Assembly: GCA_000002435.2 (NCBI GenBank)
Contig: CM018792.1
Length of the DNA: 64,000 bases
Reading direction: 5' to 3' (one strand)
From: Giardia intestinalis
Taxonomy: Eukaryota
Shown here: positions 1 through 64,000 of the stretch, one piece after another
Numbering within the stretch: position 1 is the stretch's first letter
Layout of the letters: the number at the start of each line of letters is the position of its first letter
Made by a program: the position numbers and the translations under genes
Notes under the pieces: generated by a model
Databases searched by the model: none
What the model was told of the DNA's origin: nothing
The model's input: only the letters and a program-made list of their open reading frames with translations

Positions 1-10
1 CTGTGCATTA

Positions 11-17
11 ATTTACT
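11..17 (-). promoter_or_regulatory. Candidate Giardia polyadenylation signal AGTAAAT (AGTRAAY) downstream of the ankyrin gene
   Basis: Plus strand has atttact at 11-17; its reverse complement is AGTAAAT, 3' of the stop at 103-105. Confidence 0.4.
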
Positions 18-102
18 CGCTAAAGGCCCGCTGGCCCATGATCACTGAGTACCTACAACCACTAGAGGGAGACCTTGTCAATCAAACATATACATGACTA
101 GA

Positions 103-2853
103 TCATTTAGCTCCTCTGTTCATCAGTGATGTTTCGTACCTTCCAACGCGCTCCTTCAGTGCGTTCACCTCTTCTCTGAGATATATAGTGTAGTCTGTCA
201 TACGCTCGTTCTCCTGCCGCTCAACCACCAGATCATTCAAAAGAAACTTGTTATTAATGAGGAACTGACGCACGGTGGGCGAGAGGGTGCTGAGATGTAT
301 GTATTTGTTGTATTTGGGCATGAACATGGCCAGTTGGTGGTGATCCACCATGATATCCTCAATGATCTCATGCATTGTAGATGAGCTTGAGCCATCTGTA
401 ACACTATCTTTTCCACTGCTCAAGCCATCGGCTGTACTCATAAGATTTTCACGTTTGATTGTTAATTGGGCAAGCTCATCCTTCAGGTCCTTTATATCGG
501 CCGCCAAATGTCTGTTTTCTACACTTTCTCCGCAGCAGCCTACTGATGTTGTAAGAGCAGAGCGGGAAAGAGGATCCGACGTGGCCCCTTGACGTGTGTC
601 ACGTACCGACGAGTCAAAACGGTCTACCTTTCTTTTCAGTTCGTTGTTTTCTCGTAAGAGAGCATCCACCTGTCTTTTGAACTCTTCTAACTCGCTCTTA
701 AGCTCTATGTTTTCTGTGTAATACTGAGCTGCCTTTAGCTCTACCTCTGCATTGCTCTTTTTAAGTTCGGTATAACGCTTCTCATATTCTTCTCGTTGCA
801 TGGTGGCTGTGCTGGTCGCAGTCTGCATTGTGGTCTCCTTAGACTTGAGGACGGCAAGTTTGTCCAACAACACCTGCTTGTCATCTTCCTCCTGTTGAAG
901 CTCTGCCCGTAGCTCACTGATTGTCTCCAGTAGTTTCATGTTATCTGCAGCGTAATTGTTGAGCAGCTGTTTTGTTGTTTTCAGCTGCTCTGCTATCTGC
1001 GATACAGTGTCATCCATTGGCAATCCCATGACTGATCCTACCCGTATGACCTCATTTCCTTGCCTACTGTCCTGAGAAGGAGCATCTCTTGGCATCTCCA
1101 CAGCGCGGGGCACCTCTCTCTTGGAGAATATACTGCTTGTTGACGGTATCACGGGCGGCTCGATGAAGGTTACCTCTGCCGCAGATGCCTGCAAAGGAAT
1201 ACTGTTGTTAGACTGGGAAGATGTATTCTCATACATTGCTGCGCCATAGGCTGTATTGTGCACTGCGTCGGCACTCGTACCTTGTCTCTTCCGTGTCAAG
1301 AATTTCCCTAGCTCGTCTCTATCTTTGTCTTCATTACTATTGATTCTAGACTCACTTGCAGTGGAGCCCTCTATATGCGCTGCGAACGGTCTGTTTGTAA
1401 GTAACCCCTCTGATGCATTGAGCATGCGTGAGGGCACTGCTCCGTTGAGTTTGTTTAAGATGCTATAAGTCTGTATGGAAGCCGAGGTAAATGGTTCATT
1501 ATGTGTCTGCGCAGTATCAGATAACTGCAGTGGGTCTATATTTGATACTAGAAACGATCCAGATACTGGCTTGCCTTCTGGCTCGTTGTTTAGATCGCTC
1601 CTACCGAGGGAACCTGCTAGCCTGTTGGACTGGATGCATGAAAGGGATGGTGACCAGACAGTTATCATATCTTGTGGAATACAGGCTTTTGGATACACCA
1701 CCGGGTTACGAAGGACGGAGAATTCGTGTCGCTTCTTCACTGAGAGAAGATTATCCATCTCTGATGCGCGAGAATAGTCCTCAGCTTCATACACTCGCTC
1801 GAGGTTAATTGATGGAGCATCGGATTGGGGCAGCTGCAGATTTTCGTCTGCAGTGCGAAGGACTTCGACGATACTCTGGAAGCTGCTTGCCTTGGCCATG
1901 TCAATCGCTCTCATGCCCGCTGTAAATGGAGGAACATCTTCGACGATGTGCATGTCCGCCTCTAGAGGCGCCAAAAGCTGTACAATCTCTGTGTGGCCAT
2001 TTACAGCCGCATACATCAGGGCAGTAAGCCCCTTGCTCGTCATCATGCGCTTTTCGCTCTCCACCAGGAGGGAGCATACCTTTGTATAGCCCTTCTCTGC
2101 AGCTATCATGAGGGCCGTCTTTCCGTCCACTGAGACTGTCTTGCAGCCGGCTTCCTTTGTTGTATAGTTAAGTAAGGCTTCCACAGCCAAGCCGTTATTA
2201 GCTTCTGTGGCGTAAATCAACGCAGTCTTTCCATGGTAATCAGTTGCACCCTCGTTCAGGGGACCTAACAGCTCTATTATCCGTGTTAACTCTAGTGCAT
2301 CATTGGCGGGTGCAGACGGCCCCAGAGCTAGATGCATAACGCAGTACATGAGAGGCGTTCGATTGTACGTGTCAACACGTGTGGCTGCGGCAGAAAGATG
2401 TTCACGGGCATCCTTACTGTTATGGGTGAGTGCGGCAAGAAAAAGAGGGTTCCAGTTGCTAACCTTGGCCTCATGCTCATACAATATCTTGACGACCTCT
2501 AGGTGCCCCTTGGTGGCTGCCACAAGTAGTGCAGTAGTCCCGACCCTGTAATGGTTTGTGGGCCGTATTGTCTGCATTCCCTTCTCGTGCACGACAAGAA
2601 GTCTTACCAACGCAACCTGATTGGTTTCTGCGGCTGTCATGAGTGCTGTCCAGCCAGTTCTTGTTGTAGTCCGCGCTTCACTGTCAAGGAGTAGCCGTAC
2701 CATTCGCATGTGCCCAGCCGCAGTTGCTTGCATTAGGCCGGTGTAATAGGGGTAGTTAGAGTCTGTAGTCTTTGAGTACTCATGCAAGTGCGCCTCCACG
2801 AACTCTAGGTCATTGCTTTTGATAGCTTGGAACCATTGCTTTATAGTAGACAT
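103..2853 (-). CDS. Ankyrin-repeat plus C-terminal coiled-coil protein (Giardia 'protein 21.1'-like)
   Basis: Long ORF (track 103..2889 starts at GTG; first in-frame ATG at 2851-2853, MSTIKQWF...). The N-terminal half has repeated ankyrin-like units (TALMxAA..GH..vV.lLL). The C-terminal ~250 aa are heptad-rich coiled coil (EEDDKQVLLDKLAVLKSKE..., ELKSELEEFKRQVDALLRENNELKRKVD). There is an A/T-rich stretch immediately 5' of the ATG (AAAATTCAAAATTCG-ATG). AGTAAAT (AGTRAAY) lies ~85 nt 3' of the stop on the minus strand (plus-strand 11-17). Confidence 0.8.
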   Translation of the reverse strand: MSTIKQWFQAIKSNDLEFVEAHLHEYSKTTDSNYPYYTGLMQATAAGHMRMVRLLLDSEARTTTRTGWTALMTAAETNQVALVRLLVVHEKGMQTIRPTNHYRVGTTALLVAATKGHLEVVKILYEHEAKVSNWNPLFLAALTHNSKDAREHLSAAATRVDTYNRTPLMYCVMHLALGPSAPANDALELTRIIELLGPLNEGATDYHGKTALIYATEANNGLAVEALLNYTTKEAGCKTVSVDGKTALMIAAEKGYTKVCSLLVESEKRMMTSKGLTALMYAAVNGHTEIVQLLAPLEADMHIVEDVPPFTAGMRAIDMAKASSFQSIVEVLRTADENLQLPQSDAPSINLERVYEAEDYSRASEMDNLLSVKKRHEFSVLRNPVVYPKACIPQDMITVWSPSLSCIQSNRLAGSLGRSDLNNEPEGKPVSGSFLVSNIDPLQLSDTAQTHNEPFTSASIQTYSILNKLNGAVPSRMLNASEGLLTNRPFAAHIEGSTASESRINSNEDKDRDELGKFLTRKRQGTSADAVHNTAYGAAMYENTSSQSNNSIPLQASAAEVTFIEPPVIPSTSSIFSKREVPRAVEMPRDAPSQDSRQGNEVIRVGSVMGLPMDDTVSQIAEQLKTTKQLLNNYAADNMKLLETISELRAELQQEEDDKQVLLDKLAVLKSKETTMQTATSTATMQREEYEKRYTELKKSNAEVELKAAQYYTENIELKSELEEFKRQVDALLRENNELKRKVDRFDSSVRDTRQGATSDPLSRSALTTSVGCCGESVENRHLAADIKDLKDELAQLTIKRENLMSTADGLSSGKDSVTDGSSSSTMHEIIEDIMVDHHQLAMFMPKYNKYIHLSTLSPTVRQFLINNKFLLNDLVVERQENERMTDYTIYLREEVNALKERVGRYETSLMNRGAK

Positions 2854-3166
2854 CGAATTTTGAATTTTGCCTCTCTCAGTTGCATTCACAAGAGGGGTAT
2901 ACCCACCGAAGTCTTCTAATTATGAGGATGTCGTCATTAGGTACACACATCTACTATTCAGCTTCAGGCAGTAGCGACAACGAGCTCAAAATTAGCTTAA
3001 AAGCTCAAAGGTATTGAGTCCACTCCCGCAAATCCTCGCCAAAAATAAATTAAAGTGCAACTGAACGGACTCTAGGTTGGCAACGACGTGTTACTAGCTT
3101 GCTACCAACTACGGCACCCTCTATCTTTCAGCAAGGTAATACACCCTCTACCGCACGCTTGAGGAC

Positions 3167-5857
3167 ATGAATCGCGTTATTCTTTGCGTCACTGAAAAGA
3201 ACTCTGTAGCTGCCGAGGTCTCCAACGTTCTCTCTAAGGGCTCCTACTCAAAGAAGCAATTGGTGCAGTATTTTAATGAGTACAAGTTCACACATTCTGA
3301 GGAGGAGCACGGCCCTGCTCAACAGTATGTTGTGGTGCATGCCCAGGGGCATATGCTTGAGTTAGAACCCGATGAAGGATATGAGTGGGGAAAGTGTTCC
3401 CCAAGTGACCTCTTCACCTGCGGGGTGCACTTTAAGGCAAACGCTGTCTTCAAGAAACATGTCCTACGGCCTAATGCAGCGGAAACGAACGTCCTCGTTC
3501 TTATGCTTGATGCTGATCGGGAAGGAGAGAACATTGGATATGACATTATAGAGATCTTCTGTTCTGTTCTTCCCGCCGACACTCTACTGGACATCCGTCC
3601 AGCTAGACTCCCCAAGATTCGCAGCCCAACTGAGCACACACTGCGACACATCCTGGCTGCTGATCACGTGCCTTCACAGACCTCCGTGAAACGTACCATT
3701 ATCGTCAAGCGGGCCCGCTTTTTCGGTCTGACTTATCCAGAGCTAACATCGGCTGTATACAATGCAGGCCCCATCGACATGAATGTGGTTGACGCCGTTG
3801 ATGTTCGCCAATTCACTGATCTGCGTCTAGGATACTCCATAACCAGGCTTCAAACAGATAAGTTGCGCTCTTCCTTTATCGACTATCGCACAGGCGCATT
3901 CAAGGCGAAGAAGCCTATATCCTTTGGCCCGTGCCAGGTACCAACCTTGGGGCTGGTTCATTCTAACGATCTTCTGTCTCTTAAAAACCATCAAAGCAGC
4001 TCCTTTACTTTGCATCTTGTTTGTGATCCTCGCCCTCTGCAGACACACAGTGGTAGTGTCTTCAAGGGTCTGGCAGATGCATTAAAACGGTGGGATAGCA
4101 AGCATAGAAACCGAGAAAAAGATGATTTACAAGGTCTTGTCTTTTCCCCTATTGACACTTCACACTTCAAGTCGTACCTCGGATCCCTTCCCGTGCTGAA
4201 ATTAGTATTTGATACCCTACAGAACCAGAAGCGTATTGTAGTGGTATCGGATGTAGAGGAGAAGCCTTACACAGTACCCAGGCCACACCCGGTCTCTACA
4301 CTGGACATGCAGCGTGCACTCAGTGAAAGCCTCTCATCCCAAAGTGTAATGACTATTGCAGAATCACTCTACACTCGTGGCCTCATCTCTTATCCGCGCA
4401 CAGAAACCAAATCATACCCCAATACCTATAACCTTTCATATTTTAAGCAACTAGTAGATAAATTGGCACACATGCCACCAAATGTATCTCCACTCTGCGC
4501 CCTCCTTGCTGACTATGCACAAGTCCTCCTCGATGATTCTCCGGGGAATCCATATACACTGCAGCTTCCTCGATCCAACTCTGCATCTACCGATAATGCT
4601 CATCTTCCAATCCACCCCCTCGCATGCCCGTCTCGGCCCTTAGATAAGGATGAGGAGCTAGTCTATGGTTACATCACTCGCTCTTTCCTAGCATCCGTCT
4701 CACCGGATGCTCGAGGAACGCGTATGACCATGCGCACACGTCTAGACAAGTGCGAGTTTGTAGCTACTCAGAACAGCCTTACATTTGACGGGTTCAAAAG
4801 AATCCTTCGGAAGTCACTTGAAGAAGCAGGACACCTTTCTTCCTCAGCTAGCTCTCCGGCCTCTATTGAATCTTCTTCTAGCATTGTAGTTGGGTCAAAG
4901 CTCCTGGTTCTGCAGGCACCATACAAACAATTTTTTGGGACCCAGGACTTGCACATTATCAATCCAACAGCAAATGATGAGAGCGAATTGTTGGCCTCAT
5001 CTATAGTGTGGGATGGGGATGCCCAGTCTCTCGTAATAGATATTGATAGTAGCGACGAATCTGAGCAAATACACGCAGAGGAGAATGTGCACCCACCAGA
5101 GCCAGTGATGGTAAATGACAGGGAGGACCCCAGCAATAGTACTTCTCAATTCTCTACAGAGCTTGTGCCTCTCCCCATGAAGGAAAGCGCCCTTCTGCTC
5201 GCAATGGATCAGCACGGTATAGGCACCGATGCAACTATGTCTGACCACATTGCGCTGATCACTGATCGAGAGTACATCAATTCTAAGAAGCAGGTGGTGT
5301 CGCTGGGCGCTGAGCTGCTACAATTTTACAAACAGACCCCAATGGGCGTGCAGGCTCTCTCGTGCTCATACCGTAGTATGCTAGAGCACGGCATGCATCT
5401 TATTTGCGAGGGTCAGATAGATTGCAAAAGCGTGCATGACGATTGCATCAGGTGGGGGATGAAGCTCTACGATAGTATCGATAGATTGCAAGTTATTAAA
5501 GTAGGTGGGTATGGAGGGTACCGTATGCTGAACGAAAAGCCTAAGAAGACAACGATTAAGAGAAAATATCACTCGGCTACTGACGGGACTGCTTTGGTGT
5601 CAAAGCGTCGCCAAAAGGAGGCGCAGCCCGTACGAGTTCGCGGCACATTCACATGTTGTGGTGAGCGATGTTCAAGGAATTCGCTTGCCGGGTCATGTGC
5701 TGCATGCGGCAAGGCCTTTCAGATTCCTAGGACAGATGGGGTGATCGTTGTTCTGAATGAAGAGTGTGACAATTGTGGTTTATCCTTAGCAACGATCACA
5801 CAGCGCAGCGAACGGATCGTACGAATCTGTGTGCGATGCAGGACGGACCCGCTCTAA
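3167..5857 (+). CDS. DNA topoisomerase III (type IA)
   Basis: 896-aa ORF with ATG at 3167. It has the N-terminal TOPRIM region (VILCVTEKNSVAAEV; LVLMLDADREGENIGYDI) and the type-IA active-site tyrosine context SLYTRGLISYPRTETKSYP, which is very close to human TOP3 'LYTQGYISYPRTET'. The C-terminus carries Cys4-type zinc-ribbon-like motifs (CCGERCSRNSLAGSCAACG ... CDNCG). Confidence 0.88.
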   Translation: MNRVILCVTEKNSVAAEVSNVLSKGSYSKKQLVQYFNEYKFTHSEEEHGPAQQYVVVHAQGHMLELEPDEGYEWGKCSPSDLFTCGVHFKANAVFKKHVLRPNAAETNVLVLMLDADREGENIGYDIIEIFCSVLPADTLLDIRPARLPKIRSPTEHTLRHILAADHVPSQTSVKRTIIVKRARFFGLTYPELTSAVYNAGPIDMNVVDAVDVRQFTDLRLGYSITRLQTDKLRSSFIDYRTGAFKAKKPISFGPCQVPTLGLVHSNDLLSLKNHQSSSFTLHLVCDPRPLQTHSGSVFKGLADALKRWDSKHRNREKDDLQGLVFSPIDTSHFKSYLGSLPVLKLVFDTLQNQKRIVVVSDVEEKPYTVPRPHPVSTLDMQRALSESLSSQSVMTIAESLYTRGLISYPRTETKSYPNTYNLSYFKQLVDKLAHMPPNVSPLCALLADYAQVLLDDSPGNPYTLQLPRSNSASTDNAHLPIHPLACPSRPLDKDEELVYGYITRSFLASVSPDARGTRMTMRTRLDKCEFVATQNSLTFDGFKRILRKSLEEAGHLSSSASSPASIESSSSIVVGSKLLVLQAPYKQFFGTQDLHIINPTANDESELLASSIVWDGDAQSLVIDIDSSDESEQIHAEENVHPPEPVMVNDREDPSNSTSQFSTELVPLPMKESALLLAMDQHGIGTDATMSDHIALITDREYINSKKQVVSLGAELLQFYKQTPMGVQALSCSYRSMLEHGMHLICEGQIDCKSVHDDCIRWGMKLYDSIDRLQVIKVGGYGGYRMLNEKPKKTTIKRKYHSATDGTALVSKRRQKEAQPVRVRGTFTCCGERCSRNSLAGSCAACGKAFQIPRTDGVIVVLNEECDNCGLSLATITQRSERIVRICVRCRTDPL

Positions 5858-5876
5858 ATCAAAAAACGTTTGTGGA

Positions 5877-7088
5877 ATGCCGCCCATAAAATACAGGATT
5901 GACTGTGAGAAGTACGCCGTAATATCAAATTTTGAGAAACGGGGATGGCAAAGAACAAGCGGAAGTGATTGGAATATTTATTGGGCCCCTGTAGCGGTTG
6001 TGCAGAAAATGTTCGCTATAGGCTCTAAAAGCAGACCCACAGATGCACAAATAGTCAATCACTTTCCCAACCACTACGAACTCACTCGAAAAGACCTGAT
6101 TGTTCGCAATATGCGGAAGTACCGGAAGGATCTCGAGGCGAAAAATTCGATATTCTGCAGACCAGACCCCGAGACAGGAAAGGCATACATAGATTTTATA
6201 CCATTGACCTACTTGCTTCCTAGCGAAAGCACCATGTTTGCCGAAGAACTCAAAGGAAACAAGAAGACACCATTCATATTGAAGCCGGCCGGCTCTGCAC
6301 AAGGGCGGGGGATCGAGCTTATCTCTCGGATGGCCCAGTTCAAGAAGTGGCAGGTGTCTCAGGCCAATTCTAGGACGATATACCTGGCGTCTAAATATAT
6401 CAATCGGCCCCTTCTGGTGGGGAATAAGAAGTTTGACATTCGTATGTACGTCCTGGTCACGTCCTACAGCCCCCTCAAGGCCTACATTTATCAGCATGCA
6501 TTCTGCAGATTCTGCACCGTGGAGTATTCTCTAGACCCGGGTGATCTATCTAATCCATTTGTCCACCTTACCAATGTGGCCGTTCAAAAGCATGGAGAAG
6601 CGTACAATAGTAGGCATGGCGGTAAGTGGGACATTGAAAATCTGAAGTTGTATATTTCTGCGCATTACGGCTATGAAGCCGTTAACAAGTGTTTTGAGAA
6701 GATTCTGTTCACCCTCATACACTCACTGAAGGCCGTGCAATCGTCAATGGTCTTTAGCAAGTCGTCGTTTGAATGCTATGGATATGACATCCTCATAGAT
6801 GAAAGACTCCATCCATGGCTTCTGGAAGTCAACGCAAGCCCGTCCCTCACGTGCTCCACAGACGCAGATAGACTCATGAAGTGCAAGCTTCTGGATGATG
6901 TCTTGAAGATCATCATCCCTCGGAACTTTCCACCCCCAGAAGGATCCAGCAATAACGCCAAACGGACAGTCAACGTCGAAGATGTGGAGGACACGGGAGA
7001 CTTTAGCCTACTCATAGATGAATTCAAGAACCCCAACGCAGCCAACGAGGGTTGGATATACTGCTCTGGTGCCCTCTCAAGTAAGTAA
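5877..7088 (+). CDS. Tubulin-tyrosine-ligase-like (TTL/TTLL family) protein
   Basis: The track ORF 5829..7088 starts at GTG and overlaps the topoisomerase 3' end; the first in-frame ATG is 5877 (MPPIKYRID...), preceded by an A-rich stretch. TTL-domain motifs are present: FILKPAGSAQGRGIELI, KFDIRMYVLVTS, HLTNVAVQK, YDILIDERLHPWLLEVNASPSL. Confidence 0.78.
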   Translation: MPPIKYRIDCEKYAVISNFEKRGWQRTSGSDWNIYWAPVAVVQKMFAIGSKSRPTDAQIVNHFPNHYELTRKDLIVRNMRKYRKDLEAKNSIFCRPDPETGKAYIDFIPLTYLLPSESTMFAEELKGNKKTPFILKPAGSAQGRGIELISRMAQFKKWQVSQANSRTIYLASKYINRPLLVGNKKFDIRMYVLVTSYSPLKAYIYQHAFCRFCTVEYSLDPGDLSNPFVHLTNVAVQKHGEAYNSRHGGKWDIENLKLYISAHYGYEAVNKCFEKILFTLIHSLKAVQSSMVFSKSSFECYGYDILIDERLHPWLLEVNASPSLTCSTDADRLMKCKLLDDVLKIIIPRNFPPPEGSSNNAKRTVNVEDVEDTGDFSLLIDEFKNPNAANEGWIYCSGALSSK

Positions 7089-7263
7089 CAAGTTGGTCTT
7101 CTCCACTTCTCAATGGCTACCGCTCCGGTTGCTGCTTGGAAGTGTTGTGAAGATGCTTGTCACAAGGTGATGAGGTGCGATAGTGAAGAGATGCTGGTGC
7201 TCGTCTTACTTTGAAGCCCATTGGCCTCTGTGAGCAGAGTAAACAGAAAGATGATCTAAAATT

Positions 7264-7476
7264 ATGGCGGAGTCTAGCGAGGTGACCGAACTCAAAGAGC
7301 TTGCAGACCACTATCTGACTCTTCAGGAGAACTGTAAGGCAAGTAGCCAGGCAGATCTTGCGAGGGCCGTATACTGGACCAAGCTGGGGACGTTTTATGA
7401 AGAGCTGGCGGCAGACAGCTTGCGGAGGGCAGACCGACTCGAAAAGCTCCTTGCCAACGAGGACGTCGATGCGTGA
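7264..7476 (+). CDS. Small hypothetical protein (70 aa, predicted helical/acidic)
   Basis: ATG at 7264 is preceded by an A/T-rich stretch (gatctaaaattATG), typical of Giardia starts. It sits in a 470-bp gap between two converging genes. I see no recognisable domain, and the call rests on the ORF plus start context only. Confidence 0.35.
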   Translation: MAESSEVTELKELADHYLTLQENCKASSQADLARAVYWTKLGTFYEELAADSLRRADRLEKLLANEDVDA

Positions 7477-7555
7477 TTTACTCTCCGTTAGTGAGCCACG
7501 TTTGGCAGTGTGTACGCGGCTATCACTCTAAATCGAATCGCTCGACCAGATGAAA

Positions 7556-8812
7556 CTAAGCGAAACTATACGCTTGGAATGTTCCGTCTGTGCTCCCAAT
7601 GTAGACACGCTCATGACAAACGTAGAGCACCGTCACATAGGTCCCATCGTAGCATAGCAGCAGGCGCTTTTTCTCTCCCCGAGGGTTCGCGATATACAGG
7701 CCCTGAACAGCACCCAAGTCTCGCGTGCACTCGCATCCATGGTAGATCCAGACACCGAACCATGGAACCCAGTAAACAGGCACGTCCTGTGTCTTCTGGA
7801 GGCATTGAGCTGTGAATTCCTCTGTTAGAGAGTTTATGATCCGGAGATTCGTCCCACTGGAAAACGCTAGGTAATCTCCCGAAGTAGTGACTGCGAGCTG
7901 GGATGTCGGGAGGTCTTTGACGGTTGTCGACATGAGGTAGCGATAAATCTCGCGACTGCCCAGATTAATGGCTAAAAGAGGAGCTCCCTCTTGCTGGATA
8001 TAGAGGTAAGACCCCGTGACCTCCATGAATTGAATGGGTGATGAGTGCGGAAGTCGCAGCTTGAGGCTTGCTCGCTTTTCTAGCTCATTGGCAGATGTTA
8101 CTTCCTGAGACGTTTGCAGTGTCAAGACCTTAATGTACAAGATGCTCTTTGGACCCAGCATGGTCGCAATGAGATGCTCTCCTGACAAACGTATGTCCTT
8201 CACATTTTCTGCAGACAACTTGACGATGCAGTCTAGGGTCGTTCCCGTGTAACAGAATACTCTGAAGCACCCTTGTACTTTGCTTACTGCCCTGCCACTA
8301 CCAGTTGGCTTCTCCCCAGCAGGTTCATAAGCAAGAATCACATCAGAAACATCATCGTACTCCACGTAACCCGGCCGCACAATTCGCCCAATATTGAGCG
8401 TGCACATGAGCGGTCTCTCTATAGCATCTAGGCACTCCTGCTCCGAAGCAGCATGAATGTGTAAACAACTGCAATCGTCACTCAGCGCAACGCTGGCAGA
8501 GATATACGATCGGGATCTTCTGCTGTACCATATGCACTTTACAGCAAACTCGTCTCCTGGATTAATGGTGCAGAGATATCGGCCCTCAGCGGAGAATACG
8601 CTCGTGGTTCCCGCGTAGGTCAGGGCTGCAACGGTGGACTCTCCTGCAACGATTTCCTTGACACCCGATCGTGCAGGGAGTAGCCCTACCGTGGAGTCAG
8701 CAGGGGCTTCGAAGCAGTCTGCATAGAAGATGTGTTTAAGACCTATGGATGTGAACAAGCGCGGCGCAGTCACTGGTTCCAGATTACATGTTAGACAATT
8801 AGGCTGCAGCAT
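7556..8812 (-). CDS. Hypothetical protein (418 aa)
   Basis: Clean 418-aa ORF with the start codon at 8810-8812 (plus-strand cat = ATG on the minus strand). It is packed tightly between neighbours. Predicted beta-rich; I cannot assign a family from the sequence. Confidence 0.6.
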   Translation of the reverse strand: MLQPNCLTCNLEPVTAPRLFTSIGLKHIFYADCFEAPADSTVGLLPARSGVKEIVAGESTVAALTYAGTTSVFSAEGRYLCTINPGDEFAVKCIWYSRRSRSYISASVALSDDCSCLHIHAASEQECLDAIERPLMCTLNIGRIVRPGYVEYDDVSDVILAYEPAGEKPTGSGRAVSKVQGCFRVFCYTGTTLDCIVKLSAENVKDIRLSGEHLIATMLGPKSILYIKVLTLQTSQEVTSANELEKRASLKLRLPHSSPIQFMEVTGSYLYIQQEGAPLLAINLGSREIYRYLMSTTVKDLPTSQLAVTTSGDYLAFSSGTNLRIINSLTEEFTAQCLQKTQDVPVYWVPWFGVWIYHGCECTRDLGAVQGLYIANPRGEKKRLLLCYDGTYVTVLYVCHERVYIGSTDGTFQAYSFA

Positions 8813-9047
8813 TACATAACTTTACTAGCACAGAAGCATCGTACCCCCGCAGGCAAAGGCGAAGCAGGCCCCCACTCGAGTCCCAAGATGTCTTGAATAA
8901 ATGTGTGCCGAACCAGAGGTGGACCTTGGCTGTCCAACTGGCACGGCCTGCTATCCCAACAAAGCATAACACCGATCTAGTGGTGAGGACCGATGGTAGT
9001 AATATTGGTTTTTATACAGTACACTTTTGCTTGAAGCGACAATTAAA

Positions 9048-9782
9048 ATGTCTCGTTTTGACTCTCGCACGACTCTTTTTTCGCAGGACGGCCGTCTCCT
9101 GCAGGTTGAGTACGCGATAAAGGCAGTAACGATTGCCGCGCCGTGCCTCGCAATCCTGGCCCAAGACGGGATTGTCTTTGTCGCCCAGAAGAAGCTGCCA
9201 TCGAAACTCAGCGATCAGCAGACAAGCGAAAAGATTTACAAGATCGATTCCCACATTGTGTGCGCTGTTTCTGGGCTAACCTCCGATGCCAATATCCTTA
9301 TCGACGAGGCCAGAACCTACAGTCAAAAATGGCTAGCAGTCTATGACGAACCTATTCCCGTCGAAGTTCTAGTTCAATATATTTCGGATGTCAAACAGAA
9401 CTACACGCACCACGGAGGACTGCGTCCATATGGCGTCTCCTTCCTTTTTGGGGGCTGGGATGCCCACCTTGGGTTCCAATTGTACCAGACAGATCCCAGT
9501 GGGAATTATTCTGCGTGGGTTGCAACAAGCATAGGAGGGTCCGCTCCGGAAATAGCATCAGCTCTGAAGCAGAACATTGCAGATAGCAGTCAAAAGATTC
9601 TACTAAAGGAGGCCCAGCAATACGCTGTTTCTGCGTTAATTAAGACTACAGACATAACCAAGGTATCATCTGACAAAATGGAGATCCTTACGGTGGTGAA
9701 GGGCGAGAGTGGAGACATTCTTGCAAAGTACGTCTCTAATGCAGAGGTCGACGCCATCTGTCGACAACTGCAGGATAAGTGA
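9048..9782 (+). CDS. 20S proteasome subunit alpha type-4 (alpha3)
   Basis: The track ORF starts at TTG 9027; the real ATG is 9048 (MSRFDSRTTLFSQDGRLLQVEYAIKAV). This N-terminus matches the alpha-subunit signature and is closest to PSMA4 ([28 protein letters not shown]). Confidence 0.88.
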   Translation: MSRFDSRTTLFSQDGRLLQVEYAIKAVTIAAPCLAILAQDGIVFVAQKKLPSKLSDQQTSEKIYKIDSHIVCAVSGLTSDANILIDEARTYSQKWLAVYDEPIPVEVLVQYISDVKQNYTHHGGLRPYGVSFLFGGWDAHLGFQLYQTDPSGNYSAWVATSIGGSAPEIASALKQNIADSSQKILLKEAQQYAVSALIKTTDITKVSSDKMEILTVVKGESGDILAKYVSNAEVDAICRQLQDK

Positions 9783-9787
9783 ACGCA

Positions 9788-21400: not shown

Positions 21401-24400
21401 GTGTGGCATCCGAACAGGCCCGACAGTTATGACTGCTTCTGAGAACAGCCAGCATGACTGGATGAGGACATAAGAACTTACGGAGACCCTCACAGTCTTG
21501 ATGTCTGGGAGAACGCGGGGGCTGATCACTCTGAAATTGTCCATCTCATGAGCTGGTTTCCGATAGCAGGCATAACAAGGAAGTGACCCCTAATTATACA
21601 CAATCTCATGCCAGCCCATCGCAGCCTAGAGCATCCTTGTCTGGCCTGCCAGTCCATCCATGACGTCAGTAGATGTGTCAGCATTCCATATCATCGGCCA
21701 CTTTGCTGCTGCACAGTCAGAGTACTGCCCGTGGCATTGCTTGCTGATGCTCTGCATAGGGCCCTGTTCCCGTGGCAGTGACAGGTGAGCCTCTCTGCAG
21801 ATGCAGATCTAATGATATGGTTCCTCTTGGACCTTCCACCTCTGCTTCTGTCTAGTATCTCACACAATATGAAGTGGCCAGTGGCTGTTATTGGATCCTT
21901 CAACATAGTTATTACACATGTATGTGCCCATCAAGACTACCATATAGGGTCACACAAGCCGAGAGCTCTGTCAGGCAGTTATTGGACTCGATGTCAAGAT
22001 GGCAGGAGGACAACACTCCCAGTGGTTGCTGAAGTATGAAGCGTTATATAGATCGTATAGCACACCAGCGGCAGTACGACGGTGGAGGGCATGCCTGGAG
22101 GTAGGTGGCACCTACAGCAAGCTGTATACTATCGTTGTCAGTACAATGGGCATAGTGGATACTGGACCCACGCTTTGGTAGCCTCGATTAGAGCAATTGC
22201 ACAGCGAAGGAGCAGGGCGTAGGGGCATGGAAACCAACCGGTCGAGCAACGTGTACATGTACGGGCACGGTTATAAGTCTCGCCCACACTAGTGGGTGGT
22301 GCTCTGCCTCGATGTGGACTCAGCGGGCTGGCTCTCATATCTATGACAGGGAGCAGGGCACCGTGCTGATCATGCGGTGAGAGGCCTTCATGCGGGCCTT
22401 TAACTAGCCTAGGCAGCGCTTAGAAGCGGCCAGCCCTCTCGTACCACGTCTCCTCTCCAAATAGGACTGAAGGCGCCCAAGGTGCCCTTCCAGAGTCTTG
22501 GTATCATGGAGCCCGTGCTAGGTAGGAAAGTTCTATATTACATGGCATGTGAGCTGCTAGGATGTATAAACACTTGCGTGGTTGTAGCGACACGTCCCCA
22601 CCAGCAAGTGTCAGAGTACATCGGTGGACAGGTGCATATTAAGTCAGGCACTCTGTGTGCGATCATGCATCACAGCTCTCGTAACGGGCTACGGGCGACC
22701 TGAGGACTAGTACTCTATGGCAACGCAATGTGAGGCGGTGAGCCTAAGGCAATCGCCGGATCGATGGCTTCAACGCGGCATCCAACAAGGTGCAGCAGGG
22801 CATCGAGCCAGCTGAGCATTGAACCAGGCCCTGGATAGGAGCTAAGAGCTCCTGTGCATGGCTGGGCTGCTCTCTAGATGGGAAAGGATGCACGTCGAGC
22901 TGGTCAGGTGCGATGCTGTAAGGTATCCACAGCTGTATCGATGCATCTGGTAAGTCCACACTGGACTCCGGGAAGCACGCTGCCGGACAAGCCGAGGAGG
23001 CTCGAGGGATGATGGCGCCGTCTTGTTATCGCTATGCAGTGCTCCGTGGACATGTATACAAACCAGCATCTCCTGGTAGCCGAGGAGGGGGCAGAGCTAG
23101 GAGACGGCGAGTGTCCCATTATGAACGACTCCAGGCGCTACCCGATCACTCCTTGGAAGGGCATATGCCTCGGCTAGGTTGCATCACATCCAGAGTAGAA
23201 GAGGAAGCTGTACTGTCCTATTCGTTTCTCAGGACAATGTGCGAATAGAAAGCGGCCCAGCGACTGACACTCTGCACCGTCCTCCTCATCCGCGGCCTGA
23301 GCAGCCAGATGCCAGGCTCGATATGTAGGACGGAAGCTGCGAAGAATAAACTCATCACGGGGCCGATTGTCTGACATCAAAAAATCCAAAGGGACGGTAG
23401 CGCCCACTGTCTCCTGGGAGAGCACATCATGCACAGTACCAGCCGTGCCAGCCTTGGCTTCTTAGGGGAGTAACCTGGGGACGTCCTGTACTAGCCTCGA
23501 CCTGTGAGGCGTTACGACCTGTGAATAGCACAAAAGAAGGCAACTGGATGTACAGACAGTGCATTGTGTTCGTGGAAGTATATCGCAACTTCTAGGTGTA
23601 TACAGCGGCACTAAGCCGGGCATCTCAACTGGCCTGCATTGGCGACCTGCTTGCCATCGTGTTTGCTGTGATGAGAGGCTGTGTCCGTCCAACAGATTGA
23701 ACAGGTATTGCACTTGCTTCTCTGGTGATGCATGCATGGTCATATGTAGCTCTGGTAGGTAGCGTGGATACTATGATAGCTAAGCTGTCTGCCATCAGTA
23801 GAGAATAGCAGCTGATCGCGCCAGAGACTCTTCCAGGTAAGCCTTCGGTCTTCGTGCCTGCTTCCCCACTAACTATAGTAATAACTGTATATCCAGAACA
23901 ATGCCATGAAACGCTCCACTGCCTTTCAGAGTGAGACATGGACCTGCGTATAGGGCTAGAAATAGAACTCTGTACACCAACTGTTATGCGCCTGGCGTGA
24001 TGTCAGGCTTAGACCGCGGCACGATCTCTGCGTGCCTATGTGCTCGCGTGCATGCTCACTGCTATGTTGGACAGTGCAGCAAGGAGGTTGGCCTCTGAGT
24101 GCACCCACTCTACAGTGACTAGTCCTTGGTTGCACGTCTCAACGGAGGACGGTGCTACTTGGATGTGCAAAAGACTATCTGTGCACGGTGGCTCCTGGAG
24201 AGCTGGTTCGCACAAAAAAGGTAGAGGCGACCAACAGACCAGGGAGGTAAGATCAGCGCTAGAGAGTCTAGTTATAAATCTGGATTGCAACGAGGACACT
24301 TGTAATGCCTTTCTGGCCTCCGAACGTAGAAAGACTGCAAGGCCTATAAATAGATCGGAGGCTACTTTTTGATTTTGTGCATTTGTAGCGGCGTAATATT

Positions 24401-27180
24401 TATTGGGATCCAGCCTCGTCTGAAGCTGGGGAAATTCACTTTCTCTCCATATACAGGCGAGGATCTATTGTAGAGGCATACTGTGCAGGCCGGTACCAGT
24501 CGGCGTGGTTGCTGTCCACAAATGTCTCACTTACGTTCTCCCACAACAGATGAATCGCCAAAGTGCCTCTTGGATTGCGTGATGTCCTACAGTGCATCTC
24601 TGCCTTCGACCAAAGGTTGCTACACACACTGCGTAGTTTGGATTGCTCATCATCCAGGGTGATCTGATCAGCTCTCGTCCTCTGCGTGTCTATCTTGTGT
24701 GGCCACTGCTGATGGTCTTTCCAGATCAGCGGGTGCCTCTATCGGTCCCACAGAGACACGCATCATGTAGGTGACTATTGCAGACCAGAGTCCTATCTAC
24801 CAAGGAAAAGGGTCAATCTGTTTACCGCGTAGGCATTCATTGTGTGCCCTATATAGTCCAGCAGGTCTTGTGCTCTTTAACATCTTCTCAGAGCCCTGTC
24901 TGGAGCCCGCGTGCATATCGTTACTACCAAACACTTAGCAGCTTCGACTGACCACCTAGGACGTCAAATCCCTTGCGCTGCACAGTGGGTATGCTCAGCG
25001 TGAGAGATACATAGTCAGCATCAGCCTTCTCAGCTCATCGTTTGGGTAATACTACTGTTGTTTTTCATCCAGTTAGCTGGCGCGAGGACCCAGCTCATGG
25101 CCAGCAAACCGAGAAAGGCCATTCCGGGAGGTCTTCAAGCGCGCTAGTACCTCGTTAGTGGGTAGCTAACAATGACCTTGGCGCATATCTCTGCCAAGAC
25201 ACGGCCTCTTTGAGCAGAGCATAAAAGTGGACCCTGTCATCCTGCGGCCCTGCTGATTTTTCGGACAGCAGGGATCGGAGCAGCTCAGATTAGCATTAGT
25301 CACCTCTGGGTCTCCATCTGTCTTCGTTGCCTGAGATGTGCTTGATCCTGTAGACTGAGAAGGGCGCTATACTGTACTCGTGTCTGCATGCCTCAGCCAG
25401 GCAGGGCTACCCTCTTGGAGACTACGCTGAGGTACCACACATCCCGAGGAACCTGTATGGAGTACCACAGCCCAAGGGCACCTTTGTCTGTCGAACGCAA
25501 GTTGTAGTTATGGCTTCATAAGTGCAGCCTTTCTTAAAATAACTGATCAACTACAGAATTCGTCTACTCACCCAGAGCCACCTGATGGAGGATGATATCA
25601 GTCTCGTCAGTAGTCTATAACGTACACCAGTCGAATCTCACAGATGAACAAGGGCTACCCAGCCCGCAGCACTAGACATTAGCAGATATCCTTCACGACA
25701 AGGGAGATGAGCGACTTGTAGACCACGGTAGTCGCCTGCCCATTGAAAATTTTTCAGTCACTGACCTAGGCCAGCTTATTACAAGACTCTTGGCGAGTTG
25801 TATCAAAAATGCATGCTTATGGGACTCCCAGTTCAAGGTGTATGCTGTCGTACCCTACTATTTTTCACACCAGCCTGTAGACATCGGTTCTTTTGGCCTC
25901 TAGTGGAGCCAAGGAAATCGCAGGATATGACGCCCTCAGTAGGGCTTTATCTGACTCTTATAGCTATATGACAGGAGGATGCCGGCCTTCTATGCATTAT
26001 GTAACGCGTGCTAAGCAACACCAGTACAACCCCTACAGTGTGGCATGATTCGCGAGTCAAAAGGTAGGACGCTTGGGCTGATTGGTATGTCTCCTCGGGA
26101 CCAACTACAGCTCGGACCAAAGGTCATGAGCGAATGCTATTCGATTCTCTTATCAGCAGATGGGGGTCAACTGCTCTAACACCCACAGGAGGCCACAAAA
26201 GGTACTGGACCAGGCATCCGGCCAATTGCTGGCAAATCAACACAACCTCCTTGGATCTCCATTCTTTCCTCACAGGCATCCACATGTAGGAAGCTCTGGG
26301 GGCCTAGAGCCCTACACTAACAGGCTCAAGATATTGCACTCCTAGGTGCTTCCATTAGTGGTGGTAGCGACAGCACTAGGATGATCCAGAGGGGAGGATA
26401 AGAGTCCTGATCCATCAGTTCAGGGGTGGCACAGTTTGGGCAGGGCTTCCTCCTTGTCTAAATTTGGGAGTGCTGGCCTCGCCCTCTGACCATCTGACAC
26501 CTTATCATGCGATGGGGAACCTTAATAGTATCCACTACAAAAAGGCAGAAATAGCGTCATGCATACTCAACAATCCATAGCGTCTCATAGGCTAATCTAC
26601 ACTGATTCACACTTCCACGAACCCTAGCGATCACTGTAGCCTTTTCTCGGGATCTCGCACCGGACTGTCCTTGAGTGCAGTTCCCTCACGATAGCCAGGA
26701 GTCGCAGGCATAATCCAAAGGAGTGAAGATGCCACAGAGGCGGAGAGGAGGTCATCGGCGCACGGGGGTCCGCAAGGGCCTGGCCCGCGCAGGGGAGGCA
26801 CAGGGGGCTGACTCATCAGGGACGCAGATACGCCAGGAGAGGAGCCAGCAATGAACCCACGGCACAGTGAGGGCATCCGAGCCGTCCTTTGATTGGCCTC
26901 AAAGTAGGGAGGCGGCGAGCGTGTAGAGAGGTCTCACCACCTATTTTTGGATTTTCTGTTTCCCTGCGTGTTGTGCAGGGGGCATAGGGTTCAGACCCAG
27001 AGAGCTCGCAGGGGGCTGTATGCAATAGATGTGCTTAGTATTCGATGAGCTTCTATGTCCTAAGCAGAGGTATCGTAGGAGACGAATCTCTTTGGAGTAA
27101 TTAGCACAGTACATAGTAAGTCAGGTCTTTAGTCTTAAGTATCTTATTCTTGCTCACGCGGTAAGCTGAGAAGGACCTCA

Positions 27181-29064
27181 ATGTTGTTGGTAGCTTTCTA
27201 TTTTGTGCTGAGTGCTCTCGCGGCAGCATGCAAGCAAGCACAAAATTGTGCAAATGAAAGATGTGAAATGGTTGGCGAAACAGAAATATGCACAGAATGT
27301 AAGGACCAAGGAAATGTCCCCGTTAACGGAGTATGTATGCCGAAAGATAATGACGCCGTTACAACTGCTGGTTGCAAAAAGAATGGAGGCGCTGATTTAG
27401 GAGCAGAAGACAAGGTATGTGGACAATGCGACGGGGTTCACTTCCTCTATAAGGGTGGTTGCTATAGCACCGCCGATGCGACCGGGCAGAAGTTATGCAC
27501 CGATGCCGCGGAGGGAGTGTGCTCAGCGGCCGCAGTGGGGTACTTCATTCCACCGGGGGCACAGAAGACAGACCAGTCTGTTATCTTGTGTGGTGATGTC
27601 ACTGAGATAACACTGACCAATGGCAAAAAGTATAAAGGAGTTCAGCATTGTACAGTATGCACTGCTCCTGAAGCAGCAGAGTCTACTGCTAAGCCTGCAG
27701 TGTGCACAGCTTGTGACGAAGGATTCTTTGCCGCATCTGAGGGAACATGCACAGCTTGTGCTGACAACAATAATTGCGCTAAGTGTGATGCAGGAGCAGA
27801 TAAATGTACGAAGTGCAAAGCAACCGCTGCCAATAAATATTTTAAAGATAGTGGCGATGGAACGGGCACATGTGTCAATGAACAGACCTGCAAAGAACAA
27901 AGTACCCATTTTCCAAAAGATGATCCCAATAATGGCAACAAATGCTTATCTTGTAGTGATGATAAAAGTGGTGGAATAGCAGACTGCAAAACATGCACTC
28001 CAAAGGAGAATTCCGAAGGCCCAATTCTCATTACATGCTCTGCTTGTGCAACAGATACCAACAAACCCAATGTTGCCGGGACAAAGTGCATTGCATGCAC
28101 TGTAAAAGATTGCAAGAAGTGTAATGACGATGGCACGTGTGCAGAGTGCGACAATACTAGGAAGCTCACCCCGACAAAGGAGTGCGTAGATAAGTGCGAA
28201 AAGCTTGAGGGATACTTTGACGGAGATGATGGTACTTGCAGGGCGTGCAACTCTGTCTGTAAAACGTGTAACGGTGAAGATCCATATCAGTGCACCGGCT
28301 GTCCTGCAAAGAAGGTGCTTAAATACACCGTTGAAAGCACTCCGGACAGTGGTAGCACCTGTGTAGACGAGTGCACAACAAACACAAATGGCTGTGCAGA
28401 ATGCGGCGCAACTATCGGAGAAGCTAAGTACTGCTCTAAATGCAGCGACGCCAAGCAAGCACCGCTGAATGGTAACTGCACTGCTAGTGTTAGAGCAGCC
28501 GCATCATGTACACAAATAGAAAACGGCATTTGTAAGAAATGCGCTACTAACTATTTCCTTTTCGAGGGCGGCTGCTACGAAACCACCAGGCAGCCTGGGA
28601 TGCAGATATGTAAGGATGCTGCAGGGAACGACGGCAAGTGCAAGACATGTGCCAATAACCTACCCTCCAACATCGATACCGGGGCCTGTCCTTCATGCCC
28701 AGCAGGTTGCGCCACGTGTACGGCAGCAGGGCAGACGTACACATGTCAGACTTGTCTTGCTGGATACTATCTTGATTCTACTAAAAACTTGTGCATAAAA
28801 TGTACTGAGAGTAGCGGTAATATCCAAGGCGTTACTAATTGCGTTAGCTGTAACCCGCCAGCTGGTAATAGTGGCCCTGTCACCTGCTATGTAAAGAAGG
28901 ATGGCACTAGCGATGGCGGTAACGATAACAGCACCGGTGGTAGTACAAACAAGAGCGGCCTTAGCACAGGCGCCATTGCAGGCATCTCTGTTGCTGTCAT
29001 CGTCGTTGTGGGTGGGCTCATAGGGTTCCTCTGCTGGTGGTTCATCTGTAGGGGGAAGGCGTAG
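27181..29064 (+). CDS. Variant-specific surface protein (VSP), copy A
   Basis: ATG at 27181 in the context cctcaATGTTG. It has an N-terminal signal peptide (MLLVAFYFVLSALAA). The 627-aa protein contains dozens of CXXC motifs, two GGCY motifs (YKGGCYSTAD; FEGGCYETT), a C-terminal TM segment (GAIAGISVAVIVVVGGLIGFLCWWFI), and the invariant Giardia VSP tail CRGKA followed by the stop. AGTAAAC lies 15 nt after the stop. Confidence 0.93.
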   Translation: MLLVAFYFVLSALAAACKQAQNCANERCEMVGETEICTECKDQGNVPVNGVCMPKDNDAVTTAGCKKNGGADLGAEDKVCGQCDGVHFLYKGGCYSTADATGQKLCTDAAEGVCSAAAVGYFIPPGAQKTDQSVILCGDVTEITLTNGKKYKGVQHCTVCTAPEAAESTAKPAVCTACDEGFFAASEGTCTACADNNNCAKCDAGADKCTKCKATAANKYFKDSGDGTGTCVNEQTCKEQSTHFPKDDPNNGNKCLSCSDDKSGGIADCKTCTPKENSEGPILITCSACATDTNKPNVAGTKCIACTVKDCKKCNDDGTCAECDNTRKLTPTKECVDKCEKLEGYFDGDDGTCRACNSVCKTCNGEDPYQCTGCPAKKVLKYTVESTPDSGSTCVDECTTNTNGCAECGATIGEAKYCSKCSDAKQAPLNGNCTASVRAAASCTQIENGICKKCATNYFLFEGGCYETTRQPGMQICKDAAGNDGKCKTCANNLPSNIDTGACPSCPAGCATCTAAGQTYTCQTCLAGYYLDSTKNLCIKCTESSGNIQGVTNCVSCNPPAGNSGPVTCYVKKDGTSDGGNDNSTGGSTNKSGLSTGAIAGISVAVIVVVGGLIGFLCWWFICRGKA

Positions 29065-29078
29065 ATGTGTACTTAGAT

Positions 29079-29085
29079 AGTAAAC
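29079..29085 (+). promoter_or_regulatory. Polyadenylation signal AGTAAAC for VSP copy A (mirror copy at 31802-31808 on the minus strand for copy B)
   Basis: tagatAGTAAACgcg immediately 3' of the VSP stop (29062-29064). Confidence 0.6.
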
Positions 29086-29615
29086 GCGTTACTTACGTAG
29101 CTTGTGTAGATATGCTGATAGGTCCACCTGCAGTGCGTCCAGAAGTCTCACGAGTAAACTTTCGCTTAATTCCTGGCCAATCCAGAGACGAAGCCTGATC
29201 GTAGACAGCATGCTAGGGGCTTCCCTCTACTAGTGCATCCAGGACCCGGTATATTCATCGGTCGCTTCGCAGGGATGTGCTCGGTTTGGGTATCCACGTC
29301 GGTCCTTTAGGGGTTCAGGTCTTCTCGTGGACCCTCTGCTCTATCAGTGGCGCCTCTCCTTGGTCTCTCTTCATAGCGGGTGAAGCCCGGGTCGCTGTCT
29401 TTTTTAGATGCCCCGTCTGTCGGGGGCTGCTACCGGGCTCTCCACTGGCCGCCCCTCGGTGTCCGGCTGTGGCTCGGGCAGCGCTCTACAGTCGCGGTCA
29501 CGTAGGTCCCAGTGGGCCAGCTGGTGGGGAGGCGGGGTTGCTGGGGCGGTGGGACTGGTGGGGGCTGAGGTGGGGGTGCTTGTATGTGCCTCTGGGTCCG
29601 GTGGGTCATTGGGGT

Positions 29616-31274
29616 GATCCCCGCTCTGTTTGCCAAGGTGGCTGTGTCTGATCCCCAGCCTTCGTTGCACTCCCGAGACACAGGCACCGACGATCGTGTC
29701 GTGTCCCCCTGACTGAGCGCCTCCCTTGGCCCCTTGTCTCGGGCAGTACTGCCTCTCTGTCTGGCTGGTGCGTGAGGGTTGAGGCAAGCCATCGCAGCCT
29801 CTCCTGCTACTCGCTGATGCTCTGTGCGGGTCTGCTGAGCCCCTGGTGTGCCCTGTCCGGTGCCTCGACGGTAGTTCGCCTGGGACCAGCAGGGGCATGG
29901 ATGACCCTGTGGATGGGATGGGGTTCTCTCGTGCCTCTAGTGTGATGACTCAGAAGACTGGCATGGTGGGGCACCGGGTGGCTGGAGAGTCCCCGTGGTC
30001 AGCTGTGCTGCTCCTGGTGGGTCCTCGTTGTGGAGCACTGTGTGTTGTTCATAGGCAGAGGTGAGCCTCCTTAGTCTCAAGATGCTCACAGCAGAGAGGA
30101 GCACGCTGAGGGTCACCCATACCTCACCTGCTGTGCCCTCGGGGAGTTCCCGATGTGATTCACTAGGACCTTGCCACCTCCTCGTGGCCCTGATGACCCC
30201 TCGGGGAGAGTCGGGGTGTCCTATGCCGAGGGGCGTGCACCCTCCTGCATGAGCTGGGACCCACTGCACTGCCTCCAAGGAGGTCTGCTATGAGAGGAAG
30301 TGAATGATCGACAGCCCCTCAGAGTGCAGTGGATGGTGCTCGTGGTCGTCTCTGTGATCGGGCATCACTCTGATGGTCAGTCCTGTGCCTTTGTGGTGCT
30401 CAGAGGTCACCTGTGCTCCATCGCCTGCTGGACAGCCGGGCCTCTTGTGGCGTCCGAAGGCCTCCTCACTCCTCTGGCTGCTACTCCCTCTGGTCATCAA
30501 TGAAGACAGTCGAGACCAGCGGAGTCTCGGTGAGTCGTGCCTGCCTGGGTATCATTGGGGCTGGCAGCTGTCAGGGCTCTGCCACTGCTCACCTGCCTGG
30601 AGTGTGCCTCCCTTGGGCCTGCTCTGCTGTGCTGCGTGAGTCCTCTGGCTTCCTATCATACCCTGACTGTGAGGGTGACTCCATCTGGCCTTCTGATGCC
30701 CCTGTGGATGAGCATGGCAGCTGTCTGGCTGGGGATCTCTGGTGCCCGTGTCTGTTGCTGCCTCTCGGGTGCTCGGGTGGTTGCCTGGCGCTCTCGTATG
30801 GGGGCACAGTCAGCGTGTCCCGAGCAGACTCCAGTCCTCTCTGGGTCTACACAGTCTGTTCGTGTGTGGATGGTCCTCCTGGACTCATGTCCATCTGTGT
30901 GCACTGTCACTCAGCCTCGAGAGCAGGCCAGTGCAGTCATCAAGGGTCGCTGTCAGAGGGAGTCGTCTGTCACTACATCGCTCGGGCAGCCCTGCAGATC
31001 AGGCTGGTTGCTGTGCACCCTCATCTCTCGTGGCAGGGCTGTTTGACTCCCCTTGGCTATCCTCTCTGTCCCGGGGTGCACGGCTCCTTCGGGTGGCTGA
31101 CAGGGTAGTGGCCTCCGGTGAGTCTGCACTGGGAGGCACCGAGAAGCGAGGGCAGCTAGGCTGGCACCACTCTCCGGCTCCTGGGGTGCTGTCTGGATGG
31201 AGGCACTCACAGACCACGAGTCCACAGAGGGGTGAGTCACAGATGGACAGCCCCCAGTCACCACAGCTGCGATC
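29616..31274. other. Unique, non-palindromic central spacer of the inverted repeat: A-poor (plus strand), GC-rich, low-complexity block
   Basis: There are no mirror ORFs here, and reverse-complement comparison across the symmetry centre (30443/30444) shows no identity. The plus strand is strikingly A-depleted and rich in ctg/gtg/tgg/cct, so it gives long spurious ORFs in all three plus-strand frames (231, 215 and 169 aa). The same composition continues leftwards into the inner 340 bp of the left arm (29277-29615). Confidence 0.7.
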
Positions 31275-34200
31275 ATCCCAGTCCACCGGACCCAGAGGCA
31301 CATACAAGCACCCCCACCTCAGCCCCCACCAGTCCCACCGCCCCAGCAACCCCGCCTCCCCACCAGCTGGCCCACTGGGACCTACGTGACCGCGACTGTA
31401 GAGCGCTGCCCGAGCCACAGCCGGACACCGAGGGGCGGCCAGTGGAGAGCCCGGTAGCAGCCCCCGACAGACGGGGCATCTAAAAAAGACAGCGACCCGG
31501 GCTTCACCCGCTATGAAGAGAGACCAAGGAGAGGCGCCACTGATAGAGCAGAGGGTCCACGAGAAGACCTGAACCCCTAAAGGACCGACGTGGATACCCA
31601 AACCGAGCACATCCCTGCGAAGCGACCGATGAATATACCGGGTCCTGGATGCACTAGTAGAGGGAAGCCCCTAGCATGCTGTCTACGATCAGGCTTCGTC
31701 TCTGGATTGGCCAGGAATTAAGCGAAAGTTTACTCGTGAGACTTCTGGACGCACTGCAGGTGGACCTATCAGCATATCTACACAAGCTACGTAAGTAACG
31801 CGTTTACTATCTAAGTACACATCTACGCCTTCCCCCTACAGATGAACCACCAGCAGAGGAACCCTATGAGCCCACCCACAACGACGATGACAGCAACAGA
31901 GATGCCTGCAATGGCGCCTGTGCTAAGGCCGCTCTTGTTTGTACTACCACCGGTGCTGTTATCGTTACCGCCATCGCTAGTGCCATCCTTCTTTACATAG
32001 CAGGTGACAGGGCCACTATTACCAGCTGGCGGGTTACAGCTAACGCAATTAGTAACGCCTTGGATATTACCGCTACTCTCAGTACATTTTATGCACAAGT
32101 TTTTAGTAGAATCAAGATAGTATCCAGCAAGACAAGTCTGACATGTGTACGTCTGCCCTGCTGCCGTACACGTGGCGCAACCTGCTGGGCATGAAGGACA
32201 GGCCCCGGTATCGATGTTGGAGGGTAGGTTATTGGCACATGTCTTGCACTTGCCGTCGTTCCCTGCAGCATCCTTACATATCTGCATCCCAGGCTGCCTG
32301 GTGGTTTCGTAGCAGCCGCCCTCGAAAAGGAAATAGTTAGTAGCGCATTTCTTACAAATGCCGTTTTCTATTTGTGTACATGATGCGGCTGCTCTAACAC
32401 TAGCAGTGCAGTTACCATTCAGCGGTGCTTGCTTGGCGTCGCTGCATTTAGAGCAGTACTTAGCTTCTCCGATAGTTGCGCCGCATTCTGCACAGCCATT
32501 TGTGTTTGTTGTGCACTCGTCTACACAGGTGCTACCACTGTCCGGAGTGCTTTCAACGGTGTATTTAAGCACCTTCTTTGCAGGACAGCCGGTGCACTGA
32601 TATGGATCTTCACCGTTACACGTTTTACAGACAGAGTTGCACGCCCTGCAAGTACCATCATCTCCGTCAAAGTATCCCTCAAGCTTTTCGCACTTATCTA
32701 CGCACTCCTTTGTCGGGGTGAGCTTCCTAGTATTGTCGCACTCTGCACACGTGCCATCGTCATTACACTTCTTGCAATCTTTTACAGTGCATGCAATGCA
32801 CTTTGTCCCGGCAACATTGGGTTTGTTGGTATCTGTTGCACAAGCAGAGCATGTAATGAGAATTGGGCCTTCGGAATTCTCCTTTGGAGTGCATGTTTTG
32901 CAGTCTGCTATTCCACCACTTTTATCATCACTACAAGATAAGCATTTGTTGCCATTATTGGGATCATCTTTTGGAAAATGGGTACTTTGTTCTTTGCAGG
33001 TCTGTTCATTGACACATGTGCCCGTTCCATCGCCACTATCTTTAAAATATTTATTGGCAGCGGTTGCTTTGCACTTCGTACATTTATCTGCTCCTGCATC
33101 ACACTTAGCGCAATTATTGTTGTCAGCACAAGCTGTGCATGTTCCCTCAGATGCGGCAAAGAATCCTTCGTCACAAGCTGTGCACACTGCAGGCTTAGCA
33201 GTAGACTCTGCTGCTTCAGGAGCAGTGCATACTGTACAATGCTGAACTCCTTTATACTTTTTGCCATTGGTCAGTGTTATCTCAGTGACATCACCACACA
33301 AGATAACAGACTGGTCTGTCTTCTGTGCCCCCGGTGGAATGAAGTACCCCACTGCGGCCGCTGAGCACACTCCCTCCGCGGCATCGGTGCATAACTTCTG
33401 CCCGGTCGCATCGGCGGTGCTATAGCAACCACCCTTATAGAGGAAGTGAACCCCGTCGCATTGTCCACATACCTTGTCTTCTGCTCCTAAATCAGCGCCT
33501 CCATTCTTTTTGCAACCAGCAGTTGTAACGGCGTCATTATCTTTCGGCATACATACTCCGTTAACGGGGACATTTCCTTGGTCCTTACATTCTGTGCATA
33601 TTTCTGTTTCGCCAACCATTTCACATCTTTCATTTGCACAATTTTGTGCTTGCTTGCATGCTGCCGCGAGAGCACTCAGCACAAAATAGAAAGCTACCAA
33701 CAACATTGAGGTCCTTCTCAGCTTACCGCGTGAGCAAGAATAAGATACTTAAGACTAAAGACCTGACTTACTATGTACTGTGCTAATTACTCCAAAGAGA
33801 TTCGTCTCCTACGATACCTCTGCTTAGGACATAGAAGCTCATCGAATACTAAGCACATCTATTGCATACAGCCCCCTGCGAGCTCTCTGGGTCTGAACCC
33901 TATGCCCCCTGCACAACACGCAGGGAAACAGAAAATCCAAAAATAGGTGGTGAGACCTCTCTACACGCTCGCCGCCTCCCTACTTTGAGGCCAATCAAAG
34001 GACGGCTCGGATGCCCTCACTGTGCCGTGGGTTCATTGCTGGCTCCTCTCCTGGCGTATCTGCGTCCCTGATGAGTCAGCCCCCTGTGCCTCCCCTGCGC
34101 GGGCCAGGCCCTTGCGGACCCCCGTGCGCCGATGACCTCCTCTCCGCCTCTGTGGCATCTTCACTCCTTTGGATTATGCCTGCGACTCCTGGCTATCGTG

Positions 34201-37200
34201 AGGGAACTGCACTCAAGGACAGTCCGGTGCGAGATCCCGAGAAAAGGCTACAGTGATCGCTAGGGTTCGTGGAAGTGTGAATCAGTGTAGATTAGCCTAT
34301 GAGACGCTATGGATTGTTGAGTATGCATGACGCTATTTCTGCCTTTTTGTAGTGGATACTATTAAGGTTCCCCATCGCATGATAAGGTGTCAGATGGTCA
34401 GAGGGCGAGGCCAGCACTCCCAAATTTAGACAAGGAGGAAGCCCTGCCCAAACTGTGCCACCCCTGAACTGATGGATCAGGACTCTTATCCTCCCCTCTG
34501 GATCATCCTAGTGCTGTCGCTACCACCACTAATGGAAGCACCTAGGAGTGCAATATCTTGAGCCTGTTAGTGTAGGGCTCTAGGCCCCCAGAGCTTCCTA
34601 CATGTGGATGCCTGTGAGGAAAGAATGGAGATCCAAGGAGGTTGTGTTGATTTGCCAGCAATTGGCCGGATGCCTGGTCCAGTACCTTTTGTGGCCTCCT
34701 GTGGGTGTTAGAGCAGTTGACCCCCATCTGCTGATAAGAGAATCGAATAGCATTCGCTCATGACCTTTGGTCCGAGCTGTAGTTGGTCCCGAGGAGACAT
34801 ACCAATCAGCCCAAGCGTCCTACCTTTTGACTCGCGAATCATGCCACACTGTAGGGGTTGTACTGGTGTTGCTTAGCACGCGTTACATAATGCATAGAAG
34901 GCCGGCATCCTCCTGTCATATAGCTATAAGAGTCAGATAAAGCCCTACTGAGGGCGTCATATCCTGCGATTTCCTTGGCTCCACTAGAGGCCAAAAGAAC
35001 CGATGTCTACAGGCTGGTGTGAAAAATAGTAGGGTACGACAGCATACACCTTGAACTGGGAGTCCCATAAGCATGCATTTTTGATACAACTCGCCAAGAG
35101 TCTTGTAATAAGCTGGCCTAGGTCAGTGACTGAAAAATTTTCAATGGGCAGGCGACTACCGTGGTCTACAAGTCGCTCATCTCCCTTGTCGTGAAGGATA
35201 TCTGCTAATGTCTAGTGCTGCGGGCTGGGTAGCCCTTGTTCATCTGTGAGATTCGACTGGTGTACGTTATAGACTACTGACGAGACTGATATCATCCTCC
35301 ATCAGGTGGCTCTGGGTGAGTAGACGAATTCTGTAGTTGATCAGTTATTTTAAGAAAGGCTGCACTTATGAAGCCATAACTACAACTTGCGTTCGACAGA
35401 CAAAGGTGCCCTTGGGCTGTGGTACTCCATACAGGTTCCTCGGGATGTGTGGTACCTCAGCGTAGTCTCCAAGAGGGTAGCCCTGCCTGGCTGAGGCATG
35501 CAGACACGAGTACAGTATAGCGCCCTTCTCAGTCTACAGGATCAAGCACATCTCAGGCAACGAAGACAGATGGAGACCCAGAGGTGACTAATGCTAATCT
35601 GAGCTGCTCCGATCCCTGCTGTCCGAAAAATCAGCAGGGCCGCAGGATGACAGGGTCCACTTTTATGCTCTGCTCAAAGAGGCCGTGTCTTGGCAGAGAT
35701 ATGCGCCAAGGTCATTGTTAGCTACCCACTAACGAGGTACTAGCGCGCTTGAAGACCTCCCGGAATGGCCTTTCTCGGTTTGCTGGCCATGAGCTGGGTC
35801 CTCGCGCCAGCTAACTGGATGAAAAACAACAGTAGTATTACCCAAACGATGAGCTGAGAAGGCTGATGCTGACTATGTATCTCTCACGCTGAGCATACCC
35901 ACTGTGCAGCGCAAGGGATTTGACGTCCTAGGTGGTCAGTCGAAGCTGCTAAGTGTTTGGTAGTAACGATATGCACGCGGGCTCCAGACAGGGCTCTGAG
36001 AAGATGTTAAAGAGCACAAGACCTGCTGGACTATATAGGGCACACAATGAATGCCTACGCGGTAAACAGATTGACCCTTTTCCTTGGTAGATAGGACTCT
36101 GGTCTGCAATAGTCACCTACATGATGCGTGTCTCTGTGGGACCGATAGAGGCACCCGCTGATCTGGAAAGACCATCAGCAGTGGCCACACAAGATAGACA
36201 CGCAGAGGACGAGAGCTGATCAGATCACCCTGGATGATGAGCAATCCAAACTACGCAGTGTGTGTAGCAACCTTTGGTCGAAGGCAGAGATGCACTGTAG
36301 GACATCACGCAATCCAAGAGGCACTTTGGCGATTCATCTGTTGTGGGAGAACGTAAGTGAGACATTTGTGGACAGCAACCACGCCGACTGGTACCGGCCT
36401 GCACAGTATGCCTCTACAATAGATCCTCGCCTGTATATGGAGAGAAAGTGAATTTCCCCAGCTTCAGACGAGGCTGGATCCCAATAAATATTACGCCGCT
36501 ACAAATGCACAAAATCAAAAAGTAGCCTCCGATCTATTTATAGGCCTTGCAGTCTTTCTACGTTCGGAGGCCAGAAAGGCATTACAAGTGTCCTCGTTGC
36601 AATCCAGATTTATAACTAGACTCTCTAGCGCTGATCTTACCTCCCTGGTCTGTTGGTCGCCTCTACCTTTTTTGTGCGAACCAGCTCTCCAGGAGCCACC
36701 GTGCACAGATAGTCTTTTGCACATCCAAGTAGCACCGTCCTCCGTTGAGACGTGCAACCAAGGACTAGTCACTGTAGAGTGGGTGCACTCAGAGGCCAAC
36801 CTCCTTGCTGCACTGTCCAACATAGCAGTGAGCATGCACGCGAGCACATAGGCACGCAGAGATCGTGCCGCGGTCTAAGCCTGACATCACGCCAGGCGCA
36901 TAACAGTTGGTGTACAGAGTTCTATTTCTAGCCCTATACGCAGGTCCATGTCTCACTCTGAAAGGCAGTGGAGCGTTTCATGGCATTGTTCTGGATATAC
37001 AGTTATTACTATAGTTAGTGGGGAAGCAGGCACGAAGACCGAAGGCTTACCTGGAAGAGTCTCTGGCGCGATCAGCTGCTATTCTCTACTGATGGCAGAC
37101 AGCTTAGCTATCATAGTATCCACGCTACCTACCAGAGCTACATATGACCATGCATGCATCACCAGAGAAGCAAGTGCAATACCTGTTCAATCTGTTGGAC

Positions 37201-40200
37201 GGACACAGCCTCTCATCACAGCAAACACGATGGCAAGCAGGTCGCCAATGCAGGCCAGTTGAGATGCCCGGCTTAGTGCCGCTGTATACACCTAGAAGTT
37301 GCGATATACTTCCACGAACACAATGCACTGTCTGTACATCCAGTTGCCTTCTTTTGTGCTATTCACAGGTCGTAACGCCTCACAGGTCGAGGCTAGTACA
37401 GGACGTCCCCAGGTTACTCCCCTAAGAAGCCAAGGCTGGCACGGCTGGTACTGTGCATGATGTGCTCTCCCAGGAGACAGTGGGCGCTACCGTCCCTTTG
37501 GATTTTTTGATGTCAGACAATCGGCCCCGTGATGAGTTTATTCTTCGCAGCTTCCGTCCTACATATCGAGCCTGGCATCTGGCTGCTCAGGCCGCGGATG
37601 AGGAGGACGGTGCAGAGTGTCAGTCGCTGGGCCGCTTTCTATTCGCACATTGTCCTGAGAAACGAATAGGACAGTACAGCTTCCTCTTCTACTCTGGATG
37701 TGATGCAACCTAGCCGAGGCATATGCCCTTCCAAGGAGTGATCGGGTAGCGCCTGGAGTCGTTCATAATGGGACACTCGCCGTCTCCTAGCTCTGCCCCC
37801 TCCTCGGCTACCAGGAGATGCTGGTTTGTATACATGTCCACGGAGCACTGCATAGCGATAACAAGACGGCGCCATCATCCCTCGAGCCTCCTCGGCTTGT
37901 CCGGCAGCGTGCTTCCCGGAGTCCAGTGTGGACTTACCAGATGCATCGATACAGCTGTGGATACCTTACAGCATCGCACCTGACCAGCTCGACGTGCATC
38001 CTTTCCCATCTAGAGAGCAGCCCAGCCATGCACAGGAGCTCTTAGCTCCTATCCAGGGCCTGGTTCAATGCTCAGCTGGCTCGATGCCCTGCTGCACCTT
38101 GTTGGATGCCGCGTTGAAGCCATCGATCCGGCGATTGCCTTAGGCTCACCGCCTCACATTGCGTTGCCATAGAGTACTAGTCCTCAGGTCGCCCGTAGCC
38201 CGTTACGAGAGCTGTGATGCATGATCGCACACAGAGTGCCTGACTTAATATGCACCTGTCCACCGATGTACTCTGACACTTGCTGGTGGGGACGTGTCGC
38301 TACAACCACGCAAGTGTTTATACATCCTAGCAGCTCACATGCCATGTAATATAGAACTTTCCTACCTAGCACGGGCTCCATGATACCAAGACTCTGGAAG
38401 GGCACCTTGGGCGCCTTCAGTCCTATTTGGAGAGGAGACGTGGTACGAGAGGGCTGGCCGCTTCTAAGCGCTGCCTAGGCTAGTTAAAGGCCCGCATGAA
38501 GGCCTCTCACCGCATGATCAGCACGGTGCCCTGCTCCCTGTCATAGATATGAGAGCCAGCCCGCTGAGTCCACATCGAGGCAGAGCACCACCCACTAGTG
38601 TGGGCGAGACTTATAACCGTGCCCGTACATGTACACGTTGCTCGACCGGTTGGTTTCCATGCCCCTACGCCCTGCTCCTTCGCTGTGCAATTGCTCTAAT
38701 CGAGGCTACCAAAGCGTGGGTCCAGTATCCACTATGCCCATTGTACTGACAACGATAGTATACAGCTTGCTGTAGGTGCCACCTACCTCCAGGCATGCCC
38801 TCCACCGTCGTACTGCCGCTGGTGTGCTATACGATCTATATAACGCTTCATACTTCAGCAACCACTGGGAGTGTTGTCCTCCTGCCATCTTGACATCGAG
38901 TCCAATAACTGCCTGACAGAGCTCTCGGCTTGTGTGACCCTATATGGTAGTCTTGATGGGCACATACATGTGTAATAACTATGTTGAAGGATCCAATAAC
39001 AGCCACTGGCCACTTCATATTGTGTGAGATACTAGACAGAAGCAGAGGTGGAAGGTCCAAGAGGAACCATATCATTAGATCTGCATCTGCAGAGAGGCTC
39101 ACCTGTCACTGCCACGGGAACAGGGCCCTATGCAGAGCATCAGCAAGCAATGCCACGGGCAGTACTCTGACTGTGCAGCAGCAAAGTGGCCGATGATATG
39201 GAATGCTGACACATCTACTGACGTCATGGATGGACTGGCAGGCCAGACAAGGATGCTCTAGGCTGCGATGGGCTGGCATGAGATTGTGTATAATTAGGGG
39301 TCACTTCCTTGTTATGCCTGCTATCGGAAACCAGCTCATGAGATGGACAATTTCAGAGTGATCAGCCCCCGCGTTCTCCCAGACATCAAGACTGTGAGGG
39401 TCTCCGTAAGTTCTTATGTCCTCATCCAGTCATGCTGGCTGTTCTCAGAAGCAGTCATAACTGTCGGGCCTGTTCGGATGCCACACCCCTGCAGGCCTCG
39501 GTGCTCTGAGCACAGCTTCCAGGCTGCATGCGTGCGTGGATGGACACCAGGTACGTCACTCGCTCCCTACTTTCTAAGCCTGCTATGACAAGGGTAGCTC
39601 TCACTAGCTTGAATCAGCTACGCCCCTGGCGTTCTACCCCGGGAGTTGCAGGGCCCAGACAGTTGTCTTATCTACACTATGGTTGCCATAATGACGGGTA
39701 TATGATCACAGCCCTGATGGGATCCTCTTCGCTGTCCTTAGCAGACCTCCAACTCTTCAATGGGACAGATACGGGGCACCGTCTACCGACACTTCCAACG
39801 GGGGTAGCAGGCGCAGTGCTCTCGATACCAATGATGGATCTACAAGAGGAAGTAGATCTTCCGCATGCCCTTGCCAGGAAGTGGCGCTGACGTGGGCCAA
39901 ACGTATTGTCCCCGAGCTGCGCCTTGGGAGCCGAGACCTCCGCTGACAATGGGTAAGACTTGCGCCATTGGGCGACTCTGTAGGGAGGCTCCAGGAGTTC
40001 TTAGAAGCAGCACCCGTGCAGTGAGGCTTCGAGAATCATCCAAGTGGCGCTATCCAAGGACCACTTCCCCGAGGGAACAGAGGGTTGGGGGACCGACTCC
40101 CGAAGGGCGCCTTTGCAGTCTACTGGACAGCAGAGAGGGCCAGAAAGCAACAATCACCTCCAGATCCACAGCTCCCCTATCATAGAGACACTGGGATGGT

Positions 40201-42386
40201 CAGAATACGCCTCTCAAGAGGGACAGGAAGTAACATAGTGGCACAGCGCTGATGCTCACGGGATATGGTCGACGAGCACCTGGCCTCTGCTGGATACGAG
40301 GTGTGTGCTGAGAGCAAGGTGTCTGGATTGGGACGGTTATGCCTCTCCAGAGAGGAGACAGGAAGCACCACCATAGATGGGCATGTGCCTGAAGGAGACA
40401 CACAGGAAAGTGACTGCTTTGCTGGCAAGAGAGGACAATCCGAAGCATGCAGGTCTTAAACAAAGAAACGTGCATTCTGAAGAACTATCGACGCTAAGGA
40501 ACGAGCCAGTTCTCTGCATCATCCAGCAGAGGAGTATAAGGGCTGCTACTCCCTCCTCAAGCCTTCTCACTCAACTTAGACTTCCCTGGCTTCCAATTAC
40601 CACATGAACTACTGAGAATGCTAACTGTTCTTCCAATCCACAATAGCTGCGAAACGATAGCAAACTTCGTTTGAGTGCAGTACTAAGCAGCGCAACATAT
40701 GCAAAGACAGCTCTTAGAAGTCAATGTAAGGTATCATCTTGGTAACGGCAATCACCCTCGAATCAGCCGTTCAGTGGAGACAGGATTTTAATAAGATACA
40801 GTTGGGCCATAGACAGGCAGTGGGTGTAGAGCTATTGTAGACAGACGCCGCCCCTAAGAACGCCAGAGGGGAGCTCCCATCAGCTAATGTGTTTCCAGCG
40901 CCACGTCTCTAGTGGAGCATGGCCTCCCGCAGTAAGACTTTGCAGGGGTCACCTGTAGTAATTTTGGATGCTTTATGGGGTGAAGCAGCTTATCCACAGA
41001 CCTCACGAGACCGGGGCTGCCCACATAGCTACTAAAGTGAGAGAGTGTGATTGTATGGAGCAACACTACATCTGCCCCTCCATCATTTGGTGACCAGAGG
41101 ACTGCTCTCAGACTGCGCCTCTGCTCATAAGTGTCCAAGGGTTCCTCTAGCGATTGTCTCGTTGGCTAGTTAACTATGGCTGCCATGGCGACATAGATCA
41201 CTAGTGCATACGCTGGGTTACATTTTGCTAGAGCAGATGGAGGCATGACAGATCAACCCAGAAACGTCTTCTCACGTCGCACGAAAACGCGGATCTACAC
41301 ACTAGGGGTACACTCTCATAAACAGCTTCCTCTGCTACGATCTAGAGTTATCAGGCGAGCGGTGGCGCTTCAGAGCCATCTGCCTCCTCTATGCGAGAGT
41401 TACCCGATAGACCAGAGTCGCTGCCAGAAGGTGTGCTTTGCAGCAGACAGAGTATCTCATGTCTCAAGCCTGTCTGGCCATACTAGGGAACGAAGCCATG
41501 CCGCTAAGCCTCAGGGGATCGGAAAGCACTCCGCAGCCAGTGTGACTCTTGTGATGTTAGCTTCTAGGCTATGGAGGAGCCCTTGGCCTCGTGGTTTTTG
41601 CACTACGGCTCTACTTAGTTGGCCGTCTTACTCAGATGAATAGAACGTGGTGCCTTCTGCAAGTCCCTATACTGCGAGTTCACACTAGGATCCACTAATT
41701 TCTAACTAGTTTGATAGAACCTTGCTCTTATCTCCGCAGACTTGTTACTACAGACAACTCACTGTATTAACTTTATAGTGATCGTGAGTATTCCAAAGCT
41801 GGGAAGCCCTCTGTTAGAGCTACAGGTCCCAGCCTTCATCAAGCCTGCGATTACCTCATCAAAGCCTCCACACACTACGAAGCAGGCTTCTGCCCGTCTG
41901 CTGTGTACCAATGGTCTGCCTTAGACTTTGTGTGTCAGAGCCTGCGTTGGAGGATGCGCTTCTACATAGACTAGCCAACGCCTTGCCAATTGGGTGTCTG
42001 CTCTCATCCATCTGGATCGATGGGTTGTTTGTGGCTATGCCTGAGTCTGCTCTCTGTTGCCAGGTCCTCTCGAGCTGTGGATCTCGCCTGTCCTCGAAGT
42101 GGTGCTACTTCAAGCTGTCACATGTAGGTGGGGGCTCCTGCAGCCAGTGAAGTCAACGTCTTCTAAGCCTGGCATGCACCAGGGCTTCCAGAAGCGACGA
42201 CCTCCATCTGCCATGGCTAGTAAATGTCCTTCATAAAAGCTATGCGGTGACATGGCCTTTCAAGTCGTAACGCCTAGGGTTACGGATGGATGCAAGCGAT
42301 TGCTCTAGAGAACCACCGTGGCCTCAGGGCAAGTAAAAGCAACAAGTAACGGCAGCAGACTGCAGAGCAGCATGTAGGAACGGGGC
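31275..42386 (-). repeat. Right arm of the inverted repeat (reverse-complement copy of 18501-29615)
   Basis: Mirror image of the left arm about coordinate 30443.5. VSP copy B is at 31823..33706(-). The arm is not perfectly identical to the left arm: an A/G difference at 21083 versus 39804 changes Ile to Val in a mirrored spurious ORF, and there is a 3-bp indel near 29606 versus 31281 (GGSLG versus GGLG). Confidence 0.9.
31823..33706 (-). CDS. Variant-specific surface protein (VSP), copy B (protein identical to copy A)
   Basis: The 627-aa translation is identical to 27181..29064, including the signal peptide, CXXC/GGCY motifs, TM segment and CRGKA tail. It is oriented tail-to-tail with copy A, with 3' ends 2.76 kb apart. 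The mirror AGTAAAC signal is at 31802-31808 on the minus strand. Confidence 0.93.
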   Translation of the reverse strand: MLLVAFYFVLSALAAACKQAQNCANERCEMVGETEICTECKDQGNVPVNGVCMPKDNDAVTTAGCKKNGGADLGAEDKVCGQCDGVHFLYKGGCYSTADATGQKLCTDAAEGVCSAAAVGYFIPPGAQKTDQSVILCGDVTEITLTNGKKYKGVQHCTVCTAPEAAESTAKPAVCTACDEGFFAASEGTCTACADNNNCAKCDAGADKCTKCKATAANKYFKDSGDGTGTCVNEQTCKEQSTHFPKDDPNNGNKCLSCSDDKSGGIADCKTCTPKENSEGPILITCSACATDTNKPNVAGTKCIACTVKDCKKCNDDGTCAECDNTRKLTPTKECVDKCEKLEGYFDGDDGTCRACNSVCKTCNGEDPYQCTGCPAKKVLKYTVESTPDSGSTCVDECTTNTNGCAECGATIGEAKYCSKCSDAKQAPLNGNCTASVRAAASCTQIENGICKKCATNYFLFEGGCYETTRQPGMQICKDAAGNDGKCKTCANNLPSNIDTGACPSCPAGCATCTAAGQTYTCQTCLAGYYLDSTKNLCIKCTESSGNIQGVTNCVSCNPPAGNSGPVTCYVKKDGTSDGGNDNSTGGSTNKSGLSTGAIAGISVAVIVVVGGLIGFLCWWFICRGKA

Positions 42387-42454
42387 CGGGCAGGCCTGAG
42401 GACCGCAGGGACGGCCGCTCCTGCAGGAAGCACCAGGATGCGAGACCGGAAAAG

Positions 42455-42528
42455 CGCTCCCTGGCGGGCTTGAACCGCCGACCTTGCGGTTAACAGCCGC
42501 ACGCTCTAACCAGCTGAGCTAAGGAAGC
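42455..42528 (-). tRNA. tRNA-Asn (anticodon GUU)
   Basis: The reverse complement of 42455-42528 folds by hand into a canonical cloverleaf. Acceptor stem: GCTTCCT pairs with AGGGAGC (one G-U). Position 8 is T and position 9 is A. D-arm: GCTC / AGCTGGTTA / GAGC. Anticodon stem: TGCGG / CCGCA. Anticodon loop: CTGTTAA, with GTT at positions 34-36. Variable loop: AGGTC. T-arm: GGCGG / TTCAAGC / CCGCC. Discriminator: G. No encoded CCA, as expected for a eukaryote. It lies 69 bp outside the right edge of the palindrome. Confidence 0.85.
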
Positions 42529-42591
42529 GCGCCACCGAGGGAAACAACATAATGATTATTATATGCATTGTGCACTTTTGTTTGGCTTGAA

Positions 42592-45500
42592 ATGCTTCCA
42601 GCGGCCCATGCAGCGGAAGATCTCCTCCTTCTCCTCCAACATCCGGCAGAGCGGAGAATCACCGCTCTTCCAGGATACTCGTGCGTTACTGCGCTCGGAA
42701 GACACAGCAGCTCTGAGGTAGTCTTCTGCAGCGAAGAAGAGGGCCAGGTTACCTTTACACCAGAGCGACCGGCACCTCCCTTTTCTTTTCTCTTCTACAA
42801 GAGCCAGGATGCAGCCCCTGCTGTGCTTCTAGGATGCAGCAGCTGCCAGGAGCAAACGTCCCTGCTTTCTACTATTCTTATAATTTTCACTGCTGTTTAC
42901 AAACAATCTGCTCGTTTCCAAACACAGCAACTATACCCGCTTTACGAGCAATTCTACCGCCTACTTCGACTTGACCCTCTACTTGTTCAATCGTCTGTGC
43001 TCGTTGACCTCCTTGAACATTCACCCCACATAGACCTTCCTGCGGCCCTAGATGCACCTCTGGTTTACAGATACGAAATGGGGGTGCGCCACTACTTCAG
43101 TAACATTTTGCACCTCTGGGCCTTAGAGGCGTCCAATCTCCTGAGCTTTAGCCAGGGGCCCCGTGTGTATGATGGACCCAGCACAAACACAAAGTGTGCA
43201 TATGGGACTCCAGAATATAGTGTCTTTGTTCCACGAATCAAAAGCTTTATAGACTCTATGCGTAAGCACATTAAACTAACGGGCTTCTCCTATACTGACT
43301 GTTTCAATCTGATCATTCTTGAAAAGCTAGCACAAATGCCATCATTGTTTAGTTTTATTCTCACAGGGAGCCAAAAGCATTCTCATCTTTTGTCCATCAA
43401 GCGCTACATTGACCAAGCTTTGGATGACAAGACTAGTGTCTTTCACAAGATGATTTGCATCCTTGCCAAGTCCAATTCACACAGTGTTGGCGAATTCAAC
43501 AGACTCAGCTACTTCTCCCAGAAGCAGGCTGGCGCATTGAAAAGTGCCCTACAACTTGCCATCGCCCTGCTGCCGTATGTGTTGGTTATCCATCGAGTCA
43601 GTACTAGTTATTACCATATTGTGCATAGCGACATTCAAGAAGAACTCTCGTTGGATTTGCTTAGCGACGCTTTCTTTACTGCTATCTGTAATAGACTTAC
43701 TGAGAGTAAGGAGCCCGCAGCCTATGACTTAATTGCTTATTCGCTAGGCTCTGACATAACACTGGCGGTTCAACATGCTATTGGTCCAGACCACTTATTT
43801 GCTACAAACATACTTCTATATAGACGGAACCTTGGGTCTGCACTTCGGTTTCTAGATAGACTAGGGAGTGTCCTTCCTGAGTCTCCCAAGCTTACCACTC
43901 GAATCTCACAACTCAGGCTACGCTGTCAAGATCTTCTCGACCTCAGTATGTGGCAGTATCAATATAACACTGCATTGGGTATTATCAAAACAAGTGTCTA
44001 CGAGTTTCCTCCCTCTCTGCTTACTATTCTCGAAGAGACTGTAAAGACAATCCAGCTTTTCATACCAGATTCGTACTCCACATCTGAGACGGAGCCAACA
44101 AGCAACTTTACCTATGCTCTAACATTGCTCCCGACCGAGGGTGCCTTTGATTGGCTTCCGTTTTTACTGCAAGGTCTAGGATCGGAGCATGTCGTCTCTG
44201 CTTGGCCAAAGAATCTCGTCAATTCATCCTCACTCGATAAACTAAGTGGTTCGGGTTCATACTATCCTATTTGTGGTCGGTATAAACCAACGAACACAAC
44301 TGAGCAGTCTTGTCAAAGAGCAGTCAAGGCGGCTATTCAAGGAGGAAGGCCTACTCCTACAAGCAGATCAACTTCTGGAAGAAAGAAACCAATCCTTAGA
44401 CTGACTCTTGATGTAGACGACCTCCAAGCTTCAAACACAATAGGCTCGAGCCTGTCGGTCAGCTCTTTTTCGCATGTAGCTGAGGCCCCAGTTAAATCTA
44501 TCACCAGAAGAGAAAAAAGCATGTTCAAGTACAACCACCCAAAAAGAAAACTTGTTACTAAATCGCTCACACTCGCAACACTATTTAAGCACAACTTTCA
44601 AGTCATGCAGAGTATCATCCACAGGGCAGATTTCAATTGCATCCACAGCATTTCTGTAGGCCTTCAGCGCCTAGCTCCGAGCTTGGTGCCAACTTTCGAA
44701 GGTGGCCGTGAGATTCAATCGGCTACACCCCCTATTCTTCCCCTGCATTTAGGACGACACATCATTGCAGTGCGCACGCTACTTGAACGGCAAGCGATCT
44801 TTGCAGCACTGTCCCCCTTGCTTCTACAGTTTATCCTTGCCTCTATCAGCTTTCTCTTTTACATCAAGCGCAACGTACTTAAATCATTCTTCAATATTAT
44901 ACATTTGGATCAGTACTACCCATGTGTGCTATTTATCGAACATCACTACAAGCACTGCGTGATTCTAGCATACATGGTTTGTTGTTTCGGAACTGTCCTG
45001 TTGAGGTTTGTAGCCTGGAAAGCCACCGAGTCTCCCTTGCTGTCGACTGTCACAGAGGAATTTCTTAGCAGAGTCACTAGCCACGGACTACTAGATGTGA
45101 TGCTCTATTTGTCCTCTCAGCTTTTGGAGCTATTACGTGTTTCTCTACCAACTCGTACTCATTGCAGACTCGGTGACTATCCATACAAGCATATTGCTTC
45201 ACTGAGCCAGAAATTGCCGTGTCCCGAATTCCTTACATTTCTATGGCTCTTTGATCAAGTATTTGCGGCATTGAAAGCAATGCGCGACGATTGCTATCAA
45301 GCCTGGTCGTCAGCACTCAATCAAACTGCCGAAAAGCTTCACGATATTATGACTTCTGTACCCATTTCTGTAGCAAGCCAGGCCGGTAACTTAGTGAGCT
45401 ATTCCATTGGTAATATAGACCCGCTTCCGAACTTCATTCGGAGTTGTCATCTGTACCAAGTTAGTACGGCATCTCAAATGTTCTCAAGCTCTGATGAAGG

Positions 45501-48500
45501 GACTAATGACCATCCTTTCAACGTATTGTATGATCTTCTGAATAAAAAACATGACGAACAGGACAATTTTCAGACCGTACTACTCAACTTTAAAGAAGAC
45601 TTGCTGAATTGCGGGCCCACAGTGAAGCATGGAGCGTGGATCTTACCTCCAATTTCTCCTCAGCTATCACAAGCCTCGCTTTCGCTTTTTCGGTTCTGTA
45701 TATCTACCTCCATACTTCACAAGCATAGGCGCCTAGAGTCTTTACTTAATGAGCATCGTTCGCTTTATACACGTCTTCATCAGTCCCACCTATGGACGTT
45801 GGTTCGAGAACAGTGTGTACAGGTCGATGCTTTATTCAAGAGTTATCTCTCCAATCCAGCTTTCATCTGGCAGACAACTGACACTATGGAGCAATTTCTG
45901 CAGGACCTCAGCGCTTCTATCCAGCTGCTTTCGTCGCAAACCCATACTCTATCTACTATCACTGCTAATCTTCGCAACAGCCTTATGAGCTATGCGCCAG
46001 CTTTAAAGAAGCGCATTAACTTGCCAATCACACAGCCCCTTGCACCTGTTTCAGAATTTCTAGCATCATCCCGCTCGTGGTCTAATGACCAACTACCAGA
46101 CAGCATTGTTGTGCATATTCTCAATGATATCTTGTCACAGGAGTCAGAACTAGGAGACACACCTAAGTATTTCATTCCAAAGTTTGCAGAGGTAATCCAG
46201 TATCATGAGTATTTGTCGTTTGGAAGCATGGTCCTGGCAGACACGGACTTATGCAATAATAATACTGACGGTGATGGCCTAAATCAACAAATCAGCTTGT
46301 TTATCAATACCTGCAACCAAATTGAAGAGCGTATCTACCTGTTTAAGAGATCTATTGAAAGCCAACTTGATTCTTACTGCAAAGAAGTAGAACTGCTACG
46401 CGCCTCTTCTGAGTTATCTGATGAGCTTTTGCTGGCACTGTTTAATGACCTATCTCTTACCTTGCACGAATTGGCTGTTGTGTGGATGCTTTATCTGTAT
46501 CTTCTCTCTTCACCTAAAACCCCCACCCTACTCCACGTTGCAACGACGCTCATTGGCGACAAGTTATATACAAGTCCCGCCTTAGGGTCACTTTCCGAGA
46601 TCCCCCAGGCGATAACAGACTTACTCTCACTGCTCTCCCTACATAAGACCATCGATCAGCAATCCATGACACCAGAGTTGCAAAATATTTATAGCTGGGC
46701 CGAAACGCTGATCCATGCAGATCCGCTATTACTTCGGCTATCTGAATCTATAGAAGACAGAGCTCTTACTGCAGTACTTCATACAGTCACCGGAAGGTTA
46801 GCTATATGGGTTATTAGCGTCATTCAAATTCCCCTCCTAATTGACCGAGTGCTAGAGAAGTTGCCCGAAATGAAGTCTTCGTTCCACAACTTATGCAGCA
46901 AATCGACACGGCCTGCTAGATTCGATTGCGAATACTCTGCCCTCAACCAATACCTTCCCCTCAATCTCCTTTTTTCGGACACAAGTATTGTTCATTATTA
47001 CAAATTTGATGGGCTTCTATTCCACATAGCAAAGCTATTATTTTTCTGTTACTCGAAAGGGTATGAGCAGTTTGATGGTATTACTTCCACAATCTCTGCT
47101 AGCCATGCCCAGCTTTCCAATTTGAAGCAATCAGAAGACATTGTACTAATGGACCTACATACACATCAGAGTGCCTCCCTATTTCTGGAGAACTTGCTCG
47201 GCTATCTGGGTGACATCTTGCACATACAAGCATCCATAGATCATATACCTAGTACTAAGCAATTTAATAGATTTTTTGCGGAGTTTTTGCGATTTAAGAC
47301 CTTTATCACGGAAAAGGAAAGCAGGATTAGTGTGATAACTTGCGGGTTGTACCTGCTTAGAAGCACAGGCCTTTCGGAGCCTCTTATTTCACAAGCATCC
47401 ACCATCGTGAAGGAGCTGTCTTCTCCAATTCTATTCAATCTTTATTCCATTTTAAATCTCTATCTAGACGCGCTGTCCAGGGTAGAGAAGGAGTGTTACA
47501 CGCATTTAAAGCATGCACTGGGCCAACTTGATGACTCCAGGTCTCTTATCATCGAATACCGTTACTATCCAGTTATCCCATCGACTCTGGAACCGGCAGC
47601 GCTGATAAGGACCGTTTATCTTCTGCGGAGTATCTTTAAAGTCGATGCCCTCAGGAAGCTTTACGAGCAGATTAATAATAGGAGTCAGGTTTTGATCCTT
47701 TACATGCAGAAGAACGGGATAGATATAGAGCCGGTCTTTAAACAATCCACTGAAAAGATCCTAGCTCTCCAAGGGGCGATAAACATTACCTATGAAAAGG
47801 TGAAGTATCTCGTTGATAGCACGCGAGCAAGCCTTCTGGCCTACACTGTGTCTGCTAATGATGCGCTGATGACGGCTCTACATGACTTCCTCAGTTTCAG
47901 GGCTCTTGATCATAGGGAATCGTTAAGCCTGGCACTCCAAAGTGCCATTAAGCAGAGAGCGTTGACAGGGGCACACGTCCGCAATCTATATGTACACGGT
48001 TCCCGGATCCTTCTCTTTCTAGAAGACTCCCTTGTACGCATCCGGCATGTCTACTCCAAGCTGTGTTACCACTATGAGCTGTGCTACCTTCAGGGAATAT
48101 ACGGTCCTGCTATCTTCGTAAAAACAGCGCACGATATGCTGGGCTTCATCAGGCGGAGTATTGAGGGCACTGAGTTTCCCAATTATCTACGCTTGATCGC
48201 CTCATACCAAGTTATCTGGGGACGACTTTGCCAAGTGGCTGACAGACTTCTATATTATGAGGACAAGCCAATAGCCTTGTTCTACGATAGCTACACGGAG
48301 ATAATGGCTTTGCTTAAGGACAGCTACACACTTCGAAGACAAGTCACCCTTGACAATGCAGTTTTTCTTGAATTCTTGAGCTGGTATGAAGATCTTCTGC
48401 ATATTCTTCAAGAAGAGCTTCTCTCCATTATCAATCTCAAAGATTTTACACCAGAGCAATGGCAGGACCTAATTTATCACATCGGGCATGTTACTCAAAG

Positions 48501-51500
48501 CTCTAAATGCATGGCCCTCTGCACTCTGGATAGCGAAACGCAGCTTACTCTTGGAAATGTCCTACTTCTCAAACTGAACACACACCCAGACATACTGAGA
48601 GGGAAGATATCTATGGCCTTGGTTAGCTCTGCCGTCTCAACCAAGGTTACGAATGCAATCTCACACTGGTCCGATCTTAATACCACAGATTTCATAGCGC
48701 TTGTCCGGGAGTTATCTGACATGATGGAATGCACTGGCTTGGAGCACTGTCTCTTCGCAAACTCTATTGTAAAAGGTAGAGCGGCAGATATTTATGTTGA
48801 ACAGTACTTTGATGCCCATGACCTTCTTTCCCTATCTATCATCCAGCGAAGCGCAGAAGAACTGGTACGAGGGATGCTACAATCTACATCACTAAAAGCT
48901 TCTCACACAGCACTTCTATTGGAACATCTTGAAACCTTCAGGGCTGTTGCAGATATGGAGTGTAGCGAGCGATCATTCCCTATGCTCACGTGCTGCCAGG
49001 TGTATCTGCGTACAATTTTAGATGTTGGGCTTGTGAGCGCGGTATTTGTTTCCACTCTGTCTCAGTTATATAATTTTTTAATAGCCTATTCGTATATAGG
49101 GCACGAAGATTGCTTAAACCCCTTTACTGCTTGGACACTCGAGGATGAGGTATCCAAGTGTTTAACCGTACTATTTCATATATTGTCAATACACAAGTAC
49201 ATACTTGAATTGTATGACAACAATCTGCAATTCAAACGATACCTATTATCAGATATGATCGAAGACAGCAGCAAAACTGTGGAGGATATAGAAGCTGTAC
49301 TAGCGTTTCTTCATGGACAGAAAGTGCTCCAGAAGAAGGACCGCTTTTCTGTTGAGAACTTCAATATATTCTGCGGACGTCTTACTAGCTACTTTGTGCC
49401 TATAAGGCTGTGTGCCTTTTCTATGCCCCTTTATCAGGCAGAAGAAGCTTTAAAACTTGAAGACCATACTTCATCGCCTTCCCAGGAACCATCCAACAAC
49501 TCTTCTTCCAAGACTTGCTTAAAAGATGTGTCGATTTATCCACTTATGATTCTACTATGTGTGGCGCTAAAGGCAGTTATGGTAACTATTATTGATTCTG
49601 TTAAGGATTCCTTACCACATCCATCTCTAGAGCAGTCTTCAGAGACTTCTTACATAACAGACTATGCAGTTACGGAAATCAGAAAGGCCATTATTCCTTA
49701 CAATCTCTTCTGCCTGTTTTCGAAGGGTCTTAATGTATGTGTCACACTTAATACCTTGTTATCCCTTTCAAAAATAGATCCTTTACTAAACGGGATTGTA
49801 TCTGGGGATCTCTCTTTTAGCAATCCCAACCACAAATTTTTTCTTCAAGCCTTATCAGAGGCTAGCGGATCTGAGTCTACTTCAGATGCAGCAGAAGCCG
49901 ATGTAAGTAACTGCTCCCTCTTCAGAACTGCTCTACTATCAACTTTCTGCAATCCCTTTCTTAAGAGACTGCTCGCCGGATATCAGAAGCTGATTACCAG
50001 CTCTGAGGATCAAAACATTATTATAGGCTATTGGTGCGACTTTCCCAGTGAGTCTCCGATGATCTTCTATCAACCTGTCAACCTTTGTGCTGTTAATAGA
50101 TGGATATGTACCTCTGAATGCTGCAATTTACATCCCTTATGGCTTGCGGTTATTTCTGTTTTTCATGCATACGAGGAAACCTTGCGCATAGGATCCTTGC
50201 TTGCCCTCCGTGAGCTTCGTGCACTATGCTCGCTATCTTTGTCGGTGGATCTTTGCACCAACCCATCAGCAAATGATGAAGATCACGCCAAGGGAGTCTA
50301 TCTTACTTACGGCTACTGTGACCTAGATGCGTATCAATACGAATTTGTTCCTTTTCAGGCCATGTATATCGGTGCGCGCTTGTTTTTGAGCACACTTTGT
50401 CTATTCCAACACGATTACACCGGGAGGGCCTCCATCATATCCTCAACAAGCAACGACTTTCTTATCTACATCTGTGCACTAGTACAGAAGCACATGTCTA
50501 TAATCACTGAATTGCCACTGCAATTGCTTATGCTTCAGAAGGAGGGTAACAGTGAGACGCAGCTGCTTACAAGACTCATTGACCTACCCTCTATGCAGTG
50601 GAAAAGTGCCATGCTATGGCTACTCTTTGAAGACTTCTGCGAAAAATTAAAGGCCTCAGAAACAACCCTTCAAGTGCTACGGGATAGAGCCCTTAGTGGA
50701 GGAAAGGCTTCCATAGACCCTGACTTCATCGCTAGGGATCTACTCCAGAAGCTGGTAAGCGATAATGTGCTCTTCTTGCAAATGGAGCTCAGCATCTTTC
50801 CGGGGCAGGCGATGTCTCTACTAAATAGCCTTGACATCTCTTTCAGTCCCTCAAAAGCAGCTTCTAGGGGTATCATGTACTGTGCTTCTTCATCTCCAAA
50901 CGGGGTTGTTATCGCCAGATCGTTGTTTGCCCAGATTGCATCATCCATACCCAGTTTACCGATGATAGACTTAATTAGAGTTTACTCTCCAACTTTATCA
51001 GTAACACGAAGTTATCTGAATGGTCTGTTGACCGCAGCTTCTTGCCAAAGCATGCTATTGTATGGGCTTCAGTTCATTTCACTAGTTCGTTCAATTTTTC
51101 AGACAATTCTTTTCTCTGATGAATCTCAAGTGCATAGAAAGCAGTCAGTCCAGTTCTTCGTCGCTCACCAAGCACAGCAAGTACTCACGGAGATTGCGTC
51201 CGTGCTATGCTTTTCCAACACACAAAACAAGCAGCCAAGTGCCTCAGTGTTATCCGCATGTAGCCATGAAGCTGTTACTCAAAGATATTCACTGATTCTT
51301 GTCCCAATTGATTCCAAGTGGGAAACTTTTCAACGACAAGATCTCGCTGTCTGCGGATCTGATCAAAGTTTCAATCGAAATGTCTCAGTAGATAAGCAGT
51401 CGGATCAGTCGCACATATACAGAGCGTGTGTGGAGATAGCAAACCTAATCAGGGATCCATCTAACGGAAAGGTGACTTGCAGAAATTTGGAACGTGCTCT

Positions 51501-54500
51501 TGCTAAATTTTTATATCATCTACTTGCTGGAACAACCATTGAATCAGCAGAGAAATTTCTTTATTTATCTATAGACGAACTGCTGCGGACCTTGGCACCA
51601 CTGTCCTTGATAGGAATTAGACGGGTTGCAGAACATAATACTATGTCAGTACTATTTGATTCCAAGGTGTTTATGATGCATGCACAAAGTATTCTTCAGC
51701 AGATGGTGTCTATGGACCTTGATGAGCGGCTTCTCCAGTGTATGGACCCGCTGCTTGACTGGCTGGTTCAACTGGTGATGCGGCTTAGGTATCTATTCAT
51801 TGTGGCAAGTCCCCTCAACGCTGTTGTACTCTGTGGGCCAGTCTTTTCCTATGTCCACGTCCTTCCGTGGATTTTCTTTCGAGCTCTTAAATCCTCTGGC
51901 TTTCCAACTTGTTATTCCTCCGAGCAATCTGAGCACCTATCCAAGGAAGCACAAGACTATGCATTTTTATCCATTCATTCTCTAAGGTTATCATCTGATA
52001 GATCTATCAGGGAAGTGATTTCCCTTTATGCTTCAGAGCAACCCTGTTACAGAACTATTCTTATGTTGACAACAGAAAGTCTTACTGATGAACAAAGAGA
52101 CATCTGCCATCGTTATGGAATTCCGATTCTTAACACAGCAAGGCCCATTGCTGACGCAAATGACTTTAAGCATTTAGAGCTTCTCTCCCTCTATACAAAC
52201 CTCCATGCTTGGTGCTGCCCAATATATCCAAGAATAAATGGCACTTGGAGCTTCACTCCTTCGCCATTCTCGTTAATATCAATGCGCCACGATACAAGTT
52301 CAGCTTTGGAGTCACAAGCAGAGCTAAAAGAAGTGCAGCAGCAAGACCCAGAGTCTATGACGGAATCGTCGGAGCGCCTTCAGAGTATGTATTTGAGTAT
52401 TAATCATCAGAGGAAGCTCCTTGCCCCCCGAATAGTCCACTCCTTTATAGAATTGTCTGGAGTGTATAGAGATCTTGTTGAAAAGGCTGTATCATCAACC
52501 GCGCTTTGCACGTATTATCGTTACCACGCTATAACTGGCGCCTTGTCTATCGTGTTGGCCATACTTGACACGCTTCTGATGGACCCATGCATTAGGGTTA
52601 ATATTTTGAGATTGGAAACAAAGTACTTTCATGCCATTGTTGTGTTCTCGTGTAGCTGGGCCTACGCTGCCTTGCCAATAAAGTCCCATCGTAATGTAGA
52701 TCTTAAATCTGACTGTGCTAGTGCACCAGCTAGTCAAGCCGAGAGTTTCCTATATGTAGATTCATCTATCCGCAAAAAATCGCCCCTTCTTCTCAAAACT
52801 GTGCCTCGCACCCTGCACACCAGGCAAGCGGTCATCGACTCTGCTCAGATTTCATGGCCTGTGTTTCTTAGCAACGCCTTAGGCTCCCTTGTGCTGACTA
52901 AGATAGGATGTCATGCCTCAAACATATATGATTTTGTACCGGCTGTTCGGGTAGAAAACAAAGTGATTGTCGATGCTCTGGTCACCACATCTCTCTGTTT
53001 GGAGCACAGATCTTGGCCCGAACTGGCCCAGACTCCCAGGGCATTAGTTCCACAAATCGTGGTGACACTATGTCAACTTTATGCAGGGGAAAGGCTTCTT
53101 TCCGCTGACGCTGGCCTATCGCACATTGAATTCTCTGCTCTAAGTGCACACATATCTCACTTCTATTCCCTCGGGGTGTATAGCCTTCCTGCACAGCGCT
53201 GTCTCGGGATTCTTAGTAATGTCTTTATCATACCTGGTGCTCAGCCAGTACGTAGAACAGCTACGCCAGAGAGTAACTCCAAGCGTCGGCTTACACCTCT
53301 TCAAATCGTGCATTGTGCCTTCTATCCACTTAGTCGAGATCCAACTAGCAAAGCTGGAGATGCTACGAACCTTACATTACGCTCTGGCGACCCAGAGTTC
53401 TGCCCCCTTGTTGTGGCTGCAATACCCATCTTTCTAACGCCTTCATCTCAGCAACACAAGGCATACTCTTACGCTAAGACATCAAGTCAGATTCTATATA
53501 TCTTTGATCACCATCCCCCTAGGCAACACATACAGAGACTTCACCACCCCGCGTCCATGGTTCTACTCCAAGACACATACCCCGGTTCGCAACAAGCAGA
53601 TTCACGGTTTACATTTATGACCCCGCGGATCAACTCGACTGTGCATACTCTAGTATTTCAACTTTTCCAGCCATTAGCTAGCACCTTACCTCTTTCTTGT
53701 GATCAGGATGCCTACATTATCCTGATTCAGCTTACTCTTCAGGCAATTCAGGATTACCGAGGGCCTGCAGAACATCATCACTCTCTCAATACTATGCTAG
53801 AAATATTGGCTCCTGTTCAGTCGTTGTTGGAAGGCTTTGTCCTCAACGAGAAAATAACCCGGAACGTATACCGGTCATTAGCGCATGAAGAGCTAGTTTC
53901 GACAAGCGAGCCTCTTCTCACGCCCAGTCTTGCTATTTTTGCATGGCTTCTTTCCACTGTCGACTTTTATACATCATGCTTCTCTAAATCATTCTATGAT
54001 AGTCCAGAACGCAGCAGTTTCAGTGAGCTGAAAGACTTCTATGGAAGCCTACTCTCTCTGGCCTCATTCAAGGCTAGCAAGGTTGCAAGTACAGATGCAG
54101 ACCCTGGGACCTTCCTTAGCAGCTCTGTAAAGTCTTTTGGCACCATGGAGCTTCTAGAGTTCTACGAGACGTACCCTCTGTTTGCTATTTCGCTCGGACA
54201 CACCAATCTTTTTCTACCGCTAAGGTTACGGAATATATCCACCTTTCCCATAAGAACTGGCTCCAACACAATGACTGGTATCTTGTCCAACTTCGCGGCA
54301 CATGCCCAGAAGCTTGAAGAAGTGGTTACACATTCGGTACCCCCGCTAGATTCTTCAATGTTCTTACGTCTCCTCGGTCTCCAAAAGTATCAACAATTTC
54401 TTCTGGCAAACAACACATCATTGCCTCTTCCCTGTCCCGTAACTAAATCATCTGAACAGGCAGAGTCATCCACTTCAATTGATGTAGGAACAATTTGCAC

Positions 54501-57500
54501 AACAGCTATCCAATGCATTAACTTTAGAATACTGTGTGATCTATTTTCAAATATACATAAGATCCTGCACTCCACTCCTTTGGATCCGCTGGATGGCAAC
54601 TACATATACTACTCACATATCTCTATGCCTGCATTTAGAGTCGGGGTTCTTCTTCGTAATCTTTCTCTTTTCCCCGTTACACGTGCAGAAGGCGTCTCAT
54701 CAATCCTTGTCAACTCTCACCTAAGGCTCTCTCGATTCATTCTCACAGAACCAGGACACTCTCTTAGGGACACACTGGCATATGCTTGCAATTTGCGGGG
54801 GCTAATATACCCACTCGAAGTTGTTGGCATACAGAGTACGGAGCAGGGCATCTTGCTGGAGATTGCGCAAACACTATCGCTAGGCTATATGCTGGTTGCG
54901 TGGATGCGAAAGCCTGTCTGCATATACATCTCTTCGTATGCGGTTCGAAATGCTAAGATTCTTGCGTCATTGGTTTCACTCCTATGTTACGGGTACTCTC
55001 CAGAAATCATGAGCACATTAACGACAATAGAGCAATACGCATTAACTCGAAAGATTCTTGGATTACTCTATGACCCATCTTATGGTCCAGAAAGATCGAA
55101 CAGTGCAATACTCAAAGACTTTAGCAGCATTGTTGATGGCCCTCTCGAACGCATAGGCATCCTTCAAATTTCTGAGGACAGTAGTCCATCACTTGTCAAG
55201 GCTATACGTGCATCTGGTCTCCGGCGCTTTCTAAGTCTTGTTGCGTTGGCTCACTTCTCAATTCCGCCAGCCTCTTCACGTGGACGAGATCCAAATCAGA
55301 ACTACACGTCACAATTGAAACTAAAACGGACAGGGGATCCTCCTATTTCAGTTCTGAACACATTGCCAGAGCTTCTGTGCTCCCCCATTGATGTTCTTTC
55401 AACAACTTCGGCAGACGTATCCCTGTCCTCCCTTTTGCATGTCTATGTGGACGTTCCCATATACTCTGATGTTCATTTGTTTCTGAAAATGGCTCACTAT
55501 AATCACATATATACCAGTAATTTGGTCTTTGCTATGCCCCCAGCTACAGAGTTCGGCCTTGTCGAACATACCCTTCGCAGAGAGCTGAGTATGGAGACTC
55601 CAGCCCTTCTTCAAGATATACTAGACGACCAGGAGTGTCTAAAGCTAGCTAAAGTATATACACACATAATCACTTATCTATCTAAAGTAGTGGATAAACG
55701 TTTATTGTTCTACTACACATCCTACTCAACTTGCGTAGAATTTGGTAAAGTTTTCAAGTCTCTGCTCTACCATAGGAGGCACACATTTACTGTTCGTCAG
55801 AAGCACTACGATCTTGCACTCACCAATCTTCGACTTGTCCATGAAAACTCTGAGCAGGCCTTAGAATCTTGCAGACGAGCATCCGCAGAGATCCAAGCAC
55901 ACTCACTTGCATTTCAAAACACTAACTTTGAGCTATCACATTTAGAAGAGGAGATTTCGGTAGTCAAACAGCGACTGTGCGTTAGAACTAATGATAAGAG
56001 GTATGCAGAAGAGACACTGAAAGAGGCATCTGAACTTCAGAATCAGTACAAGAAACAGATAGTAGTATTTCATAGACAAATGGATAGGATCTCCGATTAT
56101 CAAAATTCAGTCAATCCCATTTTATTTGCTGCAGGCTGGCAGACGCATAAACGCTTTCAGGAGTGCCTTTCTATGGCCTGCCTACACTTAGCTGCATGTA
56201 CCTCCAAGAAAGTCTCAGTTTTCGCGCTCTCAGTACCGAAGAAGGGGGCGTCAAAGCATACATCGAAAGAGATAGAGCCATCTCTGGATACATTCAAGCG
56301 GCGCGTTAGCAATATTGATGTGTTTATCAAGGAGATGATTGCACCCTCTCCCGAGGAAATAGTCAACTCTCCGCACTATCAGCTTATTAAGGACTATCTT
56401 CTGGATGCCATAGAAAGTATTTCCGGCTATAGACATACCGCCTCAACATATCTCGTGCCAATCGAACATGTCAAGGTGGAGAAGGGGGCCCAGAGTGACC
56501 TTGCTGTTCTCCCCAAAGAAATATCGACACGTCTTCCACCATTCTATACAAAAGAGAAGGCACGTTATGTTCCATCAACCATGGATCTTTTAAGGGCCTC
56601 TGTCGAAGTGCGAAGTGTCCACGTGATTGCTGATATGCTTTTCTGGATCCTCCTTTTCCAGATGGAGCTTAGTACCATGTGGATTAATGGCGCCGAGTAC
56701 AGAACGGTTATTTCTGATCAGGAAACTGCTATTTCAAACTGCGCAAATGATATTGACAGCCTGGAGCGTCAACTGGCTGCCTTTGAGTCTCGTCTTCTCT
56801 TGGGGCAAGAGCGCAAGCAGAATCTTAATGCAGAGCTAACCAACTTACGCAATAAGTATGCAGAGTCCAAAGATATGTTGTCAACAACCAGCAGCATTTT
56901 AAGCAGCATCAGCGACTTGAGACAGGCTTGGCTTGGAACTAGTGCAGACCTGAAGCTGAAATTAGACAACATTATGGGAGATAGTATTGTCATCGCCACA
57001 GCATATACCATGCTACTCCATGTCAACTCATCAACCCGGTGCAAGCACCTGGCAGGCATAGCAAGTCTCTTGGCAGACACATATGGATACACCATTTCTC
57101 CTGTTTGGACCGAGAAGGGCCTCTCTGATAGCTGCATCACTAACATGACCCTTTCAAGTAACGAACTCATGCAAATACAATACGCTGCTTTAACGTCTCA
57201 CTTCTTTGCCCCACAGGTGCCTCTTTATGAGCGTGATCTGAATATAATTCTAAGCAACACTAGCGTAGAGGTGTCTGGGGACATCAATGTGTCAGAGGAC
57301 GAGTGGCTGGGCCTAATCAACTGTTTCGGATCACTAACAGAAATCGAAGCAGACATACTCCGCCATGGAAGCACACTTATACACGAGACCTTTGTTTTCT
57401 ACGTGACTGCACTGCTATTTGGTCACCGTAACACAGCAATTCTTGTCACAGATCAGACAAGATCCCAGGGGAGGCTCCTCTCAGAAATCGTTTCTAAGGT

Positions 57501-58434
57501 AAGCATATTCCACGCATCTAGCAAAGGCTGTACACGCCCAATATTTTTGCAAACTCTCGCCGATTGTCAAAGATTGTACTCTGTAATCCAGCACTGTATC
57601 GTAGATAGTATGAGCACATTAGAGAACCAAGTCCGTGCACACGAGGACGCGATTGCTTCTATCGCTGCATCCTTGCGTGCCGATGCTATTACATCGGACA
57701 GCCCACTTGAAACGCTTGAGACCAGCTCTGTTGTTTTTCCAGTAGCCGTAGACACTACTTTTATGCATCAAACGTCTATGCACGATCTCTTATTGGGAGC
57801 ATTCCAAGTGTCTACCAGTGACAAGGGGAACATCTACAAATATGCTATTAATCGCCAATCATCATGTGTAGAAGCACTCTACAGCAAACCAGGCACACTG
57901 ACAGCGCACAGCCCCCTGAGGTTGTTTCTGACATCCCTCCACGACAAGCAGGACGTTGTTCTTTCCATCGCGAACAACCAGCTCCTGTCATTCTGTTCAC
58001 TAATAGATTTAGAGCCCGTTGGGTACCGTGCCCCTGAGATCTCGGAATCAGCTCCTACAGTCAAGGTGGTCTTACAGAGACCTGTCTCGGACTTCACTTA
58101 TCTTGATTACACCAGCAATCTTATCACAGTGGAAAAGCCGGTGGTCTCGATGTATCGTGTAGACTCAGAGCGTATCTATCAGGAGGTGTCTCTCTGTGGG
58201 TATGTCCTTTCCATTGTTGATGAAGCTATAGTTGACTTTATGTGCACCTTACAATCCAATGCCGACGTCCTTAATACCTTGACCAACAAAATGCTCCAAC
58301 TGGTGTTATCGCCCAATAAGGTGCCGTTTCTTGAAGCCATCGCCGAGGTCCACCAGCAAATGAAGATCGTCACTGCCATGGTCATCCGCCTCAAGAAGTG
58401 TCTCTTCTTGAAAATCCACATGCCTAGAAGGTGA
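42592..58434 (+). CDS. Giant hypothetical protein (5281 aa from first ATG), mostly alpha-helical, with a coiled-coil segment near the C-terminus
   Basis: A single uninterrupted 15.9-kb ORF. The track starts at TTG 42568; the first in-frame ATG is 42592 (MLPAAHAAEDLLLLL), preceded by an A/T-rich region (aacataatgattattatatgcattgtgcacttttgtttggcttgaaATG). I find no Walker-A (GxxxxGK[ST]) motif anywhere in it. One short C-terminal stretch (LERQLAAFESRLLLGQERKQNLNAELTNLRNKY...SDLRQAWLGT...LDNIMGDSIVIATAYTMLL...WTEKGLSDSCITNM) loosely resembles the region after the stalk in dynein heavy chains (E..RW....GD.LLA.AF..Y.G.F....W...GLP.D..S.EN). That resemblance is weak and unverified. Confidence 0.75.
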   Translation: MLPAAHAAEDLLLLLQHPAERRITALPGYSCVTALGRHSSSEVVFCSEEEGQVTFTPERPAPPFSFLFYKSQDAAPAVLLGCSSCQEQTSLLSTILIIFTAVYKQSARFQTQQLYPLYEQFYRLLRLDPLLVQSSVLVDLLEHSPHIDLPAALDAPLVYRYEMGVRHYFSNILHLWALEASNLLSFSQGPRVYDGPSTNTKCAYGTPEYSVFVPRIKSFIDSMRKHIKLTGFSYTDCFNLIILEKLAQMPSLFSFILTGSQKHSHLLSIKRYIDQALDDKTSVFHKMICILAKSNSHSVGEFNRLSYFSQKQAGALKSALQLAIALLPYVLVIHRVSTSYYHIVHSDIQEELSLDLLSDAFFTAICNRLTESKEPAAYDLIAYSLGSDITLAVQHAIGPDHLFATNILLYRRNLGSALRFLDRLGSVLPESPKLTTRISQLRLRCQDLLDLSMWQYQYNTALGIIKTSVYEFPPSLLTILEETVKTIQLFIPDSYSTSETEPTSNFTYALTLLPTEGAFDWLPFLLQGLGSEHVVSAWPKNLVNSSSLDKLSGSGSYYPICGRYKPTNTTEQSCQRAVKAAIQGGRPTPTSRSTSGRKKPILRLTLDVDDLQASNTIGSSLSVSSFSHVAEAPVKSITRREKSMFKYNHPKRKLVTKSLTLATLFKHNFQVMQSIIHRADFNCIHSISVGLQRLAPSLVPTFEGGREIQSATPPILPLHLGRHIIAVRTLLERQAIFAALSPLLLQFILASISFLFYIKRNVLKSFFNIIHLDQYYPCVLFIEHHYKHCVILAYMVCCFGTVLLRFVAWKATESPLLSTVTEEFLSRVTSHGLLDVMLYLSSQLLELLRVSLPTRTHCRLGDYPYKHIASLSQKLPCPEFLTFLWLFDQVFAALKAMRDDCYQAWSSALNQTAEKLHDIMTSVPISVASQAGNLVSYSIGNIDPLPNFIRSCHLYQVSTASQMFSSSDEGTNDHPFNVLYDLLNKKHDEQDNFQTVLLNFKEDLLNCGPTVKHGAWILPPISPQLSQASLSLFRFCISTSILHKHRRLESLLNEHRSLYTRLHQSHLWTLVREQCVQVDALFKSYLSNPAFIWQTTDTMEQFLQDLSASIQLLSSQTHTLSTITANLRNSLMSYAPALKKRINLPITQPLAPVSEFLASSRSWSNDQLPDSIVVHILNDILSQESELGDTPKYFIPKFAEVIQYHEYLSFGSMVLADTDLCNNNTDGDGLNQQISLFINTCNQIEERIYLFKRSIESQLDSYCKEVELLRASSELSDELLLALFNDLSLTLHELAVVWMLYLYLLSSPKTPTLLHVATTLIGDKLYTSPALGSLSEIPQAITDLLSLLSLHKTIDQQSMTPELQNIYSWAETLIHADPLLLRLSESIEDRALTAVLHTVTGRLAIWVISVIQIPLLIDRVLEKLPEMKSSFHNLCSKSTRPARFDCEYSALNQYLPLNLLFSDTSIVHYYKFDGLLFHIAKLLFFCYSKGYEQFDGITSTISASHAQLSNLKQSEDIVLMDLHTHQSASLFLENLLGYLGDILHIQASIDHIPSTKQFNRFFAEFLRFKTFITEKESRISVITCGLYLLRSTGLSEPLISQASTIVKELSSPILFNLYSILNLYLDALSRVEKECYTHLKHALGQLDDSRSLIIEYRYYPVIPSTLEPAALIRTVYLLRSIFKVDALRKLYEQINNRSQVLILYMQKNGIDIEPVFKQSTEKILALQGAINITYEKVKYLVDSTRASLLAYTVSANDALMTALHDFLSFRALDHRESLSLALQSAIKQRALTGAHVRNLYVHGSRILLFLEDSLVRIRHVYSKLCYHYELCYLQGIYGPAIFVKTAHDMLGFIRRSIEGTEFPNYLRLIASYQVIWGRLCQVADRLLYYEDKPIALFYDSYTEIMALLKDSYTLRRQVTLDNAVFLEFLSWYEDLLHILQEELLSIINLKDFTPEQWQDLIYHIGHVTQSSKCMALCTLDSETQLTLGNVLLLKLNTHPDILRGKISMALVSSAVSTKVTNAISHWSDLNTTDFIALVRELSDMMECTGLEHCLFANSIVKGRAADIYVEQYFDAHDLLSLSIIQRSAEELVRGMLQSTSLKASHTALLLEHLETFRAVADMECSERSFPMLTCCQVYLRTILDVGLVSAVFVSTLSQLYNFLIAYSYIGHEDCLNPFTAWTLEDEVSKCLTVLFHILSIHKYILELYDNNLQFKRYLLSDMIEDSSKTVEDIEAVLAFLHGQKVLQKKDRFSVENFNIFCGRLTSYFVPIRLCAFSMPLYQAEEALKLEDHTSSPSQEPSNNSSSKTCLKDVSIYPLMILLCVALKAVMVTIIDSVKDSLPHPSLEQSSETSYITDYAVTEIRKAIIPYNLFCLFSKGLNVCVTLNTLLSLSKIDPLLNGIVSGDLSFSNPNHKFFLQALSEASGSESTSDAAEADVSNCSLFRTALLSTFCNPFLKRLLAGYQKLITSSEDQNIIIGYWCDFPSESPMIFYQPVNLCAVNRWICTSECCNLHPLWLAVISVFHAYEETLRIGSLLALRELRALCSLSLSVDLCTNPSANDEDHAKGVYLTYGYCDLDAYQYEFVPFQAMYIGARLFLSTLCLFQHDYTGRASIISSTSNDFLIYICALVQKHMSIITELPLQLLMLQKEGNSETQLLTRLIDLPSMQWKSAMLWLLFEDFCEKLKASETTLQVLRDRALSGGKASIDPDFIARDLLQKLVSDNVLFLQMELSIFPGQAMSLLNSLDISFSPSKAASRGIMYCASSSPNGVVIARSLFAQIASSIPSLPMIDLIRVYSPTLSVTRSYLNGLLTAASCQSMLLYGLQFISLVRSIFQTILFSDESQVHRKQSVQFFVAHQAQQVLTEIASVLCFSNTQNKQPSASVLSACSHEAVTQRYSLILVPIDSKWETFQRQDLAVCGSDQSFNRNVSVDKQSDQSHIYRACVEIANLIRDPSNGKVTCRNLERALAKFLYHLLAGTTIESAEKFLYLSIDELLRTLAPLSLIGIRRVAEHNTMSVLFDSKVFMMHAQSILQQMVSMDLDERLLQCMDPLLDWLVQLVMRLRYLFIVASPLNAVVLCGPVFSYVHVLPWIFFRALKSSGFPTCYSSEQSEHLSKEAQDYAFLSIHSLRLSSDRSIREVISLYASEQPCYRTILMLTTESLTDEQRDICHRYGIPILNTARPIADANDFKHLELLSLYTNLHAWCCPIYPRINGTWSFTPSPFSLISMRHDTSSALESQAELKEVQQQDPESMTESSERLQSMYLSINHQRKLLAPRIVHSFIELSGVYRDLVEKAVSSTALCTYYRYHAITGALSIVLAILDTLLMDPCIRVNILRLETKYFHAIVVFSCSWAYAALPIKSHRNVDLKSDCASAPASQAESFLYVDSSIRKKSPLLLKTVPRTLHTRQAVIDSAQISWPVFLSNALGSLVLTKIGCHASNIYDFVPAVRVENKVIVDALVTTSLCLEHRSWPELAQTPRALVPQIVVTLCQLYAGERLLSADAGLSHIEFSALSAHISHFYSLGVYSLPAQRCLGILSNVFIIPGAQPVRRTATPESNSKRRLTPLQIVHCAFYPLSRDPTSKAGDATNLTLRSGDPEFCPLVVAAIPIFLTPSSQQHKAYSYAKTSSQILYIFDHHPPRQHIQRLHHPASMVLLQDTYPGSQQADSRFTFMTPRINSTVHTLVFQLFQPLASTLPLSCDQDAYIILIQLTLQAIQDYRGPAEHHHSLNTMLEILAPVQSLLEGFVLNEKITRNVYRSLAHEELVSTSEPLLTPSLAIFAWLLSTVDFYTSCFSKSFYDSPERSSFSELKDFYGSLLSLASFKASKVASTDADPGTFLSSSVKSFGTMELLEFYETYPLFAISLGHTNLFLPLRLRNISTFPIRTGSNTMTGILSNFAAHAQKLEEVVTHSVPPLDSSMFLRLLGLQKYQQFLLANNTSLPLPCPVTKSSEQAESSTSIDVGTICTTAIQCINFRILCDLFSNIHKILHSTPLDPLDGNYIYYSHISMPAFRVGVLLRNLSLFPVTRAEGVSSILVNSHLRLSRFILTEPGHSLRDTLAYACNLRGLIYPLEVVGIQSTEQGILLEIAQTLSLGYMLVAWMRKPVCIYISSYAVRNAKILASLVSLLCYGYSPEIMSTLTTIEQYALTRKILGLLYDPSYGPERSNSAILKDFSSIVDGPLERIGILQISEDSSPSLVKAIRASGLRRFLSLVALAHFSIPPASSRGRDPNQNYTSQLKLKRTGDPPISVLNTLPELLCSPIDVLSTTSADVSLSSLLHVYVDVPIYSDVHLFLKMAHYNHIYTSNLVFAMPPATEFGLVEHTLRRELSMETPALLQDILDDQECLKLAKVYTHIITYLSKVVDKRLLFYYTSYSTCVEFGKVFKSLLYHRRHTFTVRQKHYDLALTNLRLVHENSEQALESCRRASAEIQAHSLAFQNTNFELSHLEEEISVVKQRLCVRTNDKRYAEETLKEASELQNQYKKQIVVFHRQMDRISDYQNSVNPILFAAGWQTHKRFQECLSMACLHLAACTSKKVSVFALSVPKKGASKHTSKEIEPSLDTFKRRVSNIDVFIKEMIAPSPEEIVNSPHYQLIKDYLLDAIESISGYRHTASTYLVPIEHVKVEKGAQSDLAVLPKEISTRLPPFYTKEKARYVPSTMDLLRASVEVRSVHVIADMLFWILLFQMELSTMWINGAEYRTVISDQETAISNCANDIDSLERQLAAFESRLLLGQERKQNLNAELTNLRNKYAESKDMLSTTSSILSSISDLRQAWLGTSADLKLKLDNIMGDSIVIATAYTMLLHVNSSTRCKHLAGIASLLADTYGYTISPVWTEKGLSDSCITNMTLSSNELMQIQYAALTSHFFAPQVPLYERDLNIILSNTSVEVSGDINVSEDEWLGLINCFGSLTEIEADILRHGSTLIHETFVFYVTALLFGHRNTAILVTDQTRSQGRLLSEIVSKVSIFHASSKGCTRPIFLQTLADCQRLYSVIQHCIVDSMSTLENQVRAHEDAIASIAASLRADAITSDSPLETLETSSVVFPVAVDTTFMHQTSMHDLLLGAFQVSTSDKGNIYKYAINRQSSCVEALYSKPGTLTAHSPLRLFLTSLHDKQDVVLSIANNQLLSFCSLIDLEPVGYRAPEISESAPTVKVVLQRPVSDFTYLDYTSNLITVEKPVVSMYRVDSERIYQEVSLCGYVLSIVDEAIVDFMCTLQSNADVLNTLTNKMLQLVLSPNKVPFLEAIAEVHQQMKIVTAMVIRLKKCLFLKIHMPRR

Positions 58435-58446
58435 CGCACATCACAT

Positions 58447-59076
58447 TTACATTATATTTGGAAGCTGTTGCTTAGTAGGATCGATGCTCTGAGGAACATA
58501 ATTTATAAACTCCTTTTCAGTTAGAGATTGATAAATGAAGGAAGCTGTAAACTTGGTTGGTTGGAGGAGAAAACGTCGTCCAAGAGCGTCTATGCAGTGC
58601 TTAATCAGGTCTAGTGCGTCTTGCTTGGTCATGTCTGGCTTCCAGTATTCAGACATGACACTCAACAGGAAGTACATAGAATACCCCTGGACACAGAAGT
58701 TGTCTTCTCCCATCGTGCCCAGATAGTCCATGTAATACAGTTGAGGGCCAGCTGCATCCACGCCCCCTGTGATAACGTACACGTTGTACGGGCCCTCACG
58801 AATGGCCCGTGCAAGCTCTGTGCGAATAAAGTTGGCTGATGACTTAACTGTTGGCGTGTAGCCTTGACGAAGGGAACGGAGCTTCAACGAATGCTTAATG
58901 TAGTCTGTAAATTGAAGGACGTCACCGTCTTCGCCGGTCACAATCATCCCCTGGCCCTCATGGATCTTGACTGTACGATCCGCACATTCCTTGAGAACTA
59001 GGATGCTGTGCTTAAAGACCGTGTCTGCAACCAGACAAACAAAATCCTTTCCCTTGAAGCCAAAGACTGAATCCAT
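58447..59076 (-). CDS. 20S proteasome subunit beta type-2-like (non-catalytic beta subunit)
   Basis: 209-aa ORF with ATG at 59074-59076 (plus-strand cat). MDSVFGFKGKDFVCLVADT...GDVLQFTDYIKHSLKLRSLRQGY...GPQLYYMDYLGTM aligns with human PSMB2 ([23 protein letters not shown]...GPALYYMDYLAA). It has no N-terminal Thr propeptide, so it is an inactive structural beta subunit. It converges on the giant ORF with a 12-bp gap. Confidence 0.85.
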   Translation of the reverse strand: MDSVFGFKGKDFVCLVADTVFKHSILVLKECADRTVKIHEGQGMIVTGEDGDVLQFTDYIKHSLKLRSLRQGYTPTVKSSANFIRTELARAIREGPYNVYVITGGVDAAGPQLYYMDYLGTMGEDNFCVQGYSMYFLLSVMSEYWKPDMTKQDALDLIKHCIDALGRRFLLQPTKFTASFIYQSLTEKEFINYVPQSIDPTKQQLPNIM

Positions 59077-59164
59077 TGTTTCTTATTTCTCTTCACTCCC
59101 TTTAATGTAAATTGCCAAAGTGGGTCAAAACAAAAACCGAACAAAAAGTGCAGAATTGCGCACC

Positions 59165-61291
59165 ATGTTAACCACAACCCTGGCAACCCAAGATTGTAGC
59201 CAGCTACAGCGGCAGCTGGATCTCATGGAGGTCGACCTCAGCGTAAATAAGGAAGAAGGAGACGCGGTTATCAGAATGAACGATCAAATTATACGGCAGC
59301 TGAAAGCGGAGAATACCACCCTGCGTCAGCAAGCAACCGCCATGGCGCGTTCATTTTCACTGAATGCGAATCCAGAGCGCGTCCAGCGTGAAATATATTC
59401 CCTGGCACGCGAGGTAGACAATCTGGGGCATAAGCGCAAACGTCTCGAAAAGCAATTGGCACTTATTCGTGAAAAGGAGCCTCAATTCACAGATGCATTC
59501 CTGGATTCCATAACGCCCACGGGCCGCTCTCTTAAGAAGGAAGCAGAGTACATATCATGTGTCCAGAAGGGATGTATAAGACGCAACCCTAATACCGTTG
59601 ATTTGACATCCAGTGACGTCTTTAGGACACTAGAGAAGCGACGGGACGAAGTTGAGCTGAAATATAGAGATGCAAGGGCCCTCAACGATTTATATACCAA
59701 GCTGCGCAGACAGCTGCAAGAGCAATCCGTGCTATATGATAAGCAGATACGGCAGTGTAAGACTGTGCTTTCAAATAACGAGGACGCGTGCCGCCGAATG
59801 AGCATAATAGCAGAGGAGGCTGTTCTCTCTTCCTTTGACATGGATAACACTCTCCAGACAGAGAAAATGAACGCAACAATGAAGAAAGCAGATAACCAAC
59901 AGAAGTTAGAGGAGAGGCGAGAGCAGGTGCGTATTGCAATGGCAAGCGCAATGCCCAGGTCCCCAACCACTGCACGACCGTCCGCAGAGCCTGCAGACGA
60001 CACAACCATCATCACCATGGAGGAAGAAACGATAGAGGCCTATTGTAAGCGAATGTTTTTGACACGCATCTGTACAGAGACAGGCCTTACGAAGATAGAT
60101 CGCTTTGCAGAGGTTGCAAAGCAGCAGCAAGTAGAAAATCAAAGATTGGATGCGTTGTCCCATACTCTCAGTGAAAAGGATGATGCAACAAAGAAATCCA
60201 TCACGACGATCCTCCAAGTTCTCACAGATACAGAGTACATGCTCGACTCACACACTTCCGTGTTGCATGGAAACGTGTCAAAGCTGAGAGATTCTATTGA
60301 TGCTGCAAAGCATGAGTTTGCCCAGACCAAAGATAAAGCCAAGAGTGTCGATAGCCTTATAAATGCAATAAATACTGGCCTCCAAACGCTTCTAGACAAG
60401 CTCCTTTTGGTAAAGGCCCCGCCACTTTCAGAGCTACAGACGAAAAAAGGCTTCGAAGATCTCTTTTCAGACATGCCTGACAATATAAAGGACATAATAG
60501 CTTACTACGGGAGTGAAGCAGGCAACGCCGATGCTGCTTTGCTGCTCGAGAACGAGTTCCAGCAGATAGTCAGCATGGCCCTGGTCATCGTTAGTAAGCT
60601 GATCACCCTCAAGGAATTTAGAATTCGTGCCGGAAGCAGTAGTTGCGCTGCATCTATTAACAATAGTTCAATCTTGGAGACGCAAGGACTGCCAATGCTG
60701 CCTCTGAACTCTCAACTAGTCGCTGATCAAGGCGCAGAGCCTGCAGAGGGTGGACTTTACAAGACAGAGGAGAAAGGCGCTGAAAGTGCTGAAGAGTACT
60801 TCAACCAGATCCTTGGAAAAGCTGACGCACAACCAGAAGGACCGGCTGTTCCTGCAGAGGTGGAGGCCTCTCCAGTGAACAACGTCGAGGCTCCCGTACT
60901 TGTTCGCACTGCTCCAACCGGAAGAACGCTACTCTCAATAACAAAGGCAGACATTTTTGGCAAAACAACAGATAAGAAACTTACCATGGATACTCTCGGC
61001 GATGATGCCTTGTTTGACTCTGATGAAGACGATTATAATTACAACGCTATTGTACAGGACGACTGTACCGGTGATAACATGAAGATAGATCTTCCTTGGG
61101 ATAGGCCTGCGTCCAAGGCACCTATCCCTAGCAGGACGTCTGCAAAGATCAGTGCCCGCAATGAGAGGATAAGGCGCATACCGCAAGTGTTGCGAGAAAA
61201 AGACCCCATGGATCGTGACGTTATTAAAAGGGCCTCTGAGGCTATTGTACGCATGAACATGGTAGCAGAAGAGGATAAGCAAGAGCAGTAG
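59165..61291 (+). CDS. Coiled-coil protein (708 aa from first ATG), acidic low-complexity C-terminus
   Basis: The track ORF starts at GTG 59120; the first in-frame ATG is 59165 (MLTTTLATQDCSQLQRQLDLMEVDL...). It carries heptad-rich segments throughout the N-terminal 450 aa. I cannot assign a domain. Confidence 0.65.
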   Translation: MLTTTLATQDCSQLQRQLDLMEVDLSVNKEEGDAVIRMNDQIIRQLKAENTTLRQQATAMARSFSLNANPERVQREIYSLAREVDNLGHKRKRLEKQLALIREKEPQFTDAFLDSITPTGRSLKKEAEYISCVQKGCIRRNPNTVDLTSSDVFRTLEKRRDEVELKYRDARALNDLYTKLRRQLQEQSVLYDKQIRQCKTVLSNNEDACRRMSIIAEEAVLSSFDMDNTLQTEKMNATMKKADNQQKLEERREQVRIAMASAMPRSPTTARPSAEPADDTTIITMEEETIEAYCKRMFLTRICTETGLTKIDRFAEVAKQQQVENQRLDALSHTLSEKDDATKKSITTILQVLTDTEYMLDSHTSVLHGNVSKLRDSIDAAKHEFAQTKDKAKSVDSLINAINTGLQTLLDKLLLVKAPPLSELQTKKGFEDLFSDMPDNIKDIIAYYGSEAGNADAALLLENEFQQIVSMALVIVSKLITLKEFRIRAGSSSCAASINNSSILETQGLPMLPLNSQLVADQGAEPAEGGLYKTEEKGAESAEEYFNQILGKADAQPEGPAVPAEVEASPVNNVEAPVLVRTAPTGRTLLSITKADIFGKTTDKKLTMDTLGDDALFDSDEDDYNYNAIVQDDCTGDNMKIDLPWDRPASKAPIPSRTSAKISARNERIRRIPQVLREKDPMDRDVIKRASEAIVRMNMVAEEDKQEQ

Positions 61292-61310
61292 TAGTGCATA
61301 CTACATTTAC

Positions 61311-62687
61311 TTAGGTCCTGAGAGGAACCTCCCATATGGAATTGCAGGACCACATGACTGCGTCCCGGACAGCGTCAGAATCTATGTTCTGGATTGCCTC
61401 ACTCATTTCTTTGAGTAAATTGTCCGTGTCCGAAGACTGTTGCTGAGCATCCAGAGCCTGGACTGCGGCGGTCATCTGGGGCGTGAGGTACTCTAGTGGT
61501 GATAAATCTGCAAGCGCTCTATGTCCTGTAACTACATAGCCTCGCTGCTGTAGAGCCATATCTGCCGTAACGGTCAATGGAACATCGTCAAATATTACGA
61601 AGATAACGTCTGGCCACTCGGCAAAGTGTGCAAGCATCGCTGCAATCCATTGATCGATTGCAACCGGGCCAGGTTTTCCAATCAGAAACTGGTTGAAAAT
61701 CATTGGTTTTTCTAATTCAATTGGTGGAGCTCTATTAAGCCCTGTGACAGTGGCTATCTCTGGGCCTTGCCTGGTATAATTCGGAGGGAATCCCGCGATG
61801 GCTGTCAAAGCAGTCAACTTCGTGATTGACTTTCGTGAAAAGGAGTGCTTAGAGCGTAGCGACACCCCGTACTGTCTGTAAGGCCCAAAGTGCCATTCTG
61901 ACACGTTGATGTAGATAAGTAAGCGTGAGTAGTCGTCGCTGATGAGAATGTCTTTCGATGAAAGAAAATCGGTGGCGTCCTTCAGGGCATGGTTCAGGCT
62001 ACGGAAGAACGAGAGGCGCTCTTGTCGGGACAAGCTTCTCGCCCCTGCCGCGCTATTTTGTCGGGCACGACTTAGTTTAAGAGGAATACGAACGTTAAAG
62101 GCGGGCACATCGCGACGCCGAAGAGCACGGCTGATTGTCGGAACGGAGATTGGCCTCTGCGCAGCCGCCAAGGCCTGTGATGCCTCCATTATTGTGCCAC
62201 CAGGTTTCTGCAATGTCTCCATAATTATTCTGCCAGCTTCGTCGTTGATCATAGGACGTCTGCCACGCGTCTTTGGCTGAGTAATGTCGTCACCCTTTCG
62301 CAACCGCCAGAGGAGGGATCGGACACTAGAACTCTTGATGTTGCACTTCTTTGCATACCAGTCGAAAGGCTGCTGCTCATGGTATTGGGTCCAGAGCTCG
62401 ACCAGCTGTTTCTTTGCAGAAATGGTTATTGTGGCCCTACCCGCATCGGCTCGACGCTTCCGTGGAGACGCCTCTACTGCCGTGCTAGCTGTCGGCACCG
62501 GGGGTGGAGACGTCCCAATGGACTCCATCGGGATGGAGAAGAGGAGGTCTTGCGCTACTTGGCATTGGATGCCCAGCGGCGATTCACCAAGAGAAATGGA
62601 AAGCATGTCCTCCCTTAGGGCGTCTGACTGCAGGGCAGGCTGGTTCGAGGCATGGGCCGTTTTATTTCTCTTTAAGCGATCGTCCAT
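61311..62687 (-). CDS. Tc1/mariner-like (pogo-like) DDE transposase-like protein with N-terminal helix-turn-helix regions; no terminal inverted repeats detected, so possibly a domesticated gene
   Basis: 458-aa ORF with ATG at 62685-62687. The N-terminal region has two HTH-like segments (ISAKKQLVELWTQY...AKKCNIKSSSVRSLLWRL; RGRRPMINDEAGRIIMETLQKPGGTIMEASQAL...ISVPTISRALRR). The C-terminal region matches the Tc1 DDE_3 layout: RLSFFRSL...ILISDDYSRLLIY (first D), VIFVIFDDVPLT (second D), and LADLSPLEYL (E about 32 aa after the second D, as in DD34E). Flanks are only 19 bp on the 3' side and 102 bp on the 5' side before neighbouring genes, and I found no convincing TIR. Confidence 0.6.
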   Translation of the reverse strand: MDDRLKRNKTAHASNQPALQSDALREDMLSISLGESPLGIQCQVAQDLLFSIPMESIGTSPPPVPTASTAVEASPRKRRADAGRATITISAKKQLVELWTQYHEQQPFDWYAKKCNIKSSSVRSLLWRLRKGDDITQPKTRGRRPMINDEAGRIIMETLQKPGGTIMEASQALAAAQRPISVPTISRALRRRDVPAFNVRIPLKLSRARQNSAAGARSLSRQERLSFFRSLNHALKDATDFLSSKDILISDDYSRLLIYINVSEWHFGPYRQYGVSLRSKHSFSRKSITKLTALTAIAGFPPNYTRQGPEIATVTGLNRAPPIELEKPMIFNQFLIGKPGPVAIDQWIAAMLAHFAEWPDVIFVIFDDVPLTVTADMALQQRGYVVTGHRALADLSPLEYLTPQMTAAVQALDAQQQSSDTDNLLKEMSEAIQNIDSDAVRDAVMWSCNSIWEVPLRT

Positions 62688-62789
62688 CTGTTGTTAAATA
62701 TGAACAATGTGTTGGCAATTTAGGCCTGCACACTGTCCAAAATTTTAAGTCCATTAAATGTTATATTTACATACAATTTGAAAACAGGT

Positions 62790-64000: not shown

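Follow-up and report, generated by a model that had tools for sequence, protein, structure and literature searches.

An old inverted module probably lies at the A-poor centre of a published palindromic VSP gene pair in Giardia intestinalis

Inverted VSP pairs and other described palindromes

Identical inverted pairs of VSP genes are a long-noted and unexplained feature of the Giardia genome. The first of them, vsp1267, was found before any genome assembly was available (ref. 17 in Adam 2010, PMC2996952). According to the passages of that paper on strain WB, the ORFs are identical in 14 of 19 inverted pairs, and identical VSP genes are found only as inverted pairs; published counts assign 38-40 of the ~135 VSP genes of WB to such identical pairs. 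A footnote to the S4 table of a preprint (bioRxiv 10.1101/2022.03.07.483299) describes the intergenic regions as 'very similar' among the pairs of the cluster (*5) that includes the vsp20 pair. Seven identical inverted VSP pairs are found in G. muris.

Primate sex chromosomes reportedly harbor palindromes with arm-to-arm gene conversion. The locus described here has in common with them gene-bearing arms that are ~99.97% identical and a unique, non-palindromic spacer, and differs in arm size (11 kb, versus 9 kb to 1.45 Mb) and in the presence of one homologous spacer across many loci; the identity of the primate arms is best explained by intrachromosomal conversion, whereas in Giardia conversion is what we infer. 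Fold-back inverted duplications with a spacer are said to occur in the human genome, and priming from inverted repeats is reported for ODIRA and for the rDNA palindrome of Tetrahymena. Shared with these systems is an asymmetric loop, roughly one kilobase long and continuous with a single arm; the imperfect inverted homology of short length beside the junction may be a further likeness, and in the inverted-repeat-primed systems a pre-existing short inverted repeat with its loop can become the centre of a far larger palindrome. Unlike the fold-back products, the Giardia structure is interstitial, has a second, abrupt outer junction and shows no terminal deletion. Foldback or long-TIR transposable elements are likewise multi-copy, with long inverted termini and a non-coding core; the Giardia module differs from them in having neither a target-site duplication nor a transposase, and in its fixed register behind a VSP gene wherever this is visible.

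The window analysed (64,000 nt of G. intestinalis, assembly GCA_000002435.2, contig CM018792.1) contains an inverted repeat of 11,108 nt per arm with three mismatches, enclosing a spacer of 1,678 nt, as found by a repeat search. The positions 29277-29615 and 31275-31610, which the initial annotation had given as inverted copies of each other, are the inner tip of these arms. The features of the palindrome are as follows.

18497..29604, plus strand: left arm, made up of VSP-upstream DNA poor in ORFs (8.7 kb), the VSP gene and its 3' flank (540 nt)
27181..29064, plus strand: VSP gene GL50803_103992 (vsp20 copy), 627 aa, C-terminal CRGKA
29070..29089, plus strand: extended VSP polyadenylation motif TACTTAGATAGTAAACGCGT, read from the sequence
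29526..29576, plus strand: G-run motif of the G-quadruplex type, separated by 28 nt from the end of the repeat, with a mirror copy at 31311-31361 (minus strand)
31283..42390, minus strand: right arm, identified by repeat search and arm alignment as the left arm in inverted orientation
31823..33706, minus strand: second, sequence-identical VSP copy in the right arm, tail-to-tail with the first
42454..42528, minus strand: tRNA-Asn(GTT) predicted by ARAGORN, 64 nt outside the right arm and not in the repeat

The VSP ORF matched Pfam VSP PF03302 (E 1.3e-89), was 100% identical to an NCBI VSP of Giardia WB (P0009), and its translation ended in ...CWWFICRGKA. Its length, 72 Cys, 25 CXXC and CAATGTT start context are those of the vsp20.1 row in Adam 2010 (PMC2996952). 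The two ORFs are identical (no arm mismatch lies inside them), convergent and separated by 2,758 nt, as in the class of inverted VSP pairs, where identical convergent ORFs lie 2-4 kb apart; the perfect repeat stops 540 nt beyond the VSP stop codon, within the class range of 139-729 nt for the divergence point. This is in agreement with Table 5 of Adam 2010 (PMC2996952), which lists vsp20 with a divergence of 541 and an inter-ORF distance of 2,759, and with the 2,758 bp given for the pair in Table 2 of Xu 2020 (PMC7000408) and in the S4 table of the preprint (bioRxiv 10.1101/2022.03.07.483299), whose supplementary table S6 also lists the polyadenylation motif for GL50803_00103992. Hence, the A-poor block forms the non-coding middle of the already published identical tail-to-tail VSP pair GL50803_103992/d103992 (vsp20.1/20.2) on WB chromosome 4, a member of the class in gene size, orientation, spacing and 540-nt divergence point. 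The palindrome itself was therefore published previously; the refinement offered here is modest, being a correct reading of a known structure and no new rearrangement. The passages of PMC2996952, PMC7000408, bioRxiv 10.1101/2022.03.07.483299 and the vsp1267 source that deal with the Giardia VSP pairs give neither the 11.1-kb arm length nor the strand-asymmetric A-depletion, and they carry no decayed repeat extension, old-junction position, non-coding conservation of the loop or non-WB copies.

The three arm mismatches, at left-arm positions 18500, 19239 and 21083, all fall in the outer 2.6 kb (p ~0.013, post hoc). Upstream of the VSP gene, the left arm (18497-27180) has no ORF of at least 200 aa, and a Pfam search of the ORFs in this part gave no matches. 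The outer junction is abrupt and has no decayed extension. A regex scan of the 64 kb detected only three G-quadruplex-type motifs, all near palindrome boundaries, one of them 135 nt from the left outer boundary; the G-run stretch at 29526..29576 is the most indel-prone part of the alignment of family copies.

Composition and the junctions of the A-poor centre

The block at 29277-31274 consists of 13.1% A, 29.4% C, 33.0% G and 24.5% T, against 25% A in the window, and is the lowest-A DNA of the window: the minimum A fraction of any 1-kb window is 0.116 (at 29258), and outside the palindrome centre none falls below 0.187. A weaker A-poor bias begins at ~28985, within the transmembrane coding region of the VSP gene. 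The A and T counts per 50 nt continue unchanged across 29604, so that the block is contiguous through left arm and spacer, as had been proposed, and the A6/T6 tract (29400-29405 / 31482-31487) is its sole AT-rich island. The centre is divided as follows.

29277..29604, plus strand: innermost part of the left arm, strongly depleted in A (7.9%), with the T-depleted 31283-31610 as its mirror image
29605..29672, plus strand: left copy of the decayed inner repeat extension (anchored alignment, p<0.002)
29673..31094, plus strand: unique A-poor loop (A ~14%), a conserved non-coding module
31095..31183, plus strand: locus-specific insertion of ~80-87 nt, compositionally neutral, exactly in the flip zone (BLAST gaps 31094/31175)
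31184..31282, plus strand: T-poor right end of the spacer, including the right copy of the decayed extension
31218..31282, plus strand: right copy of the decayed inner repeat extension (consensus comparison with the left copy)

The initial annotation had described the block as low-complexity DNA in which composition switches to its complement at 31275. The compositional bias held up, including the prevalence of CTG, CTC, GTG, TGG and CCT triplets and the long stop-free frames (1.2-4.1 stops per 100 codons over six frames); complexity is only mildly lowered, with a distinct 6-mer fraction of 0.60 versus 0.70 for the block's own shuffles, and the block is not repetitive. The switch is real as well, since the right side has the complementary composition (A 26.5% and T 7.9% at 31283-31610), and its position was misplaced: a least-squares change-point lies at 31201 and the cumulative T-A plateau peaks at 31094-31212, which is ~80 nt left of 31275 and 70-190 nt left of the perfect-repeat boundary. 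In five other copies of the centre, the flip is set 80-97 nt inward of the repeat boundary. The spacer itself has no internal palindromy, its best self-reverse-complement local score being 25 against a shuffle mean of 27, and that outcome leaves the proposed asymmetry standing. A search for the source of the insertion at 31095..31183, which is missing from six other copies in the alignment, found none.

The short inverted match that had been suggested as a check at the junction was present: the inverted repeat continues for ~65 nt into the spacer in decayed form and ends near the flip. Inside the boundary, the left and right consensus sequences agree at 36 of 61 columns (59%), compared with 10 of 42 (24%) in the background (Fisher p 5.6e-4), and beyond 61 columns the likeness drops to background. 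The region ~31184-31218 is accordingly put forward as a candidate for the ancestral junction on sequence comparison, 31283 being only the end of perfect identity. It could also be that the extension is not the decay of a longer repeat and is instead a pre-existing imperfect inverted repeat that primed a fold-back.

Copies outside the window and the nature of the loop

Whether the block occurs elsewhere had been left open, and it does: six non-WB DNA copies of the A-poor centre were obtained from metagenome contigs (L001, L002, L003, L005, L009 and L010), and the S4 table footnote points to further WB pairs. These copies are 74-91% identical to the window, contain 13-15% A and 24-26% T, are all in the same orientation, and show homologous positions wherever they reach a junction. 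Left-type junction sequences are 90% and right-type 85% conserved across loci, while the two types are 54% alike over the 61 columns inward of the boundary. L005, an independent orthologue-like contig whose assembly runs without a break over the junction, is collinear at 29604 (85% identity) with the left arm followed by the spacer, and this agrees with the earlier proposal that the two were ancestrally one sequence. L001, from a short-read metagenome contig, holds a VSP gene, an inverted repeat (513-963 / 2560-2974) with the loop, and then a VSP-like gene in the same orientation, with no inverted VSP; its two arms share 87% identity and stop at positions homologous to those of the window. As the inner junctions are common to the other copies, including one with diverged arms, the junction is an old one that belongs to the family as a whole. 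The module follows the VSP stop codon in a constant register in the window, L001, L002 and L005, and the homology extends into the VSP 3' end; L003, L009, L010 and the remaining contigs end before any VSP. The A-poor centre is a multi-copy non-coding module, with the S4 table footnote as the single source for its membership within WB.

Loop identity among the copies is 88-92%. Between the window and L005, the loop is 89-90% identical, against 81% for the 3' flank, 80% for the A-poor arm, 85% upstream and 83% at third codon positions, so in these alignments the module surpasses the flanking non-coding DNA in conservation; arms that evolve faster, with no constraint on the loop, could also produce this difference. 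A protein-coding gene in the block was rejected, since pairs of copies differ by 14-16 indels of which only 0-1 are multiples of three, substitutions by codon position (15/20/23, 22/21/22 and 22/21/23) give no third-position excess, and a Pfam search of the block returned no family above cut-off. An rDNA, telomeric or other catalogued RNA element was also rejected, the only Rfam hit being a chance one to mir-305 (19.9 bits, where the gathering score is 66). On neither strand does the RNA folding energy of the block depart from that of shuffles (mean z ~0). Located 3' of the VSP polyadenylation motif, the A-poor block would lie outside the mature mRNA.

Proposed history and rival explanations

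It is probable that the locus is a known VSP palindrome with an old shared inverted module, the arms of which have been homogenised or re-extended. In this history, the 3' flank of a VSP gene would long ago have been copied in inverted orientation ~1.6 kb downstream by fold-back or template-switch inverted duplication, leaving an asymmetric A-poor loop enclosed by a short inverted repeat, with the flip at ~31184-31218 as the presumed trace of that old junction. The module (flank, loop and inverted flank) was then inherited by, or spread to, a family of VSP loci; the A-poor block consists of the innermost part of the left arm's 3' flank, a decayed stretch of repeat (~65 nt) and the unique loop of ~1.5 kb. 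At the present locus, the repeat reaches 11.1 kb per side, taking in the VSP gene and 8.7 kb upstream. An ancient junction together with near-perfect 11-kb arms calls for arm-to-arm gene conversion or recent re-extension. Conversion between the arms, which would halt where homology falls off at 29604/31283, is suggested by the sequence pattern, the arms showing the identity of at least 99.9% around a unique non-palindromic spacer that is expected of it; alternatively, the arms may have been re-extended recently as the last step, by fold-back replication for which the repeat of the module itself served as primer. The junction being ancient and common to paralogous loci, the original event is not reconstructable here. 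What the comparison adds to the published picture is that many pairs possess one old asymmetric centre, which is conserved though non-coding and is able to exist without a second gene.

The initial annotation had ascribed the palindrome to a single event at this locus, a fold-back or inverted duplication with its breakpoint at ~31275, which is improbable as the explanation of the whole structure. Such an event would account for the spacer being contiguous with one arm only, that is, for one seamless and one flipped junction with a short inverted match adjoining, and the arm identity and the abrupt outer junction are those of a young duplication. It is contradicted for the inner junction, which is not limited to this locus and is present in the six diverged copies, and also by the 87% likeness of the L001 arms, by the flip at 31094-31212 and by the many WB pairs of nearly equal geometry in the passages of Adam 2010 (PMC2996952); it survives only for the extension of the arms to 11 kb. 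Between fold-back and a pre-formed hairpin element the sequences do not decide: L001 carries the module on its own, so that an inverted-repeat module already in place could have seeded the 11-kb arms. Generalised to all pairs, this seeding would make every pair young and independent, a short inverted-repeat module behind many VSP genes repeatedly giving rise to large palindromes through template switches where forks stall, as described for ODIRA and the Tetrahymena rDNA. G-quadruplex-type motifs and tRNA genes are classic fork barriers, and the former occur at distances of 28 nt (inner boundaries) and 135 nt (left outer boundary), with the tRNA gene 64 nt from the right outer one; the abrupt outer junction and near-identical arms fit as well. 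We nonetheless consider repeated seeding unlikely, given that the solo example is a single short-read contig, that perfect identity reaches the old boundary and includes the part expected as a diverged primer arm, and that young pairs predict frequent intermediate divergence whereas the WB pairs in the passages of Adam 2010 (PMC2996952) are almost all identical.

Insertion downstream of VSP genes of a foldback-type mobile element, the pre-formed hairpin itself, is highly improbable. The multiple copies, long terminal inverted repeats, non-coding core and solo copy with diverged arms would suit it, but the ends of the L001 repeat show no target-site duplication, the module has no coding capacity, and copies at mutually unrelated sites were not seen, the window, L001, L002 and L005 having homologous flanks; the fixed register after the VSP stop and the homology into the VSP 3' end look like co-duplication rather than insertion. 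A false palindrome made by long-read chimeras or collapsed repeats is scarcely credible. Near-perfect 11-kb arms do approach read resolution, yet missed-adapter chimeras do not yield a 1.7-kb unique spacer, and metagenome contigs of other samples carry the same arm-loop junctions. Xu 2020 (PMC7000408) puts the largest resolvable duplications at perhaps ~20 kb; against an artefact, the geometry is equal in the Sanger assembly (541 / 2,759, PMC2996952) and the PacBio assembly (2,758, PMC7000408), and the vsp1267 pair was known before genome assemblies (PMC2996952). As for the loop, it is conceivable, though doubtful, that purifying selection acts on it as a functional non-coding element, either a transcript or promoter yielding antisense or hairpin RNA against VSP genes or a terminator or insulator separating the convergent genes, with A-depletion as part of the function. 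Its pairwise identity of 89-92%, both paralogous and orthologue-like, exceeds that of nearby non-coding DNA (60-87%) and of third codon positions; A-depletion persists in every copy though A gains outnumber losses among the substitutions (35 versus 13), and the A6/T6 tract is invariant. Against such a function stand the lack of an Rfam match, the shuffle-like folding energy and the longest invariant runs of 30-35 nt, no longer than divergence predicts by a rough estimate. Rather more speculative is the proposal that the module works as a cis-element, an inverted repeat and loop with G-quadruplex-prone flanks that seeds and stabilises identical inverted VSP pairs through fold-back replication and conversion and might feed RNAi-based VSP silencing via antisense or hairpin RNA. 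If true, it would account for a 1.5-kb non-coding loop more conserved than the synonymous sites of the adjacent gene, and a specific cis-module in place of random duplication would offer a testable handle on the origin and continued identity of the pairs.

No recovered contig of the related lineage holds both arms; L007 breaks off close to the boundary and L009 comprises the loop by itself, a pattern that hints at identical arms in that lineage too. L007 matches L005 at 99.5% before dropping to 83% at the inner flank.

Geometry of the palindrome and identity of its gene pair

The inverted copy of 29277-29615 reported in the initial annotation was found to be the tip of a true repeat 33 times longer. 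The palindrome consists of two arms enclosing a spacer of 1,678 nt, with an arm-to-arm identity of 99.97%.

Features of the palindrome and its boundaries
18497-29604, + strand, left arm (11,108 nt)
31283-42390, - strand, right arm (11,108 nt)
27181-29064, + strand, variant surface antigen (VSP) gene
31823-33706, - strand, VSP gene
42454-42528, - strand, tRNA-Asn(GTT) gene, 64 nt beyond the right arm
18334-18362, + strand, G-quadruplex-type motif
29526-29576, + strand, G-quadruplex-type motif
31311-31361, - strand, G-quadruplex-type motif

The arms differ by three mismatches (left-arm 18500, 19239 and 21083, equivalent to right-arm 42387, 41648 and 39804). All three are located within 2.6 kb of the outer ends of the arms, each 11.1 kb long (p about 0.013, post hoc), a clustering that could reflect either a homogenisation gradient from the centre or polishing errors.

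Each arm carries one 627-aa ORF with the C-terminus CRGKA and a Pfam VSP match (E 1.3e-89), and its product matched, at 100% identity, a VSP encoded on a 2.76-Mb contig of Giardia WB. The presence of 72 cysteines, 25 CXXC motifs and the start context CAATGTT corresponds to the vsp20.1 row of Adam et al. (2010; PMC2996952), in which vsp20.1 is GL50803_103992 of chromosome 4, a member of an identical tail-to-tail pair. For vsp20, Table 5 of that paper lists a 3' divergence point at 541 nt and an ORF-to-ORF distance of 2,759 nt; the corresponding distances measured in the window were 540 nt and 2,758 nt. An entry in Xu et al. (2020; PMC7000408) reads 'chr 4, d103992, 103992, -> <-, 627 aa, 2758', and the S4 table of bioRxiv 10.1101/2022.03.07.483299 includes the pair 103992/d103992 with nothing annotated between the genes and describes the intergenic regions across the cluster of pairs as 'very similar'. 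In view of the published pair geometry and the latter remark, both the pair and its resemblance to the rest of its family are already in the literature. The structure is thus an inverted VSP pair already catalogued for Giardia rather than a novel type of element, and an assembly artefact is very unlikely. Beyond what these rows and entries record, the shared centre is strand-asymmetric, conserved and non-coding, with an apparently decayed repeat edge; these properties provide a useful lead on how VSP pairs form.

A single intergenic gap, bounded by a 1,542-aa ORF and the tRNA-Asn gene, is taken up exactly by the palindrome. At the outer junction (18497/42390), the repeat stops abruptly and shows no decayed extension, and no homology to the module, i.e., the VSP 3' flank, the A-poor loop (29673-31094) and the inverted flank, was found in the outer flanks. 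The unique flanks (103-18396 and 42568-63989) harbor ordinary Giardia genes encoding ankyrin-repeat, type IA topoisomerase, LRR and DUF7899 proteins, along with large ORFs of 1,542 and 5,288 aa. The three G-quadruplex-type motifs are the only canonical ones in the 64-kb window. Two are set back 28 nt from the inner boundaries, one in each arm, and the third is found 135 nt beyond the left outer boundary (a post hoc observation); the inner motif was the most indel-variable stretch among the family copies. Both tRNA genes and G-quadruplexes are recognised replication-fork barriers, and the tRNA-Asn(GTT) gene may be relevant to the site at which the outer junction arose.

The arm interior (18497-27180 and its mirror 33707-42390) comprises 8.7 kb without any ORF longer than 132 aa in an otherwise gene-dense genome, and its eight longest ORFs showed no Pfam match. 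Parts of it were 67-72% identical to VSP-upstream DNA of the metagenome contig L002 and of a P15 (assemblage E) contig, and VSP-upstream regions therefore likewise constitute a repeat family.

Composition and coding status of the A-poor block

The A-depletion described for 29277-31274 was confirmed (A 13.1%, C 29.4%, G 33.0%, T 24.5%, as against 25% A in the whole window), with the lowest A per 1 kb of the window, 0.116, at 29258 compared to 0.187 or more away from the centre. Per-50-nt A and T counts were unchanged across 29604, in agreement with the proposed contiguity of left arm and spacer, and the complementary composition to the right was evident at 31283-31610 (A 26.5%, T 7.9%). The strand flip is real, but its assignment to 31275 was about 80 nt off: a least-squares fit with three change-points placed it at 31201, and the cumulative T-A curve showed a peak plateau at 31094-31212. 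The spacer was not internally palindromic (self-palindromy score 25 vs shuffle mean of 27). As for the supposed low complexity, complexity was only mildly reduced and tandem repeats were absent, ruling out a tandem or low-complexity repeat as the identity of the block.

The long stop-free frames are present as claimed, because one strand is lacking in A and the other in T. Indels among copies numbered 14-16 per pair, with 0-1 being multiples of three, and substitutions were evenly distributed over codon positions. No Pfam family above cut-off was found in the ORFs of the block. These sequence comparisons point clearly to a non-coding block. A VSP pseudogene in the spacer was ruled out, as tblastn with 120 VSPs matched the two genes only. 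A structured RNA was also rejected, as no signal of one was seen: the block had no match in Rfam, and its RNA folding energy showed no gain over shuffles on either strand.

The substitution spectrum among copies was strand-symmetric, with 35 gains and 13 losses of A, which rules out present-day strand-biased mutation as the cause of the A-depletion. With symmetric substitutions and A now rising, the depletion is inherited or selected rather than a product of present mutation bias. The sole AT-rich island of the block is the GCATCTAAAAAAG / CTTTTTTAGATGC tract at 29400-29405 (T6) / 31482-31487 (A6), invariant in four aligned copies (alignment A1). Speculatively, an AT-rich Giardia-type initiator at this tract would point transcription antisense into the VSP gene.

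Module copies and anatomy of the junction

The initial annotation had asked whether the A-poor block occurs elsewhere, and further copies were found in metagenome contigs. When a pseudo-ORF of the spacer was used as query, metagenome assemblies yielded eight predicted 'proteins'. HMMER, run exhaustively with the loop ORF (231 aa) as query, returned 8 proteins only, all module gene calls or weak low-complexity matches, adding no real family. The ORF across the left junction gave a single match as a protein query, and an invariant 29-nt stretch of the loop had no match in the JGI metagenome contigs scanned. The module looks Giardia-restricted. The contigs used were L001-L003, L005, L007, L009 and L010; L004 is the same contig as L005, and L006 is 100% identical to L005 over its 3,230 nt.

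Metagenome copies of the module
L001: window 28928-31097, 84%, extends past the right junction
L005: window 26427-30831, 85%, spans the left junction collinearly
L002, L003, L010: right half of the loop and right arm flank
L009: isolated loop contig corresponding to window 29612-31332

At minimum, L001, L002 and L009 are distinct copies from one and the same sample. All copies contained 13-15% A and 24-26% T in unchanged orientation. Ungapped identity over all comparisons was 88-92% in the loop, 76-87% in the A-poor arm flank and mostly 60-70% in the outer flank. Against the orthologue-like L005, identity was 89-90% in the loop, 81% in the 3' flank, 80% in the A-poor arm, 85% upstream and 83% at VSP third codon positions. 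In L002, a second, direct-orientation arm-flank copy (191-480) takes the place of the loop's left half, which shows that rearrangement or truncation of the module is possible. L007 and L005, from different samples, encode the same VSP protein and are 99.5% identical over 2,193 nt; similarity is lost about 265 nt beyond the stop codon, and the inner flank is only 83% alike. The two contigs may derive from opposite arms of a single palindrome whose inner flank has diverged, or else differ by strain.

Perfect arm identity ends at 29604/31283, and an apparently decayed continuation of the repeat runs inward. The short inverted homology expected by the junction was detected over the first 25-60 nt inside the boundaries, where the anchored alignment exceeded all 500 shuffles. 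In an alignment of ten sequences (four left, six right), the left and right consensus agreed in 36/61 columns (29612-29672 vs 31278-31218), compared to 10/42 in the next 42 columns inward (Fisher p 5.6e-4). Copies were 90% (left) and 85% (right) alike within sides and 54% between sides. The arms of L001 itself are just 87% identical and end at homologous positions, and in five other copies the flip is displaced 80-97 nt inward from the repeat boundary. An insertion of about 80-87 nt (31095-31183), neutral in composition and specific to the window locus, occurs exactly in the flip zone; it is missing from six other module copies, and no source for the 87 nt was detected. The shared junction positions, flips and insertion site would place an old junction at about 31184-31218, predating the divergence of all sampled copies. 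Hence, the junction is an old family trait and not, as had been proposed, the breakpoint of this locus. The polarity noted initially is a real feature from which a reasonable inference was drawn, the loop being contiguous with one arm only.

Proposed origin and upkeep of the palindrome

The comparisons establish an asymmetric loop joined to one arm, an ancient family-wide junction pair and a conserved non-coding loop. The module would have arisen long ago, when a VSP 3' flank underwent inverted duplication by fold-back or template switching, with the 11-kb arms at the window locus presumably kept identical by arm-to-arm gene conversion that ends where homology collapses. Inverted VSP pairs of WB are nearly all identical, and identical VSPs are reported in inverted pairs only (Adam et al., 2010; PMC2996952). 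G. muris shows a like pattern of identical inverted VSP pairs. Together with the mismatches in the outer 2.6 kb, these pairs lend indirect support to gene conversion. The main alternative suggested is that large palindromes were seeded repeatedly from a pre-existing short-repeat module; in its favor, the module in L001 is flanked by two same-orientation VSP-like genes, without an inverted VSP. A mobile element is a weak candidate for the source of the module, as a target-site duplication is absent at the L001 repeat and the module is in fixed register after the VSP wherever a VSP is visible.

Structure of the L001 'solo' module
2-424, + strand, VSP tail
513-963 / 2560-2974, inverted repeat (87% identical) with A-poor loop
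4266-6071, + strand, VSP-like gene

The P15 contig L008 (ACVC01000111.1) contains inverted repeats (3461-9815 / 11983-18347) of at least 6.4 kb, 98.7% identical, around a loop of 2,167 nt. The A-poor module is absent around the single VSP in this loop (10001-11917), which is the closest P15 relative of the window VSP (67% aa). The repeats are VSP-upstream DNA homologous to the window arms, and L008 may represent a VSP cassette capable of inversion or an assembly error.

Follow-up and report, generated by a model that had tools for sequence, protein, structure and literature searches.

A lineage-restricted giant protein of Giardia intestinalis with a putative dynein-type stalk and no detectable motor modules

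Results and Discussion

The GL50803_0016772 locus

The window that we analysed is a 64,000-nucleotide stretch of Giardia intestinalis DNA (contig CM018792.1). On its + strand, a single unbroken ORF runs from an ATG at position 42592 to a stop codon at 58432-58434 (Table 1), and its translation is identical to XP_037901984.1 / KAE8303881.1, which the databases name hypothetical protein GL50803_0016772 of G. intestinalis WB. The RefSeq gene model coincides with this ORF, which is a genuine gene. The original prediction had described a single ORF of 5281 aa; the reading frame is indeed uninterrupted, and the product is 5,280 aa long, the figure of 5,281 including the stop codon. The neighbours of the gene encode a VSP, an ankyrin 21.1-type protein, a TTL and the GlsR21 snoRNA, a set that bears out the assignment to Giardia.

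The predicted protein has a mass of ~590 kDa, is acidic overall (pI 6.3), and has a leucine content of 14.3% and a serine content of 11.0%. No internal repeats were found, either by BLASTP of the protein against itself or by profile self-comparison, which agrees with its earlier description as repeat-poor. Hydrophobic windows are few and mostly not conserved, and a reading of GL50803_0016772 as a membrane protein was rejected. The gene ID was not found in searchable literature text, nor in the searchable parts of Giardia omics supplements, including those of the encystation proteome and of the disc proteome, in which the original prediction had proposed to look for it.

Table 1. Features of the GL50803_0016772 gene, with positions in the window
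Feature	Residues	Position	Strand	Remarks
Complete ORF GL50803_0016772	5,280 aa + stop	42592..58434	+	No repeats, no nucleotide-binding motif
N-terminal part	N-terminal 4,377 residues	42592..55722	+	Nothing recognised (domains, repeats, membrane segments, structural homologues)
Putative outgoing stalk helix (pre-stalk helix + CC1)	4378-4506	55723..56109	+	AlphaFold; crude coiled-coil composition scan
Putative stalk-tip domain	4507-4684 (~178 aa)	56110..56643	+	Conservation, charge; AlphaFold pLDDT <50
Dynein-like segment	4682-4829	56635..57078	+	W-containing helix MLFWILLFQMEL, CC2, junction SDLRQAW-x15-GDSIVIATAY..R4816
Post-stalk C-terminal region	4830-5280	57079..58431	+	Acidic, pI 5.0-5.5

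Relatives and conservation

The only detectable relatives of GL50803_0016772 are two giant proteins, which share 65% and 25% identity with it. An exhaustive representative search with aa 4082-5280 returned two real relatives and two small fragments, as well as a multi-repeat match to a bacterial cadherin-like protein that we judged to be spurious, and a metagenome scan yielded no relatives. A word-indexed homologue search with the C-terminal 1,500 aa returned nothing; with human dynein as the query, the same index yielded fragments of at most 1,240 aa only, so it seems to be blind to very long proteins. The most conserved part of the protein is aa 4055-4920, and all but the last few residues of the C-terminus are kept in the 25%-identical relative, as a true end would be. 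GL50803_0016772 is a conserved, lineage-restricted giant protein, and the Giardia profile used in the comparisons below was built from only three sequences, GL50803_0016772 and its two relatives.

Dynein-like similarity at the CC2/AAA5 junction

A C-terminal patch had been singled out in the original prediction for its likeness to dynein, and its elements (SDLRQAWLGT, aa 4774, nt 56911; LDNIMGDSIV, aa 4791; ISPVWTEKGL, aa 4835) lie where they were said to lie, directly after a long helix. When the three-relative profile (aa 4340-5280) was searched against 177,635 PDB sequences, the top match was a dynein heavy chain (DHC), 9y6s_6o (E=0.014), aligned without gaps over 131 residues from the start of CC2 to GD..A..Y. 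The 25%-identical relative alone (phmmer, PDB) placed two different DHCs at ranks 1 and 2 in the same register (E 0.9), and a junction-only profile matched nothing in the PDB except DNAH1 (E 0.5), with LDNI.GD over LDNIFGD; the dynein signal survives in this query, from which CC2 was removed. The individual E-values of the PDB searches are all weak, ranging from 0.014 to 1. In all three queries, a DHC comes first and is in register at the CC2/AAA5 junction, and three such top matches are unlikely to arise by chance because DHC CC2 junctions account for well under 0.1% of PDB residues by a rough estimate.

The hhalign match to the dynein CC2/junction is the best anywhere in the 5,280 residues. 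Against a cytoplasmic and axonemal dynein profile it scored 47.9-51.9 (probability 67-80%), with P-values of 1.6e-6 to 5e-5 that are inflated here, because natural coiled-coil decoys reach P ~7e-4. The scores of 150 heptad-preserving shuffles had a mean of 14.7 and a maximum of 28.3, and no reversed sequence and no other coiled-coil ORF of Giardia scored above 35.8 against dynein. One gap, of a single residue, is all that interrupts the alignment of the segment with DYNC1H1 3392-3539; the distance from the start of CC2 to the W is 77-78 residues in GL50803_0016772 and its relatives versus 78 in human dynein, the distance from the W to GD is 16 in all, and R4816 stands at the offset of the conserved dynein R from GD. 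The junction signature of the DHC family (..E[KR].RW...-x-..GD.LL.[AS]AF..Y.G.F...YR) is accordingly recognisable in the protein, if weak in absolute terms.

It could be argued that this likeness reflects chance and coiled-coil bias, GL50803_0016772 being a helical giant specific to Giardia, whose ordinary coiled-coil hairpin is unrelated to dynein. The E-values of 0.014, 0.5 and 0.9 are marginal, Pfam is negative, and a phmmer search of the PDB with GL50803_0016772 by itself returns no dynein; moreover, the hhalign score of 35.8 against the same dynein profile belongs to another Giardia coiled-coil ORF, and the patch was picked post hoc in the original prediction. However, in three partly independent queries the top rank among 177,635 sequences goes each time to a DHC, not always the same one but in a constant register, the signal remains when CC2 is absent from the query, and the CC1-like helix draws no coiled-coil matches in the PDB profile search despite its similar composition. 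Likewise, the heptad-phase shuffles reach no more than 28.3 against the observed 47.9, and the motif spacings agree to within one residue. We consider the chance explanation unlikely. As judged from sequence comparison, the resemblance of the patch to dynein exceeds chance, only modestly, and the putative stalk segment is probably truly related to dynein. The proposed likeness of the end of CC2 and of E..RW...GD.LLA.AF..Y is borne out by these PDB queries and by the hhalign scores above controls, whereas that of the more distal W...GLP.D..S.EN (WTEKGLSDSC) found no such support; it lies outside every significant alignment, and the distant relative does not keep its GL.

Predicted stalk architecture

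The C-terminal part of GL50803_0016772 is organised like a dynein stalk, with a long helix, an insert of about 170-180 aa (the upstream helix lying ~200 residues away), a second helix and the patch. A single-sequence AlphaFold run reached a pLDDT of 36, and a three-sequence run predicted only two long helices, with low confidence overall: one continuous helix of 129 residues at aa 4378-4506 (pLDDT 70-82 at its centre) and another of 117 residues at aa 4678-4794, their confidence peaks being symmetric about the tip. This low-confidence model has the roughly 100 residues per helix of the antiparallel DHC stalk, and the two helices may pair as an antiparallel coiled-coil hairpin. Among the PDB matches found with Foldseek, the best six have E-values from 7e-5 to 7e-4 and belong to axonemal chains that are 3,100-4,500 residues long and include three shown to be DHCs, while hairpins of SMC, MukB and Rad50 follow below the axonemal chains with values 1-2 orders of magnitude worse. 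Structure prediction of the C-terminus, which the original prediction had proposed as a check, was thus informative in part: two long helices and DHC-sized Foldseek matches emerged, at low confidence, and the fold of the tip did not.

The putative tip domain is basic in all three relatives (pI 8.9-9.4, net charge +4 to +7) and stands within an otherwise acidic protein; its conservation peaks include VNPI..A..WQ..RF and FKRRVSN.D.F.K.MIA. Charge and conservation would be compatible with a tip that binds an acidic surface, without proving it. The hhalign comparison of aa 4360-4720 with dynein CC1+MTBD gave a score of 15.9 (P=0.27), no better than reversed controls, and in sequence the CC1-like helix shows no significant likeness to dynein CC1. 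Two leads obtained by eye, the 28-mer DVFIKEMIAPSPEEIVNSPHYQLIKDYL against a dynein MTBD segment and VNP against VEP at the end of CC1, were rejected as unsupported. Beyond the stalk, the sequence is well conserved as far as aa ~4920.

We propose that the C-terminal ~900 residues include a dynein-type stalk, made of two helices of ~100-120 residues and a basic tip domain of ~180 residues, in which the signature after CC2 would correspond to the sequence that links CC2 to AAA5 in dynein heavy chains.

Nucleotide-binding and AAA+ modules

A motif scan of all 5,280 aa detected neither G-x4-GK[ST] nor hhhhD[DE], nor a P-loop under a relaxed pattern; the original claim that Walker A is lacking holds, and Walker B is missing as well, even with relaxed patterns. 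Pfam hmmscan recognised no domain in the whole protein at E<=1. At E<=10, the C-terminal pieces and the distant relative gave only coiled-coil noise (ADIP, DUF724, crescentin), and the dynein families that the original prediction had named (MT, AAA_6-9, DHC_N2 and Dynein_C) were without a match in the C-terminal pieces. In Pfam, the refuting check set by the original prediction itself was thus negative for dynein. A PDB profile search with aa 2900-4339 was empty, and Pfam and PDB searches with aa 1-2899 gave no match, including to the linker (DHC_N2) and tail (DHC_N1). The hhalign scores against dynein AAA3-4 (real fragment P0033), against AAA1-4 (with a human sequence verified only for 3172-3894) and against AAA5, AAA6 and the C-terminal region were all at the level of reversed controls. 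A P-loop-like stretch, VVLCGPVFSYVHVLPWIFFRAL (aa 3078-3099), had been compared by eye with dynein AAA3 and is unsupported by hhalign; a second such lead, RNTAILVTDQ against R.PLLIDPQ, was likewise rejected as unsupported. GL50803_0016772 is very probably non-catalytic; having no nucleotide-binding site, it could not act as a motor.

Dynein similarity is confined to aa ~4682-4829, and no similarity to the linker, AAA modules, MTBD or CC1 was found elsewhere in the protein. Of the features that define the DHC family, neither the six-module AAA+ ring, with its P-loops in AAA1-AAA4 and its Pfam matches to AAA_5 to AAA_9 and Dynein_heavy, nor the upstream linker and tail were found, and the sequence after the stalk falls short of the at least ~700 residues of that family. 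Only 486 residues follow the stalk CC2, the post-stalk region has no detectable similarity to dynein AAA5, AAA6 or the C-terminal domain, and it is too short for AAA5 and AAA6 together; to our knowledge, even the shortest dyneins still have about 700 residues after the stalk.

The whole protein could nonetheless be an extremely diverged dynein heavy chain, in which the tail, the linker and six lobes derived from AAA modules all persist as folds. This reading takes to its full extent the original idea of a dynein deprived of its ATPase sites, and is a sub-case of the explanation that we favour below; such a protein would be akin to DNHD1 and DNAHX, only far more diverged. The stalk is close to the C-terminus, the position that it also has in dyneins, the 4,400 aa upstream of it leave ample room for a tail and ring (~3,190 in DYNC1H1), and because the protein evolves fast, with 25% identity to its distant relative, a loss of detectable similarity is plausible. 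DNAHX and DNHD1 also provide precedents for non-motile DHCs with a degenerate AAA1 (bioRxiv 10.1101/2025.01.18.633724). Against this, similarity to AAA1-4, AAA5/6 and the linker is missing in both hmmsearch and hhalign, the profile self-comparison contains no AAA-like repeats, the 486 residues after CC2 are too few for AAA5 plus AAA6, and the P-loop-like stretch finds no support. Nothing outside aa ~4682-4829 speaks for a dynein extending over the whole protein, and we regard this reading as rather improbable.

Trans-splicing is known for some of the dynein heavy-chain genes of Giardia. Several mRNAs of this organism are joined from separate loci by trans-splicing, according to PMC5224939 and PMC8494341, and GL50803_0016772 could by analogy be part of an active split dynein, whose missing ATPase modules come from another gene product or by trans-splicing; the shortness of the post-stalk region would fit. 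However, AAA1-4 would still be needed upstream of the stalk, where they are missing, the 5' splice motif GTATGTT does not occur on the + strand anywhere within the ORF, the distant relative keeps all but the last few residues of the C-terminus, which suits a true end, and the RefSeq model equals the ORF. We therefore consider a split dynein highly improbable.

Comparison with known systems

The closest known system is the dynein stalk (Pfam PF12777 MT; DYNC1H1 ~3190-3540, PDB 5AYH; axonemal 8GLV, 9Y6S and 9D2F). GL50803_0016772 shares with it the succession of long helix, globular tip and returning helix, the junction W-x15-GD..[IL].A.A..Y...R and the length of CC2, and DHCs are its top PDB matches both by sequence profile and by Foldseek. 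It differs in a CC1 that is ~17 residues longer, in a tip of ~180 aa without detected similarity to the ~125-aa MTBD, and in a stalk that lacks a recognisable AAA4/AAA5 base and has no match to Pfam MT.

Giant dynein-related proteins that are thought to be non-motor are known from sea urchin sperm (DNAHX) and from mammals (DNHD1); their catalytic motifs are degraded, insertions in the stalk/MTBD may abolish normal microtubule binding, and DNAHX is reported to be missing from protists (bioRxiv 10.1101/2025.01.18.633724). Both are plainly recognisable DHCs with six AAA folds and most motifs kept, whereas GL50803_0016772 has no detectable AAA module, and the recognisable motor domain with a degenerate AAA1 that marks this subfamily was not found in it.

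SMC, MukB and Rad50 share with the predicted structure an antiparallel hairpin that has arms of ~100 residues and a globular tip domain, and they form the second tier of Foldseek matches. Unlike GL50803_0016772, they have N- and C-terminal ABC ATPase heads with Walker A/B, and sequence profiles did not find them at E<=10; the one exception is an SMC2 fragment at E=1.4, matched by GL50803_0016772 on its own. We rejected an SMC/Rad50-type ATPase, as Walker motifs are missing and the putative hairpin occupies aa 4378-4794 of 5,280 rather than the stretch between the termini. Midasin/Rea1 was rejected as well, with AAA and VWA Pfam matches missing, Asp and Glu making up 4.6% and 5.0% of the residues, and no acidic tract seen in the translation. 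The absence of Walker motifs and of AAA and VWA matches agrees with the original view that the protein is not a canonical dynein heavy chain, midasin or other AAA+ giant.

Proposed function and significance

The explanation that we favour, by a little more than an even chance, is that GL50803_0016772 is a scaffold with a dynein-derived stalk and without a motor. The stalk segment most likely originated from dynein, either as the relic of a degenerated heavy chain or as a module fused onto another scaffold. We infer a nucleotide-independent giant scaffold with a structural role, in which the stalk would serve as a passive strut or static tether. For the basic tip we envisage contact with an acidic partner, the microtubule lattice being the most plausible one, although microtubule binding by the putative tip is a tentative assignment. 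The ~4,400-residue N-terminal part may anchor the protein in the axonemes, ventral disc, median body or funis of Giardia.

Dynein stalks are known to us only as the mechanical link between the AAA+ ring and the microtubule-binding domain, and we know of no earlier case of a stand-alone, nucleotide-independent, microtubule-binding dynein stalk. That a dynein stalk and junction have survived, or been redeployed, without the AAA+ ring in a Giardia-lineage-specific ~590-kDa cytoskeletal protein is possible, if somewhat doubtful. If true, a stalk without a ring would show the module to be one that may be retained for structural ends alone, and the protein would be a natural example of a motor decaying into a scaffold, well beyond DNHD1 and DNAHX. 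Many densities of the Giardia ventral disc and cytoplasmic axonemes are without assigned proteins, and for the biology of this organism the uncharacterised GL50803_0016772 is a candidate microtubule-associated component.

A giant single-exon gene without nucleotide-binding motifs

GL50803_0016772 is an uninterrupted ORF whose product has 5,280 residues (the 5,281 of the original prediction counts the stop codon). An exact-sequence look-up identified the product as a hypothetical protein of Giardia intestinalis WB (XP_037901984.1, KAE8303881.1, UniRef100_D3KHE9) and located the sequence on 19 contigs. On sequence grounds the gene is single-exon, since the splice motif GTATGTT is absent from the + strand of the ORF and the RefSeq model coincides with it. 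Its overall GC (0.45) is lower than in any other examined ORF of the window, its GC3 (0.454) is near the bottom (0.452 in the VSP gene, up to 0.60 in others), and its coding-strand GC skew is strongly negative (-0.07 to -0.16); low expression or the Leu/Ser-rich make-up of the protein may be the cause.

The protein is mildly acidic and, as originally described, poor in repeats, with none detected by BLASTP or profile self-comparison. The predicted lack of a Walker A motif was confirmed even with a relaxed pattern, and hhhhD[DE] is likewise absent; lacking a nucleotide-binding site, the protein cannot, on this reading of its sequence, be a motor. It is not a membrane protein either, because its hydrophobic windows are few and mostly not conserved.

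Relatives and conservation

With aa 4082-5280 as query, an exhaustive HMMER scan covering 1.84 billion representative proteins recovered just two full-length relatives, both from Logan assemblies, and two small fragments; no dynein was retrieved at E<=1e-3. The close relative, P0016 (5,282 aa), is 76% identical in the searched region and 65% overall, and the distant relative, P0017 (5,756 aa), is 25-29% identical; presumably the former stems from another assemblage of G. duodenalis and the latter from a Giardia species further removed. That three lineages, with identity down to 25%, have retained an open frame of 5,280-5,756 codons shows the gene to be real and under selection. Conservation is strongest at aa ~4055-4920, comprising the stalk region discussed below and its flanks.

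The same scan also matched 15 tandem domains of a bacterial cadherin/Big_9-repeat protein, P0020, to aa ~5029-5098 (summed E 6e-11), which are unstructured in the AlphaFold model; this is probably a spurious match summed over repeats, but it may point to a small beta-rich domain downstream of the stalk.

A segment resembling the dynein stalk

In the dynein stalk, helix CC1, a tip domain (MTBD) and helix CC2 precede AAA5. Pfam gave no match for aa 1-3000 and only sub-threshold coiled-coil families for aa 2501-5280; in searches with short pieces and the distant relative, none of the models MT, AAA_x, DHC_N and Dynein_C appeared even at E<=10. Judged at this level, by the criterion set out with the original prediction, the dynein relationship would fail. 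Single-sequence phmmer of the giant protein against all PDB sequences also returned no dynein.

Profile comparisons gave a different picture. A human DYNC1H1 fragment (3172-3894) was confirmed against 5NUG_A (1,577 bits over 723 residues) and then used as query to retrieve dynein fragments. When a cytoplasmic-only dynein profile was aligned by hhalign to the three-sequence Giardia profile, the best match in 5,280 residues was aa 4682-4829, paired with DYNC1H1 3392-3536, a segment that takes in the tryptophan-bearing final helix of the MTBD, the whole of CC2 and the junction SLSAERERW...GDCLLSAAFIAY. At 39.5, this match scores only slightly above the decoys (30.7-33.0). Adding four axonemal fragments to the dynein profile raised the score to 47.9-51.9 (P 1.6e-6 to 5e-5, probability 67-80%); 150 full and 150 heptad-phase-preserving shuffles averaged 14.7 (maximum 28.4), and reversed or unrelated Giardia coiled-coil proteins scored <=35.8.

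Searched against 177,635 PDB sequences, the three-relative profile of aa 4340-5280 placed a Leishmania axonemal dynein heavy chain (DHC; 9y6s_6o) first (E=0.014; second-best match, E=0.13), with 131 residues aligned without gaps in the register of the DYNC1H1 match. The distant relative alone ranked two different DHCs (8glv_JG and 9y6s_6o) first and second in the same register (E~1). A junction-only profile, which omits nearly all of CC2, yielded a single match, mammalian DNAH1 (E=0.5), with KLDNILGDS aligned to MLDNIFGDV. Spacing also agrees: 77-78 residues separate the CC2 start from the W in the three relatives (78 in human dynein), the W-to-GD distance is 16 residues throughout, human dynein included, and R4816, invariant in the three relatives, lies at GD+20, as does the conserved dynein Arg.

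Each of these statistics is weak by itself. DHC CC2 junctions, by a rough estimate, make up well below 0.1% of PDB residues, so that three top matches by chance, in one register and to different dyneins, would be very unlikely. We therefore regard a true relationship of aa ~4682-4829 to the dynein stalk as likely on these comparisons. The stalk likeness of the originally described patch is specific and probably real, and no dynein likeness was found outside aa ~4682-4829.

Predicted structure and class assignment

AlphaFold2 reached a pLDDT of only 36 from the single sequence and a mean of only 41.5 with the three-sequence alignment. The latter model contains helices of 129 (aa 4378-4506) and 117 residues (aa 4678-4794), whose central parts reach pLDDT 70-82 and are placed symmetrically about a ~170-residue insert, as would be expected of an antiparallel hairpin. 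Foldseek against the PDB ranked axonemal chains of 3,100-4,500 residues at 1-6 (E 7e-5 to 7e-4), three of them identified as DHCs; further dyneins (7k5b_C, 3vkh_A, 8i3j) appear lower in the list, and SMC/MukB/Rad50 hairpins fall below the top six.

Outside aa ~4682-4829, hhalign against dynein AAA1-4, the AAA5/AAA6/C-terminal region and CC1+MTBD scored no higher than reversed controls, and a profile of aa 2900-4339 had no match in the PDB. Several resemblances seen by eye, among them a P-loop-like VVLCGP...RAL (aa 3078-3099) and a 28-mer in the tip, were unsupported and are best set aside. Only 486 residues follow CC2; the shortest dyneins have ~700 and human DYNC1H1 ~1,140. Since the defining DHC tests failed, the protein should not be classed as a DHC. 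Nor does it fit the non-motile DNHD1/DNAHX type, which retains a recognisable motor domain (bioRxiv 10.1101/2025.01.18.633724). Set against known systems, and on moderate evidence, it would be a dynein stalk that lacks a recognisable ring. Of the proposed dynein that lost its ATPase sites, the stalk likeness stands; the remainder is unproven, with no AAA match by hhalign or PDB profile search.

Genomic neighbourhood

Genes around the giant ORF encode two VSPs, an ankyrin 21.1-type protein, a tubulin-tyrosine-ligase-like protein, topoisomerase III and the GlsR21 snoRNA, which lies between two protein-coding ORFs; this gene content confirms that the DNA is from Giardia. The VSP genes sit in a perfect inverted repeat, which may be either a genuine VSP palindrome or an artefact of assembly. 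About 8.7 kb of each arm lacks any ORF of at least 200 aa, which is unusual, Giardia being gene-dense, and GC stands at 60% in the part of the spacer region that falls in the 30-32 kb composition bin. The right arm stops ~200 nt short of the giant ORF; between them lies a tRNA-Asn gene, 64 nt upstream of the ATG. Three more ORFs, of 1,542, 723 and 458 aa, served only as decoys in the comparisons above.

Features of the window (nt)
Feature	Position	Strand	Details
GlsR21 H/ACA snoRNA	8902-9012	-	Rfam RF02484, full-length, 133 bits
ORF, 1,542 aa	13768-18396	+	no Pfam match at E<=1e-3
Inverted repeat, left arm	18497-29604		11,108 nt; arms 100% complementary; spacer 1,678 nt
VSP gene, left arm	27181-29064	+	627 aa
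Inverted repeat, right arm	31283-42390		11,108 nt
VSP gene, right arm	31823-33706	-	627 aa
tRNA-Asn (GTT)	42454-42528	-	ARAGORN and Rfam
Giant ORF	42592-58434	+	GL50803_0016772
P0020 match	57676-57885		within giant ORF
ORF, 723 aa	59120-61291	+	no Pfam match at E<=1e-3
ORF, 458 aa	61311-62687	-	no Pfam match at E<=1e-3

Possible origin and function

Two origins account for the protein with roughly equal success: it may be an entire heavy chain that has decayed past recognition, or a stalk-containing fragment fused onto an unrelated scaffold. Because the post-stalk region is short and no AAA trace was found, there is a slight lean away from the former and towards fusion, or very heavy remodelling.

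In dynein, the stalk projects the binding domain ~15 nm from a large body. The Giardia tip domain (aa 4507-4684) holds several conservation peaks and has a basic pI (8.9-9.4) in each of the three relatives; the whole proteins are acidic (pI 6.2-6.5), as is the post-stalk region (pI 5.0-5.5). Given a retained stalk, no nucleotide site and a conserved basic tip in an acidic protein, we favour a role as a passive strut or tether, in which the tip would attach to an acidic surface, with microtubules the most plausible partner, and the N-terminal 4,400 residues would anchor the protein in one of Giardia's microtubule assemblies.

Follow-up and report, generated by a model that had tools for sequence, protein, structure and literature searches.

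We consider it probable that the Giardia duodenalis gene GL50803_3211, annotated only as a "hypothetical protein", is a molecularly domesticated transposase of the Tc1/IS630 type (DDE_3 lineage), whose product would most likely be a nuclear DNA-binding protein without transposition activity. The gene has transposase ancestry, is immobile and present in a single copy, evolves under purifying selection and encodes a catalytic triad that is broken. Going by the literature that was searched, Giardia had shown no trace of a DNA transposon before this one.

Results

The gene and its locus

The whole stretch of DNA that was analysed is 64 kb long and is called the window here. An earlier note on this DNA had described a 458-aa open reading frame between closely spaced neighbours; its coordinates are right (minus strand, ATG to TAA), and so are the sizes given for the two flanks, 19 bp and 102 bp (Table 1). 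The product is identical to GL50803_3211, for which no Pfam domains are precomputed. At its 3′ side the gene is followed, up to the stop codon of a convergent gene, by the 19-bp flank. At its 5′ side the 102-bp flank reaches up to the stop codon of the preceding gene, which is cut by the window end and belongs to the Sec1 family, its orthologues carrying the Pfam domain Sec1. The motif AGTAAAT overlaps the stop codon of GL50803_3211 and fits AGTRAAY, which we take to be the Giardia polyadenylation consensus. Just before the ATG there is an AT-rich stretch that appears to resemble short Giardia promoters. A literature search on GL50803_3211 or GL50803_003211 and on Giardia DNA transposons returned no description of the gene.

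Table 1. Features of GL50803_3211 and its surroundings (positions are those of the window; domain limits are predicted)
Feature	Residues	Position	Strand	Remark
Convergent gene		59120..61291	(+)	coiled-coil gene
3′ flank		61292..61310		19 bp
AGTAAAT		61305..61311	(-)	overlaps the stop codon; fits AGTRAAY
Complete CDS, GL50803_3211	458 aa	61311..62687	(-)	ATG start, TAA stop
N-terminal tail	1-84	62436..62687	(-)	predicted disordered (pLDDT about 30)
SPRKRR basic cluster	74-79	62451..62468	(-)	invariant in four lineages
First three-helix HTH (PAI-like)	85-131	62295..62435	(-)	helices 89-105, 108-115, 119-130
Inter-HTH linker	132-148	62244..62294	(-)	G-DDITQPKT-RGRRP
Second three-helix HTH (RED-like)	149-191	62115..62243	(-)	helices 149-159, 166-175, 182-191
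Linker with long helix	192-255	61923..62114	(-)	helix 221-243
RNase H-like (DDE-type) alpha/beta domain	256-458	61314..61922	(-)	collinear with the DDE_3 domain of relatives
Codon AAC	N261	61905..61907	(-)	at the first catalytic Asp of relatives
Giardia-specific insertion	~301-328	61704..61787	(-)	~28 aa, low confidence, inside the RNase H-like domain
Codons GAC GAT	D367-D368	61584..61589	(-)	at the second catalytic Asp (DNAxxH)
Codon GAG	E399 (SPLE)	61491..61493	(-)	at the catalytic Glu of NPIE
Upstream intergenic region		62688..62789	(-)	102 bp; AT-rich stretch CATATTTAACAA at 62691-62702 just before ATG
Preceding gene		62790..63989	(-)	Sec1 family; cut by the window end
Constraint, N-terminal tail	1-82			pN/pS 0.2-0.3, least constrained part
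Constraint, HTH region	83-200			pN/pS 0.06-0.09, most constrained part
Constraint, linker	201-245			pN/pS 0.2-0.3
Constraint, RNase H-like domain	246-458			pN/pS 0.11-0.18
Constraint, neighbours (Sec1 and coiled-coil gene)				pN/pS 0.10-0.17

Homology to DDE_3 transposases

The profiles by which the earlier note expected the protein to be recognised (DDE_1, DDE_3, HTH_Tnp_Tc5, HTH_psq and CENP-B_N) were all missing when GL50803_3211 and its three orthologues were scanned with Pfam at E ≤ 10. The sole Pfam match is HTH_32, which stays below threshold, with E-values of 0.013–0.044 across the four Giardia orthologues; in GL50803_3211 itself it covers residues 137–189 (E = 0.044, 14.8 bits vs a threshold of 33.7). 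An NCBIfam scan and a PDB sequence search with GL50803_3211 alone gave nothing usable, and a word-indexed homologue search with a mixed alignment of Giardia proteins and relatives returned Giardia proteins only. Since the direct Pfam scans are negative, the assignment to transposases rests on transitive and profile–profile homology.

When 1.84 billion representatives were searched exhaustively with phmmer, seven proteins outside the Giardia cluster matched; their library-wide E-values lie between 2e-6 and 8e-4. Pfam DDE_3 is present in 4/7 of these (E = 1e-18 to 1e-24), and all relatives of GL50803_3211 are DDE_3 proteins, scoring 66–85 bits against that profile. Most of them are metagenomic. 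The named one, P0020, was reached by a search seeded with the relative P0007; it comes from the metamonad Monocercomonoides exilis, an oxymonad, under the name "putative DDE superfamily endonuclease", and BLASTP aligns it collinearly with GL50803_3211 over residues 88–456 (E = 7e-15 as a pairwise test). Pairwise identity to the relatives is 19–22%, and the MAFFT alignment is collinear from residue ~85 to the C-terminus. The Giardia protein and the relatives have in common the N-terminal pattern WYA..(T/C)(G/N)I(R/K), then LRKG(E/D)DIT.P.K(R)GR(K/R)P.

Comparison of the Giardia-only profile with six relatives by hhalign gave a probability of 99.6% and an E-value of 1.1e-24 over 320 columns (residues 83–453 vs 82–410). 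As the HMMER significance comes mostly from the HTH region, the C-terminal domain was also compared alone: residues 255–458 match the DDE domain of eight relatives with a probability of 96.2% and an E-value of 2.8e-9 over 169 columns. The observed score of 61.4 stands against a maximum of 21.4 in column-shuffled controls (n = 40). Homology to bona fide members of the Tc1/mariner–IS630 (DDE_3) group therefore extends along the whole length. Of the Tc1/pogo affinity proposed before, the Tc1/IS630-type part (DDE_3) is retained and the pogo part (DDE_1) falls away. Ancestry in the pogo/CENP-B group was rejected because there are no DDE_1-type matches.

Domain architecture and predicted structure

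The AF2 model made with a ten-row alignment of Giardia proteins and relatives has pLDDT values of 70–93 over most of residues 85–458; with the four Giardia sequences only, AlphaFold reached a pLDDT of 36. Two HTH units and a DDE domain, the architecture proposed from the sequence at the outset, are recovered in the model as helices at 89–130 and 149–191, an RGRRP linker and an RNase H-like domain at 256–458. The nearest structures are Mos1, Sleeping Beauty and SETMAR. It is important to note that the alignment contained the relatives, so the structural match and the sequence homology are not independent pieces of evidence. The C-terminal domain is thus modelled with the fold of an RNase H-like catalytic domain, and the DDE-transposase fold, on which the earlier reading depended, holds in the profile–profile comparisons, both full length and for the domain alone.

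The first HTH unit (pLDDT 88–93) matches transposase N-termini in phmmer and hhalign, and structural comparison of the AF2 model matches the HTH region to the Pax5 paired domain with a probability of 0.99. Between the two units the linker carries a GRPR-like basic motif that is common to the relatives (LRKGEDIT.P.KRGRKP), its residues G132, G142 and P145 being conserved across Giardia and the transposases. It is in this bipartite paired-like HTH domain that sequence similarity to the relatives is strongest. The basic cluster SPRKRR, near the end of the N-terminal tail, is a candidate nuclear localisation signal. One Giardia-specific insertion, at about residues 238–253 (SSKDILISDDYS), lies immediately ahead of strand beta-1; the other interrupts the RNase H-like domain (Table 1).

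The catalytic site

The segment YIDE(S/T)SW of the relatives aligns with YINVSEW of Giardia without gaps and on through the common YG motif, whether the alignment is made by MAFFT, by hhalign (full length and domain) or by BLASTP. Position 261, which stands at the first catalytic Asp, is Asn (AAC/AAT) in three Giardia lineages and Ser (AGT; P0004) in the fourth. D367, D368 and E399 are invariant in the four lineages, and a profile-to-Mos1 alignment matches D367/D368 and E399 to the catalytic positions of Mos1, D249 and D284. A DD(~32)E triad had been suggested for this protein. Its second Asp (D367/D368) and its Glu (E399) are in place; the Asn or Ser at position 261 means that an intact triad is wrong. 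D251/D252 (ILISDDYS) were weighed as an alternative for the first catalytic residue but discarded, three independent alignment methods placing this segment in a low-confidence Giardia-specific insertion.

The spacing differs as well, being N(105)D(30–31)E in Giardia vs D(79–81)D(32–34)E in the relatives; the ~28-aa insertion at about residues 301–328 stretches the first interval to 105 residues. In 23 of the 34 columns that are invariant in six relatives, the Giardia residue is altered, among them the Glu after the first Asp, the His of DNAxxH, YS and N of YSPELNPIE and the G.WK motif. Invariant columns of the HTH region (L95, Y111, G132 and G142) are retained. Taken together, the altered residues point to a loss of catalysis in GL50803_3211.

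The protein could nevertheless be a domesticated transposase that is still a nuclease, its N–D–E site, perhaps with E264 or D251/D252, nicking or cutting specific sites in a SETMAR-like way. D367, D368 and E399 are kept in all four lineages and purifying selection acts on the RNase H-like domain (pN/pS 0.11–0.18), so that residual metal-dependent activity is possible; SETMAR, which retains nicking activity with a DDN triad, is one of the top three structural matches. However, the alternation of residue 261 between Asn and Ser indicates that metal binding does not constrain this position, and the adjacent Glu, the His of DNAxxH and the G.WK motif after the Glu are gone. Moreover, the DDE transposases and integrases that have been characterised lose catalysis when any one of the triad residues is mutated. 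With the triad broken at its first position we regard a nuclease as rather unlikely. Of the two roles offered in the earlier note, a co-opted DNA-binding protein or a nuclease, DNA binding is therefore the one that we prefer.

Synteny, copy number and selection

Four lineages were compared, namely assemblage A, assemblage B and two further ones (80% and 77% identity), with an overall amino acid identity of 77–84%. The gene order cytidine deaminase – Sec1 – GL50803_3211 – convergent coiled-coil gene – proteasome subunit is kept in assemblage B and in the two further lineages, and the neighbours are the same in all assemblage A contigs read that encode the identical protein (24/24). The divergent lineages thus have a single-copy orthologue at the syntenic position. 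No second copy of the gene was found in the window at the protein or DNA level (tblastn and blastn), the exhaustive phmmer protein search (1.84 billion representatives) revealed no Giardia paralogue, and no orthologue outside G. duodenalis was seen among the protein sequences searched. Domestication is older than the split of the four Giardia lineages.

In the codon alignments of the four lineages (six pairs, Nei–Gojobori) dN is 0.085–0.129 and dS 1.3–2.8, and since dS is saturated, the resulting dN/dS ratios of 0.046–0.072 are approximate. The regional pN/pS values (Table 1) together with dN/dS indicate that GL50803_3211 is constrained like its housekeeping neighbours. Purifying selection on the gene is strong, and the constraint is equal to or tighter than that on these neighbours.

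These values bear on the possibility that GL50803_3211 is a functionless, decaying transposase relic or a mis-annotated open reading frame. The annotation is hypothetical only, Pfam domains are lacking and the active site is degraded, as would be expected of a relic. Against this, the frame is intact in 4/4 lineages despite pS values of 0.62–0.73, dN/dS (0.05–0.07) is as low as in the Sec1 and coiled-coil neighbours, and the gene has a poly(A) signal at its stop codon and an AT-rich stretch ahead of its ATG. We consider a relic very improbable.

Terminal inverted repeats and mobile relatives

Around GL50803_3211 there are no terminal inverted repeats (TIRs). The best flanking pair (61298–61309/62755–62766) is 12 nt long with 83% complementarity; this was also the candidate of the earlier note, which had likewise found no convincing TIRs. 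It ranks 24th among 41 comparable inverted pairs in 2.5 kb, i.e. at chance level, and part of its left arm coincides with the AGTAAAT poly(A) signal of GL50803_3211.

True transposons with long TIRs do occur among the relatives, at least two of which qualify. The M. exilis relative (P0020, locus L008) is flanked by 59-nt TIRs that are 95% complementary. Both of its ends are TA followed by CAGTCTGTCC (TA, then CAGT), and each repeat starts with TA followed by CAGTCTGTCCGTAATTAATGTTGATC and has an internal direct repeat. A TA dinucleotide with CAGT ends is a hallmark of Tc1/mariner elements. One metagenomic contig carries two copies of an element, with TIRs of 88 nt (98%) and 163 nt (91%), one copy having a broken open reading frame. 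When the contigs of two other relatives were searched for TIRs, one gave GA-rich low complexity only (L015) and the other none (L016).

Could GL50803_3211 itself be an active or recently active autonomous Tc1/mariner transposon in single copy? Its frame is full length and uninterrupted and encodes a DDE-like domain as well as the two HTH domains. But TIRs are absent, the triad lacks its first Asp, the flanks, 19 and 102 bp long, also contain signals of the neighbouring genes, and the gene has the same position and neighbours in four lineages that have diverged to saturation at synonymous sites. Of the features of active Tc1/mariner elements it fails the Pfam threshold, the triad, the TIRs and multiple copies, and an active element is hardly credible. 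That the gene is domesticated rather than active, as the earlier note had judged more likely, is borne out by the lack of TIRs, the fixed neighbours in four lineages and a dN/dS of 0.05–0.07. Next to no weight can be given to an unrelated Giardia-specific protein that resembles a transposase by chance, which would suit the lack of a significant Pfam match and the identity of only 19–22% but is opposed by hhalign E-values of 1e-24 (full length) and 2.8e-9 (C-terminal domain), the shuffled controls being clean, by library-wide phmmer E-values down to 2e-6 and by the collinearity of every domain.

Discussion

Proposed history and function

Our results support the immobility of GL50803_3211 by the lack of TIRs, the lack of a second copy in the window and the constant neighbours, and they support a host function by the dN/dS of 0.05–0.07. 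The transposon ends and autonomous mobility have been lost. A history of the following kind would fit. A cut-and-paste element would have entered the genome of an ancestor of today's Giardia duodenalis species complex, coming from a family that is still mobile elsewhere among protists, the metamonad Monocercomonoides included. The inserted element would then have lost its TIRs, with the transposase gene retained as a host gene. Its protein most likely enters the nucleus, for which SPRKRR (residues 74–79) is the candidate signal, and binds DNA in a sequence-specific manner through the paired-like HTH pair and the GRPR-like linker, the most conserved part of the protein. The degenerate RNase H-like domain is probably a structural module for dimerisation/oligomerisation or scaffolding and not an enzyme, as in proteins of the CENP-B and SETMAR types.

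A bolder version, which we treat as a long shot, is that GL50803_3211 is a lineage-specific essential chromosomal factor that binds relic sites resembling transposon ends, e.g. centromeric or subtelomeric ones, and might keep site-specific nicking by its N–D–E site. If this is true, Giardia would have a transposase-derived tool for chromosome organisation or for recombination between its two nuclei.

Significance

Transposase domestication is common in eukaryotes, and for this reason GL50803_3211 leaves the general picture unchanged and is not surprising in principle. With the domesticated transposase proposed here, a conserved "hypothetical protein" receives its first annotation, in a eukaryotic genome that is among the most reduced. 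Being transposase-derived, predicted to bind DNA and under strong purifying selection, it can reasonably be proposed as a regulator or chromatin factor specific to this lineage. The described mobile elements of Giardia are three families of non-LTR retroposons (PMC2875222). A RepeatMasker comparison of 2025 (PMC11787283) lists LINEs for G. intestinalis; for Spironucleus salmonicida it has 29 DNA transposons and for Hexamita inflata 2676. As the literature searched has only retroposons or LINEs for Giardia, GL50803_3211 is molecular evidence of a past invasion by a Tc1-like DNA transposon.

Comparison with known systems

The transposases Mos1 (mariner) and Sleeping Beauty, both of solved structure, are catalytically active; their DDD/DDE triads are intact and they act on TIRs. 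Their identity to the Giardia protein is only 11–13%. CENP-B and the fission-yeast proteins Abp1, Cbh1 and Cbh2 are domesticated transposases of the Tc1/mariner superfamily, now sequence-specific DNA binders that use an N-terminal HTH pair and have a catalytically degenerate DDE domain. They derive from pogo (DDE_1, HTH_Tnp_Tc5, CENP-B_N), whereas the Giardia protein matches none of these profiles. SETMAR/Metnase, a primate gene derived from the mariner element Hsmar1, is a fusion with a SET methyltransferase, while the Giardia gene stands alone. The triad substitution is at the third position in SETMAR and at the first in Giardia, and genomic binding sites are known for SETMAR (the Hsmar1 TIRs) and none for the Giardia protein.

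The DDE_3 relatives, namely the M. exilis transposon P0020 and the metagenomic P0005–P0009, P0015 and P0019, are like the Giardia protein in the first HTH, the linker LRKG.DIT..KRGRKP and the second HTH, and in an RNase H-like domain that keeps the second Asp and the Glu. Unlike it, they have an intact D(79–81)D(32–34)E triad and pass the Pfam DDE_3 threshold, and long TIRs (59, 88 and 163 nt) flank at least two of them. The Giardia gene is set apart from them by Asn or Ser in place of the first Asp, by two insertions, by an 84-aa tail that is predicted to be disordered, by the lack of TIRs and by its fixed locus.

Conservation of GL50803_3211 and its convergent neighbour

In two further Giardia lineages (L005 and L007), the protein encoded by GL50803_3211 has 77-80% amino acid identity to its assemblage A and B counterparts. 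The distance of these lineages to either assemblage is as large as that between A and B.

On the opposite strand the neighbouring gene encodes a conserved protein without Pfam domains. Its product is annotated with 708 aa on assemblage A contigs and with 690-712 aa in the other Giardia lineages. The GTG start of the longer, 723-aa ORF listed in the window has therefore probably arisen from the mechanical way of calling ORFs. The two convergent genes end 19 bp apart, which means that their 3′ UTRs necessarily overlap. In GL50803_3211 the stop codon is itself overlapped by the gene's poly(A)-type signal, AGTAAAT.

Location of the features discussed
Feature	Location	Strand	Source or basis
Two Giardia lineages	L005 and L007		Logan SRR17450160, ERR3333378
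723-aa ORF, GTG start	window 59120-61291	+	
Convergent gene ends, GL50803_3211 (-) and 59120-61291 (+)	window 61289-61313		
Antisense ORF within GL50803_3211, 112 aa	window 61942-62280	+	mechanical ORF
Antisense ORF within GL50803_3211, 137 aa	window 62284-62697	+	mechanical ORF
Two adjoining related Tc1-like elements	L006:1-3456		ENA metagenome contig k141_52714
Tc1-like element, ~2.15 kb	L008:3735-5891		Monocercomonoides exilis LSRY02000039.1; ends, TIRs and intact gene

Related Tc1-like elements

On the metagenome contig (L006), an intact element with TIRs of 88 nt (98%) adjoins a relative that has 163-nt TIRs and a transposase broken into two ORFs. The pair points to a family that is multicopy and in decay. 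The Monocercomonoides exilis locus (L008) apparently carries a complete Tc1-like element: its ends are TA|CAGT and its DDE_3 gene is intact (370 aa). Each of the 59-nt TIRs contains two direct repeats of ~20 nt, an arrangement of the IR-DR type, like that of Sleeping Beauty.
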